Of a stretch of DNA of 63,641 nt, positions 1 to 63,641 are shown in pieces. The stretch covers positions 1 through 63,641 of the IMG/VR virus record IMGVR_UViG_3300024502_000002; one strand, written 5' to 3'. The notes beneath the pieces are model-generated. The model was given only the letters and a program-made list of their open reading frames with translations, did not search any database and was not told where the DNA came from. The number at the start of each line of letters is the position of its first letter. Within the stretch, counting starts at the first letter, position 1. The position numbers and the translations under genes are program-made. Origin of the DNA: a virus (Duplodnaviria > Caudoviricetes).

Positions 1-127
1 GGGTGATTTCAAATGGATCAATCAGCCAGCCACGGAGACGAAGTAACTTATGACCTACGAAGAACAAACCCTAGAGGACGCCATCATCGAAGGACTCCAC
101 GAATCCGTGTTCAACCCTGAGAGGGCC
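1..127. repeat. Terminal direct repeat, copy 1 (circular assembly overlap)
   Basis: 1-127 is identical to 63515-63641; 127 is a common assembler k-mer length. Confidence 0.95.
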
Positions 128-277
128 GCACGTTTGATCCGGCGCAATCTTGACCAAGGCATCGCCTGCAAATACGTCGTGGACTTTTACAAGACTGAGG
201 CCGGAATGATCGTCATGGAGACGAACCTGCACACCAAGGTTGAGCCTAAGAAGCTGGGGAGGAGGGTTGTGGTGTGA
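50..277 (+). CDS. Hypothetical protein
   Basis: 75-aa ORF continuing the + strand operon across the contig junction (TAACTTATG after the stop of 63282..63560). Confidence 0.7.
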   Translation: MTYEEQTLEDAIIEGLHESVFNPERAARLIRRNLDQGIACKYVVDFYKTEAGMIVMETNLHTKVEPKKLGRRVVV

Positions 278-469
278 TTACCTCATCTCCTCCACCCACC
301 GAACCATGATCGGCGTGACGCCCGGATTGTCGCCATCGTGCATTGAGCAGCCTTTCGGGCACTCGATGAACCACACGCCGTCAAAGCCAATGTGAGGCCG
401 CTCCTTGTGCTGGCGGCAGACAGGGGCGGTTTTGTTGAAGTCCTGCATGAGGTGTTCGATTGGGGTCAT
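278..469 (-). CDS. Hypothetical protein (Cys/His motifs)
   Basis: ATGA overlap with the endolysin stop. Confidence 0.6.
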   Translation of the reverse strand: MTPIEHLMQDFNKTAPVCRQHKERPHIGFDGVWFIECPKGCSMHDGDNPGVTPIMVRWVEEMR

Positions 470-1029
470 TGTGTAGCTTGGAAGTGCATACTATCGCGAC
501 TCCAGAAAGCTCCTGCTGGCATCCACCCATCCTTGGCAAAGATTTCCATCACCTCAAGGGGCATGGTGGCTCGCGTAGGCCAAGGAACCAGATTGCCATT
601 GTCATCAGGATCAAGGTCAACAGCGGCTCCACGGGCATGCAAGCTAGGCAGGCTTCCTCCACGCATTTTGCGGTTGTTGAAGCATCCAGCATACTTTTCC
701 AAGATGCGCTTGTGTGGCGAGGCAGCAATGGCCTCCAGAATGCGCCTTAAACTCGCCGCCACCTTCTTGTGGCATCGGATGATCTTGACGGGCTTGCCAT
801 CGTAAAAAATGCCCAAATCAGCAACAGCGAGCGGCGTCAGTTGAGACTCATCACCCGGTTCGCCATAGAACTTGGTAAGGCTGGCTTGATCCGTCTTGGG
901 CCAAGGATTCGTTTTCGGCATCAGCTTACGCAAGTAGGCTTGGCAGGCGGCGATGCTTTTCGGACCCCAAAAACCATCTGGTTCGACGCCGATTTTGCTC
1001 TGGATTTTCTTGATGTCGTTCTGGTTCAT
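466..1029 (-). CDS. Endolysin, M15 family peptidase with N-terminal peptidoglycan-binding segment
   Basis: IQSKIGVEPDGFWGPKS PG-binding motif; SLHARGAAVDLD and DSMHFQ zinc-peptidase motifs. Confidence 0.9.
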   Translation of the reverse strand: MNQNDIKKIQSKIGVEPDGFWGPKSIAACQAYLRKLMPKTNPWPKTDQASLTKFYGEPGDESQLTPLAVADLGIFYDGKPVKIIRCHKKVAASLRRILEAIAASPHKRILEKYAGCFNNRKMRGGSLPSLHARGAAVDLDPDDNGNLVPWPTRATMPLEVMEIFAKDGWMPAGAFWSRDSMHFQATQ

Positions 1030-1127
1030 ACGTCTTGATTAAAAATGATGATAAGACCCCAAATGGTAAGCGCAACCGCCGTGAAGAGTAGGCCGCAAAA
1101 CATAGCTGGTGGAAATTCTGCAATCAT
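1026..1127 (-). CDS. Small single-pass membrane protein (33 aa)
   Basis: MIAEFPPAMFCGLLFTAVALTIWGLIIIFNQDV; ATGA-coupled to both neighbours. Confidence 0.5.
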   Translation of the reverse strand: MIAEFPPAMFCGLLFTAVALTIWGLIIIFNQDV

Positions 1128-1381
1128 GGCTCCATGTCCTCCTCGATCATTCGTGCTTTGTGCTTGTGAAGGAACTCTGCCATATCGGTGCTTAGTTTGT
1201 CCACCACTTCCTCGGGAAGTGCCCATTCCCATTCGTGAAGGAACTCATGGATGAGAATGCGGAGGTGGGGCTTCCCACGAAGGCGGTCGTCAATCTCAAT
1301 TCGTCCGTTTCCATGAGCAAGCCCGAGAGCACGATGTCTCCCGAGCTTGCGACGTAGAACGGTAATGGAGCTTGGTTTCAC
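1124..1381 (-). CDS. Small HExxH zincin-like protein
   Basis: GRIEID...LIHEFLH...EEVV motif. Confidence 0.7.
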   Translation of the reverse strand: MKPSSITVLRRKLGRHRALGLAHGNGRIEIDDRLRGKPHLRILIHEFLHEWEWALPEEVVDKLSTDMAEFLHKHKARMIEEDMEP

Positions 1382-1779
1382 TTACTTCTCAGCTTGGCAA
1401 CCATTGTTGCATTTGCGCCGTTGACACGTTTGGCGATGTAGCTGTTGTTTTTACCCTTATGGCGTTCAATGGCTGCCAAAATGCGATCTTCGAGGGACAT
1501 TCCCTGAAACCGGGCCGCTTCGCCTTGCTTGGGGGCTTCTTTGCTTTCATCGGATTTCTGACGGTAGCAACGCACCCGGACCGTCATCCGGCGCTTCATG
1601 TCCCAAACTGGAAACTCTTGCGTCTCGAAAGCTCCTGATGTCAGACCACCCTTGAGCAGATCGTGAACGCGCTCTGGAGAGCATTGAAGCTCGGCTGCGA
1701 TCTTGTCTTTGGTGTCCCAACCTGCTGGAATGCTGAACTTCTGGACGTTGATTTTATCGACTGCTTTTTGCCAATTCAT
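1378..1779 (-). CDS. Hypothetical protein, possible HTH
   Basis: Likely start MNWQKA; IAAELQCSPERV helix-turn-helix-like segment. Confidence 0.6.
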   Translation of the reverse strand: MNWQKAVDKINVQKFSIPAGWDTKDKIAAELQCSPERVHDLLKGGLTSGAFETQEFPVWDMKRRMTVRVRCYRQKSDESKEAPKQGEAARFQGMSLEDRILAAIERHKGKNNSYIAKRVNGANATMVAKLRSK

Positions 1780-1945
1780 AGTGTGGTTTGCGTGGTTTAT
1801 GGTCTTGTTATTGCGTTGTAGATTGACACCGAGATAAAAATCAACGGTGTCAAAATTAGTAGAACTTCCCACCATTCGAGAGGCTCTTGTGGCTCCTCGT
1901 CAGGATCGTAATCGTTGGGGGAATTTGGAAATCCTTCAAACATTG

Positions 1946-2941
1946 TTATACGAAGATCGGGAAGGTGACTGTTCTTCCGTAGCGTTTGTCGAAGATGAAT
2001 CCCGTTTGGGATGGTGGCTCGTATGGGGCTTTGATGACAACCGAGTAGGCGTTGTATCCAATCAAACTCCCATTGCAAATCCACTTCGGGTTCTGCTGGC
2101 TCTGATGCCAATGACCAAAGATGTCGAGGTCTGCCTGAACACCCTTATTCCAAGACGCGATGGCTTTCTCAACTGGGATGGTCAAGCCACCAACGCCACC
2201 TTGATATTGCAAGCCGTCTCCGTGGTGAATACGGAGAGTCTTGCCGTAGAGGTCAAGAAGCAGGTGGTAGCCATCGGAAACGTGCCATTCGGCCTTGCTG
2301 CCCATGTGCTTCGCCATCGTTTTGTAGAGCATCCACTCGTAGGAATTGGCGGCACCTGTGGCATGTCGTGGTTTGCGCGTGTTGCGACCATGATTTCCAT
2401 AGACACATGGAATTACTATCTCTCCGAAGTGTTTTGACAAAAGCTCAACCCCACTAGCAATCTGATCTTGAAGCCACAGAACCGTCTGTGTGGGCGACAG
2501 GGCGTTGTTCTCCATCAGTTCCTCATGGATATAACCCGTCATCAAATCGCCTCCCAAAACGAGCACAAGGCGGTCAATTTTGGCTCCGTGACGCTGAATC
2601 TCAGCCATTCGGACAATGGATTGCCAGAAACGATTGATGCGCTGCTCGGCGATGTCCAGATTGAACTCGTTTAGATTGTTGATTGTCTTGCCCTCAACTG
2701 TCTCTTCAACGTGCCAGTCGGACGCCACGGCTACAAAAGTGGCCTCGCCGTCTGCTAATGGAGAAACCTTGATCTTAGATGGCCTTGGCTTTTCCGAACA
2801 AATACCAAGAGCTGTATTAAGCTGCTGGTCTTTTTCCGAGATGATGGCTAAGAGGTTTTTACGCTCGGTTTCAAAGTCAGCCACGGTCTTTTTGTGGCGA
2901 ATTTCCTGTGTTTCGTGAACGGCGGTTGACCAGTTTTTCAT
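1946..2941 (-). CDS. Calcineurin-like metallophosphoesterase
   Basis: SDWH, GGDLMTG, GNHG, HHGD and FGHWH motifs. Confidence 0.88.
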   Translation of the reverse strand: MKNWSTAVHETQEIRHKKTVADFETERKNLLAIISEKDQQLNTALGICSEKPRPSKIKVSPLADGEATFVAVASDWHVEETVEGKTINNLNEFNLDIAEQRINRFWQSIVRMAEIQRHGAKIDRLVLVLGGDLMTGYIHEELMENNALSPTQTVLWLQDQIASGVELLSKHFGEIVIPCVYGNHGRNTRKPRHATGAANSYEWMLYKTMAKHMGSKAEWHVSDGYHLLLDLYGKTLRIHHGDGLQYQGGVGGLTIPVEKAIASWNKGVQADLDIFGHWHQSQQNPKWICNGSLIGYNAYSVVIKAPYEPPSQTGFIFDKRYGRTVTFPIFV

Positions 2942-2942
2942 A

Positions 2943-3170
2943 TTATTTTTGGTTAAGGGCTTCTTGAACGCGCTTCATGTAAAGGTCAGCCGAATACCAA
3001 CGCTCGTTCACCTGAGCCTTGTAAAGGCCGTTCTTGGTCTGGATGGTCGTTCCAGCCTCAATCTCCAGTGTGTCGGGACTGAAGAGTTGCATTGAGTTGG
3101 CGACGGTAGGCGAGGTTTGAGCGCAGCCTGTCAGCAATACTGCGATCAAGAGGAGTGCCTTTGTTTTCAT
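2943..3170 (-). CDS. Lipoprotein, o-spanin-like
   Basis: Signal peptide with lipobox LLTGC; overlaps the 3' end of the preceding membrane-anchored ORF. Confidence 0.6.
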   Translation of the reverse strand: MKTKALLLIAVLLTGCAQTSPTVANSMQLFSPDTLEIEAGTTIQTKNGLYKAQVNERWYSADLYMKRVQEALNQK

Positions 3171-3297
3171 GGTCGATGATCTTTTCAGTGAGGTTCTCGC
3201 ATTCCTTTGTCACCTGCCATTGGAGCCACAAAGGAAAAGCCTTCGCGAGGGACGCAAAGGCTTCGAAAGCGGCAGTAATGGCGGCTAAGATGGTCAT
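3058..3297 (-). CDS. Membrane-anchored protein, i-spanin-like
   Basis: Hydrophobic N-terminus plus helical C-terminus overlapping the lipoprotein gene. Confidence 0.5.
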   Translation of the reverse strand: MTILAAITAAFEAFASLAKAFPLWLQWQVTKECENLTEKIIDHENKGTPLDRSIADRLRSNLAYRRQLNATLQSRHTGD

Positions 3298-3479
3298 TCC
3301 GGCTTCTTGTCGGTGACGTTGAGGCCAACGTGGCGAAGCAGACCAACGATCTTTTCGAGGATCGTGTCATCCTTCGGAGTCGGCGTGAGCTTCACAATGA
3401 TGCGAGCGCCACCCATAATGAGGCCGATTGCAGCGCCGATTTCAACCCAGTGAGAGGAGATGTAGGTGATAATACTCAT
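3294..3479 (-). CDS. Holin-like membrane protein
   Basis: TM helix followed by LTPTPKDD motif common in small phage holin-like proteins. Confidence 0.6.
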   Translation of the reverse strand: MSIITYISSHWVEIGAAIGLIMGGARIIVKLTPTPKDDTILEKIVGLLRHVGLNVTDKKPE

Positions 3480-3934
3480 GGTGAGGTAACCTTACGTTTA
3501 TGATTTTGATGTGTCAAGTCGTCGTTTTTGGAAGCCTTGGAAGCTCCTTTGAGGGCATCAAGAGACAGGTTTTGGAAATCCCTGAGAGAGTTCTTTTGAT
3601 CCTCCTGAAGGTCTTTAATCCCCTTTTCAATATCCTTGAGCAGCTTCGTAAGCTCATCCAAACAATCAGCAAACCTGTTCATTGTGGACAGCCCCTTTCC
3701 CCACACCGCCCGGAGAATGAGGGCGATGAACGTAGCAAGGGCAACAATGAAGAGAATCAACACGACATGCAGAGGTTGAAGGGCTAGTTCTTCCGGCGAA
3801 ATCACGGCGATTTTAGCATAACATCCGTATGCTGTCGTGGCGATTATTCCTAACCCAGAGATGAAAGCTCCGGTGATCTGGTATGCCAAGGCCACAGGTA
3901 GGTCAAAATGATGGGGGTCAATGGGTATCCTCAT
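3476..3934 (-). CDS. Two-TM membrane protein with coiled coil (holin/antiholin-like)
   Basis: Likely start MRIPID; two hydrophobic segments; lies between tail fibre and lysis genes. Confidence 0.55.
   Translation of the reverse strand: MRIPIDPHHFDLPVALAYQITGAFISGLGIIATTAYGCYAKIAVISPEELALQPLHVVLILFIVALATFIALILRAVWGKGLSTMNRFADCLDELTKLLKDIEKGIKDLQEDQKNSLRDFQNLSLDALKGASKASKNDDLTHQNHKRKVTSP
3489..3517 (-). promoter_or_regulatory. Sigma70-type promoter TTGACA-N17-TAAGGT for the lysis genes
   Basis: Member of a repeated promoter class, 10 nt upstream of ATG 3479. Confidence 0.65.
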
Positions 3935-3986
3935 GGTATTTTTGACTATTGTTGGGTTAACCTTTCCGTGTGAAAAAAGGGGATTT

Positions 3987-4373
3987 TCATGGGGTGGATG
4001 TGATTTCGGTTTTTCGTTGCTCTGAAATAATGCCAAGCTCGACAAGTTTGCTGAGTCCCATGACGACGCGGGGATCATCGGCATGGACGGCGGAAAGCCA
4101 AGTGGTTAGCTCAAAACGAAGGGTTGCGATGGTTGGGTCTTCCGATAGGGCAATTTGAGCCTTTTCTGGCATCGTGAACTCCGCCATGAAATCCTCCACA
4201 TTGAGCCACTTTTTAACCTGTTGCTCGAATTCAGCGTCCACCCATTCATTAAGGGTCCGAAGCCTTTCATCATCACTCATGGCAACAGGCTCGCCGTTCA
4301 CCATCTTAATCATGGTGGAGTAACGGGGATCGGCCAAAAGGTCCGCTAGAATCTGTTCTTTAGTTTTCATCAT
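3987..4373 (-). CDS. Hypothetical protein, possible tail fibre accessory protein
   Basis: Coupled to the tail fibre stop. Confidence 0.6.
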   Translation of the reverse strand: MMKTKEQILADLLADPRYSTMIKMVNGEPVAMSDDERLRTLNEWVDAEFEQQVKKWLNVEDFMAEFTMPEKAQIALSEDPTIATLRFELTTWLSAVHADDPRVVMGLSKLVELGIISEQRKTEITSTP

Positions 4374-7303
4374 TCAGTCCACCCAAATAGGCGAATTTTG
4401 CCAGAAGTGAAAGTTCCAACGCTCCAAAAGAGACGAATAGCATTGACTACCGCTGCCGAATCACGAACACCACTTCCGATGATGATGTTGGATGCTGCGG
4501 ATGACCAAACCTGACCTAGCAAGTTCCATTTACAAAAAGTCTTCTTTGTAGAGGCCAGCGGGTCGTAAAACTCGACCTCTCCCCACAGTCCGACAGTGCT
4601 TTTACCAACGGTGGCGGATGCTTGAAACTGAATGTAAGTCCCGGTGGTTTGAACCGGCCCATACGTCCCCAGCGGACCGTAGGCGTAACCGTAGTTTGCC
4701 GAGCCGCTGTCAAACGAACTACCGCCGTTTGAAGAGGTCTGCATTCGGAGAATGAAATTTAGATCAGATGAGCCAATAACGTCCTCAAATTGGAGCATGT
4801 AGTTCCGGTAGCTGCCGCTAAATGAGAAGTCGATATTGGTTGGACTACCACTGATGGTTGTGGTGGAGATGAGAACCCAATTACCGCCACCGCTGCCACT
4901 GGCACTGAGTGTCGTTCCACTCATGGAAAGGCCAGAGCCAAGGGTGATTTCCTCAAAGTCTCCCCCGCCAGATGCCGAGCCACGCCCAAGGAGCTTGGAT
5001 GCTGCGGAGGCCTGCGCCAGATTCGAGAGAGGCAAATCGCCCGTCACATCGGTTGTCAGGTCAATCAGGCCGCGAGTGATCGTCTGCCCGCTGATGGTGA
5101 TGTAGTCTGGAGTGCCGGAAAGGCTTACGTCGCCAGAGTTGCTTCCAGAAAGAGTTCCACTTGCTCCATCCGCAATGGTGATTCCGCTGTTTTGTATCAG
5201 TTTACCAGTTGTGGAATCAAACCGGACAATCGCATTGTCGGTGGCGGATGCAGGACCAACCACATCGCCAGAACCACTAGCTGTTGAGTTGATCGTGATG
5301 GAATCTGTGGATGCGTCGGTAGTGATGGTAATGTTGCTGCCAGCCACCAAGGTCAAAGTGTCGCTGGTTGAGTCTGCAACCACATTGCTTTGGCCACTTA
5401 CCGCAAAGGTAGAAAAGACATTTTGGTCGCCCGAGTTTGTCCCGCTCAAATCAAGCGTGGTCTTCATCGTGGCGGCATCGACTCCTAGCTGAATGGTGCC
5501 GCTGCTGGTTATCGGAGAGCCTGAATCGACTTGGATACCATCGGTTCCGCTGATTGCCACGCTGGTAACACCGGGAGATGGCAAGTAGGCTCCAAGGGTG
5601 TTGCCGGTCAGATACAACCCGGTGCCCACAGTGATTTCCGTAACGGCTGCGCTGGAATCATTTGAGCCAAGCAGGATGGCCGATCCTGACAGGTCCTCAA
5701 GATTCGAGATCGGGAGCTGACCAGTCACATCGGTTGACAGGTCAATTTGCTGCATCTCAATTTGTTGGTCCGTAATGGAGAGATAATCGTAACCCACCGA
5801 AAACAATGTTACATCGCCACTATTTGTGCCAGCGAGGTCGAGCGTCGTTTTCATCGTCGCCGCATCCACGCCAAGCTGAATCGTGCCAGAGGTCGTGATG
5901 GGTGAACCAGAGTCCACCTGAATGCCGTCTGTGCCCGAGATGGCAACGCTGGTGACTGTGCCGGAGCCTCCGCCGCCAGAACCGTTTGCAGCGGCAGTGA
6001 TGCGACCTTTTGAATCCACCGTGATATTGGCAGATGTGTAGCTGCCGGGGGTTACGGCGGTATTTGCCAGCGTCAAAGCCCCAGTATTTGCCAAGGTGGC
6101 ATCACCAGAGATAGACTTGTTCTCGAAGACCGTTCCTGCCGCGTTTGCGACAAGAATTTGGCCGGAAGAAAGGCTGGTGATTGTAACACCTTCGTCGTCC
6201 TTGATATTGCTGCCAAGAGTGGGTCGGATGAAAAAAGTCCCGTTGCTCGCGTGGGCGCTGACAACAGCCAGAACTTGAATGTGCGGATTGGGTGCCGCTG
6301 GCTGAGTCTTGGTCAGGTATCCAGTCGTTGTGGAGGCATAGATGATCTGTCCGTCAGCCCAAGACTCGCCGTAGTTGCCTCCGTTGGTTTGAATGCCACG
6401 GAGCTTGCCAAAAGCGATGACAAAGCCTTCCTCGCCGTTGCTGAGTTCTTCAGCGGTCAGGCCCATGAAGTAGGTGGATGGACCCGTGCCATTCCAAGGC
6501 TGGATAAGCAGCTTGCCGCTGTTGCCATCCGTCCCGCTGAACATGACGGGGACACCTTTGGCAATCGTGGAGCCAGTGCTGTTTTTGACGTGGTAAACGA
6601 CATGCTCGCCAACATGGAGGGCAAATCCGTTAAGCTGAATATCCAGCGTTTCCTCGCCGTTGTTCCACATCATCTGTCCTTGCGTGGACAGCGATCCAGA
6701 TGGCGTCGTGTCCATTGCGATGCTGTTCACGTTCGCAAGGTCGCCAGTGTCAGATTCGGTGATTTGGCCGTTTTGAACCAGTTTCCCAGTCGTTCCGTCG
6801 AAGCGGACCAGAGCATTGTCTGTCGAGGATGCCGGACCAACGACATCGCCACTTCCGGTCGCAGTAATGGTGGTGCCAGTAATCGACAGGCCACTACCAA
6901 CTGTAAGCGAGGTAAGTTTGCTTTGAGATTCGTCCCAAAACACCAGTTTGTCTGAACCTTGATCGTCTGCCGAGATAGCCTGACCAGTGATGGTGAGAAT
7001 GTCTGTAACCGTTGAGTCCAGCGTCACATCGCCTGTATTCGTGCCAGAAAGCGTGCCAGACGCGCCATCGGCAATCGTGATGCCGCTGTTTTGGATGACC
7101 TTGCCGCTCGTCCCATCAAAACGGACAATCTGGTTGTCGAGGGACAGGCTGGAAGAGGTGACATCGCCTGTTCCGCTTACAGGAGTTGAGACATCCACGG
7201 TGATGCTTGGAGCGGCCTCGCCAATGTTCACGATCACATCGCCCGTATCCGTAACCTGCACAGTTGGGGATGTGTCTCCGGTGACGGTGATATTCGGCGT
7301 CAT
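4370..7303 (-). CDS. Tail fibre protein with internal repeats
   Basis: 977 aa, G/S/T-rich; repeated DNxxVRFDxTxGK, VTSVAISGTDG and IDLxTDVTGxLP modules; PGSYTSANITVDSKGRITAA fibre motif. Confidence 0.85.
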   Translation of the reverse strand: MTPNITVTGDTSPTVQVTDTGDVIVNIGEAAPSITVDVSTPVSGTGDVTSSSLSLDNQIVRFDGTSGKVIQNSGITIADGASGTLSGTNTGDVTLDSTVTDILTITGQAISADDQGSDKLVFWDESQSKLTSLTVGSGLSITGTTITATGSGDVVGPASSTDNALVRFDGTTGKLVQNGQITESDTGDLANVNSIAMDTTPSGSLSTQGQMMWNNGEETLDIQLNGFALHVGEHVVYHVKNSTGSTIAKGVPVMFSGTDGNSGKLLIQPWNGTGPSTYFMGLTAEELSNGEEGFVIAFGKLRGIQTNGGNYGESWADGQIIYASTTTGYLTKTQPAAPNPHIQVLAVVSAHASNGTFFIRPTLGSNIKDDEGVTITSLSSGQILVANAAGTVFENKSISGDATLANTGALTLANTAVTPGSYTSANITVDSKGRITAAANGSGGGGSGTVTSVAISGTDGIQVDSGSPITTSGTIQLGVDAATMKTTLDLAGTNSGDVTLFSVGYDYLSITDQQIEMQQIDLSTDVTGQLPISNLEDLSGSAILLGSNDSSAAVTEITVGTGLYLTGNTLGAYLPSPGVTSVAISGTDGIQVDSGSPITSSGTIQLGVDAATMKTTLDLSGTNSGDQNVFSTFAVSGQSNVVADSTSDTLTLVAGSNITITTDASTDSITINSTASGSGDVVGPASATDNAIVRFDSTTGKLIQNSGITIADGASGTLSGSNSGDVSLSGTPDYITISGQTITRGLIDLTTDVTGDLPLSNLAQASAASKLLGRGSASGGGDFEEITLGSGLSMSGTTLSASGSGGGNWVLISTTTISGSPTNIDFSFSGSYRNYMLQFEDVIGSSDLNFILRMQTSSNGGSSFDSGSANYGYAYGPLGTYGPVQTTGTYIQFQASATVGKSTVGLWGEVEFYDPLASTKKTFCKWNLLGQVWSSAASNIIIGSGVRDSAAVVNAIRLFWSVGTFTSGKIRLFGWTE

Positions 7304-7668
7304 GTCGTGGTCGTGTAGTTGTTGAGGACTTCTGCGGTTCCTTCGAGGTAGGTCTGAACGTAAGCCGGAGATGAATCATCGGAAGCCTCAATCTGCCAGA
7401 TGTATTTGCCGACAGGAAGTGAATACCGCCCCGGATTGATGGTAAACGTCCAGTTTGCGGCATCTGTGATGGTGATGTCAGCATTGTCCGTCGTAAGCTC
7501 CAAGGCGGGGACGGTGTTTGTGGGGCTCACTTTGAAGCCCATCTTTACCGACGCCAAATCACCCGGAGCAAGGGGGTTTTGGATAACAATGCTCGAAAAG
7601 CCGTTCCAAGTGTCGCCCGACACCCAGACAACCATTGCGTTGACATCTGGTGATACTCCGGGGCGCAT
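7300..7668 (-). CDS. Tail or baseplate accessory protein (BppU-N-like beta sandwich)
   Basis: GDTW...GKYIWQIE...TYLEGTAEV pattern; directly upstream of the fibre. Confidence 0.6.
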   Translation of the reverse strand: MRPGVSPDVNAMVVWVSGDTWNGFSSIVIQNPLAPGDLASVKMGFKVSPTNTVPALELTTDNADITITDAANWTFTINPGRYSLPVGKYIWQIEASDDSSPAYVQTYLEGTAEVLNNYTTTT

Positions 7669-7677
7669 AATAACTGA

Positions 7678-8214
7678 TTAGGTTTTGATGATGAAGTTTA
7701 TAACCAGAGAAGGCTGAATGTTGCCGGGATTGGCAGTTGGCGCGTAGTTAACGCCGGTCAACGCGTTGAAATCTGATCCAGATGTCGCTCCGCTTGAGTT
7801 TGTTTCCAAAGTATTTGGGTTCTCGTCGCCAATAGCCTCGGCAAGGGTGTCAAATGTTCCTGATGAGGATTTGCCAACTGGCGCTCTCCCTTGAAAGTCG
7901 GGCAGATTGAAAGTAGTGGATGAATCTCCAGCGCCGTAAGTTGTTCCAATAACTGCAAAGAGGTCTGCGTAGGTTGTTCGACTTACAGCAGCGCCATCAC
8001 AAATCAGCCAGCCACTAGGGGCGGTATTGGTAAACCACAGCTTACCTTCGCCAGTTGTGGCTGATGCGGAACCTCCAGTGGAGATGTTGCCAAGAGCTAC
8101 AACAAGCTGCTGAAGCAGTGGAACGATGTCGTAGGCGATGAAACCGTTGGGAGTGCCAAGGTTATTGAGCGCCGTCTGAATCTTTTCGGCTGAAGCAACA
8201 GGGGAAACAGTCAT
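7678..8214 (-). CDS. Phage tail collar domain protein
   Basis: APSGWLICDGAAVSRTTYADLFAVIGTTYGAGD...FNLPDFQGR and QPSLVINFIIK. Confidence 0.92.
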   Translation of the reverse strand: MTVSPVASAEKIQTALNNLGTPNGFIAYDIVPLLQQLVVALGNISTGGSASATTGEGKLWFTNTAPSGWLICDGAAVSRTTYADLFAVIGTTYGAGDSSTTFNLPDFQGRAPVGKSSSGTFDTLAEAIGDENPNTLETNSSGATSGSDFNALTGVNYAPTANPGNIQPSLVINFIIKT

Positions 8215-8217
8215 GGG

Positions 8218-8355
8218 TTAAATGAGGTTGGCCGCCAGAACGACAGCTTGTTGAAGAAGAGGCACGATGTCATACGCAACAAAGCCGTTCGGCGTGCCGA
8301 GGGCGTTCATCGCGTTTTGAATCGCAGTAGTTGAACCAACAGGTGAGACAGTCAT
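8218..8355 (-). CDS. 45-aa protein, paralogue of the collar protein N-terminus (not in ORF track)
   Basis: MTVSPVGSTTAIQNAMNALGTPNGFVAYDIVPLLQQAVVLAANLI; ATGA-coupled to 8352..8750. Confidence 0.8.
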   Translation of the reverse strand: MTVSPVGSTTAIQNAMNALGTPNGFVAYDIVPLLQQAVVLAANLI

Positions 8356-8750
8356 GCGTGCATTTTTTGGCGGAATTTGCGAATCGAGGCCATCAGTCCT
8401 TCGCCTTCGTCATCTTCCTCGCCGCCTGTTTCGCGGAAGGTTTCGTTGGCGTCCTCGTCAGATTCTTCATCGGCGTAGGTCTTTCCAGACTCCTCGCCGG
8501 TTTCCTCCTCAGTTTCCATTGCCTGTTCCGGCTCTTCGGTTTCCATCGCGGGTTCAGGTTCGGAGGCAAATTCAAACCCGTCAGCCGAGTGAAGATGAAG
8601 CTGGTCGCCAACTTTCTTGGCCTTGACCATGATTTCAAATTCTTCGCCGTCCTTTTTGTTTTCGGGGACTTTGAAGCCGTTCGGGACGGGGATCAGAACT
8701 CCACCCATTTCGGAGGGTTCGTCAGAGAGGGAAAGGGAGGGGAGTTTCAT
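8352..8750 (-). CDS. Acidic hypothetical protein downstream of MCP
   Basis: Glu-rich 132-aa ORF. Confidence 0.7.
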   Translation of the reverse strand: MKLPSLSLSDEPSEMGGVLIPVPNGFKVPENKKDGEEFEIMVKAKKVGDQLHLHSADGFEFASEPEPAMETEEPEQAMETEEETGEESGKTYADEESDEDANETFRETGGEEDDEGEGLMASIRKFRQKMHA

Positions 8751-8784
8751 AAAATTGAGTTAAGCGTTTGCAGTGAATTTGCAA

Positions 8785-8822
8785 GGAAAACCGGCCCCAC
8801 CTCGACTTGAGGCAGGGCCGGT
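8785..8822 (-). terminator. Intrinsic terminator after MCP
   Basis: ACCGGCCCTGCCTC-AAGTC-GAGGTGGGGCCGGT followed by TTTCC on the minus strand. Confidence 0.75.
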
Positions 8823-8833
8823 ATGAGAGCTAA

Positions 8834-10009
8834 TTAGTAGCTCGGGCAAACCGTGCCGGTCACAGCGGTGCAACGCTTGACCATCAATGCGTATGCGTAT
8901 TTTCGCTTTACCGTCGGTTTCCAGCCAGCGACCATCCAAGCCCACCAGCGACCGTTGTTCTCAAGCGGGTTGAGAGTTTCGTTCGCGATGTTGCGCCAGA
9001 CGATTTCACCGTTGTAGTTCGGAGCGAGGAACTTGGTGTCCTCACCGACCGTGGAACGGGAAGGCGGAGTCTGACGGATGACGGCCTCGGGGTGCCACAG
9101 GTAGATGACTTCGTAGCCAGCGGTCAGGTAGTCCGGGTTCACGATGCTCTGCGTGCCGATGGTAGCAGAAGCGGTCGTGTAGTAGGGGACTGCGACGTAA
9201 GCGCCGTTCACGAAGTTGTAGCGGGGCATACGATAGTCGATGCAGTGCATGAAACCACCGTAGGGTTTATCCACGCCCCAAGCCTGAAGGAGCTGAGCGC
9301 CTTCGTAGCCCTTGCCCATCTGAGCGAAGCGGAAGTCCTCACGGACCGAGCTAGAACCCTTGATGATCTGGCGGTGAGCCTCGGGGGACATGATGGCCGT
9401 GATGAGCGCAGCACCATTGGACATGGCGTAAGGCTCTTCACCACCACCATCCTGCATGATACGGTCCCAAAGAGGATCAAGCTGATCCTGAGAGGCCATA
9501 TACTCGGCAGGGACGTTCGGGAAAGTCGAGCTTGTCCCTTCGGTCTGCGAGGTGTTGTTGACGATCTTGGTGCCAGCGTAATACTGGAACCAATACTTCG
9601 AGCGGTCCTCCCAAGTATCAACGATGGTGTCGCTGAAGTTGGCGCGGATGTTCTTGACCTGCTCCTCGAAGAGGTAGCCGAACTGGGCATCTGTAAGACA
9701 GATGGTGTCCGATTTGGTCATGTTCTGCTCGATGGTGTAAGCCTCCGTGCTGAGAGCAGGAGAGACAACAGAGGGTTCCGGTGTGCAGTTGTTGTTGCTG
9801 CCGTCCGGTTGGGTAACTTGGACCCAGCCATCACCGCCAGAAGGATTCGAGCGGAGAGTGTTGACGGTTACCGGAGAAAAACCTATACCCAATGGGAAAT
9901 TTTCCTTCTGGATAAGGGCTGCGACGCGGCCTTTGGCACGCATCAAACGACGGACGCGTCCTTCAAGACGGGATGCGTCATAAGCAAAGGCTTGTGAGAG
10001 GTTGGCCAT
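8834..10009 (-). CDS. Major capsid protein
   Basis: 391 aa, strong C-ending codon bias, position after portal and scaffold, followed by a terminator. Confidence 0.8.
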   Translation of the reverse strand: MANLSQAFAYDASRLEGRVRRLMRAKGRVAALIQKENFPLGIGFSPVTVNTLRSNPSGGDGWVQVTQPDGSNNNCTPEPSVVSPALSTEAYTIEQNMTKSDTICLTDAQFGYLFEEQVKNIRANFSDTIVDTWEDRSKYWFQYYAGTKIVNNTSQTEGTSSTFPNVPAEYMASQDQLDPLWDRIMQDGGGEEPYAMSNGAALITAIMSPEAHRQIIKGSSSVREDFRFAQMGKGYEGAQLLQAWGVDKPYGGFMHCIDYRMPRYNFVNGAYVAVPYYTTASATIGTQSIVNPDYLTAGYEVIYLWHPEAVIRQTPPSRSTVGEDTKFLAPNYNGEIVWRNIANETLNPLENNGRWWAWMVAGWKPTVKRKYAYALMVKRCTAVTGTVCPSY

Positions 10010-10029
10010 AAGTATTTTTTCTAGTTTGT

Positions 10030-10226
10030 GTGTTGTTGTTTAACGGAGGAGTTTGGTTTTGGCTCACCAACACGACACAATTCGACGGCAAGAAATGCAG
10101 TCGCCGGACGTGCGGCGAATTTCTTAACCGGCGAGCTACCGATTCACCATTGCTGGTGCTTTAGGCTCAATCTCCTCTTTAGTGTTGAGCACACACTCCC
10201 GAGGAAGGGTTTTTATGCTCTTTGCG
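10030..10226 (-). ncRNA. Structured RNA leader upstream of MCP
   Basis: Several hairpins (CACCA-GCAA-TGGTG, GCTCAA/TTGAGC, AGAAATTCGCCG/CGGCGA..ATTTCT) and a GAGGAG/CTCCTC long-range complement. Confidence 0.5.
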
Positions 10227-10345
10227 TGATAACTATATGGAAGTTAGAATCTTGCAAGGAAAATTTGCATATCGCCTCTAAATGGGCGAAAATAGCAAAG
10301 CCGCAAAGAGCTGGAACTCCGTGCGGCTTCTAACCTCAAACACCC

Positions 10346-11287
10346 ATGTCAATGTCTGAAGCTGATTCTAGTATCGCATCCCAACCTGCTCGACTCAAGT
10401 ATGGATTTGTCCGTGAAGATGGAAAAATCTTTGTAAACTATCGGGCAAAAGGCCCTCCATACTGGGTTAGCCCTCAAAAGTTCGAGGAGTTGAGGCAAAA
10501 GGGCAGAGACAGGCGGAAAAACAGAACCCCCGAACAGAAGAAAATTCTCGCTAAAAAGTGCAAGGAGTGGCGCGCTAAAAATCCAGAAAAGAACGCTGAA
10601 TTGAAAAAGGCATGGAGGGCCGCCAACAGGGGTAAAGAGCTGCTTTATGCCAAGTCATGGCGACAAAACAATCCAGATAAGGTGGCTCAACACGAAAGAA
10701 CCAAATATCTTAGACATAAAGAAAGCATCTTGGCTAAGAACAGGGTTTACCGTCAGAAAAACAAAGATGTCATCTCTGCCCAAAAGAGGGAATATATCGC
10801 TCGGCGCAGAAGGGGCTTTTCTCCATATGCAATACAAATGAGAGTTCGTGCTCGTTTTGCTAACGCCATGAACCGCAAGGGCTGGTCAAAAGACGCACCT
10901 ATGCAGGCAATCGTTGGCTGCTCTTGGGAGGAATTGAAATCTCACTTGGAGTCGAGATTTTTACCCGGCATGACATGGGAGAATCGTTCTGAGTGGCACA
11001 TTGACCATATTATCCCATGCTCCACCGCTTCCACTGAGGAGGAGATGAAGAAGTTATTTCACTTCTCCAACCTCCAACCCCTCTGGAAAGAAGACAACCT
11101 CAAGAAAGGCGCGAAACTACTCAATACCTCCCCTGATGCGCCCGAATCGACTGGAACAGCCCATCGTCGTCATCATCAGATTCCGCTTTCTTCGTCTCCG
11201 CCTGTCGCCCATTTGAGCTTGGTGATGCCGCAGAAAGCGCCTTATTGGCCTTCTTTAGCTCCGCCATCTCTTTCTTCATGGAGTTAA
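10346..11287 (+). CDS. HNH-type endonuclease inserted antisense between scaffold and MCP
   Basis: Basic repeats then WHIDHIIPCS...FHFSNLQPLWKEDNLKKG. Confidence 0.8.
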   Translation: MSMSEADSSIASQPARLKYGFVREDGKIFVNYRAKGPPYWVSPQKFEELRQKGRDRRKNRTPEQKKILAKKCKEWRAKNPEKNAELKKAWRAANRGKELLYAKSWRQNNPDKVAQHERTKYLRHKESILAKNRVYRQKNKDVISAQKREYIARRRRGFSPYAIQMRVRARFANAMNRKGWSKDAPMQAIVGCSWEELKSHLESRFLPGMTWENRSEWHIDHIIPCSTASTEEEMKKLFHFSNLQPLWKEDNLKKGAKLLNTSPDAPESTGTAHRRHHQIPLSSSPPVAHLSLVMPQKAPYWPSLAPPSLSSWS

Positions 11288-12344
11288 GCTGCTCGATGAG
11301 AACAGCCGCCAAATGCGGTGCCTGAGCCTGTAAGGCGCGATCTTCCGGCGTGTCGGCGATCTTGGCCTCCTTCAGCGCCCCCATAAGCTCGTCACGCTGC
11401 TCTTTGGGCAGGTTTTTGAGCAACGGAGCCATCTGCGACTCGATCATCTTGGTGGAGCTTTCCAGCGCGTCATTCCATGCCTTTTGCTCCTCAAGAGTCT
11501 GCTTCGTCACCTTCTGTTTGTGCTCATGCTCGTAGGCGGCACGATGTTTTCCGGCATCCTCTTCAAGTTCCGCTTCGCGCTTCCACAGCTTGTGAAGCTC
11601 GCCAGCCTTGTCGAGAATGGTCTTGGCAATGGCGGAAGGCACGGTTTCATCGGAGTTTTCGAGCACCTTCTCAATGGCGAGGTTGCGCTTCCATTCCGTT
11701 GTCTCCATGAAAGCCTTTGCCAGCCCATCCTTGTCGATCTTGAACTCCGTAACCATCTCGCTGATGTCGGAGTCAATAGACTGCATCGGAGCGGCGATTT
11801 CCTTCTGGTAGGTTTCAGACAGCTTAAAATCCGTGATGTCGCGGAAACGGCGAAGCTCCTCAAGCTCCTTTGTCACCTCGTCATCAAAGACAGGCTTCTT
11901 CTTGAACTCCTCATACTCGGCTTTGAGCTTCTCGTATTCGGGCTTCAACTTATCGAACTCCGCCTTGGTTTGCTTCAAGCCCTTCCAAGTGGCCTTTTCC
12001 TTGTCGGTCGGAACACGGTCCTTGTAGGTCGGGATGTCCTCCTCGTCACCATCTTGCTTAACTTCCTCGGTAGGTTCTTCCTCGACAGGCTCATCCTCCA
12101 CCTTCAGCTTGTCCTTGAGAGACTTGGGCTGCTCTTTTGCGCCCTCCTCTTTCTCAATGGGCTTCTGCTCTTGCTTGGGAGCCTTTTCGGCAGGCTTGGG
12201 CTTAACCGAATCCATCACGGGATCGGGTTGCTTTTTCGCCTCCGGTGCCTGCTGAATGGCGGAACGAAGGGCGCTGAAATCATCGTCTCCTCCAACGTCG
12301 ATTGAAGGTTGAACGTCTCCTTGGGGTGCTGCTGCGGGGTCCAT
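11121..12344 (-). CDS. Putative capsid scaffolding protein
   Basis: E/K-rich coiled coil with acidic N-terminus, between portal and MCP. Confidence 0.7.
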   Translation of the reverse strand: MDPAAAPQGDVQPSIDVGGDDDFSALRSAIQQAPEAKKQPDPVMDSVKPKPAEKAPKQEQKPIEKEEGAKEQPKSLKDKLKVEDEPVEEEPTEEVKQDGDEEDIPTYKDRVPTDKEKATWKGLKQTKAEFDKLKPEYEKLKAEYEEFKKKPVFDDEVTKELEELRRFRDITDFKLSETYQKEIAAPMQSIDSDISEMVTEFKIDKDGLAKAFMETTEWKRNLAIEKVLENSDETVPSAIAKTILDKAGELHKLWKREAELEEDAGKHRAAYEHEHKQKVTKQTLEEQKAWNDALESSTKMIESQMAPLLKNLPKEQRDELMGALKEAKIADTPEDRALQAQAPHLAAVLIEQLNSMKKEMAELKKANKALSAASPSSNGRQAETKKAESDDDDDGLFQSIRAHQGRY

Positions 12345-12353
12345 AGTGGGTGT

Positions 12354-12707
12354 TTATTTCAGGTTGTCTCGGATTTCTTTGGGGAGGTTTTCCAGCCGAA
12401 GCTCGGGCGGAAGATTGTGCTCAAATGGCTTTTCTTCAGCCTGCTCATCGGGGGCGGCATTCAGGGGGAACGTCATCGCAATCAAGGCACTCAAAACCTC
12501 GTTGATGCCCACCTTCTTGTAGTAGTCATGGGCGATGATCGTGTCTGGATGCACGCCAGCGTAAATCTCCGGCATAGACTTCGGAATCCCGGCTTCACGA
12601 ATAGCGTCAAGGGCGCTTTTCATCACCGGATGATTGAGAAGCTCCTGAAGTTGCGCCCGGTTGGTGGCTACCTTCCGAAACGCGAGGGTTTTGGTATTGT
12701 TAATCAT
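12354..12707 (-). CDS. Hypothetical protein (head module)
   Basis: Likely start MINNTK. Confidence 0.6.
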   Translation of the reverse strand: MINNTKTLAFRKVATNRAQLQELLNHPVMKSALDAIREAGIPKSMPEIYAGVHPDTIIAHDYYKKVGINEVLSALIAMTFPLNAAPDEQAEEKPFEHNLPPELRLENLPKEIRDNLK

Positions 12708-13023
12708 GTGGTTTATGTGGTCCTGAGACGCAAACGAAGCGTGCGACATGGAAAGCACCCGGCTCTTTTTCGATAAAGAACGTCGGGTTTTTCGTGTGAC
12801 CGTCCATGAGACAGTCAAAATGAAAATCAGTCAGAGTGTCCGAAACGGACTTCCAGAACTTCGCTCCAAAACAGATGTCGGCGGTGCAAATGGGCCGCGA
12901 TTCAGTTCTAGCGCCTTCTCCCCATTTGGCGTGCGGAGAATCAATCGGAAATGCGCTCATCTGCGCCATCAAGGAAAGGGCGTCCAAGATGGAATCGGGG
13001 TGTAGTTGGTATTCGTGGATCAT
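12700..13023 (-). CDS. Hypothetical protein
   Basis: Starts 1 nt after the portal stop. Confidence 0.55.
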   Translation of the reverse strand: MIHEYQLHPDSILDALSLMAQMSAFPIDSPHAKWGEGARTESRPICTADICFGAKFWKSVSDTLTDFHFDCLMDGHTKNPTFFIEKEPGAFHVARFVCVSGPHKPHD

Positions 13024-13024
13024 A

Positions 13025-15292
13025 TCACTGTTTTCTTTGCATCTGATTGGCCTGCATCCGCAATTTCAGAGCATTCTGAGCGGTCTGCTGGGCGAACTTG
13101 GCGTCATTCTGAGCAAGCTGTTGAGCATTCTTTTTGGCGGCAAAATCCAGTTCAAGAGCCTTCTTTTGCACATCAAGAGTGGCGAGTCGTGCCGCCGCAT
13201 CCACGGCCTGACGGTCGGTGGAGAGCATCGGGGCTTCACCCTCCTGTCCAGCTGCCTCTGCCGCTTTACGCTGCTCGGCTTCGAGATGTTTCGCACCGTT
13301 GATGACTGTTTCTCCAAGCTGTTGAAGAGCTTCTTTGTAGATTGGGAAGAGGGGATTGTTTTGCGACACAAACTGCATGTGCTCACCGGCATGAGTCCAT
13401 ATCATTTGCATTTGTGGAATAGAATCCTCAAGCTCAACCTGAAGTTGCTTAATCTGTTCGTTAATCTGCTCAAGAAGATTTAAATGTGCCCCAACATGGA
13501 TGACGTGGTTCTGGTTCGGCTCAATGACGGCTGGCTGACCAAGGCCCATCAGGGCGTTCTCCATGTTCGCAATCTGGAGGTCCATCGGAGGACGCTGACC
13601 GGGCTGCTTCGGAACAAGCATGTTCGCGTAGGCGACATCTGTGTAGGAGGCAAGATAGGTGCGAAGGGCGAGTTGCTGACCATCGGTGTCCAGACGGTCC
13701 ATGACGCTCATTACGGCACCAGCGGCGGTCCTGCGCTCCTGAACACTGCCCTTCCCAAGCCCCTGATTGATTTCGATACCGTCGATGTCCACGGCGTAAA
13801 TCGCTTCCATCGGGACTCCGCGATTCTTGCAGCGTTTGCGGAACTGAAGCACTTCCTTCCAGCCCCCGTGTCCAGCCGGGTAATCCTTGTTGCAGGCGCG
13901 GCGAACAATCTCCTTGAAGTCGTTCTTCCAGCTATCGAAGAAAAGGTCAATACCACCCGTAGCGAGGCGACCCTGAACGGCATTCGCACTCTGGATTTCC
14001 TCGGCGGTCTTAGGCGTCTTGCCGTCCTGACTCATTCCCACACGGAACGAACTGGTCCGCATGTTGAAGATGTTGGTCAGCGAGCCAATGGCTGGAATCA
14101 GGCTTTGCTGAAACGGAACATGTGGCATTTCAAGGAAAGTTGTTCCCTGAGTCACCACATTGTAAGGCCCACGAGGCTGAATCATCTGGTCGATCACCGC
14201 ATCTTCAGACGAAGATTGCAGGGTTGGTGTCGATGCAACAATCGTCTGATCCATGAACTTACAAGTCAGAAGATTCAGCATCACCGAGCCGTTGTGGCCG
14301 TTCCACGCATTGCCGCGAAGGGCGTAGAAGTCACCATTGCTGCCCACGCCGTAGGTGTAGGCCGTGATGAGTTCGCTCATGTGGTTGTAAACGCCCTCAC
14401 AACGATAAAGCCAGTCGCCCTGACCGTCATAACGCCCAATGACATGAGTAATGGTGCCGTCCACTTCAGCCACCCATCCGTGGATTAGCTGGACCGTCGT
14501 GGCGGAAAGACCGCTGAAATAGTCCTGATCCTTGTAGGTTTCCTGCGTTTCCTGCGGATTCGAGGTGTCAGGCGAACGCTGCTGGGCGGTCTTGATTGCC
14601 TCAAGCACGGCATCGGGATTCCAGCCAGCCTTGATAGCTGCATCCCGGTTCTCAATCTTGCGATAAAGCTCGGACGGAAGCATGTCCACCTTGCAAACAA
14701 CGAGGTCCACATCGTTGATGGTCGCCCGAGTGCGGCGAGGGAGTTTCAGGTATTGCAGGTCGTAAACCTTCCAGCGCCAGTCGTATTTGTCCTCACGGAA
14801 CGTAAACGACACACCGAACATGGTGAATTGGTGGACGCAAAGCTGAATGTTGAAGTTGAAGTCACTCCAATTCTTGACCATTCGGGAGATTTCCTCCGAG
14901 ATGATCTGCCCCCATTCGAGGCGCTGTTGCTCGTCCCCGTAGGTGGTCGGAACGCTACCAAACTGGTCAATCGCGTGGAAAAGCTGGATGTAAGGCTCCT
15001 CAACCTCCTTTTGGCTCTGAGTCAGGTAGCCAAAGTTGACGTTGGTGCGACCCGCCATTCCGTGAATGCGGTCCCGGTTGTCGGAAAAAGGCGGATTTCC
15101 GTCCACCTCGGACTGAACGAGCGCCCTTGCTCGCATGGCTTGGAAATCAGCGATAAACAGGCCGTTCCAGACGCTTTGGAGTGCAGACGGGTTCTTAACT
15201 CGATTCCGAAGGATGATTTCGCCGTCCTCTGCATCAACGATGGGCGGAAGAGTCGATGGATTGTTCGGCTGATTAGAAAGCTGCAAGGACAT
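13025..15292 (-). CDS. Portal protein
   Basis: About 755 aa; KTAEEI motif, QNHVIHVGAH motif and Q-rich coiled C-terminal tail as in podovirus portals; heads the capsid module. Confidence 0.78.
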   Translation of the reverse strand: MSLQLSNQPNNPSTLPPIVDAEDGEIILRNRVKNPSALQSVWNGLFIADFQAMRARALVQSEVDGNPPFSDNRDRIHGMAGRTNVNFGYLTQSQKEVEEPYIQLFHAIDQFGSVPTTYGDEQQRLEWGQIISEEISRMVKNWSDFNFNIQLCVHQFTMFGVSFTFREDKYDWRWKVYDLQYLKLPRRTRATINDVDLVVCKVDMLPSELYRKIENRDAAIKAGWNPDAVLEAIKTAQQRSPDTSNPQETQETYKDQDYFSGLSATTVQLIHGWVAEVDGTITHVIGRYDGQGDWLYRCEGVYNHMSELITAYTYGVGSNGDFYALRGNAWNGHNGSVMLNLLTCKFMDQTIVASTPTLQSSSEDAVIDQMIQPRGPYNVVTQGTTFLEMPHVPFQQSLIPAIGSLTNIFNMRTSSFRVGMSQDGKTPKTAEEIQSANAVQGRLATGGIDLFFDSWKNDFKEIVRRACNKDYPAGHGGWKEVLQFRKRCKNRGVPMEAIYAVDIDGIEINQGLGKGSVQERRTAAGAVMSVMDRLDTDGQQLALRTYLASYTDVAYANMLVPKQPGQRPPMDLQIANMENALMGLGQPAVIEPNQNHVIHVGAHLNLLEQINEQIKQLQVELEDSIPQMQMIWTHAGEHMQFVSQNNPLFPIYKEALQQLGETVINGAKHLEAEQRKAAEAAGQEGEAPMLSTDRQAVDAAARLATLDVQKKALELDFAAKKNAQQLAQNDAKFAQQTAQNALKLRMQANQMQRKQ

Positions 15293-15349
15293 TCGGCAGA
15301 GTATTCCCAAAGTTGGGCATCACAAGCCGATTATTTCGTTGACTAACTC

Positions 15350-15682
15350 ATGGCGTCAAGCACTCTTTTCACGGAAATGGCAGAAAAACCCTCAAGCAGG
15401 CAGCGAAAATGGCAACTCAAACAGCGAGATGCGGGACTGTGCTCAATCTGCCCAAATCCCATCGAGAAGTGGGGATTATGCCAGACTCATGCTGAGATTG
15501 CCACAGAGCGAAGGCGTAGATCAAAAGGAGTTTCGCGTCCTTACCTGCCAAAATGGGTATGGCAGGCTGTCGATTGGAGCATGGGACACAAAAAAATTGC
15601 CTCCATGATGGGCGTCACGGAGGCAACTGTCAGGTATCACTGGAAGAAGACTACTGTTTCTCCACCCAAGCCTCAATCTTAG
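15350..15682 (+). CDS. Zn-finger plus HTH protein, putative regulator
   Basis: CSIC...LCQTH and KKIASMMGVTEATVRYH; divergent from portal; start may be 15377. Confidence 0.65.
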   Translation: MASSTLFTEMAEKPSSRQRKWQLKQRDAGLCSICPNPIEKWGLCQTHAEIATERRRRSKGVSRPYLPKWVWQAVDWSMGHKKIASMMGVTEATVRYHWKKTTVSPPKPQS

Positions 15683-15959
15683 CAAGATATTTGTCGCCGA
15701 TGTTGTAAAGGCCGTTGGCAAGCAGTGATAGAACAGCCTCAGAGATACCAATCTCTGCCGCAAGCTGGTAGTTTTTCATACGACGATCTTTGCCAGACTG
15801 CCGGATGAGCTTGCCAAGCTGAATTACCGTGGCCTTCATCGCCTTGTTGTGATCGCGGAAAGTCTTCCTTGCTTTGGCCTCAAGCTCCGCCACCTCACGG
15901 TCACGGGTTTTTATTTTGGTTTTGAGTTCGCGGAGGTGTATTTTGAGTTCTCGGTTCAT
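15651..15959 (-). CDS. XRE-like HTH protein
   Basis: NYQLAAEIGISEAVLSLLANG. Confidence 0.75.
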   Translation of the reverse strand: MNRELKIHLRELKTKIKTRDREVAELEAKARKTFRDHNKAMKATVIQLGKLIRQSGKDRRMKNYQLAAEIGISEAVLSLLANGLYNIGDKYLAKIEAWVEKQ

Positions 15960-16090
15960 ATAGGTGGGAAACTATGCCTCGTTTATTCAACAACTGGCTC
16001 CGACGAGGCTCGCGGAAGTTGCGTGTCTGATTCTTTTTGCTAGGTCCATCATCACGCACGAGGCGTCCATAGGTCCATCGTCAAAATTAC

Positions 16091-16333
16091 TTAACAACCC
16101 CAACGCTTGCGGGCTGCTTTGCCGCGCTCACCAGTCCATGAAGCAGAGCGGGCACAGAAACTGGCCTTTCGAGCTTTGTCGGCCTCAGTTTTAGGGTGTG
16201 GAGCTGGGGCTTTAAGATTACTGCCAGTAGCAGCGTTATACTTTGCGCGGCCCTTAGCGGTCAAACCCGCGCCCTTCGACACAGGAAGTTTCTCGCCTCG
16301 ACCGACTGATAGTGATGGGGATTTCTTTGCCAT
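16091..16333 (-). CDS. Small basic conserved phage protein (DUF6321-like)
   Basis: GLTAKGRAKYN...NLKAP...RKASFCAR...RKRWGC motif. Confidence 0.75.
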   Translation of the reverse strand: MAKKSPSLSVGRGEKLPVSKGAGLTAKGRAKYNAATGSNLKAPAPHPKTEADKARKASFCARSASWTGERGKAARKRWGC

Positions 16334-16363
16334 GAGTAAATGTGCTTTCTATTCCCGTAAACT

Positions 16364-16771
16364 TCAAGCGGAAAGACGCTGTTTCAACTGGTATTGGCGC
16401 ATCTCACTTTGATCGCAGATTCCTTGAAGCAAGTTCTGCGTGCCCTGCGAAGCCTTCTTCACCGCCTCATCAATCATGCCACAAAGGTCTTTTTCCCCTT
16501 TAAGAATGGCGCGGAAGAAAGGCTCGGGCTTTGTCTCGTCAGGCAGGATGTCGGACATCTTGGACGCCGCGATGTTGATCTTGGCGAGGCTCAACTTCTC
16601 AGTCCCAAGGCCAATCACACGCTCCACGGCGCTGTCGTAGGCCGCTTCATAATCCGGGTAAAGTTTGCCAAGGAACTTATGGTCCTCGAAAAAAGTCGGT
16701 CCTTTGATGACGTTGTGCGCCCGATGAGCAAGGAATTGAAGGGCGCGAAGCTGGGTGATGAGTGAGTCCAT
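16364..16771 (-). CDS. Ferritin/Dps-like four-helix protein
   Basis: AHRAHNVIKGPTFFEDHKFLGKLY...D..VER, Dps-like pattern. Confidence 0.78.
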   Translation of the reverse strand: MDSLITQLRALQFLAHRAHNVIKGPTFFEDHKFLGKLYPDYEAAYDSAVERVIGLGTEKLSLAKINIAASKMSDILPDETKPEPFFRAILKGEKDLCGMIDEAVKKASQGTQNLLQGICDQSEMRQYQLKQRLSA

Positions 16772-16950
16772 GAGGGAGGATACTCAAGTTTGCCGGATCG
16801 CAACTCGTTCATTCACGGGCCGTGGTTCCTTTTCAGGCAGCATCGACAGTCCAGTCATCAGCCGAAAACGATTGCCGGGGTGAATCTGCTGGAAACTACG
16901 ACGCTCCTCGCGGCGTTCCGACTCGGATTTAGGGGTGGCAAGTTGGTGGT

Positions 16951-17169
16951 TCATTTCTTCTTCGGTTTAACCCCTCGCTTCACCAGACCGCATTTCCCGC
17001 ACGACTTCTTTTCGCCACGGGTGAGGTGTTGGTAGTAAGCCTCGGTTTCCTTGCCGCAGTCGCAGCGACAAAGCCATTTGGAGTTTGAGTGTTCATTGCG
17101 TTCAAGGAAGCTGACTACTTTCAGACGGCCAAAGCGACGGTTTACGAGGTTTTTGGGAGGGTATGCCAT
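16951..17169 (-). CDS. Stand-alone N-terminal domain of AP2/HNH-associated endonucleases
   Basis: RRFGRLKVV...WLCRCDCG...KSCG; no nuclease domain. Confidence 0.75.
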   Translation of the reverse strand: MAYPPKNLVNRRFGRLKVVSFLERNEHSNSKWLCRCDCGKETEAYYQHLTRGEKKSCGKCGLVKRGVKPKKK

Positions 17170-17207
17170 TTAGGCGATACTTACGGTAATTTGAGGGGAT
17201 GGCAAGA

Positions 17208-17261
17208 AGAGAACCGTGTCGCTACTCCGAACGCTGCGCGTCGGAGAGCTGGGTGTTATGC
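17208..17261 (+). mobile_element. attC-like site 1
   Basis: AGAGAAC-CGTGTC-GCT(A)CTCCGA(A)CGC-TGC-GCG TCGGAG AGC-TGGGT-GTTATGC: R'' and R' cores, imperfect inverted repeat with two bulged bases. Confidence 0.75.
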
Positions 17262-17965
17262 AGAACGGAAAGAACAGCCCGCCCAAGGTATTCGGTGTAA
17301 GCGGGCGGGATGCACTCTTTCAGCCCCTCGCATGTCATCCAGTCGATGCCGTAGGCGAGCGGGGCGTTTTTCACGCTCTTCGGTTTCATCCCGAGGGCGA
17401 AGCGTTTGGCGCGGCTCGCCTTGCTGGCGGTCGTCACCAGAAGCGGGATTTGCGAGTGGTCGCAGGCGCACGGTGCCGCAATCGGAAAGCTCGTCTCGAA
17501 ATAGCGGTGCCTTTGCGTCCGCAGCCCGAACATCGAGCCGCAGAGCATCACAGGGTTTTCCAGTTCGTGCCGCGCCCCAGCTACGTTCTCGATGATGTAG
17601 GGCTTGCCCAGTTCGCGGAGCATCGCCCGCAGTTGCGGAATCAGCTTCGGATAGTTGGCGCGGTGAGCTTCCGGCGTCAGGTGAGAGTAGCCCTGGCACG
17701 GTGGCGAGGCGTGGATTGCGTCGTATTCGTGGCCATGATCGCGCAGGTATTCTAGGGCATCGGCCAGTATGAAGCGGTGTGGGTTGCGCGGTTGCGGTTC
17801 GATGTCCACGCCTGTTATATCGAAGCCCGCCCGAGCGTATCCGGCCCCCGCGCCGCCTTCGCAGCAGAAAAGGTCGAGCAAACGGAAAGACGGAGCATAA
17901 CAAGTCGCCAGAGGCAACGAGCCGCAGCCGTCCGTTTTCGATGGGTTCTCAGCGAGATTTATCAT
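17222..17965 (-). CDS. C5 cytosine DNA methyltransferase (cassette A)
   Basis: LDLFCCEGGAG (motif I), HASPPCQ (catalytic PC), IENV, RHRYF. Confidence 0.9.
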   Translation of the reverse strand: MINLAENPSKTDGCGSLPLATCYAPSFRLLDLFCCEGGAGAGYARAGFDITGVDIEPQPRNPHRFILADALEYLRDHGHEYDAIHASPPCQGYSHLTPEAHRANYPKLIPQLRAMLRELGKPYIIENVAGARHELENPVMLCGSMFGLRTQRHRYFETSFPIAAPCACDHSQIPLLVTTASKASRAKRFALGMKPKSVKNAPLAYGIDWMTCEGLKECIPPAYTEYLGRAVLSVLHNTQLSDAQRSE

Positions 17966-18009
17966 GGTTAGTATTCTGTGCGGCTCGCGCCTCAGCTTGG
18001 GTGTTCAGG
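17895..18009 (+). mobile_element. attC site 2
   Basis: GCATAAC-AAGTC-GCC(A)GAGGC..CGAGCCGCA / TGCGGCTCG.GCCTC AGC-TTGGGT-GTTCAGG; canonical 5/6-nt spacers; MTase ATG in the loop. Confidence 0.88.
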
Positions 18010-18068
18010 GCACTCACGAAAGTCTTTCGGCCTGCGTGAGTGCCCGTCACAGTGCGTTCACAGTGCGT

Positions 18069-18467
18069 TCACAGTTTCAGGCCGTCGGCGGTGGGTTCGA
18101 TCTTCGTGTTGCTCGGGTCTTTGGAGTTCGGATACGGGTTTTCCTGTGCTCCTGGGTTTTCTTCGTTGATGGCTTTTAGGTCCATCCCGAGCCACATCAC
18201 TGCCTCTTGCAGCTTAGTGACGCAGATGGAGCGTTCACGGCTTGCACGAGGGTTATCATCAGACGTGAGCCTTTCGCGCTTCGTGTCAGATGCGAGTTTG
18301 AGGCGTTGGATGATGGCGTCGATGTCGCGGCGCAGTTCTTTGTCTTGGATGATGGCGGTTTCGATTGCTGTCATGTTGTCGTTTGCGTTTTGGTTTTTAC
18401 TTCGGCAGCCTGGGGTGCCGTGCCCTGAACCATCGGCTGATGCCAACGGCTCGAAAGTATCTGTCAT
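18069..18467 (-). CDS. Acb2/Tad1-like helical-hairpin protein (cassette B)
   Basis: SRERSICVTKLQEAVMWL resembles the RExSLAxTKLxEAxMW motif of this family. Confidence 0.6.
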   Translation of the reverse strand: MTDTFEPLASADGSGHGTPGCRSKNQNANDNMTAIETAIIQDKELRRDIDAIIQRLKLASDTKRERLTSDDNPRASRERSICVTKLQEAVMWLGMDLKAINEENPGAQENPYPNSKDPSNTKIEPTADGLKL

Positions 18468-18515
18468 GTAAGCGGAGGTCTATCGCTCGCCGTCGGCATA
18501 GCCGGGTCGTTCAAC
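18424..18515 (+). mobile_element. attC site 3
   Basis: CCTGAAC-CATCG-GCT(G)ATGCC..CGGC / GCCG..GGCAT AGC-CGGGTC-GTTCAAC; ATGA stop/start junction in the loop. Confidence 0.88.
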
Positions 18516-18778
18516 CTCGCATCCACCTTTTCCAAGTAGCACTCCTTCATCGGATACTTGCCCTGAAGAATGCGGAAGATGAACTGGGGTTGAAAACCAA
18601 TCACCTTGGCGAGGTGGCTTTTTGACCAGCCTTGGCGCATGCGGAGCTGTTCAATGGCGTTGATGCGCGTTTGATTGGCTTTTTTTAGCAGTTCGGCAGC
18701 TTGGCTCTCAAGATTGGAGGCGCAAACAAACTCAGTGTGAATGAACGGGTGTTGGGACTGGATGTTGGGGAGGTTCAT
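18464..18778 (-). CDS. XRE-like HTH protein
   Basis: LRMRQGWSKSHLAKVIGFQPQFIFRILQG; C-terminus encoded by attC3. Confidence 0.72.
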   Translation of the reverse strand: MNLPNIQSQHPFIHTEFVCASNLESQAAELLKKANQTRINAIEQLRMRQGWSKSHLAKVIGFQPQFIFRILQGKYPMKECYLEKVDARLNDPAMPTASDRPPLT

Positions 18779-18790
18779 ATTGTGTTGCGA

Positions 18791-19516
18791 TTAACTATAT
18801 GGTGGTAAATCAGCTTGGTCAAGAACCCATCTAGGACTTTTTAGAATCATTTCGTTGTCACCTTCCAACAAGAAGCGGTCCCTGTGTCTTCCAAGAAAGA
18901 CTCTTTTCCTTTTGGCTAAAACGTCGATAATTTCATCGTCTATAAGAGATGAGTTATATTCAGCTACAGCATGTATGAAAATTTCATCAATAGATGCCTG
19001 AAGAGCAAGCAATCTACGGTCCGATATAATCTTGTCCAAAACCACATCGGCATTATCTACACTTTTATGAATCTCCCAAAAAATATCAATAAATCCCTTC
19101 ATCGCTTTTTCAGACCTTGATGCCAAGGTTGCCATCAAAGTATCGAATGAACGCTTCTTCTTACCCCTTTTGCCTTTGCATAGACCCCTAGCGTGAGCGT
19201 CCTTAATGTTTTGAACATTGGTTCCTAATTCAAGATGGTCTGGATTTGTGCAGACCTTATTGTCGCAGCGGTGCATTACGACCATACCATTAGGTATGTC
19301 TCCTTTATGGATCATATAGGACAACCTGTGGGCCAATACGTTTCTATTCTCCACCTTGAGTGTGCCATACCCATTTACCAACGACCCCTTCCAGCCCCAG
19401 CATTGACCTAATCCGGCATAATGATGATTAGACTGATCTGGCATGACGCCAGAGTCCCTATCAAGGTTGTAAAAATACAATTCACTACCATGCTCGATGA
19501 TTTTGTTTTTATCCAT
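18791..19516 (-). CDS. HNH endonuclease
   Basis: CWGWKG...AHRLSY...VMHRCDNKVCTNPDHLELGTNVQN. Confidence 0.9.
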   Translation of the reverse strand: MDKNKIIEHGSELYFYNLDRDSGVMPDQSNHHYAGLGQCWGWKGSLVNGYGTLKVENRNVLAHRLSYMIHKGDIPNGMVVMHRCDNKVCTNPDHLELGTNVQNIKDAHARGLCKGKRGKKKRSFDTLMATLASRSEKAMKGFIDIFWEIHKSVDNADVVLDKIISDRRLLALQASIDEIFIHAVAEYNSSLIDDEIIDVLAKRKRVFLGRHRDRFLLEGDNEMILKSPRWVLDQADLPPYS

Positions 19517-19703
19517 TGTGGTATTTTTGGTTAAATTTGATCCGCATTCCGCTCATCCACGCTTTCCATTCAATTCTGTCTCGTTCCCACTCCTCCTCGG
19601 CGATTTGATTGATGATTCGATTCCGCCTCAATTCATCCACAACGCCATTCAAAAGCCTTTCAGCCTTTTCCTTGGCTTTTGGTCTGAAATAGTCCGGTAT
19701 CAT
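19509..19703 (-). CDS. Hypothetical protein
   Basis: Coupled ORF within the operon. Confidence 0.6.
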   Translation of the reverse strand: MIPDYFRPKAKEKAERLLNGVVDELRRNRIINQIAEEEWERDRIEWKAWMSGMRIKFNQKYHNG

Positions 19704-20371
19704 TTAAAAATGGAGGTAAAGTGGGGTGAGCGGTATCCGGCAATCGCCGCCGACCTTAGTTTGGAAGCAACCTCTTGTGGAGTTTGAGTGGTCAAAGCAG
19801 CCTCAGTGTCTTGAAATAGCGCCTTGACCATCGCAGCGGAAAATCGAACTCGATCTTGTTTTCTCTTTGGCTCAGTCGCCTTTGCGTATCGGACGTTGAT
19901 AAAATTGATTAAGCCTTCTTCGACATCTGGACCGAAATGAGCAGGTATGGGCAACGTCATTGCATCATCTGCCTCGTTTTTGTATGATTCTTGCCATGTC
20001 AGGCCGTTTTTACGATCCTCACGATACCGTTTCATGTAGTCTCGCATGTATTTGTTCTTCTGCTCAGGCGTGCGAATGTCTCGATACTTGAAGTAATTCA
20101 GCAGCTTGAAGCCACCACTAACTCTCTCAATTCTGCGACCGTCGTAATCTGGCGTTCTGGATTTAGGGTCTGGTGAGGTAAAGGCTCGGATGGCGTCATC
20201 GGCCTCCTCTTTTGTGATATTTGCCACCCGATAGAGAGAGGCTTCCGTAACCGGACTGATTCCATCAGTTCCGCAAGTAACCATGAGGGCGGTCCAAGCG
20301 ATACGGTGATGATACGGACCCTCCCAAACTGAAGATGAAACTAGCTCGCAATGAGCTTTGATGAACGACAT
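19700..20371 (-). CDS. Replication initiator / replisome organiser-like protein
   Basis: N-terminal SSVW...SPDPKSRT..DGRRIERV.GGF.LLNY.KYR pattern seen in phage replication proteins. Confidence 0.6.
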   Translation of the reverse strand: MSFIKAHCELVSSSVWEGPYHHRIAWTALMVTCGTDGISPVTEASLYRVANITKEEADDAIRAFTSPDPKSRTPDYDGRRIERVSGGFKLLNYFKYRDIRTPEQKNKYMRDYMKRYREDRKNGLTWQESYKNEADDAMTLPIPAHFGPDVEEGLINFINVRYAKATEPKRKQDRVRFSAAMVKALFQDTEAALTTQTPQEVASKLRSAAIAGYRSPHFTSIFK

Positions 20372-20555
20372 TTCATCATGTAGCGTTAATTGTGTTAATC
20401 GTCAACTGTATTTTACAAATAAATCAGTGAACCCCTAGCTTGGTGAAAACTAGGGGTCCTCATCTTATATATTATGTTAGATTAACGCGTGTAAATCCTT
20501 GGCCATCAAGGAAATACCCCATGTTTTTGACTAACTTTGACTTTTACACGTTAAG

Positions 20556-21215
20556 CTACGAAAAGTCCTCCCCATACTCCAGCTTCAGGATCAGCCTCAA
20601 CTCATGCATGGCCTTGCGGATGTCCTCGGCCTTGTTCTTCGCTCGGTGACGGCAGACGCGCTTTACTACACAGCCCTCCAGAAACGACAGCTTGTTGGCA
20701 TGGATGAACTCGACCGGCTGGATGGCGAGGCCCTTGTAGTGGTCGCCGCCTTCTTGTTGGGAGAGTGGGTTGCAGGACTCGATGGCCTCAACGTGCAGTT
20801 TTTGATGAACTTTGGCGTCATCGGCTTTGATGGCGAACCAGACATCTTCGGGTGTAAATGCACTCAATTTTTTAGCAGTGGATACATACCACTCGGAACA
20901 AGTAGCAGGCCAAGACATATAGTTATTTGGCAACTCCTCCGGCATCTCGCTCCGATGCCTCAAAACGTAGCCCTTGGGAGGCTGCGGTCCTACTTCGGGA
21001 ATGACGGACTCAGGTTTTGTTTCCGGGATGGCGTAGAGGGATTTTACCTCAAAGCCATAAAGCTGACCGCCAATGCGACCGGAAGGAACCCATTCAGGCT
21101 CATCCTCAAGACATTGCGAAGACGACCAGATTAGCGCCCCTTCCGGCACGCAGTCCTTGATGTCCTCTCCTTTGACGAGCTTGTATCCTGCGGGTGGTGT
21201 GGGTGTGTTGCTCAT
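20556..21215 (-). CDS. DUF3310 (SaV-like) domain protein
   Basis: C-terminal QQEGGDHYK...IQPVEFI...FLEGCVVK...EDIRKA. Confidence 0.82.
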   Translation of the reverse strand: MSNTPTPPAGYKLVKGEDIKDCVPEGALIWSSSQCLEDEPEWVPSGRIGGQLYGFEVKSLYAIPETKPESVIPEVGPQPPKGYVLRHRSEMPEELPNNYMSWPATCSEWYVSTAKKLSAFTPEDVWFAIKADDAKVHQKLHVEAIESCNPLSQQEGGDHYKGLAIQPVEFIHANKLSFLEGCVVKRVCRHRAKNKAEDIRKAMHELRLILKLEYGEDFS

Positions 21216-21508
21216 GGCTTAATCCGGTAAATGTTGCGTTTTGCTCCGTGGAATCCCTCTGATCCTTTCTCAACAGTGAGAAATCCAGCCCCAACAAGGG
21301 CTTTGAGGGTGTTGTTTGCCGTCTCCCGTGAGAGCTTCAGCCTGTCTGCCACGTCGTAAATGGTGGCTTGGCCCATTTCGGCAATCACTGCCAAGGCAGC
21401 GACTGTTGATGCGGAGCGGATGTTGTTCTCCATTGCGAAGAACAGGTCAATGATGGTCGTGGTCTGGATGTGTGTCATGGGGCTTAAAAGGATTCTCAGG
21501 CACGACAA
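21212..21508 (-). CDS. Winged-helix DNA-binding protein
   Basis: TIYDVADRLKLSRETANNTLKALVGAGFL; true start probably MTHIQT. Confidence 0.72.
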   Translation of the reverse strand: MSCLRILLSPMTHIQTTTIIDLFFAMENNIRSASTVAALAVIAEMGQATIYDVADRLKLSRETANNTLKALVGAGFLTVEKGSEGFHGAKRNIYRIKP

Positions 21509-21592
21509 ACCACAGGTCGAGGTAGTCGCGGAAGGTCGGTCGCTCCCTACTCTGGCATGAGGCCAGCAAGAGGCAGAGGGCTAGGAGTGGTT

Positions 21593-21790
21593 TCATCGCT
21601 TGAGTTGCTGAAGAAGGTCGTAGCAGGCGGCTTCGTAGGAGGGGCCTTTGCCAGCATGAAGCAAATCCATGCCAAGCGGGTCTTTGTAGATTTCCGCATA
21701 CCAGCGACGGCATAACTGGTCTTTGAAGACAACCAATGCGTAATCGGAGTCATCAACTAATTGAAGAAGGGATGCGTGGGCTGAGTTCAT
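21593..21790 (-). CDS. Hypothetical protein
   Basis: ATGA-coupled ORF. Confidence 0.55.
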   Translation of the reverse strand: MNSAHASLLQLVDDSDYALVVFKDQLCRRWYAEIYKDPLGMDLLHAGKGPSYEAACYDLLQQLKR

Positions 21791-22164
21791 TTGAGGAAGG
21801 GTTGGAGTTTGGCGAGGGCATGATGGGCGTCGTCCATTGTTTCACATTCTAAGTCTAGATTGCAAACTGACACGCCGAGCATGTATTTTAGACATCCATC
21901 AAGAGCTGCATGCGCCTCCCGGATCGCCTCGCGCATGGCGGCAATCTCCTTCGCCGGATCAGCCATTTTGGAGCAGGCGTTGACGCAGGCAATGATTCGC
22001 CCTGCTTTAGCCCATGCAACAGAACTATCCTCACCAACAAGCTCATGGATGTCGGCAAAGTAAGCTCCTTTGCCATCAAACAGGCTTGTGGAAAAATGGC
22101 CTTCTTGAATAGTCCACGGCTCGCCGTAGTCGGATGTTGAGGTATTCATATCGTGGTGTGTCAT
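21787..22164 (-). CDS. Hypothetical phage protein
   Basis: EPW...RIIACVNAC motif common in small phage ORFs. Confidence 0.7.
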   Translation of the reverse strand: MTHHDMNTSTSDYGEPWTIQEGHFSTSLFDGKGAYFADIHELVGEDSSVAWAKAGRIIACVNACSKMADPAKEIAAMREAIREAHAALDGCLKYMLGVSVCNLDLECETMDDAHHALAKLQPFLK

Positions 22165-22201
22165 ATCGAGGTGGTAACGCTACTCGCTTAATTGATAAGA
22201 T

Positions 22202-22414
22202 TCAAGTGGAAGGAGGTTCTTTTTTCTTCCGTGGCATGCACCCACAGGAGCGAACATGTCCTCGCGTGAGGTTCTGGTAGTAGGCTGAAATCTTCGTGCC
22301 GCATTTACACTCGCAGGTCCATCGGGAGTTGCCGAATCGGTTGCGGCTTTCGTAGGCGATGACGGTCAGAAGGCCGAAGGTCTGCTTGAGAAGGGATTTG
22401 GAGGCGCGGCCCAT
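22202..22414 (-). CDS. Second stand-alone AP2/HNH-associated N-terminal domain
   Basis: QTFGLLTVI...NSRWTCECKCG...AYYQNLTRG..RSCGC; paralogue of 16951..17169. Confidence 0.75.
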   Translation of the reverse strand: MGRASKSLLKQTFGLLTVIAYESRNRFGNSRWTCECKCGTKISAYYQNLTRGHVRSCGCMPRKKKEPPST

Positions 22415-22419
22415 TTGGT

Positions 22420-22917
22420 TTAGTCCTTCACAAGTTGACGCGCCTGTTCCACCTGTTCCTCGGTGATGTGGCCTGCCGCGATGAGGATGGCGAGGATGCG
22501 GTCGGTGGTGGGAGATTCGGTCTTCATGGGGGCGGATTCGTGGGGGCGGTAGAAGAGGATGTCGAGATCACCTCTGGTAGTTACTTTCCATTCTGGAGAA
22601 AGTTGACTAGAAAAAACCAATCCATTTCGACACACAATATCCACATTCACTTCGTCCCCCACAGGCGCAGGATCACCCGGCTTGTGAGCATGCCAAGGCT
22701 GGCCATTGCCGGGTAGGTCGGGGGTGATGTAGGTGAAAAGTAGGCAATCAGCCATTAGTTTTATGGAGTCAGAAAACGATGCTTGGCTGCATTTAACTCT
22801 CCCTTCATTCCACACTCGGACTGGAATCATCTTTCCATACTCCTCATTACATACCATCCTCCAGCCAGCGGGGATTTTATCGAGAGGGGCGTTTTCGGGG
22901 TTTGCGGGTGTTTTCAT
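22420..22917 (-). CDS. Hypothetical protein
   Basis: Likely start MKTPAN, ATGA-coupled. Confidence 0.6.
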   Translation of the reverse strand: MKTPANPENAPLDKIPAGWRMVCNEEYGKMIPVRVWNEGRVKCSQASFSDSIKLMADCLLFTYITPDLPGNGQPWHAHKPGDPAPVGDEVNVDIVCRNGLVFSSQLSPEWKVTTRGDLDILFYRPHESAPMKTESPTTDRILAILIAAGHITEEQVEQARQLVKD

Positions 22918-23243
22918 GGGCGCTTGTAGCGAGGGAACAAATGGCAGATTAAAGGGATGTAGGACATCAAGGTGCGACGGCCTTTGCCGAGATATGATGG
23001 TTGTTTCTCCCAAAACTCTTGGAGTGACATCCAGACGCCACTGCTAGAAAGCCAGTTTGGTCTGGTGAAATAAACGACTTCAGGAGTGGATTCTGTGATG
23101 TAGAAAAGATCGCGGTTGAATTCCCATTTGAGGACATACCACTCGCCGGGTAGTGGCTGCTTGGGCGAACCGATGAGAATGACTTCGGGGTAAGATGGTT
23201 GGTGTGTTTTCATGCGTTTTGATCGGTGTATTTGGCCTTCCAT
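22914..23243 (-). CDS. Hypothetical protein
   Basis: ORF within the operon. Confidence 0.55.
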   Translation of the reverse strand: MEGQIHRSKRMKTHQPSYPEVILIGSPKQPLPGEWYVLKWEFNRDLFYITESTPEVVYFTRPNWLSSSGVWMSLQEFWEKQPSYLGKGRRTLMSYIPLICHLFPRYKRP

Positions 23244-23264
23244 TCACGGGCTAGGGTGACGGCA

Positions 23265-23627
23265 TCATTGAGTGCTCCTGAGCCACGAATAATAGGCGCT
23301 GACAGAACTGAATCCTAGATCGGATGCCTTCTTTTCATTCTTCTCGTAGGCTAGGAACTGCCGGAAGTTGTCGAATGCGCCGTCACTTTCCCGGTAGCGT
23401 TGCCACCGTAGCTGGCTGCGGGTGAGTTTTGGCACCTCACCCATACCAAGGTAGGTGATTCCATCGGTGGGGTGGAAAGGCCCGGATGGCTTCTTGTCAC
23501 CGTCGAAGTGAATCTCAATGTATTGGTTGCGGGAGCGGGTAATGACGCCCTCTTTGTCCTTGTAGCGGACGCGACGGCCTGTTTCTGCCGGAATTTTGTA
23601 GTATTGCTGGATGTAGTCGAAGCTCAT
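23265..23627 (-). CDS. Hypothetical phage protein
   Basis: YIQQYYKIPAETGRRV...FHPT motif. Confidence 0.7.
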   Translation of the reverse strand: MSFDYIQQYYKIPAETGRRVRYKDKEGVITRSRNQYIEIHFDGDKKPSGPFHPTDGITYLGMGEVPKLTRSQLRWQRYRESDGAFDNFRQFLAYEKNEKKASDLGFSSVSAYYSWLRSTQ

Positions 23628-23686
23628 ATTCTGGTAACTCTACTCTGCCGGTGGATGGATGGCAAGAGGTAAATGATAAGATATAT

Positions 23687-24187
23687 TCAGGGGATGGGTG
23701 GATTCCGCCAGAAGCAGTTGTCGGGGGTGAAGTCGATGGAAGGGTTGAGGCGGGCTAGGCGGGTGCCTGCCGGGTATGGCCCCATGTCATCCACAAAGGC
23801 GTCAAAGCTGTCCCTCCACCTCTGGCAGACCCTGATCCCCTTCGCCCCGTAGTTGCGGTAGCCGGGATTGCGCTCGTTGTAGCAGCGGGTGAGCATCGAG
23901 TAGTAGATGCGGCAAAGAGGGTTCTTGTTCGTGCGCTGATGGCCTTCTGGACGCTCACGACGCTTGGCATGGACTTCTGCACGGTAGCAGCCACAGGACG
24001 TTGTGGAGCCTCGCATGAGGCCGGAGTAGCGGACCTTCTTTTCCTTCCCACAGGAGCACCGGCACAGCCAGAGGGAGTCGTGGGAAGCCCGCCCTTCGTA
24101 GGACAGGACCGTCAGGCGGGAAAAGACTTGGCCTGTCAGGTCGTGGTAGCGAGGAAGGGGTGGGTCTTCGAGTTGATCTTCGGTCAT
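23687..24187 (-). CDS. AP2/HNH-type endonuclease-like protein, possibly inactive
   Basis: DLTGQVFSRLTV...SCGC...RCYN...GIRVCQRW; LARLN replaces the usual IDRIN. Confidence 0.75.
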   Translation of the reverse strand: MTEDQLEDPPLPRYHDLTGQVFSRLTVLSYEGRASHDSLWLCRCSCGKEKKVRYSGLMRGSTTSCGCYRAEVHAKRRERPEGHQRTNKNPLCRIYYSMLTRCYNERNPGYRNYGAKGIRVCQRWRDSFDAFVDDMGPYPAGTRLARLNPSIDFTPDNCFWRNPPIP

Positions 24188-24410
24188 ATAAAACAACTCT
24201 AACGCGGAAGGAGAGAGGTGGCAAATGATAAGATTGAAGGAGGGGAGATTTGTTGGATGGGGCTGATACGCATACCAAGGGCCACGTTTTACCCCCGCCA
24301 CACCCCCGGCGCGGTCGTCTCCCGCTCAGACTGGACGCACTAACAAAAGAGCACTAACACGGCAGTTCCCAACAAGATCACTAAGCCAGACTTTCTCGGT
24401 GTTCACCCGA

Positions 24411-24983
24411 TCAGCTCTCAGCCTCGTTTCCGCTCAAATTGAAAGCGTCTCCATAGTTTCCAGCGTCCTCGATGATTACCGTCTCACATTCCAGAATTGA
24501 ATCGTCGGCTTGCCCGCCTCCAAACGCGAAAGCCTGCTGGACGTTGACCTGCGGTTGCGCCCATTTTCCAGCAATTGCGGCCATTTTGAAAATTCGTTCA
24601 ATGTCGGCAATGTTTTCGAGCGGCAGGTGGTCAATTTCACCGGCGGCACGCTTGAGGCCTTTCTGTGCGATCTGCGAGGCTAAAAGGAGGTTTGAGCTGC
24701 TCAGACTCTCCGCGTTTTCGGAAATCGTGGCGGCCACTTTTTTCGCTAAAAAAGCCGAATCAGGCCCCTTCGTTAAACTTTCCGTTAAACCTACCGGATT
24801 AGTCGACAATTCCTCTCGCTTAGCTTGCACTGCCGCTTTCCATACAGGATCAAGAAAACGCCTTTGCCTGATAGCGTTCCCGTTAATACCGAAGGACTCG
24901 GCTAGTTGGCTATCTGGCACGCCTTTGATGCTGGCAGCTTTTACGGCGTCCCATTGTTCAGGACTCAAGATAGGATCGGGCAT
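24411..24983 (-). CDS. Putative terminase small subunit
   Basis: N-terminal HTH (LAESFGINGNAIRQR..W), helical body; followed by G-run/C-run non-coding DNA and a strand switch. Confidence 0.6.
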   Translation of the reverse strand: MPDPILSPEQWDAVKAASIKGVPDSQLAESFGINGNAIRQRRFLDPVWKAAVQAKREELSTNPVGLTESLTKGPDSAFLAKKVAATISENAESLSSSNLLLASQIAQKGLKRAAGEIDHLPLENIADIERIFKMAAIAGKWAQPQVNVQQAFAFGGGQADDSILECETVIIEDAGNYGDAFNLSGNEAES

Positions 24984-25084
24984 ATATCCCGCCATCCTTA
25001 CGCCTATTCGCTCAAAAACAAAACAAAACTTTCGCTTGCTTCTATGCCGCAATCTACTACACTATAAGCCCACACCTCCTTTAT

Positions 25085-25264
25085 ATGACATTCCAAGAAT
25101 TCAAAGACATGATCGAAGATGCGGCAGCTATCAAGCAAGCTGAAAGCCTCGCAGACTTCCGCGCCTTGCACCGTGCAAATGGTAATTGGGGCGAGGAGGA
25201 CGACGATAATTCATGGCGTAACGATCAAGCCGTTAATGAGGACGGCACCCCGGTAAATCTTTAA
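25085..25264 (+). CDS. Small acidic early protein (59 aa, not in ORF track)
   Basis: MTFQEFKDMIEDAAAIKQAESL...; first ORF of the + strand block. Confidence 0.55.
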   Translation: MTFQEFKDMIEDAAAIKQAESLADFRALHRANGNWGEEDDDNSWRNDQAVNEDGTPVNL

Positions 25265-25301
25265 TCCCCTAACTCTCCCCACGCCAAACGGCTCCCACTA
25301 T

Positions 25302-25457
25302 ATGCACTCCTACGATCAACTTCTCCAAGCCGTCATTCGTTACATCGACAAGCACGGCCAAAATCAGGCCACCCTAGACAAGGTGGAAACAATGCTTCCG
25401 GGCGCTTGGTCTGCTAACCTAATTGCAGATGCTCTCGACATTATCGCGGCTCGCTAA
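25302..25457 (+). CDS. Small early protein (51 aa, not in ORF track)
   Basis: MHSYDQLLQAVIRYIDKHG... Confidence 0.5.
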   Translation: MHSYDQLLQAVIRYIDKHGQNQATLDKVETMLPGAWSANLIADALDIIAAR

Positions 25458-25833
25458 CCCTTCACCTTTCCACACATGACACGCTCCCAAAAACGCGCCC
25501 TCCGCACATCCCTCCTAGAACTCGCCCGACTCATCACGGGCACGCTCCTAATCGCTGCCGCCATCGCCTCTCTTCCGTTCCTTTTTGCCATCCTATGAAA
25601 CCCCAGGAACCAACCCACGAAACAAAGTCGGACCTTGGATTGACTCAATACAATGTTTCAACCTGCCCCGAATGCGGCCTTGCACTCGTCAAGCAGGTCC
25701 AGGTCTATTTCGGCAAGCGTCACGTTCAAACGCTCCCAAGTCTGCCCCGCTTCCAGGCGCATGAATTGTGCGATGGCGACTGCGCGGCCTGACCTTTCCT
25801 TTTGCCATTCGCTAACCTCAATCTCGCCAAAAT

Positions 25834-26127
25834 ATGAACTCACGCAAATCTGCCCTCGCTAAACTTCAGCCCGTTCTACCCTCTGCCGCCGTTGACTATT
25901 GGGGAGACATAACGGCCACCGAGAACGAATGCCGCGTGATGATCTTCGCGCGAGGCCCGCGCCGTTCCCCGTCCTGTGCTCAGGTTTACTCAACGGCCAA
26001 GTGCCCTTCCGGGGAGCGTCTGACGCGGCCCTTTAAGCTCGCCAAGCTCATCTCCGCCACCCTCAAGATGCCCGTCACATTCTCCGGCGCTGGCCGCTGG
26101 CTTTCGGCAGAGATTAAGCCCCGCTAA
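25834..26127 (+). CDS. Hypothetical early protein
   Basis: ORF after an A/C-rich leader. Confidence 0.55.
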   Translation: MNSRKSALAKLQPVLPSAAVDYWGDITATENECRVMIFARGPRRSPSCAQVYSTAKCPSGERLTRPFKLAKLISATLKMPVTFSGAGRWLSAEIKPR

Positions 26128-26304
26128 AATGACACCCGCACAAGAGCAAACCCGACTAGAATCCGCCCTCGCTCGCATCTTCGCAATCTGCGATGCAAAC
26201 CGCGCCGCGATGCTCAAAGCCCGCGAAGATCAGAAACTTTCCCGCCGCCGCTTCTGGTGGCAGGACAACGACAACGACAACGAAACACAAAACAAACGCT
26301 AAAT

Positions 26305-26568
26305 ATGAAGCAACTCAACAATATGCCGATCACTGAAAACCACGCGCCCGACACGCGTGTTAAGCACTCCGGTTATGCCTTGCAGCGCCAGCGGGATTAT
26401 TGGCTCAGTTTGGGCCGTGAACCTGCCAAAACCTACGCCCGCCAAGCATACGAGGAAAAAGCCGCCATGCGTGGCACTTTGACCGAGAATAACGAAAAAG
26501 GCTGCCGCGTGCGCTGGGAGGATGGCAGTGAAAGTAGCTGCCTCTCTTACATGATTGTCACGGCTTAA
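26305..26568 (+). CDS. Hypothetical early protein
   Basis: Shared leader motif; RVRWEDG SH3-like end. Confidence 0.6.
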   Translation: MKQLNNMPITENHAPDTRVKHSGYALQRQRDYWLSLGREPAKTYARQAYEEKAAMRGTLTENNEKGCRVRWEDGSESSCLSYMIVTA

Positions 26569-26596
26569 ACAGCACCAAAACACAAAACACGCTAAT

Positions 26597-26875
26597 ATGA
26601 AACGCCCACAAATCACACCCGGCCCTTGGACGCAAAACGCCGACACCGTTTGGCGTAAAATCGGAAGCGCAAATCAACCCATTATTATTCACCCTAATTA
26701 TTCCGCGATGGCTCAAAATGACGCCCGCGCCATCGCCGCCCTTCCCGCCTTGCTTGAGGCTTTGGAGCTGGCAGAGGCAACCATTCAGCGCCTAGCGCCG
26801 GACGGCTCGAGAGCCACGCAAGGCACGCGTGATGTGATAGCGAACGCCCTCCGCCTCGCCGGTTACGAATTTTGA
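26597..26875 (+). CDS. Hypothetical phage protein (TPGPW family)
   Basis: TPGPW...DARAIAALPALLEAL. Confidence 0.72.
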   Translation: MKRPQITPGPWTQNADTVWRKIGSANQPIIIHPNYSAMAQNDARAIAALPALLEALELAEATIQRLAPDGSRATQGTRDVIANALRLAGYEF

Positions 26876-26901
26876 ACCCTTTCACCATCACTAAATACGC
26901 C

Positions 26902-35424: not shown

Positions 35425-36237
35425 ATGCAAATCCTCCAAGATCAGAATGAGTTCAACGTCATCTTCGTTCACTCTAAGCTCGATGACGCAGGTTTAACCC
35501 CATACGCTTTTCGCGTTTACTGCCACATCGCCAGACGTGCGAATCGAGCTAAATCCGCTTGGCCCGGAATCGGCAGTATTGCCAAGATATGCGAGATGTC
35601 TGAAAGCACCGCTCGCAGAGCCATTCAGGAGCTTGAAGATCGAGACATGCTGATGGTCCAGAGGTGCGCTGGTATCAACTACACCAATCTCTACACTCTA
35701 ACATCCACAGATCAATGGAAGGAGAAAAAGGAAAATACCCCTGTCTCACAGACACCACCCCCCTTTCCCACAGACACCCCTCCCCTGTCTGTGGGACACC
35801 CTAAGGTAATCCAAGAAGGTAATCCATATATTCCCGAATTAAAAAATTCGGGCCACGCGCCCCTTGAGTTATTCTCTTTTTCCAATCCAGTCGAGAAGGA
35901 AGCAATTCTAGCACCACAGACCAAACGACGCGGCAGACCACCGAATACCAGCAAACCGGCTGATCCTCGCCACAAGGAAGCGATAGACATGTGGACGACC
36001 CTCTGGAATCAGCGATTCTCGACCACCTACTCATTTCACCCCAAGGATGCCAAGCACCTCCAGACTTTTTTGGCCGCAAATCCATCCATAACAGTCGCAA
36101 AAATGAGAGAAGCCTTGGAGGGAATTTGGTCGCTCGAAGTCGAAAAGGGCGCTTTTGCCCCTAATTCCATCCGAATCCTCAACCTCTGCGACCTTTGCCT
36201 TCGCTGGAACACCATCATCGGGAACCTTGAAAAATGA
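35425..36237 (+). CDS. Replication initiator protein (N-terminal HTH)
   Basis: LTPYAFRVYCHIARR...WPGIGSIAKICEMSESTARRAIQELE; coupled to DnaB. Confidence 0.8.
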   Translation: MQILQDQNEFNVIFVHSKLDDAGLTPYAFRVYCHIARRANRAKSAWPGIGSIAKICEMSESTARRAIQELEDRDMLMVQRCAGINYTNLYTLTSTDQWKEKKENTPVSQTPPPFPTDTPPLSVGHPKVIQEGNPYIPELKNSGHAPLELFSFSNPVEKEAILAPQTKRRGRPPNTSKPADPRHKEAIDMWTTLWNQRFSTTYSFHPKDAKHLQTFLAANPSITVAKMREALEGIWSLEVEKGAFAPNSIRILNLCDLCLRWNTIIGNLEK

Positions 36238-37598
36238 CAAACCTCACCACCGAAGAACTCCTCGCCACGCTAAACGCCCCTCTTCCTGCCTCAAAGGAAG
36301 CCGAGGAGGGCATGATTTCGTGCCTGTTCTTCAACCCCAACTGGTGCGAACAAGCTCCTCCGGCTGAGCAGTTCTACCATCCCTCGCGCCGTCTGATCTA
36401 CTCCACGATCATCAACCAGTTCAACAAAGGACTCCCGGTGGACGTGATGGCAATTACGCACGTTTTCCGAGAGATGGGCAAGCTGGACGAAGTTGGCGGA
36501 CCTCATTACATCTCCGACCTTTACTCGTTCGCCATCCTCCAATCTCATTTTTCATACTATTCAGAGATTCTGAAAAGGAACTACCAGTTTCGTTGCATGA
36601 TTCATGCCTGTGCCGCTGGAATCCACGCTATAAGGCGATTTAACGAGTCGGAGGACGTTTCCGCTATGGACATACTCGGAGGGGTCCAAAAGGCTGTAAA
36701 TGAGGCTATTCTGGACGACGGAAGCCCCGATGTAGAATTTCGGCCACTCCCCGACATCATTCACGCGGTTGTTGACCAAATGGAGGACCGGGCAAAGAAC
36801 CCCGGAAGGATTCCCGGCGTCTCGACTGGTTTTCTCAAACTTGACGAGTATTCCGGCGGCTTGGAGGACGGAACTCTTACTGTCATCGCCGCCAAGCCAT
36901 CGGAGGGTAAATCGGCCCTTTGTCGCCAGATTGTCGAGAATGCCTGCCTCAGCAACCATCTTTGCGACATCTTTACCGTGGAAATGACGGATATTCAGGA
37001 GGTGACGCGTCTTTTGTGCTCTCAGGCAGGGGTTGACGCCCAAAACATGAAGCTGGGAATGCTTACCCGAGGCGAGCAACTGAGCCTAACCGCCAAGATG
37101 GCAAAGGTGGCGCAGTGGAATCTGCGGGTAATTGATTCGGCAAACCTAACCATTGAGAAGATTTGCCGCGCCGTGATCCGACGCTCGAAACAGCGGAAAC
37201 CGGGCCAGAAATACATTGTCGTAATCGACTACATCCAGATTTGCTCGACGGCTGAAAACACCGCGAACCGGGAACGTGAGGTGGCTCACATCACCAAAAC
37301 GGCCAAACAATGTGCCAAGGCCACCGGGGCTTGTTTCTTGATGCCCTCACAGCTTAATGACGCCAACGAGGCCCGAGAATCCCGCGCCATCGAGCAGGAC
37401 GCAGACAACTTCTGGATGATTGTCGATGTTGAGGACAAGGAACCAAAGAAGCCGTGGCAGAAAAAGAAGGAAGATGAACCAACCGATGATCGCGACCTGT
37501 TCCTGAAAAAGACCCGCAACGGCCAGCGGCGAAAGAGGGTTCCGCTTCGTGCCAACATGCGCTACTTCCGATTTGAACCGAGAGGGACTGAAGAATGA
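36234..37598 (+). CDS. dnaB: Replicative DNA helicase
   Basis: AAKPSEGKS Walker A, VIDYIQ, SQLN, RESRAIEQDAD, KTRNG. Confidence 0.95.
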   Translation: MTNLTTEELLATLNAPLPASKEAEEGMISCLFFNPNWCEQAPPAEQFYHPSRRLIYSTIINQFNKGLPVDVMAITHVFREMGKLDEVGGPHYISDLYSFAILQSHFSYYSEILKRNYQFRCMIHACAAGIHAIRRFNESEDVSAMDILGGVQKAVNEAILDDGSPDVEFRPLPDIIHAVVDQMEDRAKNPGRIPGVSTGFLKLDEYSGGLEDGTLTVIAAKPSEGKSALCRQIVENACLSNHLCDIFTVEMTDIQEVTRLLCSQAGVDAQNMKLGMLTRGEQLSLTAKMAKVAQWNLRVIDSANLTIEKICRAVIRRSKQRKPGQKYIVVIDYIQICSTAENTANREREVAHITKTAKQCAKATGACFLMPSQLNDANEARESRAIEQDADNFWMIVDVEDKEPKKPWQKKKEDEPTDDRDLFLKKTRNGQRRKRVPLRANMRYFRFEPRGTEE

Positions 37599-38197
37599 AA
37601 AAGCCATTTTACACACCAAACCGAAACGAAAAATTAGCCGCCGATTGGGGTTACACCGTATCAAATGACGGCTCTGTAATTACTGGTCCAAACGGTAATA
37701 TTTACGCACAGAGTCGCAACTCATCCGGCCATCTGGTGTTTTCTTTTGGTCCCAAAAAGGACAGGAAGAAATGCCAAGTTCATCGCTTTGTGGCGTGGTT
37801 TAAGTTTGGTGAAGCGATTTACGAACCAAACATTGTGTGTCGGCATCTGGACGGAAATCCGGGTAACAATCATCCAGACAACATTGCTTTAGGTAGCCAA
37901 TCAGACAACATGATGGACAGGCCCGCGAAAGATCGCCACTCTCACGCTTGGAATACTTCAAGGCATACTCTAAAACACGACCATGAGGCAGTGATTGAGT
38001 TCTATAAACAAAATGGGTTCAAAAAGACGATGGTTCAATTCGGCATATCAAGCAAAGGAACCTTGTCATTCATTATAAACAAAACACAGACCGCAAAGCC
38101 AGTTTTACCAAGCGAGAGGCCGAAGAGGAAGACTAATACGACCCCATCCGCCGAACCTACTCCAAACTCGTTTGACACACTCCACCAATTAACGTAA
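37595..38197 (+). CDS. HNH endonuclease
   Basis: VHRFVA...CRHLDGNPGNNHPDNIALGSQSDNMMD. Confidence 0.88.
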   Translation: MKKPFYTPNRNEKLAADWGYTVSNDGSVITGPNGNIYAQSRNSSGHLVFSFGPKKDRKKCQVHRFVAWFKFGEAIYEPNIVCRHLDGNPGNNHPDNIALGSQSDNMMDRPAKDRHSHAWNTSRHTLKHDHEAVIEFYKQNGFKKTMVQFGISSKGTLSFIINKTQTAKPVLPSERPKRKTNTTPSAEPTPNSFDTLHQLT

Positions 38198-38200
38198 GGT
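38172..38200 (+). promoter_or_regulatory. Promoter TTGACA-N17-TAAGGT
   Basis: Repeated promoter class; ATG at 38211. Confidence 0.7.
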
Positions 38201-38210
38201 TGGATTCGAT

Positions 38211-38741
38211 ATGACACCCGCCGAAACCGCCGCACAACTCCGCCTCGCTGCTGACTGGCTTGAGAAAAATATGCTTGATCAGCAAAAGCCCTTTACCCTT
38301 CCAACGCCACCCCCGTGGATCGAGTGGCACGGCGGCGAGTGCCCGTTGAATGATGAGGAGGTGGAGGAGTGGGAAGTTCGTTACAGCAACAATGGCACTG
38401 CAATTTTTTATATGCCTCCATCGCTCGGCGCAGGCTGGATTGGTGACGATATATACAAAGCCTACCGCGTCCTTAAATGGCGCGAGAAGAAGCCGAAGGT
38501 GCCGCTTGGACCGGAGGATGTCACCCCGTTTACTAGGCTTCGTGTAAAGGTGCAATCGCCTGATTACAGGTTTATTTCTTGGATTGCGCCTCTTTCTGTA
38601 AATCAGGATGGCATCCTCGTGGCTGCTCGATCAAATGTTGTGGAAATTAGCTGGGAAACACTCAAGTTAGATTACGAACGCAACGACTCTCTTGAAACCG
38701 GCAAATGGGACGCAAACGCTTGGCAGGCTTGCGAGAAGTAA
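38211..38741 (+). CDS. Hypothetical phage protein
   Basis: WIEWHGGECP...AYRV motif. Confidence 0.7.
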   Translation: MTPAETAAQLRLAADWLEKNMLDQQKPFTLPTPPPWIEWHGGECPLNDEEVEEWEVRYSNNGTAIFYMPPSLGAGWIGDDIYKAYRVLKWREKKPKVPLGPEDVTPFTRLRVKVQSPDYRFISWIAPLSVNQDGILVAARSNVVEISWETLKLDYERNDSLETGKWDANAWQACEK

Positions 38742-38777
38742 TTTGCAAATCTCACCTTGACGCCTAATCTGCCTTGA

Positions 38778-40649
38778 ATGGCAGGCAAAACAGCAGACAA
38801 CCGCGTCATCAAGTATGGGCGCGTCTGGCCCAATAAACCTTGGGGACCAAAGAACAGGATCATCCCCTGTCCCGATTGGTATATCGAGCTTTGCATTCTT
38901 CGTGATTACGAGCGGATGAAGTCCCTGCCGGGAAACAAGCTGGTTAGCTGGCAGCAGCATTTTGTGAACTTCACAAAGATCATCTTTGGTGATCCAAGGG
39001 GGATTTTTTACTTTGAGTGGAATCCGAACGCCATGCGGATTCTGGACAACTTTTACAGACACAACATACTTGCGATTGCTGGTCACAAAAGTTCAGGAAA
39101 AACTGAAAGTTTGGCCCTCATTGGTGCCATGTGGTTTTTCCTCTTCCCAAAAGACACCAAGGTAATCGTCACCTCAACTACGGTAGCCGCCGCCAAAGAC
39201 AAGGTATGGGGTAAAATCAAGCTCATTTGGATTCACCTCGAAAAGTTCTTCGGTCCCAACGTCATGCCGGGGAAGCTGGTGGATTCGCAAAACCGCATTC
39301 GCTACGAGTTCCAAGGTGTCAAATCCGAAACGCGAGGCATCGTTCTCTTGGCCTCCGAAAGCTCCTCTGAGAAAGAGTCTGCCGACAAACTCCAAGGAAC
39401 GAAGGCTGAACGCATGATCGTGATGGGGGATGAGTTCGCCACACTGAAGCATTCCCTGCTCAACACGGTTCTGAACAACCTCACGGCCAACAAGCAATGT
39501 AAGCTGGCGGGCGCATTCAACCCGAATAGTTACTACGATCCGGGTGGCATCATCTCCCGACCCAAAGGGGGCTGGTCAACTGTAACAGAGGATGACATTG
39601 AATGGGAGACGGAGATCGAACCATTTGGCCTCAAAGGATACTGCATCCGTTTTGACGGTGAAAAATCCCCCAACGTCGTCCTTGGCGAGGAAAGGTGGAA
39701 GGGGCTGCTCACACTCGAAAAGCTGCAACAGATCGGCCCCATTGGAACCAAGACCAAGGGCTACTACGAGCAGATTCGTGGCTACTGGAGTCCGGCTGGC
39801 GACCTCGATTCCATCTACACCGAGACGGAAATCGTCAAGTATGGGGCAGACCGCCCGGTTACGACATGGGTTGAGCCTCCCGTGATGGTGGCCGCTCTTG
39901 ACCCCGGCTTCGTGCATGGTGGCGACCGTGCTGCTCTCGCCATCGGGAAATCTGGTGTGGCTGTTAACGTGGACACACAAACTCGGCAAAAGGTGTTTGA
40001 ACTGACGCACATCTACGTTCTTGATGACGACATCACGAACAAGACCATTTCCAAGGTTGAATGGGTGGTGAAGCTGACCAAGGAGAAGCTCAAAGAACAT
40101 GGTGTGGACATCCGAAACTTCGCCATTGACGCAACAGGCGGCGGCGAGCCTTTCAGCGCCCTCATTGCCCGCGACATTGGCATGGGATTCATCAACGTAT
40201 GCTTCTCGGGTAGGGCCTCTGACATGCCAGTTTCCCGCAATGACAATCGCAAAGGAAGCGAGCGGTTCTTCAACATGGCCTCCGAGCTTTGGTATGTGGG
40301 CCGGGAACTCGTCAGAACAGGCCAGCTTCGAGGATTGAAGCCAGACGTGGTGGCGGAGCTTTGCGCCCGAACCTACAAGGAGAAAGCCAACGTGGTTCAG
40401 ATCGAGTCGAAGAAGGACATGAGGCTAAGGACTAAGAAAAGTCCCGACATCGGAGATTGCACACTTATGGCACTTTTTGTCGCCCGTGTCCGCCACGGTC
40501 TGTCCTCCAACGAGAAAGCCGCTGTTGTGATCCGGCCTCGCAAAATGGCGGAGTTTGACCTTGCCTTCTTGACCAAGAAACCAACGCAGAGTATGCTTCC
40601 TGACAGCCGACTCATCTCATTCGGAGGTGGGTGGGCGAAACAGATATGA
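38778..40649 (+). CDS. terL: Terminase large subunit
   Basis: AGHKSSGKT Walker A, IVMGDE Walker B, AFNP, LDPGF..GGDR and KSPDIGD nuclease motifs. Confidence 0.92.
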   Translation: MAGKTADNRVIKYGRVWPNKPWGPKNRIIPCPDWYIELCILRDYERMKSLPGNKLVSWQQHFVNFTKIIFGDPRGIFYFEWNPNAMRILDNFYRHNILAIAGHKSSGKTESLALIGAMWFFLFPKDTKVIVTSTTVAAAKDKVWGKIKLIWIHLEKFFGPNVMPGKLVDSQNRIRYEFQGVKSETRGIVLLASESSSEKESADKLQGTKAERMIVMGDEFATLKHSLLNTVLNNLTANKQCKLAGAFNPNSYYDPGGIISRPKGGWSTVTEDDIEWETEIEPFGLKGYCIRFDGEKSPNVVLGEERWKGLLTLEKLQQIGPIGTKTKGYYEQIRGYWSPAGDLDSIYTETEIVKYGADRPVTTWVEPPVMVAALDPGFVHGGDRAALAIGKSGVAVNVDTQTRQKVFELTHIYVLDDDITNKTISKVEWVVKLTKEKLKEHGVDIRNFAIDATGGGEPFSALIARDIGMGFINVCFSGRASDMPVSRNDNRKGSERFFNMASELWYVGRELVRTGQLRGLKPDVVAELCARTYKEKANVVQIESKKDMRLRTKKSPDIGDCTLMALFVARVRHGLSSNEKAAVVIRPRKMAEFDLAFLTKKPTQSMLPDSRLISFGGGWAKQI

Positions 40650-40833
40650 ACATCAAAAAACTTTTCAGTCCATCATCTCATTCCGATCCTGACGGAGTGC
40701 CCACTGAGCCTAAATCAGGTTGGGCGTCTATCAACACAGAGGAAGGCACTCCGAGCGCCGATCATCAAATCGCAGAAAAGGTCAAAATACACCGCGAGGA
40801 ACAACTGAAAGCTCACATTTTAAGCAAGCTCTG

Positions 40834-41169
40834 ATGAACCGCCGCTCTATTTTCAAGACTACTGCTGGTGCTCTTTGCGCTTCTGCTATTGAGGTTTGCG
40901 GCGTTGAGCCTACAATGCCCAAAGTAGGAAAGGTTGTCGCTAATCCAGAGTGGATGACTGCTGAATATGAAGACTTTTTACTCGCCTGCATTGATCCTCG
41001 AAATTCAAATTATACGTTTGTCCGGGTAAAAAGAGAGATGGGGACAACATCGTCTGCTATCACGCTTGATGATCCCATGAAAGGCATTTACGCCACTCAA
41101 ATTGGTAGATCAAATCTCATCGACGGCCAGTATGTTGAAGTTTACCCTTACATTGTTGAACAAATTTGA
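40834..41169 (+). CDS. Protein with twin-arginine-like N-terminus and MCP-like motifs
   Basis: MNRRSIFK; NPEWMTAEYE; RSNLIDGQYVEVYPY. Confidence 0.65.
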   Translation: MNRRSIFKTTAGALCASAIEVCGVEPTMPKVGKVVANPEWMTAEYEDFLLACIDPRNSNYTFVRVKREMGTTSSAITLDDPMKGIYATQIGRSNLIDGQYVEVYPYIVEQI

Positions 41170-41250
41170 CATCTGCCATCAAATAGCATAAATGGCGCTG
41201 GCCTGATCGCGTCAACAATCAGGCCAGCTAACCTCAACCATGAAAACACC

Positions 41251-41943
41251 ATGAATGAAGCGTCCAATAACGAACAGTCCATTGCCCTACCAGTCAAGTT
41301 TAGAAAACCTGAAAAGAACATTGTTGGAAGAAGATTTGGCAAATTACAGATCGTCAACTTTAGCCACATTGGTAAGCATTACGTTAAATTTTGGGACTGT
41401 ATTTGCGACTGCGGGGCTTCAAAGAAAATCTCAGGAGACAATTTGATTAAAGGGCGCACCAAAAGTTGCGGCTGCCTTAACAGGGAACTAAAGCCAACAT
41501 TTAAGCATGGGCACCATCCTAGAACTGGAGCTAGCCCCGAGTATGCAGTTTGGCGGTCAATGAAAAGACGGGTTTTGAACCCAAAATGCGAACATTTTGA
41601 CCGGTATGGAGGTCGTGGTATCAAATGCTGTGATAGATGGCTCAACAGTTTTGAGGATTTCTTTGCTGATATGGGTAAAAGGCCATCATTATTACATTCC
41701 ATAGACAGAATTAACAATGATGGTGATTACGAGCCTAATAATTGCAGGTGGGCAACAAAGAAGCAACAGGCCAGATCGCGTTGCAGTAGTAGATATATTG
41801 AATACAACGGAGAAACAAAAACTCTGGCCGAATGGGCCGAAGGGGCTAATATGGATTTACGAGCCTTGTGGCAAAGATTAAAGCGCGGATGGAGCATGGA
41901 AAAATCACTAACAACATCACTGGATAGGAAAAAGCAGCCATGA
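41251..41943 (+). CDS. AP2/HNH-type endonuclease
   Basis: GRRFGKL...CDCG...SCGC...YGGRGI...SIDRINNDGDYEPNNCRWAT. Confidence 0.9.
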   Translation: MNEASNNEQSIALPVKFRKPEKNIVGRRFGKLQIVNFSHIGKHYVKFWDCICDCGASKKISGDNLIKGRTKSCGCLNRELKPTFKHGHHPRTGASPEYAVWRSMKRRVLNPKCEHFDRYGGRGIKCCDRWLNSFEDFFADMGKRPSLLHSIDRINNDGDYEPNNCRWATKKQQARSRCSSRYIEYNGETKTLAEWAEGANMDLRALWQRLKRGWSMEKSLTTSLDRKKQP

Positions 41944-44330
41944 TTATAAGCCTGATACATGCAACGAGGAGGCAGGCGGAAGCAAAAGCCTGTCAAAAAC
42001 TGTGGATGGATCGCTGCGAACACGATCCTAATGTCGAAATCATAACTGCTGTCGATCACGATGATGTTGAATCACAGAAGGCATTTCCTGATGCGGTTGT
42101 GGCTTATGGTCAGGAAGGTGTGTGCAAGGCATGGAATGCTGCCGCAGAGAAGGCCACTGGAGACATTTTGGTTGTAGTAGATGACGATTTTGAGCCCTGT
42201 TTTGGTTGGAATGAAGTCATTCGATCATATATGGCGAACGGAGCTGATGTCCTGCATGTTGGAGACAAGCATCGCAAAGATCAGCTCCTTTGTCACCCGA
42301 TTGTATCTAGACGCTTTTACGAATCGGTTGGCTACATTTTTCACAAAAGTTTCCGTAGCGTGTATTCCGACAACTGGTTTACCGAAGTAGCAAAACGCTG
42401 GGGCTACGTTGATGCCACACAGGGCGGTAAGGTTGACCTTGGCTTTGTTCACAAGAATCCCTCACAAGGATATGGCACCGAGGACGAAGTAGCCCGCAAA
42501 TCCAACTCCAAGGAACGCTACGCGCACGGCAAAGCGGTTTTCGACAAGCTCCAGAACCAAACCATTCTTGCGTTCACCTGCGCTGATCGTCCGCAATACC
42601 TCAAGCCTACGCTGGATTCATGGCTTGGCACCGATCTAAACCTCGCCTCATCCGTCCATTTCTTCATCGAGCCAACGGACAAGCGTGATGAATGCGTGGC
42701 GGTTATTGACGAGTTCGCCGCCAAGTCTCCTGTTCCGATTATCAAGCACTTCAACAAGGAGAAGCTCGGAGTTCTTCGCAATCCTTGGCATCTGTTTGAC
42801 CACTGTTTCCGCATCGAAGGCGCGAAGTATGTGATCCTTGGCGAGGACGACTTTTTGGTTTCGCCGGATGTGCTAGACTTTTTCACTTACTCCAAACTTG
42901 AGTTTAGCACAAAAACGATGGCCGTTTGCGCCAAATGGGTAGGAAAGAATGCAGACAACAACCCGGCAACGTGGCATCGCACGACCGAGTTCACGGGAAA
43001 CATCTGGATGGTTGACGACATTAGCTGGAGTCGTCACCTCCGTGACACTTGGGACTTCGACTATTCGAGCGGTGCTGCTGATGAATCCCCTAGCGGATGG
43101 GACTGGAATATCCAGCTTCGCGTCATGCCGAAGAACGATCTTCACTGCATCGTTCCGACCGCCTCTCGATCAAAGCACATCGGTATTTCCGGCGTCCATT
43201 GCACCGATGAGGTTTTTAAGGACACTGTGGCGTGGAACTTCGTAGAGAAGCCTTACAAGGGCGAGTATCGAGCCTTCGAGAAAGTTGAAATCAAGGATGT
43301 GGCAGGTCGGGATTACCCCATCAGCGGTGATCCTGTCGTTGTCTCATCATCGGGCGACTTGGGGGATTGCGTCGTCTCCCTCGCCACGCTGGTTCACAAG
43401 GGCAATCCAGCCATCTACCACCTTTGGGACGATGGACTCACCAAGGGTATTGTTGCCCGCGAGAAATTTATCCGCCCGTTCCTTGAAAGCCAGCCGATCA
43501 TCAAGGAGGTCAAGATCGGTCGCCCCGAGCAATGCGATTGGCGTTCGGAGGACTTCCGCAACCGTCGAATCCATGATGGCACCTCGAATCTGGCCTCAGT
43601 TCATGCCATACACGCCAAGATGTTTGGCTTCATTGATGAAGTTCCGGTTTTCGACAAGCCTTGGCTGGTGATTTCTGACTTCGAGAAGCATGGGCGCATC
43701 GTGGTGAATCGCAGCCCACGTTATCATAATGACAGTTTCCCGTGGATGAAAGTCGTCCAGCACTACGGAAGTCGCCTGCTTTTTGTTGGTCTTGACGAGG
43801 AATACGCCGCCTTCAGCCAGTTCGGAAACGTGGAAAGGGCGAAAATTGGCTCCATGCTAGAACTCGCCAAGCTCATCGCCGGAAGCTCGCTATTCATTGG
43901 CAATCAGTCCGTTGCCATGACGATTGCCGAGGGCTTGAAGCATCCTCGCATCCAAGAAGCCTGCCTGACACTGCCAGACTGCATCTATCCGCCTTCCAAT
44001 GCTCAATATGTGGGCAATGGCAAGGTGACGCTGCCAGACATCAACGGCTCTGGCGTGCTCGAAATCACCCCTCCTGTGGCGCTTCCTGATGGAACGGAAA
44101 CCCCTCCCGGTGGATGGCAGTTCCGAGGCCTGCCGAAGGGCTTGATGCACCCGAACGCGGCGATTGCGCTGATGAAACAGCAGATGCCGCATTTGCCCAA
44201 ATACGAGCTAATCACGATGCTCATGGAGTTCAACCGTGATCGCTGCCCGGACTTCTTCGATAAAAGTGCGCTTGACAGAGGGCAGGCTAAGTTTAGGCTC
44301 GCCATGCGAAACGCCGGACATCAAATATGA
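41940..44330 (+). CDS. Multidomain glycosyltransferase (two GT-A domains plus a GT9-like domain)
   Basis: AWNAAA...VVDDD; DRPQYL...LGEDDFLVSPD...WDW; GDLGD...LFIGNQS. Confidence 0.82.
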   Translation: MIISLIHATRRQAEAKACQKLWMDRCEHDPNVEIITAVDHDDVESQKAFPDAVVAYGQEGVCKAWNAAAEKATGDILVVVDDDFEPCFGWNEVIRSYMANGADVLHVGDKHRKDQLLCHPIVSRRFYESVGYIFHKSFRSVYSDNWFTEVAKRWGYVDATQGGKVDLGFVHKNPSQGYGTEDEVARKSNSKERYAHGKAVFDKLQNQTILAFTCADRPQYLKPTLDSWLGTDLNLASSVHFFIEPTDKRDECVAVIDEFAAKSPVPIIKHFNKEKLGVLRNPWHLFDHCFRIEGAKYVILGEDDFLVSPDVLDFFTYSKLEFSTKTMAVCAKWVGKNADNNPATWHRTTEFTGNIWMVDDISWSRHLRDTWDFDYSSGAADESPSGWDWNIQLRVMPKNDLHCIVPTASRSKHIGISGVHCTDEVFKDTVAWNFVEKPYKGEYRAFEKVEIKDVAGRDYPISGDPVVVSSSGDLGDCVVSLATLVHKGNPAIYHLWDDGLTKGIVAREKFIRPFLESQPIIKEVKIGRPEQCDWRSEDFRNRRIHDGTSNLASVHAIHAKMFGFIDEVPVFDKPWLVISDFEKHGRIVVNRSPRYHNDSFPWMKVVQHYGSRLLFVGLDEEYAAFSQFGNVERAKIGSMLELAKLIAGSSLFIGNQSVAMTIAEGLKHPRIQEACLTLPDCIYPPSNAQYVGNGKVTLPDINGSGVLEITPPVALPDGTETPPGGWQFRGLPKGLMHPNAAIALMKQQMPHLPKYELITMLMEFNRDRCPDFFDKSALDRGQAKFRLAMRNAGHQI

Positions 44331-44349
44331 ATTTCCAGCACACACACCA

Positions 44350-45438
44350 ATGAACCTAGTCCTCCCAGTTATCACAAACGACGCCGAACGCTTCAAGCTC
44401 CGCAATGATCTTCTGATCCAGTTTGGAGGTCTTCTTGACCACACAGCGACCATTATTCACGCTCCTAGCGTAAAAAAGGTGGCTCAATCTGAATACGACC
44501 GCCTTCGTGGTGTGTTTGGCGATGTCCAGATCGTGCAAATCACCGCCGAACTGAGCGATCCCAAGCCTGTCGTGAACCAGAATGTCATGTTCTACCATGC
44601 TGTGATGGCCCTCGGACGCCTGCGGAACAACCAGCCTTGGATTTACCTCGAAGCCGATGCAGCGCCTACCCAAAAGGACTGGGCAAATCGCCTCCAAAAC
44701 GCCTACCGGGCCAGTGGAGCGCACTACTTCGGGAACATCGTCCAGATGCCGGTTATCATCAACGGGCAGCTTGAAATCGAGTCCGGCGAAGAAATGATGA
44801 TGGGCGTTGGTGTTTACCCGCCTGACATGCTCAACCTCGACAATGGCATCCGTCCTCTGGTGATTGACCTTGGCAAGCAAGTCGGCAATCCCGGCGTTCC
44901 TTTTGACATCTACCTGCGTGGTGAGATGCGCCTGAAGGGCTGGGCCAACACGGACCTGATTGCTGACCAGTGGAACACGCACAAATACCGCGCCGTTCAG
45001 GGTGGTTTTGAGTGTGAAGCCGTCCCAACGGATCGTCTGGTTCGCAATCGTGGGGGCTTTGTGTCCTCCAAGGCGCTCGTCATTCACGGGTGCAAGGATG
45101 ACAGCCTTTACCAAATCCTGAAAGGCAACACCTTGTATGGGTGGACAGTGGAACGTGTGAATGGCGGATTTTCGCACAATATCGAAAATGTGGATGCGCC
45201 AGAACCCGCCAAAACCTCGGAAAAAGTGAGTGAAAAGGCTGTGGAAGCCGAAGCTCCCGCCCTCACCGAGGAGGAACTCGACATCCAGCGCCAAGTTGAG
45301 GAACGACTGGCCCGTGGCTCCTTGCGCCTGAACGTGTTTGCTGACGAGCTCGGGAAGACCACCAAGGAGGTGTCAGACATCCTCGCCAAGGTCGGTTTTG
45401 CCGTCCAGAAGCCTAGCGGTTGGGTTAAGAAAGCGTAA
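44350..45438 (+). CDS. Glycosyltransferase-like protein
   Basis: WIYLEADA DxD-like motif, GVGVYP, FDIY, VIHGCKDDS. Confidence 0.6.
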   Translation: MNLVLPVITNDAERFKLRNDLLIQFGGLLDHTATIIHAPSVKKVAQSEYDRLRGVFGDVQIVQITAELSDPKPVVNQNVMFYHAVMALGRLRNNQPWIYLEADAAPTQKDWANRLQNAYRASGAHYFGNIVQMPVIINGQLEIESGEEMMMGVGVYPPDMLNLDNGIRPLVIDLGKQVGNPGVPFDIYLRGEMRLKGWANTDLIADQWNTHKYRAVQGGFECEAVPTDRLVRNRGGFVSSKALVIHGCKDDSLYQILKGNTLYGWTVERVNGGFSHNIENVDAPEPAKTSEKVSEKAVEAEAPALTEEELDIQRQVEERLARGSLRLNVFADELGKTTKEVSDILAKVGFAVQKPSGWVKKA

Positions 45439-45440
45439 TT

Positions 45441-45812
45441 ATGAAACTCTATACTCTCGCACGCACACGGTCGGAATGCTTCGGACAAGGAGATTTCCGT
45501 GATGTCCAGTCGATCAGCCGGTTTAAGGACCAGTTTCCGCCTGTTTTCCTAAGTGAGGACGCCGCGAAGGAATGGCGGGAGCAGATCACCAACCCCCTGA
45601 CCAACGACGACCTTTTGGAGCGTTTTCATTGGTGTGAGTGTCAAGTGATTGAACTTGATCTTCAACGCGGCTCGTTCATCACTGAGGTAGAGAAGGCTGC
45701 TATCGCGTTTGCGAATGCCTTTACCGCCGAAAACGAGGACGCTGCGGAGGTTGAAAAGACCGTCCATGCCTTGATTGGGAGTCTGGAAGCAAATGGATGG
45801 AAGGCCGCTTAG
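45441..45812 (+). CDS. Hypothetical protein
   Basis: Last ORF of the + strand operon. Confidence 0.6.
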   Translation: MKLYTLARTRSECFGQGDFRDVQSISRFKDQFPPVFLSEDAAKEWREQITNPLTNDDLLERFHWCECQVIELDLQRGSFITEVEKAAIAFANAFTAENEDAAEVEKTVHALIGSLEANGWKAA

Positions 45813-46381
45813 GCTTTCTGCCAGCAATGGTCGGGGAATTTTTTAGCCCCGGTATTGTCAATTGCATCCAAAGGCAACTGCACCTTCAGCTTTAAAACAC
45901 ATTTGCACCGAGTGCAGCCTCTTAGCTCATGGTCCCGGCTAGTTTCAGGCCATCCTGTGCGCTCGCCCATCCATTTGAGCAGGCTGTGGCAGTTCCAGCA
46001 GATGCCAACGGGTTTGTTGTAGTGACATGAGGCACAAATAGCGGCCCTTCGCTCTGCCTCTTCGTTGCTGACAAATTGAGCGCCGCCAGCAATCCACTTG
46101 GTCACGCTTGCCCCAAAACGGTAGGCATCCGCCAGCGTCATGTGCTCTTCCGCCTCTCCCTCTTCGCGACACTCGATATGCGGGTTTTGCTCGCACATCT
46201 CATGGATCACGACGGCCTTCCAGTTCTCAGGAGGCTCGATACCATTTGCCTCCCAAGACTTCGCCACCTTTGGAAAGATCGCAAATAGCGACAAGTCCTT
46301 GTGGACGATGCCAGTCCGGCTGTCGGTAAAGACAAATCCCGGCTGCGGAGGTGTGGTATTCTTGTTTACGATGTCTTTCAT
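45809..46381 (-). CDS. Cys-rich hypothetical protein
   Basis: RRAAICASC...CWNC...CTRCKCVLKLKV...HCW. Confidence 0.75.
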   Translation of the reverse strand: MKDIVNKNTTPPQPGFVFTDSRTGIVHKDLSLFAIFPKVAKSWEANGIEPPENWKAVVIHEMCEQNPHIECREEGEAEEHMTLADAYRFGASVTKWIAGGAQFVSNEEAERRAAICASCHYNKPVGICWNCHSLLKWMGERTGWPETSRDHELRGCTRCKCVLKLKVQLPLDAIDNTGAKKFPDHCWQKA

Positions 46382-49300
46382 CGGACGATCTTCTTCAGCG
46401 CACGGTCACGCACTTCATCCGCCTTGTCCATCAGGAAGGCTCGGGCGCGTTCTGTCGGCATCTGTTCAAGCCTGCTACCATAGCGAAGGAGCATCTGCCT
46501 GTATCCTTTGCCAGTTTCCAGCGAGTAGGCATCAGCCTCTTCCTGCGTCAGCTTGCGCTTGTTGCGTCCTTTACCCACCATGCGGTGCTCGGCATTGGCG
46601 GGAGTAAGCCAGATTCCACGGCTGTTCAGCTTGCCAAGGGTGCGGTATTCAGGTTCGGTTTCAAGCTCCATGAACTCACGCGATCCGGGCCAGACCTTGC
46701 GCTCAATCTGCTTGCCAAGGATGTCGTAGTATTCCTTACCTGAGTAGCGGCGGTAAACCGGGATATGAGACGCCGTTTGCTCCCAAAGTGACTCGTATTT
46801 ACGCAGCCCCGGATCAGTCATAAAGTCGATGTCCTTTAGGATGCGAGGAACAAAGCCACCGCCCCATCCGGCCATCACCTTAGCGAAACGGTCAAGACGT
46901 TTCTCGTTCGGGTCTTTGGAGGAAAGGTTGTTGCCAAAGAGGGTCTGGAAGCCGGAGAGAGCGGGAATTTCACCGGCAGAAAACACGCCAGATGCAGCAG
47001 CAGAAACCAATCGGTCAGTAATAGACTTCTCGTTCCATTGCTCGGGCGAGTGGCGAACAAGGTCGGACAGACTTCCAATGGCGGCAAATACCGATGACGG
47101 GGGCCAGTTTTGGTAGTTGAATGCAACCACGCCGGGGATGCCAATAGTGTATTCCTTCTGACCGGATGCGAGTTTTTGCTGCTTTTGATCTGGCGTTAGA
47201 TTTGCCCATCCGCCATTCCAGAAAAATCCACGCTTCTCATCATCTGGCTCGTCCATGATGGCTTTAATTGCCATTCCACCGATTATAGCAAAGAGAAGGC
47301 CAGCCGTCTGATTACGCAGAATCATGTCGGTGAAGGCTTCTTTGGCCTCAATCTTGGAGTCTTTGACCGTCGCCTCATACATGCGGAACATGCCAATACC
47401 CGGAATGAAGCTCAGACCTTGGTTGAACTTGTTTCCAGCGAAGCGGGCAAAGCGAAGGCCAGCCAAATTCGCGCTGTTGTAGGCTATAAACTGACGAATG
47501 TAAGCGAATGCAAGCTGAAGACCTTTGGCTGTCTTGTCTGCGCCATCAACCTGATTCCACTCGCGTTGAGCATCTGCGAGGAATTTGTCTGCCTTGGTGG
47601 TGGCACCTCCTGTGAAGTATTTTATGCCCGAGTAGATCGCTCCACCAACGCCAGTCGGATCAAGCGTCATGGCTCCGTTTTGAGCGATGAAATCGGCATT
47701 CTCGCTGAATTTTCCGAACTCTTGCAAATCGGCCATCATTCGAGCCTTGGCGTAGGAGTCAACAAGCGCCTTTTCATGCTGATTGGTTGGCTGCTTATTG
47801 TTGAAATCCTCTTGGATAGCCTTCTCGCGGTAGAGCTTGAGGTTATACTTCTCGGCTGCTCGCTGCAAATCCTCGCCGCTCAGGTTAAGTTGGCGGAAAA
47901 CGATTGGCAAAGCTCCAGCCTTTGTGACTCCAGTGTTGAAGTTGTCGAGGGCGCTAAGCAAACGGCTCACGGAACGCATCCAGATACCCATTACCTTCTC
48001 CAACACCTTGTCCGACTTTGCCATCTTTTCAGCGAGTGAAACGGTCTTGCCGATGCTTTCGTAGTTCAGGTCGTTTCTGAAATTATGAAGCGATGGGTCA
48101 AGCAACGCCCTGTCTCCAGTAACAAGATACTGCCACGCCAGACGACCTTCACGACCGAAGGCCTTCAAGAACTCATACATCGCCTTGAACGAGGCCTCAA
48201 TTTCAGCCGGAACCTCCTTCGGATTGGTGAATCCAGCTCGGAGGACGCGGAATACTCCGACGGTAAGCTCGAAGCCACCGTTCGCCACAGCCATCGCAAT
48301 AGATGCTGCGGTGTTTAAACCTGAAAGAACAGCAGTAACCCATAGATCGGCGAGCCATTTTACAAAAGGAATCTTCGTTGATGCGCTCAGAGCCTCAAGA
48401 AGTTCATAGCCAGCCTTGTTGCGCTTCACCTCGTTGAGCTTGTCGTCCTGAAGGATGTCGAGCAGGCGGTCGATGTTGGCCCGCTCGGCTTCGGTGAACT
48501 CGGACTTGATGCCAAACTTGTCCGCGAGGTGCTTCATCAGGCGGTCTTCATCAAGGATGCCAAGGTTGATGTCCTCGACCAGCTTTTGACGCTGTGAACG
48601 GAGGGCATCTGCGCCTTCTTTGGTGAGGCGTCCAGCGGCTTGTTCCTGATTGATGGCGTTATCCACCATGCGGTCCAAGATCGCCTTCCGCTTGGATTCC
48701 CATGCCTGCGTGAACAGGTCTGCGAGTTTGTTTCTCTGAGCGTCATCAAGGTTAGCCAAAGATTCCTCGGAGGAAATTGCGTCAAAGATGCGCTGGCGGT
48801 AAATCTCGACGGTGGAGGCTTTTTGAGAGAGCAGCTTGCGCCAAGGGATTTGCTTTTTAAGCGGAGCTTTCTCGCCGGGACGCGCTTGATTGATGGCGCG
48901 AATCATCTCAGCCAATGCGGATTCTCCTTCGAGCTTGGAAACATCCAGAGACTTGCCCTGTTCCGCACGTTTCTTGGCCGTGGCGACCATCTTTTCGCGC
49001 TTCTTGCGGGTGGCTGGAGTCTTGGTGAACTCGTCAAAAACACCAGCCATTTCCTTGTCGATGCCAGCGATGAACTTAACCAGCTCTTCCTCCGACATTT
49101 GCGAGATGGCATTCCGCTCCTCGCTGGAAATGGAGGCTTTTGCCTTATTGCCAGCACGCAAGGCATTTAAAGCCCTCATGGCAATGCCACGCTTACGAAT
49201 CAGGTCTTTGAATTTCTCCCAAAGGGTTTTGCCCTTTTGATCCAGAGTTGCCTCACCTTCGGCAAGATCAATCGCGTCCTGATTATCTTCCAAATCATCC

Positions 49301-52300
49301 GCCACCTGCTCACCAGCATCTTCGCCAGCCTTAGCGTCGGTCTTTTGCAAGGTTTCGGCAGTCTGTGGCAGATCGGAGGCAACTCGGGTGGCTGCCAGCT
49401 TGCCTTCCTTCTCTAGGTTTTCGTTCGCCCTGTCGAAGATGAACATCCAGCTAAACTCGGGGCTTTTAGTGATGTAGCTGCGAATACCTTGAGCACGGCC
49501 TGAGTTGGTCCCCAAGTTCTGCCAGTAACCAGCCAGCTTGCGATCCAGCTTTTGAAGTTTGACTTGGCGAGCGCCAGTTGTGCCCCTGTCTCGGGACTGT
49601 TTAGAAACGCGATCCTTGACCACGGCAACAAGCATGACCAAGGCTGGCATGTTGTTTTTGATGCCAATTTTCTGAAGGAAGTCTTCCGAAAATAGAGATT
49701 CGCCGATGCTCTCAATCGAGTTCCCTTCGTCTATGAGCTTGTTGACGAAATCATTGGCGACCTGTTTGTAGAATTTGCTGGGCTTAACGGTGTAGATTTC
49801 AGCGTCAGCGCCTTCCATTGGCCTAGCCTTGGAGAATGCGTTGAGAGAGTTGCTCTCAATCGCCTCAATCCCTTCTTGGAAGTTCTTTACAGCCTCACCT
49901 TCCGTCTCAACCCGCGAGGCCACAGCACGCTTCGGCATGATGACGGCGAATCCAGCGCGACGGCCTTCGGGGGTGAAGACGTCGAAAGCAGACTCACCCT
50001 CCTGCAACACTGCCCCATTGTCCTCGTAAAGGTCTTGAAGGATGTTGCCGAACTCGTTCTCAGTCATGTCAGGCGCAAGCTCCTTGGCCTTCGCGTAAAG
50101 ATCATCCAAAGGCATCGCCACGCCAGCCTCGGTGTTTGACTGCTCATAGGCACGCCGGATGGCATCGCGCATCTCGATGATGCGGTCGTCGTAAACGGTG
50201 TCTCGTGCAAGCTGTGCGCCTGCGCTGGATGCGGCGGAGTAGTCGGAGGCGTATTCTACTCGGGAGAAACCAGCATTAGATGATATTACTTTTTTGATTT
50301 TACCAGCCAACGATCTAGCCGCTTTTCGGGCTTTTGTTACATCTGATGAACTAGCGCCATTGCTCTTATAGTCATCTATCATGTCCTCCATCTGCTCGGA
50401 TAAGCGATAGTAAGCATCTTCAGCAAAATCATCACCAATGATAATGAGTTCATTCCCCTGAATAAACGGCAATTCAACTTCCGAAACCTCACGATCCAAA
50501 ACTTCAGACATTGCATAAGTGTCACTCATTGGGCCGCCAATAAGCCATGCAGCAAAATCTATCTCGGATGGAGACAAGCTAACAACATACCTTTTGTCAT
50601 CGGAAAGGCTCAACTTCACCTCGCCACCATCCTTCGTCGTGAAGCTAGGAACAGTAGTCCGGCGCATGGCGTTTCGCAGCAGGCGAACCACGTCCTTCAT
50701 GTCTTGAAGCGTAGGATCACCTTTGCGTCCGGTCAGACGACGCCAGACGCGCTTCAGGAATTGAACGATGTCGTCCCAAATGCCCCCGGTGGGTATTTTT
50801 ACAAGACGCTCGAACTTCTTCTGGAAAATCTCCTCCAAGGCTTCATTGCGGCTGACTGGGTTGGTTCTCCAATCGGCAAATTCAGTGTAGAGGCGAACGA
50901 GGTTGTCGATTTCCTCGGTGGTGTAGGTGCGATTAACGAAGCTGCGGAACTCGCGCAATTCCCAAGGCTCAAACAAATCAACTCCGCGATGACCGTTTTC
51001 ATGGGCAATGACGCGACGTGCTGCGGCTTGCTCTGCGGAAATGCCGCGAGCTTCTGCAATACCTCGGTCCAAGTCAGAAACGCCAACATTGCTGGCGAAA
51101 ACAAAGGTGGTCTTGTCGGCATACAATCCCTCTACATTCGGCTCAGCCATGATGCGTGCATAGGCGGCTGGAAAATAACGCTGATTTGAGCGGTCAGCCA
51201 AGAACGCTTCCGGTGAGGCATAGATTCGAGTCAGGATGGCATTCGGAATCTCGCCGGAGTTTTGCAACTGGCGACGTGCGGACTCGACAATGGCTGTGGT
51301 AACTTTGTCGTATTCGATGTTTGTCTTTGCTGGATCAATGACAGACTTCCTAGCTCGCCTTACTTTTTGACCATCCTTGATTTCCTCAGCCTCACGATCC
51401 CTGTCCTCCTTGGTAATAGCGTCATTTTCCTTAGTTGACGGCTGCGTTTCTTGTGTTTCACTTGGCGTAACCTCGGGAATCGACCCTCCCGAGGGCTGAC
51501 GTTCAGTAACACCGGCTGCCCCAGCCCCTTTTCGCGAGGGGGCTGGGGTTTGTTTTTCGGCTGCTGTGGTTTGTTGGGAAGATGGATATGCCGCGTCGAG
51601 GAAGTCTTTGAAGGCTTTTTGAGATGCCTTGAGTCCAACTGGAAGTGCTTTGCCGGTCCACTCTTTCCAGACTTTGCGAGAAACCTTGTTGTCGGGATGA
51701 AGAAGATCGGTCCACTGCTTATTCTGAATGGCAGACATCAGAGCCTCGCCATTTTTTGCGGCTATCTCGGGGCGAATATCCTCACCCTCGTAAATTTGGG
51801 CAAACCTTTCGGCCTTGGGTGCCCAGTTGGGCTTAACGCCGCGTGCCTGCTCAAGCTCTTGCCTTGCAAGGTCGAGAGTAGTTGGCTTTTCCCCCGAAAC
51901 AGGTCCGGGGGCGGTCGCTTTCACGGCCTGTGCAGCGGGAGGTGCTGCCTGAACTGGTTCGTCAGTTGCCCCCGGTTGAAATACATAGAGGTCGCCAGCT
52001 TCATTTAAAACATATCCAGCTGGTAATCCCAATGCTGACCGTTGAAGGTTTTTTAATTTTTCCTTCGCCTTGGATAGTCTGGCGCTTTTACGACTGCCGG
52101 GAGATTCTGGCTCATTCTCAATGCTAGAAATTTCATTCTGAACATCAGAAATCTTTTCGTAATGGTTGCGAACCTCGGCTTCAAAAAGAGAAACCGAAAC
52201 GGGTTCATTTTTTGAAAATGCCGCCGAGATAACATCTCGCTTTCCAGCACGCATTGGAGCTGGTTTTCCAGTTCTGAGATACTCTTCTCGTCCAGATTCA

Positions 52301-54462
52301 AATACAAACTTATCAAACTCATCCGGCGTCATCTGCTCCGGCTTCGTAGCATCCCGCTCGGTGCCCACGTCTCGCGACGTTGGCGTGCCTTCGGTAGCGA
52401 GCGTCGGCGTCCCGGATGGGGTGATTACTTCTTCTTCGCGGCCTTCTGCGGCAACTTCTTCAGGCTGGGCGTTTCCTTCGCCCATTCCCGGCAGTTCCAT
52501 TTCGGGTCTTTCTTCGCGAAGCAGGCTTTGACTTGGGATTTGCTTTTGAACGGCATTTTCTTGTGGGGTTTGTTGTGGAATCGCGGCTTGAAGGCCGGGG
52601 GAAATTCGCCCCCCACCGCTCAGTTTGGCGGCGGCTTCGGCGGCCATAGCGGTGATACCGGGGAATTGATTTGAAATAGTTGCTGCCTGAACTGGCGTCC
52701 CAGCGGGGGCTTCTTGATCCACGACGGACTGCATTTCCGTCTCAGGCAGCGAAGGTGTTACTGAGGAGATTTGCGACAAGGAAGTCGGAACATAATCAAT
52801 GATTGGATAGTTTTTGACTCCAGATTTCTTCCATCGTTGAAGATCGCCAATGGGATTGTTAATATCTACATCCTTTCCAATCCTTCTTAGAGCTTGCCTG
52901 TAAGCTGCAAACCTCCCCAGCACAAGATTGCCATTCTCATCAAGAAAACCGCCAAAGAACGGTCTATTTTCATTGACTGCTTGTTGTGCGTTTTTCGCAA
53001 TAGATTCAGCCATCCCTTTCGGTTGAGTTGACAACCAAGTATCCGCCACCTCGTCCACATCATAGTCGGAAATGGATGATGTTGGCTCAATGCCGGTTAC
53101 TTCCGGTTCAACCGCTTCAGCCGTTTTGACAGGCGAAACTGCTGGCTCGGTTGATTTAACGATTCCCTCGACGACTTTGGTAAACTTATCTTCGGCTTCG
53201 GCTGCGAGTGGGCTGTCGGCATTGTTGAGGTCATTGGCGGCTGCGCTGGACAATTTAACAGCCACTTCTTCCGGTCGAAACATGTATTGAGCACCTTCGA
53301 CCGTTTTGGTGGCAGCAGCCATTGGCAGAGAGAGCGCTGCATCACCAAGCATTTCCATGAATGCTTCCTTGGTGCTGATGTCCTGACCAGCGGCAGCTTG
53401 AGCGGCGATTTCACCGACACCGGCAGAACCCGTGTCAATAGCAGCCGCGCCAGTCAAACGGGCAATGTTCCCTGCGGAAGAGAACTGGCTTTTGGCGGCT
53501 TCGGCAGCGGCCTTTGTGGTGGCTTTCAAAGCAGGGTCAAGCAACGCCTGATCCACAGCTTCCTTGGAGGCGACATCCACGCCAGCGGCAACCAGTTCCT
53601 TTTGAACAGCACGGGCTGCGGCACGCTCAGGCATGGTCAGCAGACGACCAGAACCCTTGACCCCAAGAGCCTCAATCGCTCCGATGACAGAGCCTCGAAT
53701 GGCTCCGGTCTTCATGCCCTCGTCAACAACATCGGGATTCTGTTGAAGGTAAGCGGAAATCTCATCCGCCGTCATGTTGGATGCGGCCCCTTGGGTGCGC
53801 TCGTTCAGCACGTCAAAGATGGCAGGACCAGCCTCCATGAGGGTATTTGACACCGCTCCGCCAGCCATAGCACCAGCGATGCCTGTCAGAATGGCTCCGG
53901 GGCCGGTTTCGATGCCAGCCGCGCCACCAACAAGACCACCAAGGCCGTAACCAGCCAGAGAGGTAGCGCCACTGATGAGAGCGTTTGGCGCGGATTGAAC
54001 AGCGGTTTTGAATGCCGCTCCCGGTTGAGCCAAGACGGCAGCCGGGTATTCAGCCAGAGCGCCAATGGTTTCCAGCGGGCCGCTGGCCTTGTCGAAACTC
54101 TTTTCGGCCTCATCAAGACCGCGCATAAATGCCACGTCCTCGGGGGTTTGCAGAGCTTGCTGCTCACGTTGCAGCTTGGACATTTCCGCCATTTCAGCGG
54201 CCACATCCGGCATATCTCCGGTCAACGCATTGAAGGTAGCGCCCACACCGGATTTCATCTGCCGGTAGCCAAGACCCAAAGCGGAACCAAGTTGAGACAG
54301 GTATCCGGGCGTCTCTTGTTCCGGTGCTGGAGCGGCCTGCGCTTTCTGGCTCAGAATTTGCTGAACGGCATCGTCGTAATCCTGTTGGCTAGGCTCACCT
54401 TCCGTGTTGAAGGTCACGGGGTATTCAAGACCGTCAACGGTGATGGGGACTTGCCAAGGCAT
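46378..54462 (-). CDS. Giant internal virion / DNA-ejection-type protein (2694 aa)
   Basis: G/A-rich hydrophobic N-terminal helices, IAHENGH zincin-like motif, helical C-terminus; last of a set of internal-protein genes. Confidence 0.75.
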   Translation of the reverse strand: MPWQVPITVDGLEYPVTFNTEGEPSQQDYDDAVQQILSQKAQAAPAPEQETPGYLSQLGSALGLGYRQMKSGVGATFNALTGDMPDVAAEMAEMSKLQREQQALQTPEDVAFMRGLDEAEKSFDKASGPLETIGALAEYPAAVLAQPGAAFKTAVQSAPNALISGATSLAGYGLGGLVGGAAGIETGPGAILTGIAGAMAGGAVSNTLMEAGPAIFDVLNERTQGAASNMTADEISAYLQQNPDVVDEGMKTGAIRGSVIGAIEALGVKGSGRLLTMPERAAARAVQKELVAAGVDVASKEAVDQALLDPALKATTKAAAEAAKSQFSSAGNIARLTGAAAIDTGSAGVGEIAAQAAAGQDISTKEAFMEMLGDAALSLPMAAATKTVEGAQYMFRPEEVAVKLSSAAANDLNNADSPLAAEAEDKFTKVVEGIVKSTEPAVSPVKTAEAVEPEVTGIEPTSSISDYDVDEVADTWLSTQPKGMAESIAKNAQQAVNENRPFFGGFLDENGNLVLGRFAAYRQALRRIGKDVDINNPIGDLQRWKKSGVKNYPIIDYVPTSLSQISSVTPSLPETEMQSVVDQEAPAGTPVQAATISNQFPGITAMAAEAAAKLSGGGRISPGLQAAIPQQTPQENAVQKQIPSQSLLREERPEMELPGMGEGNAQPEEVAAEGREEEVITPSGTPTLATEGTPTSRDVGTERDATKPEQMTPDEFDKFVFESGREEYLRTGKPAPMRAGKRDVISAAFSKNEPVSVSLFEAEVRNHYEKISDVQNEISSIENEPESPGSRKSARLSKAKEKLKNLQRSALGLPAGYVLNEAGDLYVFQPGATDEPVQAAPPAAQAVKATAPGPVSGEKPTTLDLARQELEQARGVKPNWAPKAERFAQIYEGEDIRPEIAAKNGEALMSAIQNKQWTDLLHPDNKVSRKVWKEWTGKALPVGLKASQKAFKDFLDAAYPSSQQTTAAEKQTPAPSRKGAGAAGVTERQPSGGSIPEVTPSETQETQPSTKENDAITKEDRDREAEEIKDGQKVRRARKSVIDPAKTNIEYDKVTTAIVESARRQLQNSGEIPNAILTRIYASPEAFLADRSNQRYFPAAYARIMAEPNVEGLYADKTTFVFASNVGVSDLDRGIAEARGISAEQAAARRVIAHENGHRGVDLFEPWELREFRSFVNRTYTTEEIDNLVRLYTEFADWRTNPVSRNEALEEIFQKKFERLVKIPTGGIWDDIVQFLKRVWRRLTGRKGDPTLQDMKDVVRLLRNAMRRTTVPSFTTKDGGEVKLSLSDDKRYVVSLSPSEIDFAAWLIGGPMSDTYAMSEVLDREVSEVELPFIQGNELIIIGDDFAEDAYYRLSEQMEDMIDDYKSNGASSSDVTKARKAARSLAGKIKKVISSNAGFSRVEYASDYSAASSAGAQLARDTVYDDRIIEMRDAIRRAYEQSNTEAGVAMPLDDLYAKAKELAPDMTENEFGNILQDLYEDNGAVLQEGESAFDVFTPEGRRAGFAVIMPKRAVASRVETEGEAVKNFQEGIEAIESNSLNAFSKARPMEGADAEIYTVKPSKFYKQVANDFVNKLIDEGNSIESIGESLFSEDFLQKIGIKNNMPALVMLVAVVKDRVSKQSRDRGTTGARQVKLQKLDRKLAGYWQNLGTNSGRAQGIRSYITKSPEFSWMFIFDRANENLEKEGKLAATRVASDLPQTAETLQKTDAKAGEDAGEQVADDLEDNQDAIDLAEGEATLDQKGKTLWEKFKDLIRKRGIAMRALNALRAGNKAKASISSEERNAISQMSEEELVKFIAGIDKEMAGVFDEFTKTPATRKKREKMVATAKKRAEQGKSLDVSKLEGESALAEMIRAINQARPGEKAPLKKQIPWRKLLSQKASTVEIYRQRIFDAISSEESLANLDDAQRNKLADLFTQAWESKRKAILDRMVDNAINQEQAAGRLTKEGADALRSQRQKLVEDINLGILDEDRLMKHLADKFGIKSEFTEAERANIDRLLDILQDDKLNEVKRNKAGYELLEALSASTKIPFVKWLADLWVTAVLSGLNTAASIAMAVANGGFELTVGVFRVLRAGFTNPKEVPAEIEASFKAMYEFLKAFGREGRLAWQYLVTGDRALLDPSLHNFRNDLNYESIGKTVSLAEKMAKSDKVLEKVMGIWMRSVSRLLSALDNFNTGVTKAGALPIVFRQLNLSGEDLQRAAEKYNLKLYREKAIQEDFNNKQPTNQHEKALVDSYAKARMMADLQEFGKFSENADFIAQNGAMTLDPTGVGGAIYSGIKYFTGGATTKADKFLADAQREWNQVDGADKTAKGLQLAFAYIRQFIAYNSANLAGLRFARFAGNKFNQGLSFIPGIGMFRMYEATVKDSKIEAKEAFTDMILRNQTAGLLFAIIGGMAIKAIMDEPDDEKRGFFWNGGWANLTPDQKQQKLASGQKEYTIGIPGVVAFNYQNWPPSSVFAAIGSLSDLVRHSPEQWNEKSITDRLVSAAASGVFSAGEIPALSGFQTLFGNNLSSKDPNEKRLDRFAKVMAGWGGGFVPRILKDIDFMTDPGLRKYESLWEQTASHIPVYRRYSGKEYYDILGKQIERKVWPGSREFMELETEPEYRTLGKLNSRGIWLTPANAEHRMVGKGRNKRKLTQEEADAYSLETGKGYRQMLLRYGSRLEQMPTERARAFLMDKADEVRDRALKKIVR
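52425..52556 (-). CDS. Nested 43-aa basic protein MPFKSK...
   Basis: MPFKSKSQVKACFAKKDPKWNCREWAKETPSLKKLPQKAAKKK in an alternative frame of the giant gene. Confidence 0.7.
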   Translation of the reverse strand: MPFKSKSQVKACFAKKDPKWNCREWAKETPSLKKLPQKAAKKK

Positions 54463-54465
54463 GGT

Positions 54466-55377
54466 TTACTGCGGAATTTGAATTGGGGTGCCGATGATGA
54501 TTTTCGGCTTCTTTTCAAAGCTAGCATCTGCCGGAATTGGAGCAACTGGCTTTTGAATTGGGATGCTTGGTTGTGCTAAATTAGGTGCCTGTCCACCGCC
54601 AAATCGCTGCAAAATGTTCTGGCGGATGAGGTTTTTCTTTTCGGCGACATCCATCGCTATTTCAATAGGGTCAATAACCCCATCGGGAGGCATGTAGTTT
54701 TCATCAAAACCAGACCAAGCCTGCTGAACCAGCTTGTCCGTGAAGTCGTCGCCCGTCAGAGGCTTTTTATGTTGCAAAACCATTTCCTCAAACTCAATGG
54801 GCGAATAGCTCTTGGAGCGGTCGATCTTGGCAAGAGGAATGCCAGCCTTGACGAGTTCGCCATGCTGTTTCTCGCGTTCTTCATCTAGTTGCACCTGCGT
54901 CATTGCGCCAAGGGGATCGTTGGCAAATTGAGGCGTCTGGATGAGGCTGAAGAACTTCTCCCGGCTTTGTGGGGCAAGGCTTTTTGCCAAGCTGGGAGCA
55001 AGAGTGGAAGTGGCTTTCGACGGCTGAACCATCTGTGCCATGTTCGCAAACTGGTTGAAATTGCGGCTCAAGACCAGCCCGGGGCGCTGTTTGAACACAT
55101 TTCCGATGTCAGCACCAGCTTCAATGTCGGCAATCGCGGCATCTTCGGCCTCCATCACACGGCGCTGACGGTCCATCTGCGCCTGCTGATCGGCTAAGGC
55201 TTGCTCCTGCATCAGCGTCTCTTGTTCGGAAACGGCATTTTGACGCACCATTGGGTTCAGATTGCGACGTTCTTCATAGATCGGAGTCTCGAAAAAGGTC
55301 GCTGGTGGCAGGCTGCTACGACGTGGAAGTCCCATGCCGAAAACGCGAGAAGCAGGTGTTTGTTTGAAGTCAGCCAT
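54466..55377 (-). CDS. Putative internal virion protein
   Basis: Q/A-rich helical protein; likely start MADFKQ. Confidence 0.6.
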   Translation of the reverse strand: MADFKQTPASRVFGMGLPRRSSLPPATFFETPIYEERRNLNPMVRQNAVSEQETLMQEQALADQQAQMDRQRRVMEAEDAAIADIEAGADIGNVFKQRPGLVLSRNFNQFANMAQMVQPSKATSTLAPSLAKSLAPQSREKFFSLIQTPQFANDPLGAMTQVQLDEEREKQHGELVKAGIPLAKIDRSKSYSPIEFEEMVLQHKKPLTGDDFTDKLVQQAWSGFDENYMPPDGVIDPIEIAMDVAEKKNLIRQNILQRFGGGQAPNLAQPSIPIQKPVAPIPADASFEKKPKIIIGTPIQIPQ

Positions 55378-55378
55378 A

Positions 55379-56332
55379 TCAGAGAGAAACGAGTCCGGGT
55401 TGTGTCCATCCTGTGCCGAAGCATCCACCCATCACACCCCAGTTGATGAACGAGGTGGAAGGAATACCGCCTCCACGGGAGTATTTAGCCTCTTGATTCA
55501 GGAGATTCAGGCATCGCGCCCAGTTTTCCTCGGCTTTCTGGCTGTCGGAACCGTCCTCAAACTTCCACGCCCAAAAACCGGCACGGAGAGCGGGGATGTT
55601 GCCGGGAATCACCCAATCCGTCTCATTCCGCATACGGATGAACCTGCGTTGACAGATGAGTCGGATGGCGTTTTCAGCCTGACCCGTGCGGTAGCGGCGG
55701 TAACAAGGACGGCTTTCACCGGGGTAGTAGGCTCCAATCAAGGCGTTTCCAGCATCGTAGAGCGACCACGACCGCTGCATCACCGTGGATGGGTCTGGCG
55801 TTGCCTGAATGCCCGTCACCTTGCTAAAGCTGTTGGTGGTATTAACGAATGGAGCTGCGCAAGTCACCAACTCGCCGGGGAGGCCATCGTTGTCGAAAAC
55901 CTCCACGCCGTTGTATTCGCCGAAGATGCGAATCTGCTTGCCGTCATCGGCTGCGTTTGTGGCAACCTTGAGGACGCCATCGGTGGAAATATCCGACTGC
56001 GTGGCGAATCCATCACCCATGTCAATGAGCACGCCGGGCCAGTTTAGCGTATCTTGAATCTCGCCGGGTCCATTGATGGTATAGGTGTGGAACTGCGTGT
56101 AGGTCAACGCAGGCATCCGGTTGTAAGTCATGGCGAGCACCGACTCAAACTCGTAGGGCAGTGTGATGAATCCATCCGATGAGGGGAAATCCACCTCCAA
56201 GATGGCCCCGTTCCATTTGCCGGACTTGGTGATACGCTCGCACACCTCGTTGAGGATTTGAAGGAAACTTGCTTCGCCAAACTGCGGCTCAAGCTGCTGC
56301 CGAACGTCGGCTACTGTGAGTTGGGTGTTCAT
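55379..56332 (-). CDS. Putative head-tail adaptor / tail tubular protein
   Basis: LNEVCERI..G.W...ITLPYEFESV N-terminus and helical C-terminus as in podovirus adaptors. Confidence 0.6.
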   Translation of the reverse strand: MNTQLTVADVRQQLEPQFGEASFLQILNEVCERITKSGKWNGAILEVDFPSSDGFITLPYEFESVLAMTYNRMPALTYTQFHTYTINGPGEIQDTLNWPGVLIDMGDGFATQSDISTDGVLKVATNAADDGKQIRIFGEYNGVEVFDNDGLPGELVTCAAPFVNTTNSFSKVTGIQATPDPSTVMQRSWSLYDAGNALIGAYYPGESRPCYRRYRTGQAENAIRLICQRRFIRMRNETDWVIPGNIPALRAGFWAWKFEDGSDSQKAEENWARCLNLLNQEAKYSRGGGIPSTSFINWGVMGGCFGTGWTQPGLVSL

Positions 56333-56346
56333 CTCGGGTTTGTGAA

Positions 56347-63641: not shown

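Follow-up and report, generated by a model that had tools for sequence, protein, structure and literature searches.

A candidate immune-signal sponge and an orphan C5 DNA methyltransferase in a variable slot of an uncultured phage genome

The window analysed here, a stretch of 63,641 nucleotides (63.6 kb), is the complete genome of an uncultured phage with direct terminal repeats and an overall GC content of 0.522, and a slot of about 1.25 kb within it houses two small genes, cassettes B and A. Cassette B is a divergent, borderline-scoring member of the family PF24729 and, judged from its sequence, a probable immune-signal sponge. Cassette A is a compact orphan C5 cytosine DNA methyltransferase. 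In the explanation that we favour, with moderate confidence, both are counter-defence genes, the sponge forming a mobile cassette and the other gene acting as a methylase, and both were acquired independently by a slot that turns over its cargo. The gene families themselves are ordinary and known, and their setting is a mobile cassette setting like that of the PeSL cassettes of T4-type phages. A sequence-only reading of this DNA had taken both ORFs, which prove real and lie on the minus strand, for counter-defence genes; the families to which they belong do have known counter-defence roles. The features that will be needed are the following.

18069-18467, minus strand: ORF of cassette B in the sequence-only reading, 132 aa
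18069-18374, minus strand: probable coding sequence of cassette B, 101 aa, Acb2/Tad1-hairpin family, candidate nucleotide-signal sponge
18375-18467, minus strand: 5' extension of the 132-aa ORF, probably noncoding and part of the leader
17222-17965, minus strand: cassette A, compact orphan C5 cytosine DNA methyltransferase, 247-aa ORF
17258-18507, minus strand: variable slot, about 1.25 kb, housing cassettes B and A
18464-18778: backbone HTH gene bordering the variable slot
16951-17169: backbone CapR-like gene bordering the variable slot
18003-18512, minus strand: entire mobile unit B, comprising the leader, the sponge-like gene and the 3' hairpin
18392-18512, minus strand: structured mobile leader, about 122 nt, running over the final 15 codons of the HTH gene upstream
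18008-18045, minus strand: 3' stem-loop of cassette B, GGGCACTCACG ... CGTGAGTGCCC, with the unit ending just beyond it

The extent of the cassette B gene must be considered before its family. The 132-aa ORF had been proposed as a sponge gene, and the family holds, but the length probably does not. Most of the listed relatives are about 100 aa long, an upstream ATG in the locus L004 is out of frame with the core of the protein, and the five unrelated cargo genes that share the leader have their start codons where Met32 lies, for which reasons the coding sequence is likely the shorter one, of 101 aa. A real peptide encoded by the 5' extension was considered and rejected, because of the L004 frame, because the nucleotides of 18375-18467 are more conserved than the coding sequence of cassette B, and because the leader also stands before unrelated ORFs. 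The translation includes SRERSICVTKLQEAVMWL and the stretch PRASRERSICVTKLQEAVMWLGMDL. In the model of the 101-aa protein (pLDDT 84.8) only two helices are formed, at residues 3-29 and 46-72, and they are followed by a tail (73-101) of low confidence; the conserved C-terminal tail has the pattern NPYPxSKDP...TADGLKL.

Several profile and sequence searches point to the Acb2/Tad1 family for this protein. PF24729 (Acb2_Tad1_hairpin) matches the 132-aa ORF with an E-value of 8.4e-6 and 26.3 bits and the 101-aa protein with 26.1 bits, cassette B alone being 0.7-0.9 bit under the gathering cut-off of 27 bits; in the genome scan the match scored 25.9 bits, or 27.1 bits with neighbours in frame. The same Pfam family is carried by 107 of the best 120 cassette B homologues listed. 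The cassette B family amounts to 879 clusters at 50% identity, and the clusters nearest to cassette B in the ESM Atlas listing are 90-100% viral. Fusions with three validated families of sponges were found among 40 members scanned, with Sequestin PF21825 (2), Tad2-like PF11195 (1) and PF13876 (Acb4; 1). When the PDB was searched with phmmer at E<=10, all six sequences returned were Tad1 chains, the best being CmTad1 8KBB at E 0.01, and every PDB sequence match with E<0.1 was Tad1, the best being the A6 profile against CmTad1 at E 1.1e-4. Acb2 chains did not appear in the PDB sequence searches with cassette B at E<=10.

The significant similarity to Tad1 spans only about 27 residues, and the motif quoted first above, which had drawn attention in the sequence-only reading, aligns with the second hairpin helix of Tad1, where it covers the hexamer and cyclic-trinucleotide site. 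The Tad1 paper names R88, T95, K96, Q98, E99, M102, W103 and K106 of CmTad1 as hexamer-interface and cyclic-trinucleotide residues. With the phmmer alignment of cassette B mapped onto these named residues, seven of the eight are identical (R88, T95, K96, Q98, E99, M102 and W103 correspond to R46, T53, K54, Q56, E57, M60 and W61), and the eighth, K106, is replaced by M64. According to the published work, CbTad1 R90/T97 and PaMx33 Acb2 R67/T74 have the same spacing (R-x6-T) and the same cA3 role as CmTad1 R88/T95. R46 is retained in 49/52 and 38/47 family sequences, T53 in 49/52 and 39/47, and W61 in 52/52 and 46/47; the residues invariant in a diverse family alignment are K12, R15, D19, G63 and Y81, and not R46 and T53. 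The relation to Acb2 can be followed through T4 Vs.4. hhalign of cassette B against the Vs.4 sequence or family gives probabilities of 55%, 50% and 76% over 15-27 columns, from narrow profiles (Neff 2.2-3.2), and sets T4 D61/T68 on cassette B R46/T53; Vs.4 itself matches PF24729 over the full profile with 71 bits, compared with 26 bits over profile positions 22-52 for cassette B. Acb2 membership is assigned by Hadary et al. through an HHpred probability >0.9 to 7UQ2/8H39.

Structural comparison with Acb2 and Tad1 had been put forward as a check on this assignment, and it ranks Tad1 first but without significance. In a Foldseek search of the PDB the cassette B model found no match at E<=1e-3; ranks 1-7 are all Tad1 chains, yet with E-values of 1.5-2.7. 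Generic helical hairpins reach Z 7-9 in VIA-align (255 chains), the best 50 rows of which contain no Tad1 or Acb2 entry, and BFVD yielded a single family member (E 5e-3), with no further match below E 0.7. Since cassette B folds, as a monomer, into a helical hairpin of a generic kind, a structure search cannot discriminate, and the fold match was dropped as a decisive test of identity because any helical hairpin scores equally.

The second cargo was read as an orphan C5 methyltransferase from the sequence alone, and motifs, fold and neighbourhood bear this out. Cassette A holds LFCCEGGAG (motif I), SPPCQGYS (IV), IENVAG (VI) and RTQRHRYF (VIII), and PPCQGYS, IENV and R-x-x-R-H-R do not vary across 23 aligned members of the family. 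It matches PHROG 363, 'DNA methyltransferase', at E 8.5e-38; the match to Pfam PF00145 (E 3.7e-4) covers motifs I-VI in the N-terminal half only and at 20.5 bits falls under the gathering cut-off of 22 bits, and a precomputed PF00145 match is present in many relatives. PDB profile matches include 3G7U at 1.4e-5 and M.HaeIII at 3.6e-4. An AlphaFold2 model (pLDDT 84.3, pTM 0.80) gave 231 Foldseek matches with E<=1e-3, of which the top matches in the PDB are C5 DNA methyltransferases only (E about 1e-8, prob 1.00), namely DNMT3A/3B, the prophage CP-933R protein 3G7U, DNMT1, DNMT2 and M.HaeIII. Pfam and PHROG scans show no restriction endonuclease gene adjoining cassette A, and the term orphan therefore holds. 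The gene has a GC content of 0.613 against 0.522 for the whole genome, and in sliding 300-nt windows its GC of 0.60-0.63 stands above the 0.38-0.56 of the flanks, in agreement with the compositional contrast noted earlier. DNA similarity with nine other viral loci stops at the gene limits; the stretch common to homologues elsewhere covers about 17290-17880, and the last 35 nt or so (17222-17257) are conserved phage backbone. The closest relatives (75-90% identity) are all uncultured.

The variability of the slot is best seen in two close relatives, L104 and L094, in which homology to the window stops at 18508 and 18502, respectively, and resumes from 17257. In place of cassettes B and A, L104 has 360 bp with a 112-aa ORF and L094 has 793 bp with a 246-aa ORF. 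At the thresholds applied, neither alternative ORF could be placed in a Pfam or PHROG family, and the same is true of the five non-sponge ORFs behind the leader and of one behind a weak leader copy in L149, two weak matches among all the cargo ORFs scanned aside. A gene of cassette A or B is present in 0/13 related loci, and DNA methylases of two other Pfam families occur in the same accessory block in 4/13, which brings the window and its relatives to three unrelated methylase families in one block. The pairing of sponge and methylase is not a conserved system, because tblastn with 19 neighbouring window genes (methylase included) found them at 0/80 sponge-like-gene loci, with up to 6 kb of flank per side. 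Around the methylase, a CapR-like gene or any other window neighbour stands in a consistent position at 0/9 loci. The tblastn search of the 80 sponge-like-gene loci also returned one unrelated match, p204 in L021.

Cassette B lies in a unit with limits of its own. Over 510 nt the unit is 92% identical to L002 and L141 and 76% identical to L004, with dissimilar flanks, and in L141, a relative of this phage, it is found at the equivalent of window position ~45.78-45.80 kb. It starts and ends at GAAC(G). At its 5' side the leader forms a 16-bp stem (arms 18504-18489 and 18450-18434; dG -36.9 kcal/mol, z -3.9). Across 12 leader copies, 96.4% of the cells of this helix are paired and five pairs change on both sides, and as for the whole leader structure, neither its paired share nor its covariation score was equalled in any of 500 shuffles. 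A 29-nt core of the leader occurs in nine viral contigs, the leader precedes six different small cargo ORFs in related phages, and copies stand in tandem in L142, L145 and L149; the window holds a single copy by nhmmer. There is no Rfam match in 16800-19000 at E<=1, nor a promoter-like or terminator-like site on the minus strand of 18375-18512. At the 3' side, the stem-loop (dG -29.8, z -3.1) is also conserved in L002 and L004, whose homology to the window stops at 18003 and 17993, and it is not a classical intrinsic terminator, since no T-run comes after it. Tentatively, and with somewhat less than even confidence, the leader can be regarded as a previously undescribed structured mobile element of an uncultured-phage clade, which lies at a fixed distance from the start codon of any small gene that follows. 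It would control expression, for instance as an RNA processing or stability site, and also provide the homology by which small counter-defence and ORFan genes hop from one genome position or phage to another. Phages other than the T4 group would then have a cassette system resembling PeSL, and an Acb2/Tad1-type sponge would be among its passengers.

The way in which cassette B may act can be outlined from the proteins that it resembles. Its two-helix protomers would pack together by way of the TKLQEAVMW face, and the resulting hexamer would sequester host immune nucleotides. Among possible ligands a cyclic trinucleotide of CBASS (cA3 or cAAG) is best supported; as in Tad1 and Acb2, two protomers would hold it, one with R46 and the other with T53. 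The family-specific N-terminal K12/R15/D19 together with the NPYP tail would probably make up a second putative pocket. Through that pocket the protein might instead sponge another signal, such as 3'cADPR or a cyclic dinucleotide, an alternative that we consider unlikely but weighty. It would account for an invariant set of K12, R15, D19, G63 and Y81 rather than R46/T53 and for the fusion of the family with the 3'cADPR sponge Sequestin, and it agrees with two statements in the literature, that 3'cADPR is a ligand of those Acb2 homologues that carry additional terminal elements and that R67/T74 of PaMx33 Acb2 are less conserved than its cyclic-dinucleotide (CDN) site. Against it, the residues with which the solved proteins bind CDNs and gcADPR seem not to be conserved in cassette B. 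The gcADPR/CDN pocket of CbTad1 consists, according to the Tad1 paper, of F82, N92, R109 and R113; N92 is replaced by R48 and R109 by D65, with F82 and R113 falling outside the reliable alignment. PaMx33 Acb2 has a CDN pocket of Y11 and K26, and residues 1-30 of cassette B include no aromatic and so no counterpart of Y11, although the N-terminal helix is not reliably aligned to Acb2. A structural or regulatory role for a helical-hairpin protein that resembles Tad1 over one helix only is more doubtful still. The short similarity of about 27 residues, the generic monomer fold and a score under the Pfam cut-off would all suit such a protein, but the match falls on the functional residues, which are also the most conserved of the family, Tad1 chains fill Foldseek ranks 1-7, members are fused with three sponge families, and the gene encodes a small phage protein in an accessory region. 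A cyclic-trinucleotide sponge is retained as the preferred reading of cassette B.

For cassette A, the favoured role is that it would methylate the phage DNA and thereby blunt restriction. The methylase could also shield phage DNA from homing endonucleases that the phage itself encodes, label DNA for regulation or packaging, or have no activity, and we regard these other purposes together as unlikely. The genome does contain at least five HNH-type genes and one endonuclease VII-like gene, the methylases of relatives adjoin CapR-like genes derived from homing endonucleases, and the target-recognition region of cassette A is very small. Against this, the catalytic motifs are invariant across the family, the presence of three unrelated methylase families in the same block fits selection for methylation itself and not for one site, and the adjacent CapR-like gene has no nuclease domain in Pfam and PHROG scans. 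Care must also be taken with the wider proposal of the sequence-only reading, a modular anti-defence locus mirroring bacterial integrons. The modular part stands, given the variable slot of L104 and L094; the integron part was rejected, for there is neither an integrase nor a set of repeated sites. Stem-loops at all three junctions, a unit B bounded by GAAC(G) and tandem leader-gene units in other phages speak for cassettes that enter and leave through site-specific recombination, with attC-like hairpins as the sites, but this origin is extremely improbable. The tyrosine integrase family PF00589 has no match in the complete genome, as opposed to 14/14 control genomes that match, PHROG scans reveal no recombinase among 74 ORFs, the three junction hairpins share no sequence, the window has a single leader copy and no attC-like repeat family, and a search of 15000-23000 found no repeat family of any kind. 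Rather than by integron chemistry, the cargo of the slot would be exchanged through recombination at leader repeats and at short sequences conserved at the junctions, possibly aided by the many homing endonucleases.

The two genes add members to the known sponge and orphan-methylase families, and nothing more. The ligand range of the cassette B clade is nevertheless worth testing, because this clade is large (the 879 clusters), is made of proteins shorter than Tad1, is not near the solved Acb2 and has its own invariant K12, R15, D19 and Y81. The setting is more useful than the genes, as the same slot holds different cargo in relatives of one phage. One sponge cassette at two genome positions and three methylase families in one block offer a testable picture of how counter-defence genes are shuffled.

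Among known systems, Tad1 (CmTad1 8KBB-8KBD; CbTad1 7UAV, 7UAW, 8KBE-8KBH) is the only solved family found by sequence. It has in common with cassette B the motif SRE....TKLQE..MW of the second hairpin helix. The N-terminal antiparallel beta-sheet domain described in the Tad1 paper is absent from the two-helix model of 101 aa, the Tad1 pocket residues N92 and R109 are not retained, and the long conserved tail of cassette B is not seen in the Tad1 alignments. Acb2 (PaMx33 Acb2; T4 Vs.4, 7UQ2) is closer in architecture, with about 90-100 aa, a protomer of two long helices, membership in PF24729 and the cA3 binders R67/T74 corresponding to the R-x6-T pair of cassette B; it differs in its Y11, and the profile-profile probability is 50-76%. 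Cassette A shares family and length with the short phage C5 methyltransferases of PHROG 363, which are annotated in Mycobacterium, Streptomyces, Arthrobacter, Paenibacillus and Vibrio phages and among which 309 cultured-phage records match it, each at <60% identity. Motifs I, IV, VI and VIII are shared, and the fold is that of the DNMT3A/3B catalytic domains, 3G7U and M.HaeIII; unlike those relatives, cassette A sits in a carrier phage of lower GC than the gene.

As a locus, the slot recalls integron gene cassettes in its small, promoterless-looking cargo, its imperfect hairpin boundaries and its variability at one position, and departs from them in lacking an IntI-type integrase, an attC family and an attI site. 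The nearer parallel is the PeSL (promoter-early stem-loops) cassettes of T4-type phages (Arbiol et al. 2010, PMC2839356; Comeau et al. 2014, PMC4122927). The leader differs from a PeSL in the phage lineage, in its one copy in the window and in having no sigma-70-like promoter, and its 16-bp stem with a loop of about 39 nt and no T-run is not a terminator-type hairpin. In both systems, however, the small ORFan genes of plastic regions lie beside a short conserved stem-loop motif of regulatory appearance; this motif recurs in tandem in some genomes and is the point of exchange, and relatives have the unit at different positions.

With its direct terminal repeats, the 63,641-bp window is a whole virus record, and few of its 74 ORFs bear a PHROG name (an endolysin, exonucleases, a DnaB-like helicase, replication initiators, a tail protein, and HNH-type and endonuclease VII-like genes). 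Cassettes A and B belong to a series of small genes on the minus strand (24301 to 15651), upstream of a 761-aa gene which matches no PHROG family and is taken, from size and position, to be the portal gene. Shine-Dalgarno-like motifs precede 7 of 51 window genes, equal to the background rate of 0.14, and the host may belong to a lineage that uses such sites little. Among MAGs, the nearest homologues of the sponge-like gene come from Verrucomicrobiota and Planctomycetaceae. A 2694-aa ORF at 46378-54462 (-) has no PHROG match, and a phage-encoded Dps/ferritin-like protein at 16364-16771 (-) (PF00210, 27.3 bits; PHROG 3636) is 74-92% identical in closer relatives. The load of homing-endonuclease-type genes, at least five HNH-type and one endonuclease VII-like, is unusually high for a 63.6-kb phage. 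The features of the locus, and these genes, are as follows.

17222-17965, minus strand: cassette A, a DNA methyltransferase ORF
18003-18512, minus strand: unit B, comprising leader, sponge-like gene (cassette B, 18069-18467) and 3' stem-loop
18392-18512, minus strand: leader of about 122 nt, with 16-bp stem arms at 18504-18489 and 18450-18434
18045-18008, minus strand: 3' stem-loop of unit B (dG -29.8, z -3.1)
18791-19516 (-), 23687-24301 (-), 31041-31658 (+), 37595-38197 (+), 41251-41943 (+) and 10346-11287 (+): homing-endonuclease-type genes (HNH-type and endonuclease VII-like)

Cassette A had been read from the sequence alone as an orphan C5 DNA methyltransferase richer in GC than its surroundings, and both points hold. 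Its 247-aa product matches PHROG 363 'DNA methyltransferase' (E 8.5e-38) and scores 20.5 bits over motifs I-VI of Pfam PF00145, below the 22-bit cut-off. Relatives at E<=1e-5 number at least 7,984 (8,000 candidates scored), mostly of 200-250 aa. In a 23-member alignment PPCQGYS, IENV and R-x-x-R-H-R are invariant, and the corresponding profile matches the prophage CP-933R methyltransferase 3G7U (1.4e-5) and M.HaeIII (3.6e-4) in the PDB. The top Foldseek matches of an AlphaFold2 model (pLDDT 84.3, pTM 0.80) are C5 DNA methyltransferases only (E about 1e-8). The target-recognition part is very small, since only about 45 residues separate motif VIII from the C-terminal IPPAYT helix. GC content is 0.613 versus 0.522 for the genome, and in nine other viral loci that carry a homologue, similarity at the DNA level ends at the gene edges (window 17880-17290). 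The family also occurs in 309 cultured-phage records, each below 60% identity, mainly from Mycobacterium (186), Streptomyces (52), Paenibacillus (28) and Arthrobacter (22). No endonuclease partner adjoins cassette A. Together, the family and fold matches, GC content, gene-limited similarity and lack of an adjacent endonuclease identify an orphan, compact C5 methylase that was horizontally acquired. Orphan phage methylases commonly protect against restriction, and by analogy cassette A would do likewise. A second methyltransferase-like gene, unrelated to cassette A, lies amid unannotated genes at 58710-59303 (-) (PHROG 6608).

For cassette B, the motif on which the comparison with Acb2/Tad1 sponges had been based is indeed found in the translation. 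The protein scores 26.3 bits against Pfam Acb2_Tad1_hairpin (PF24729; cut-off 27) and aligns to positions 22-52 only, whereas T4 Vs.4, the canonical Acb2, scores 71 bits across the whole profile. Homologues at E<=1e-3 number 4,026, with PF24729 in 107 of the best 120 of these, and among 1.84 billion representatives a family profile matches 879 clusters at E<=1e-3; at E<=1e-10 the number is 409. In PDB sequence searches all matches at E<0.1 are Tad1: CmTad1 (8KBB) was found at 0.01 by phmmer, 3.2e-4 with family profile A1 and 1.1e-4 with the more diverse profile A6, and CbTad1 at 0.07 with A6. Acb2 chains were not among the matches at E<=10, and hhalign against Vs.4 or its family gave probabilities of 55%, 50% and 76% over 15-27 columns.

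At residue level, the Tad1-aligned stretch is functionally specific. As described in the Tad1 paper, R88 and T95 of CmTad1 hold three cA3/cAAG phosphates at the three-fold interface, and R88, K96, T95, Q98, E99, M102, W103 and K106 make hexamer contacts; an equivalent pair, of identical spacing and role, is described for CbTad1 (R90/T97) and PaMx33 Acb2 (R67/T74). Mapped by phmmer alignment (8KBB chain numbering being offset by ten), R88, T95, K96, Q98, E99, M102, W103 and K106 correspond to R46, T53, K54, Q56, E57, M60, W61 and M64 in the 101-aa numbering of the window protein, an identity of 7/8. R46 is kept in 49/52 and 38/47 family sequences and T53 in 49/52 and 39/47, and Q56, M60 and W61 are almost always kept; by hhalign, D61/T68 of Vs.4 fall on the R46/T53 columns. 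Two CbTad1 gcADPR/CDN residues are changed (N92 to R48, R109 to D65), and the N-terminus has no aromatic residue equivalent to Acb2 Y11. Invariant residues particular to the family are K12, R15, D19, G63 and Y81, and its tail reads NPYPxSKDP...TADGLKL.

Structurally, the monomer is modelled (pLDDT 84.8) as a hairpin of two helices (3-29, 46-72) with a poorly defined tail, and therefore lacks the beta-sheet domain of Tad1. Tad1 chains take ranks 1-7 in Foldseek against the PDB (E 1.5-2.7, probability 0.77-0.89, rmsd 2.1-3.0 A, 56-63 columns), but no PDB match reaches E<=1e-3, and a second aligner run on the same candidates gave unrelated helical hairpins Z 7-9, with no Tad1 among the 50 matches listed. 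In a viral structure library, the sole match below E 0.7 is a family member named 'Acb2/Tad1 hairpin domain-containing protein' in UniProt. The fold comparison that had been proposed as a check cannot decide sponge identity.

Domain fusions can provide another line of evidence. Among 40 family members with extra length, PF21825 was found in two, PF11195 (Tad2-like) in one and PF13876 in one; in two further members PF21825 is inserted in the inter-helix loop, so that this domain, Sequestin, is either N-terminal or within the hairpin loop. One of the 40 carries an unrelated, unexplained PP-binding (phosphopantetheine, acyl carrier) domain. The fused members are P0363, P0381, P0106, P0108, P0482, P0498 and P0440. 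The Sequestin preprint describes PF21825 as a validated 3'cADPR sponge, equates PF13876 with Acb4, uses sponge-sponge fusion as a discovery principle and reports 84 tested proteins; proteins of this kind have therefore already been seen by its authors. The fusions lend independent support, from domain content, to cassette B as a probable sponge family, and the sequence-only reading of both cassette genes as counter-defence is the best available one.

The sponge-like gene travels with flanking DNA. At the DNA level L002 (92%) and L004 (76%), the two closest loci, resemble the window only over 18512-18003, from about 140 nt before Met32 to just past the 3' stem-loop. Genes upstream of unit B are unrelated in three contexts, yet all finish ...NDPAMPTASDxxPLT, since the last 15 codons of each lie within the unit. 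The true coding sequence is most likely 18069-18374, starting at Met32, since the upstream ~140 nt are conserved above the coding sequence, in L004 the ATG that opens the '132-aa' reading is not in frame with the core, and an A/C-rich sequence precedes Met32 as it does other genes of this phage. At 18050-18071 (-) an 11-nt unit, TGAACGCACTG, starting with the gene's stop codon, is tandemly duplicated in the window and single in L002 and L004. Directly past the 3' hairpin, at 17966-18007 (-), GAACACCCAAGCTGAGGCGCGAGC is similar to roughly the first 25 nt of the leader (GAACGACCCGGCTATGCCGACGGCGAGC) and may be a truncated leader copy before the methylase gene; a full leader starts at this point in L141 and L149.

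The 29-nt leader core occurs in 9 IMG/VR contigs, three of which hold two copies. With an nhmmer profile, one copy is found in the window, and diverged copies are found in L145 (three), the L004/L149 contig (up to five, three with E 0.008-0.31) and L101/L102 (one). In related uncultured phages, six different small ORFs follow the leader, their ATG always at a set distance from it: the sponge-like gene in the window, L141, L149 and L145, and ORFs of 74, 105, 70, 99 and 86 aa, with tandem units in L142, L145 and L149. Neither Pfam nor PHROG gives a usable match for the five other cargoes or for an L149 ORF that follows a weak leader copy. Across 12 copies, 96.4% of cells in the 16-bp stem are paired and five pairs change on both sides. 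Taking the structure as a whole, neither its paired share nor its covariation score is reached in any of 500 shuffles, and in slid controls the paired share is 23-48%. Consensus scans of the leader found no sigma-70-type promoter, a type that may not be the host's, or T-run terminator. By these sequence comparisons, the leader appears to be a mobile, structured element.

Mobility is illustrated by L141 (which contains L002), a relative of this phage in which window 38743-45777 and 45803-46614 have collinear counterparts at 70-78% DNA identity. Between these blocks L141 has a 1.2-kb insertion (L141:7365-8591 versus window 45777/45803) carrying unit B at 92% nucleotide identity; the window has none there. 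An 81-aa ORF also lies in the insertion, behind a second, diverged leader. Other leader-bearing contigs hold more distant homologues of window genes (25-72%).

The cassettes share the slot between an HTH gene and a CapR-like gene, at 17258-18507. Neither was found in 13 loci fetched with a related putative portal gene (54-98% identity). In the two with both flanks, L104 and L094, homology to the window extends to 18508 and 18502, respectively, and resumes at 17257, on either side of cargoes of 360 bp (112-aa ORF) and 793 bp (246-aa ORF); the right-hand junction lies inside the cargo ORF's 3' end, and therefore different cargoes finish ...(N)TQLSDAQRSE. In relatives, other DNA methylases lie immediately or closely upstream of CapR-like genes: L092 and L103 have PF01555 N6/N4 enzymes, L093 and L095 canonical PF00145 ones. 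With the window included, this makes 5/14 records and three families. At 80 sponge-gene loci, with up to 6 kb of flank per side, tblastn with 19 neighbouring window genes found the methylase in 0/80 and one unrelated match only (p204 in L021); cassettes A and B are therefore independent passengers, not a system.

CapR, a zinc-finger domain that binds DNA, is described as having been domesticated from homing endonucleases. The CapR-like gene at 16951-17169 (-) encodes a 72-aa stand-alone four-cysteine domain matching the N-terminal part of the full-length HNH genes at 23687-24301 (-) and 41251-41943 (+) (PHROG 374), and relatives have 2-3 small paralogues each. The homing-endonuclease-type gene at 18791-19516 (-) has a GC content of about 0.41, and the closest relative has a 43%-identical replacement.

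The proposal that the array mirrors bacterial integrons was rejected: PF00589 has 0 matches in the whole genome (control genomes matching 14/14), and PHROG scans name no integrase in the 74 ORFs. Cassettes A and B add new members to known gene families. The structured leader, which has no match in Rfam, is the one feature for which no description was found, either there or in a search of the PeSL literature. For the architecture of the locus, the closest known parallel is offered, with differences, by the PeSL (promoter-early stem-loop) cassettes of T4-type phages (PMC2839356).

Follow-up and report, generated by a model that had tools for sequence, protein, structure and literature searches.

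Mirror-image attC cassettes without an integrase at the end of a phage gene, probably mobilised by a host integron

The attC site of integrons is described, in the portion of PMC5027507 on which we rely, as an imperfect hairpin of 57–141 nt whose ends are marked by a conserved AAC on one side and GTT on the other; two or three extrahelical bases (G and T) are usual in the L'' arm of its bottom strand. Arrays of attC cassettes without an integrase (CALINs) have been reported in phages. According to the accessible text of PMC9892861, the carriers include virulent phages, no phage integrase is present, and methyltransferases occur among the cargo. In the same text, IntI1 recombined five of the six phage attC sites tested (Qi et al. 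2023, PMC9892861), and it is proposed that phages gain counter-defence genes through attC cassettes. Moreover, IntI1 can insert cassettes at non-att genomic sites of E. coli, called attG (Loot et al., 10.1101/2022.09.11.507474, in the excerpt available). Finally, excerpts from two further studies state that the cassettes of bacterial integrons encode anti-phage defence (10.1101/2024.07.02.601686, 10.1101/2024.07.02.601719).

Our window, the whole stretch of DNA that was analysed (63,641 nucleotides), is a complete 63.6-kb phage genome with direct terminal repeats and a virulent-looking character. Every gene around the array described here (Table 1) lies on the minus strand. Searches of the genome for recombinases with the profiles PF00589, PF01797 and PF00239 returned no matches at E ≤ 1 for any of them; as a complete integron has intI, attI and Pc on the replicon that carries its array, and PF00589 is unmatched, the array counts as a CALIN. 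It is situated in the accessory operon of the phage. We are rather confident that it consists of two mirror-image attC cassettes without an integrase, which, the phage having no recombinase of its own, the integron integrase (IntI) of the host would mobilise, and whose genes would serve counter-defence. The host likely belongs to the Verrucomicrobiaceae, judging from the attC family common to both, which is the sole basis of this assignment. No relatives of the phage were found in INPHARED, where all 75 matching records (75/75) matched only part of the DNA methyltransferase (MTase) gene, at 60–80% identity. Contigs from an RNA library cover parts of the region, which does not by itself demonstrate transcription.

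Table 1. Positions of the array, its insertion target and the adjoining genes in the window
Feature	Position	Strand	Basis
Downstream flank gene, 72 aa, CapR/HNH-associated small domain	16951–17169	-	PF21817 E=0.0022; phrog_374 E=2.7e-17
Insertion target, native 3' end of HTH gene (earlier 'attC1')	17203–17255	-	Empty site in L064/L091
C5 DNA methyltransferase (MTase) ORF, 247 aa	17222–17965	-	phrog_363 E=8.5e-38 (residues 25–236)
MTase cassette	17256–18003	-	Homology gap in relatives, GC, 7-mer rule
attC2, diverged attC with longer loop	17895–18009	-	Subtype-2 alignment, breakpoint, 7-mer rule
Cassette B: attC3, Tad1/Acb2-hairpin-like gene and 3' hairpin	18004–18509	-	Shared unit in L007
Perfect 11-bp stem hairpin, 3' end of cassette B	18008–18045		Inverted repeat; fold z -3.4 and -4.1
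Tad1/Acb2-hairpin-like ORF, 132 aa from loop ATG	18069–18467	-	PF24729; Tad1 chain 8kbb
attC3, imperfect hairpin of the Verrucomicrobiaceae integron attC family	18424–18515	-	R1 match, pattern, covariation
HTH regulator gene, 104 aa	18464–18778	-	ORF; weak Pfam HTH_31/HTH_3; phrog_1373 E=2.5e-5
HNH endonuclease gene, directly upstream of HTH gene	18791–19516		Pfam HNH_3 E=1.4e-12

The original prediction had placed three attC sites in this region, of which attC3 and attC2 stand and attC1 does not. We compared the window with a covariance model, R1, made from 29 attC sites, all of them bacterial and taken from Verrucomicrobiaceae genomes that encode integron integrases. The model matched the minus strand at 18427–18512 with 74 bits (E=5.7e-19), while the next, unrelated match reached 11.6 bits (E=0.86). 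The window also contains a single occurrence of the attC3 family pattern, for which 100 shuffles gave an expectation of 0.00. The site is 92 nt long with 90.7% of its stem paired, and its minus-strand cores are GTTGAAC (outer, 18515–18509) and GTTCAGG (inner, 18430–18424). Its edges are also visible in the contig graphs from two runs, which fork at 18426/18427 and 18511. attC3 is thus clearly a member of an integron attC family, far beyond what chance would yield.

The 29 bacterial sites are closely similar to each other (mean column identity 92%), and their genomes encode integron integrases. With TIGR02249 (cut-off 265 bits), genome G001 scored 394.9, G002 378.3 and G004 402.2 and 365.4 bits; G005, at 260.4, fell under the cut-off, and none of 14 control genomes exceeded it. 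The attC pattern matched 26 times in G001 and 13 times in G002, against 1 and 0 matches of the reversed-pattern control. In one integron (L366), five family sites lie within 2.7 kb of intI and on intI's own strand, and many of the copies in host genomes, tens per genome, form scattered clusters remote from intI. AAC and GTT are invariant in all 38 members of the family. Furthermore, 87.0% of the stem cells in the family alignment are paired, compared with 75.0% after shuffling (0 of 500 shuffles as high) and 25–50% in slid controls, and the covariation score is 0.277 against 0.098 (again 0 of 500) and 0.026–0.050, respectively, with both-sided changes at 9 of the 21 stem pairs. The hairpin structure is under selection. 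Family cores typically read GSCGAAC/GTTCGSC, with a G beside AAC, and depart from the textbook consensus RYYYAAC/GTTRRRY next to the triplet. The family sites have a single bulged C on the 3' (inner-core) arm, together with a conserved G·T pair; the arm is the expected one, but the identity and number of the extrahelical bases are not.

attC2 appears to be a real but diverged member of the attC3 family. In the R1 scan it was unmatched at E ≤ 10, and its single-sequence fold z was only -0.9 and -1.6. Its arms align with bacterial subtype-2 sites (z=5.6 for L345:796-887 and z=5.0 for L354), and none of 300 shuffles aligned as well. Its cores are CCTGAAC (outer, 18009–18003) and GTTATGC (inner, 17901–17895), and its outer end coincides with a homology breakpoint at 18003.

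The stretch called attC1 (about 17203–17255) proved to be something else. Compared with five sites of the attC family it gave z of 0.5–1.6, and the R1 scan produced no match there. Comparison with cassette-free HTH homologues, as the original prediction had advised, revealed why: in the relatives L064 and L091 the HTH gene is joined directly to the 17203–17255 sequence, which is therefore the gene's own end. These relatives display the empty insertion site. The target has a small bulged stem and a TAG at 17224–17222, and a 21-nt core of it is identical across 10 viral stretches. The insertion point is an AAC (GTT on the plus strand) within the closing codons of the HTH gene. The MTase stop at 17222, originally assigned to an attC1, lies in this native gene end and not in an attC.

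The boundaries of the inserted DNA can be read from the relatives as well. These are 77–89% identical to the HTH region until about 18505 and divergent beyond; they have no homology from there to 17257–17261, and on the side of the flank gene they are conserved from 17257 downwards. The final 15 codons of the HTH gene (from AAC at 18511–18509 onward) and its stop come from attC3. Cassette B extends from the C of this AAC junction to the AA preceding the next junction, and L007 shares precisely window positions 18512–18003 at 92% identity within another gene context. Together with its attC, the Tad1-like unit is found behind four different upstream sequences, those of the window, L007, L011 and L058. 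The MTase cassette stands out by its GC content (0.60–0.63 against about 0.53 in the flanks). At the insertion site itself we observed several states, namely empty (L064/L091), one cassette (L004, L094) and two units (the window, L001/L002 and L003/L005), and the cargo is different each time. On the other hand, the public-run contigs covering the region contain no cassette-skipping joint. We also asked whether a breakpoint at about 16952 marks another cassette junction and rejected this, because the inserts of L003 and of L004 are flanked there by ATGAAC/ATGAAT direct repeats without a hairpin, indicating a different type of joint.

The cassette ends bear a further signature. Cassette B ends in CCTGAAC, the reverse complement of its inner core GTTCAGG, and the MTase cassette ends in GCATAAC (17261–17255), the reverse complement of the attC2 inner core GTTATGC. 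Of the distinct arrays ending at the conserved target, all seven follow suit (7/7 with the final 7 nt equal to the reverse complement of the cassette's inner core). Among adjacent family sites the 7-mer rule is followed in 17 of 21 cases (16 of 17 for bodies of up to 900 nt) and broken by four; in controls the outer core of the same site matched in 5 of 21 cases and shuffled partners in 86 of 420. Such complementarity is the signature expected of a circular cassette, in which, as read from the sequences, the circular form would gain a complete R box. In cassette B the perfect hairpin at 18008–18045 is not followed by a T-run, and with its 3' half the complementarity at the circle junction reaches 11 nt. 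Taken alone, the 7-mer rule is symmetric between the strands: chaining such pairs automatically yielded 859 chains per strand and was of no use, so that we counted only independently defined junctions.

We next consider orientation. The long ORFs of host arrays run counter to the orientation of the model. The phage cassette genes lie on the model strand, that is, the bottom strand of attC, with attC 5' of the gene. The phage cassettes are the mirror image of the canonical arrangement, in which the gene is on the top strand and attC at its 3' end. The claim that the cassette ORFs run on the bottom strand, opposite to the typical case, is borne out by the reverse arrangement of the host arrays.

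This inversion means that the hairpins are read as part of genes. As had been predicted, the hairpin ends the upstream gene: reading in the AAC frame meets a stop within the loop in 37 of the 38 family members. Because the in-loop stop is present in bacterial sites too (9/9), it is a property of the family, and an adaptation to the phage is not thereby demonstrated. For the phages, 24 cases were informative, and in 17 of them the frame open upstream was that of the AAC. At attC3 the loop contains an ATGA (18464–18467) that joins the TGA stop of the HTH gene to the ATG of the next ORF. This overlap is as originally described, but the start inferred from it does not hold for the conserved protein: the conserved start of the Tad1-like gene is probably Met32 (18374–18372), which would give 101 aa and lies outside attC3. 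Solely in the window and L007 does the frame of the loop ATG agree with that of the conserved core; in L011, L049/L050, L058 and L015 this ATG is out of frame or stopped.

For the MTase, the earlier assignment of the start to 17965 fares better. Its ATG (17965–17963) is carried by the attC2 loop, and MTase homologues align to residues about 26–232 only. The first 24–29 or so residues come from the attC2 loop and arm, and the last 11 residues and the stop from the native HTH end. Comparison of the N-termini of homologues makes a start in the attC2 loop very probable. The peptides predicted to be translated from the arms were all recovered: GCGSLPLATCYA corresponds to MTase residues 13–24, NDPAMPTASDRPPLT to the C-terminus of the HTH protein, EPLASADGSG to residues 6–15 of the ORF at 18069–18467, and NTQLSDAQRSE to the C-terminus of the MTase. 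Moreover, unrelated cargo proteins have in common the N-terminal tag M..(F/S)EPL..GS, and the proposal that such tags could serve as a search handle proved right, as a DNA handle derived from the tag retrieved at least 25 phage contigs as well as the host clade. Taken as a whole, the arrangement suggests that attC may couple translation of neighbouring genes.

As for the cargo, the MTase ORF matched PDB 3g7u (E=5.6e-4) and PF00145 (20.5 bits, just below the cut-off of 22) and retains motif I, FCCEGG. The other ORF matched PF24729 with E=8.4e-6 (26.3 bits, just below the cut-off of 27) and the Tad1 chain 8kbb with E=0.01 as a single sequence and E=4.1e-5 as profile A3, over some 30 residues. 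Its predicted model has two long helices (pLDDT 81.9), and in a Foldseek search with this model none of the 57 matches reached E ≤ 0.001. Profile A3 found no match in five host-clade genomes, a result uninformative on absence. Among cargo proteins, the Pfam search matched 0 of 20, and PHROGs assigned one of six extra proteins, to families of unknown function only. The two nameable genes point to counter-defence, in which methylation would act against restriction and the Tad1/Acb2-like protein would act as a nucleotide sponge.

How might such an array work? A cassette consists of one attC hairpin and one gene, inserted at the AAC in the end of the HTH gene. Through the left arm of attC the upstream gene gains a new C-terminal tail, and its stop comes from the loop; the loop can also provide the cassette gene with a start, as is probably the case for the MTase, so that the right arm becomes an N-terminal tag. 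A cassette gene lacking a stop reads through the next AAC junction and ends in the next site. The host integron integrase would excise the cassettes and insert them at this non-att site, working in trans in the course of infection. A bolder extension, which we put forward only tentatively, is a 'borrowed integron' of virulent Verrucomicrobiaceae phages: a docking site in an early-operon gene at which host IntI would swap cassettes from a phage-specific pool in mirror orientation, with attC as a translational adaptor. The adaptor part, held jointly with the whole of this extension and just as tentatively, is that attC would provide a stop for the preceding gene and a start for the following one and keep the frame at the AAC junction.

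An alternative that we regard as unlikely takes the hairpins for regulatory or translational-coupling elements of mRNA, with the genes shuffled between phages by homologous recombination at the repeats, much as proposed for promoter-stem-loop modules of T4-type phages, and no integrase involved. The sites do lie on the coding strand, hence in the mRNA, their loops contain stops and starts, and the phage has no recombinase. Moreover, L006 and L300 carry attC sites near-identical to those of the window, yet before different genes, a pattern that needs homogenisation of sites or exchange within the site. However, exchange at repeats would not predict that a unit ends in the reverse complement of its own inner core (7/7, 17/21), nor would it predict an empty site without any repeat. 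It also sits poorly with the intI-linked bacterial arrays of the same family, in which the genes have the opposite orientation and the sites are not mRNA-sense.

We give even less credence to the idea that these are real cassettes moved not by host IntI but by an unrecognised phage enzyme, for instance one of the flanking HNH-type proteins. What speaks for this is the neighbourhood, with an HNH endonuclease gene directly upstream and an HNH-associated small protein directly downstream, and the fact that the site of the array is fixed within the phage lineage. Yet the HNH gene is absent or different in cassette-bearing relatives (L001/L002, which lack any homology to the window between 20564 and 18805), and the sites match host attC beside IntI. 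To our knowledge, conservative recombination of hairpins has not been described for HNH nucleases.

That the array arose as a chimera of assembly, or from host DNA (a bacterial CALIN) misjoined to a phage contig, is very improbable. Repeats of this family do break assemblies, intI and its arrays are found at contig ends, and contigs branch at the site. Against this, the genome is complete with direct terminal repeats, and contigs of two independent runs, X1 (2544 nt) and X2 (1678 nt), cross 16900–18456 without differences. In addition, cassettes occupy this site, amid conserved phage synteny, in relatives that come from other samples, and the gene orientation is opposite to that of bacterial arrays.

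The notion of chance palindromes in GC-rich coding DNA deserves next to no weight: single-sequence folding, which is not decisive, gave z of only -0.6 to -2.0 for the three stretches, and the repeat search of the window listed the 11-bp hairpin at 18008–18045 and not the attC arms, but the independent model (E=5.7e-19), the covariation and the breakpoints at the site ends refute it for attC3 and attC2, leaving it to hold for 'attC1'. A single-strand transposon of the IS200/IS605 type was rejected too, as PF01797, for the Y1 (HUH) transposase of such elements, gave 0 matches and each unit has one hairpin site rather than one at both ends.

If the reading of mirror-image cassettes served by a host integrase is true, a lytic phage without a recombinase can swap small accessory genes precisely and in frame through the integron machinery of its host. 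The attC model together with the 7-mer circle rule offers a handle for mining the cassette cargo of phage metagenomes, and this mostly unannotated cargo (0/20 in Pfam) is a plausible source of new counter-defence proteins. Integron biology, in turn, would gain a little-studied clade, the Verrucomicrobiaceae, a cassette design that codes on the bottom strand, and a natural case of repeated insertion at a non-att site within a gene. Should phages indeed borrow the integron, host defence and phage counter-defence would share one recombination currency.

In T4-type phages, which are lytic, mobile promoter-stem-loop modules are short structured intergenic elements that border shuffled accessory genes; they contain promoters and have been proposed to work by homologous recombination. 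The array described here differs from them in its circle-junction signature and its membership in an integron attC family. Clusters of attC in phages have already been published, and as far as we searched it is the inverted, translated architecture that is new: our literature search, which covered sources other than subscription journals and supplements, found neither inverted translated attC cassettes in phages nor Tad1/Acb2 cassettes. Judging from the accessible text of PMC9892861, the CALINs described there resemble ours in having phage attC cassettes without an integrase and methyltransferase cargo. In that text, however, most cassettes have the usual orientation and mosaicism is invoked for some divergent sites, whereas here all genes are on the bottom strand. 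Further differences from what that text describes are that the site here is 5' of the gene and translated, that the array sits in the end of a phage gene, that an empty site is on record, and that the attC family can be followed back to host integrons. The repeats of the Vibrio cholerae superintegron, as portrayed in the portion of PMC5027507 at hand, are alike in their similarity within a clade, long loops, tens of copies and IntI, but our family belongs to Verrucomicrobiaceae and has GSCGAAC/GTTCGSC cores, one bulged base and clusters away from intI. With attG, in the excerpt cited above, our site shares a target that is neither attI nor attC, possible expression from a nearby promoter and bottom-strand exchange; it differs in being a phage gene end reused across a lineage, closer to a dedicated docking site. 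Finally, the defence cassettes of bacterial integrons, in the excerpts cited, likewise store small, streamlined genes of the phage–bacterium conflict as cassettes, whereas our cassettes are carried by a phage, and the two cargo genes that could be named suggest counter-defence.

The phage genome is complete (63,641 bp, with direct terminal repeats), and none of the deposited phages is closely related to it. Profiles of tyrosine recombinases (PF00589), Y1 transposases (PF01797) and serine recombinases (PF00239) each had no match in the window at E≤1. Every gene in the array region lies on the minus strand, as listed in the table below. Since the relatives L001/L002 (fetched viral loci; other L-numbers denote viral or bacterial loci likewise) have nothing in common with the window between 20564 and 18805, the HNH gene looks like a separate homing-type insertion adjoining the array.

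Features of the array region and its surroundings (window coordinates)
Feature	Position	Strand	Remarks
HNH endonuclease	19516-18791	-	Pfam HNH_3, E=1.4e-12; GC 0.39-0.44 (genome ~0.53)
HTH regulator	18778-18464	-	
attC3	18424-18515		
132-aa ORF (Tad1-like gene)	18467-18069	-	Acb2/Tad1 hairpin-domain match, sub-threshold
11-nt unit, exact tandem duplication	18047-18068		immediately 3' of the Tad1-like gene stop, ahead of the hairpin
Strong hairpin	18008-18045		
attC2	17895-18009		
C5 methyltransferase	17965-17222	-	phrog_363, E=8.5e-38
Insertion target ("attC1")	17203-17255		
Small conserved gene	17169-16951	-	
Dps-type ferritin-like protein	16364-16771	-	Pfam PF00210, E=3.9e-6; phage accessory region

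The edges of the inserted DNA emerge from comparison with relatives found via the HTH protein. Homology is kept to window ~18502-18508 and is back at ~17257-17261, with different DNA between. What locus L007 has in common with the window is limited to 18512-18003, comprising the 132-aa gene and the hairpin upstream of it; in L006, it is just that hairpin (18512-18426). All joints fall directly after AAC when read in the sense of the genes. The sequence 3' of the last cassette has a 21-nt core that is identical in 10 viral stretches, and in the cassette-free loci L064/L091 the HTH gene runs directly into it. From this empty site, we conclude that "attC1" is both the insertion target and the original end of the HTH gene. 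The original prediction had taken the same stretch, in which the methyltransferase stops, for an attC site, an assignment that we reject as its likeness to the attC family is not significant. The target is found in six states: empty in L064/L091, with one cassette in L004 and another in L094, and with two units each in the window, L001/L002 and L003/L005. The cargo is different in every state.

Even phage contigs with another upstream gene (L089, L090, L092) conserve the target with its identical 21-nt core; in L089/L092, CAG replaces the target TAG. Conservation beyond coding need suggests that the target may be a dedicated, attI-like docking site. A variable joint of another type lies at ~16947-16954, where relatives carry an extra gene of ~280-340 bp (L004 3354-3635; L003 4738-5081) with ATGAAC/ATGAAT direct repeats on both sides, at an ATGA stop-start overlap; this joint has no hairpin site.

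Folded singly, the "attC1", attC2 and attC3 stretches gave z-scores of only -0.6 to -2.0, and a generic repeat finder run on the window did not report the hairpin arms, so the case for attC sites rests on comparison. A pattern derived from attC3 occurs once in the window (0.00 expected) and often two to three times per locus in the fetched phage loci. Scanning viral contigs with it produced further matches, and at least 25 phage contigs passed a stricter expression. Among the 80 of 120 matches listed for species-representative genomes, multi-copy matches came from Verrucomicrobiaceae assemblies only (L156, L128, the Prosthecobacter MAG L159 and the Brevifollis MAG L115). Whole-genome counts were 26 versus 1 for the reversed pattern in bacterial genome G001 and 13 versus 0 in G002. 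Both genomes encode an integron integrase (IntI) well above the TIGR02249 cut-off; two more scored above it in G004 and one just below in G005, compared with none above it in 14 control genomes. In L366, five sites of the family adjoin intI on the same strand, which is the standard layout.

Structural comparison involved 38 family members (29 phage, 9 bacterial), selected with an expression that fixed two conserved blocks and the AAC/GTT spacing but left the arms free; a chance match, L144, was removed by eye. The stem, drawn from one fold, is paired at 87% across the members versus 75% in shuffles (0/500 as high) and 25-50% in slid controls, and nine stem pairs have changed on both sides. The single bulged base is a C on the arm of the inner core (the GTT end). 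When a covariance model was trained on 29 distinct sites, all of them bacterial, its score for window 18427-18512 was 74 bits (E=5.7e-19) on the minus strand, compared with 20 bits on the plus strand. attC2 had no match to this model; both its arms align to a second bacterial subtype (z=5.6 and 5.0; 0/300 shuffles as good). Taken together, these comparisons argue that the sites are integron attC sites.

In G001 and G002 (L156, L343-L354), the family forms many separate clusters on different contigs, and one cluster in L156 directly adjoins a 467-aa housekeeping-like ORF. The intI genes are at contig ends; arrays thus break these assemblies. Sequences near-identical to attC3 precede unrelated genes in L006 (5997-6088) and L300 (8826-8918); either homogenisation within the phage pool or additional exchange at the inner core would account for such sites.

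All seven distinct arrays ending at the target finish with a 7-mer, nnnnAAC, whose reverse complement exactly equals the GTTnnnn at the close of the cassette's own 5' hairpin. The window pairs are GTTCAGG/CCTGAAC, with complementarity of 11 nt, and GTTATGC/GCATAAC. Among adjacent family sites, chosen by a regular expression blind to the 7-mer bases, the rule holds for 17 of 21 pairs and for 16 of the 17 with a cassette body of ≤900 nt, compared with 5/21 for the site's own outer core (the AAC end) and 86/420 for shuffled partners. Integron cassettes bear this signature because a full R box is restored in their circular form. Chaining of bare 7-mer pairs yielded noise and is not counted as evidence.

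Public sequencing runs provided independent samples. A 1678-nt contig from X2, a run other than the likely source, covers 16900-18456 with no differences. Other contigs from X1 and X2 match just 30 nt (18427-18456) and then diverge, and one X2 contig holds only 18426-18511 with foreign sequence on either side; attC3 hence recurs in the community, and the breaks fall where the site ends. None of the X1/X2 contigs over the region joins across a missing cassette. Contigs from X4, a metatranscriptome library, cover four parts of 16900-18669 with no differences, which is not evidence of transcription as DNA carry-over is possible.

The original prediction held that the cassette genes are inverted. 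In L156, the sites in model orientation and the cassette ORFs are on opposite strands. In the hosts, the model orientation is that of intI and antisense to the cassette genes, which makes it the attC bottom strand. Phage cassette genes are encoded on this very strand. Phage cassettes are thus mirror images of host cassettes, in agreement with the proposed inversion. Coordinates, ATGA overlap and all four peptides of the prediction are likewise borne out by the window sequence.

An in-loop stop, reading from AAC as a codon, is present in 37 of 38 sites and, since these include all nine bacterial ones, is a family property. Of 24 informative phage cases, 17 have the AAC frame as their longest open frame upstream (8 expected), as do 3 of 6 bacterial cases; left arms are thus commonly translated as C-terminal tails. 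At the 29 phage sites, the cassette ORF starts in the loop in 13 cases (11 of these ORFs have ≥80 aa), in the right arm in nine and after the site in seven. Unrelated proteins do have a tag in common, M..(F/S)EPL..GS, as anticipated. Judged by the prediction's own criterion, starts inside attC sites hold, very probably, for the methyltransferase cassette and probably not for the Tad1-like one. In the window and L007, the loop ATG and the Tad1-like core share a frame; in L011, L049/L050, L058 and L015, the frame is either different or interrupted by a stop. A Met directly before the conserved core (window residue 32, at 18374) is common to all compared loci.

The methyltransferase assignment, made by homology, is solid, and matches to homologues are confined to residues ~26-232. 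N-termini were compared in 8 of 9 loci (L362, cut at the locus start, was omitted). No start codon adjoins motif I in L356/L357 or in L358, L359 and L360, the last three of which have AAC...GTT palindromes identified by eye; in all of these loci, the open frame extends from motif I back to an ATG/GTG further upstream. In L361 and L355, without the AAC...GTT element, the start is 3-5 residues ahead of motif I. A possible alternative start in the window is TTG at codon 29. The gene lacks its own stop; its frame continues past the junction to the TAG in the former HTH gene end, and its counterparts in L358, L359 and L360 likewise read through into the next site.

For the 132-aa protein, the Pfam Acb2/Tad1 hairpin domain scored 26.3 bits (cut-off 27), and the Tad1 chain 8kbb was matched over ~30 residues with E=0.01 for the single sequence and 4.1e-5 for a 37-sequence profile. 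Its AlphaFold model, a hairpin of two helices (pLDDT 81.9), gave no significant match in a fold search. We consider the Tad1/Acb2 link moderately supported by these similarities. The family has 204 relatives among viral contigs; its profile had no matches in five host-clade genomes, a result uninformative as to absence. In L005 (4309-5049), a single 246-aa ORF spans two cassette-like units with paralogous 5' parts, the second without a left arm, and looks like two cassettes fused after a deletion.

We regard the following as established: the family of the sites, the boundaries of the cassettes, the target and its empty form, the circle signature, the mirrored orientation and the frame conventions. 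As to mechanism, infected cells would express host IntI, which would take a circular cassette, folded on its bottom strand, and recombine it at GAA|C with the phage target in double-stranded form. Units could be gained or lost later by events between attC sites or at the first junction. As published precedents, IntI1 acts on phage-borne attC sites (PMC9892861) and cassettes can insert at non-att sites (10.1101/2022.09.11.507474).

In the literature searched, we found no consistently inverted cassette design in which attC serves for coding and as an adaptor, no docking site within a gene that is used repeatedly and has an empty allele, no attC family common to phage arrays and host integrons, and no Tad1/Acb2-like gene as a cassette. 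The kind of system is known, since virulent phages with integrase-less attC clusters and methyltransferase cargo have already been described (PMC9892861, published in 2023); phages related to this one may be listed in that paper's supplementary tables. Length, AAC/GTT, R-box logic and bulge position of the site family all agree with the attC definition in PMC5027507; the fit is not clean for the flanking core bases or for the extrahelical bases (number and identity).
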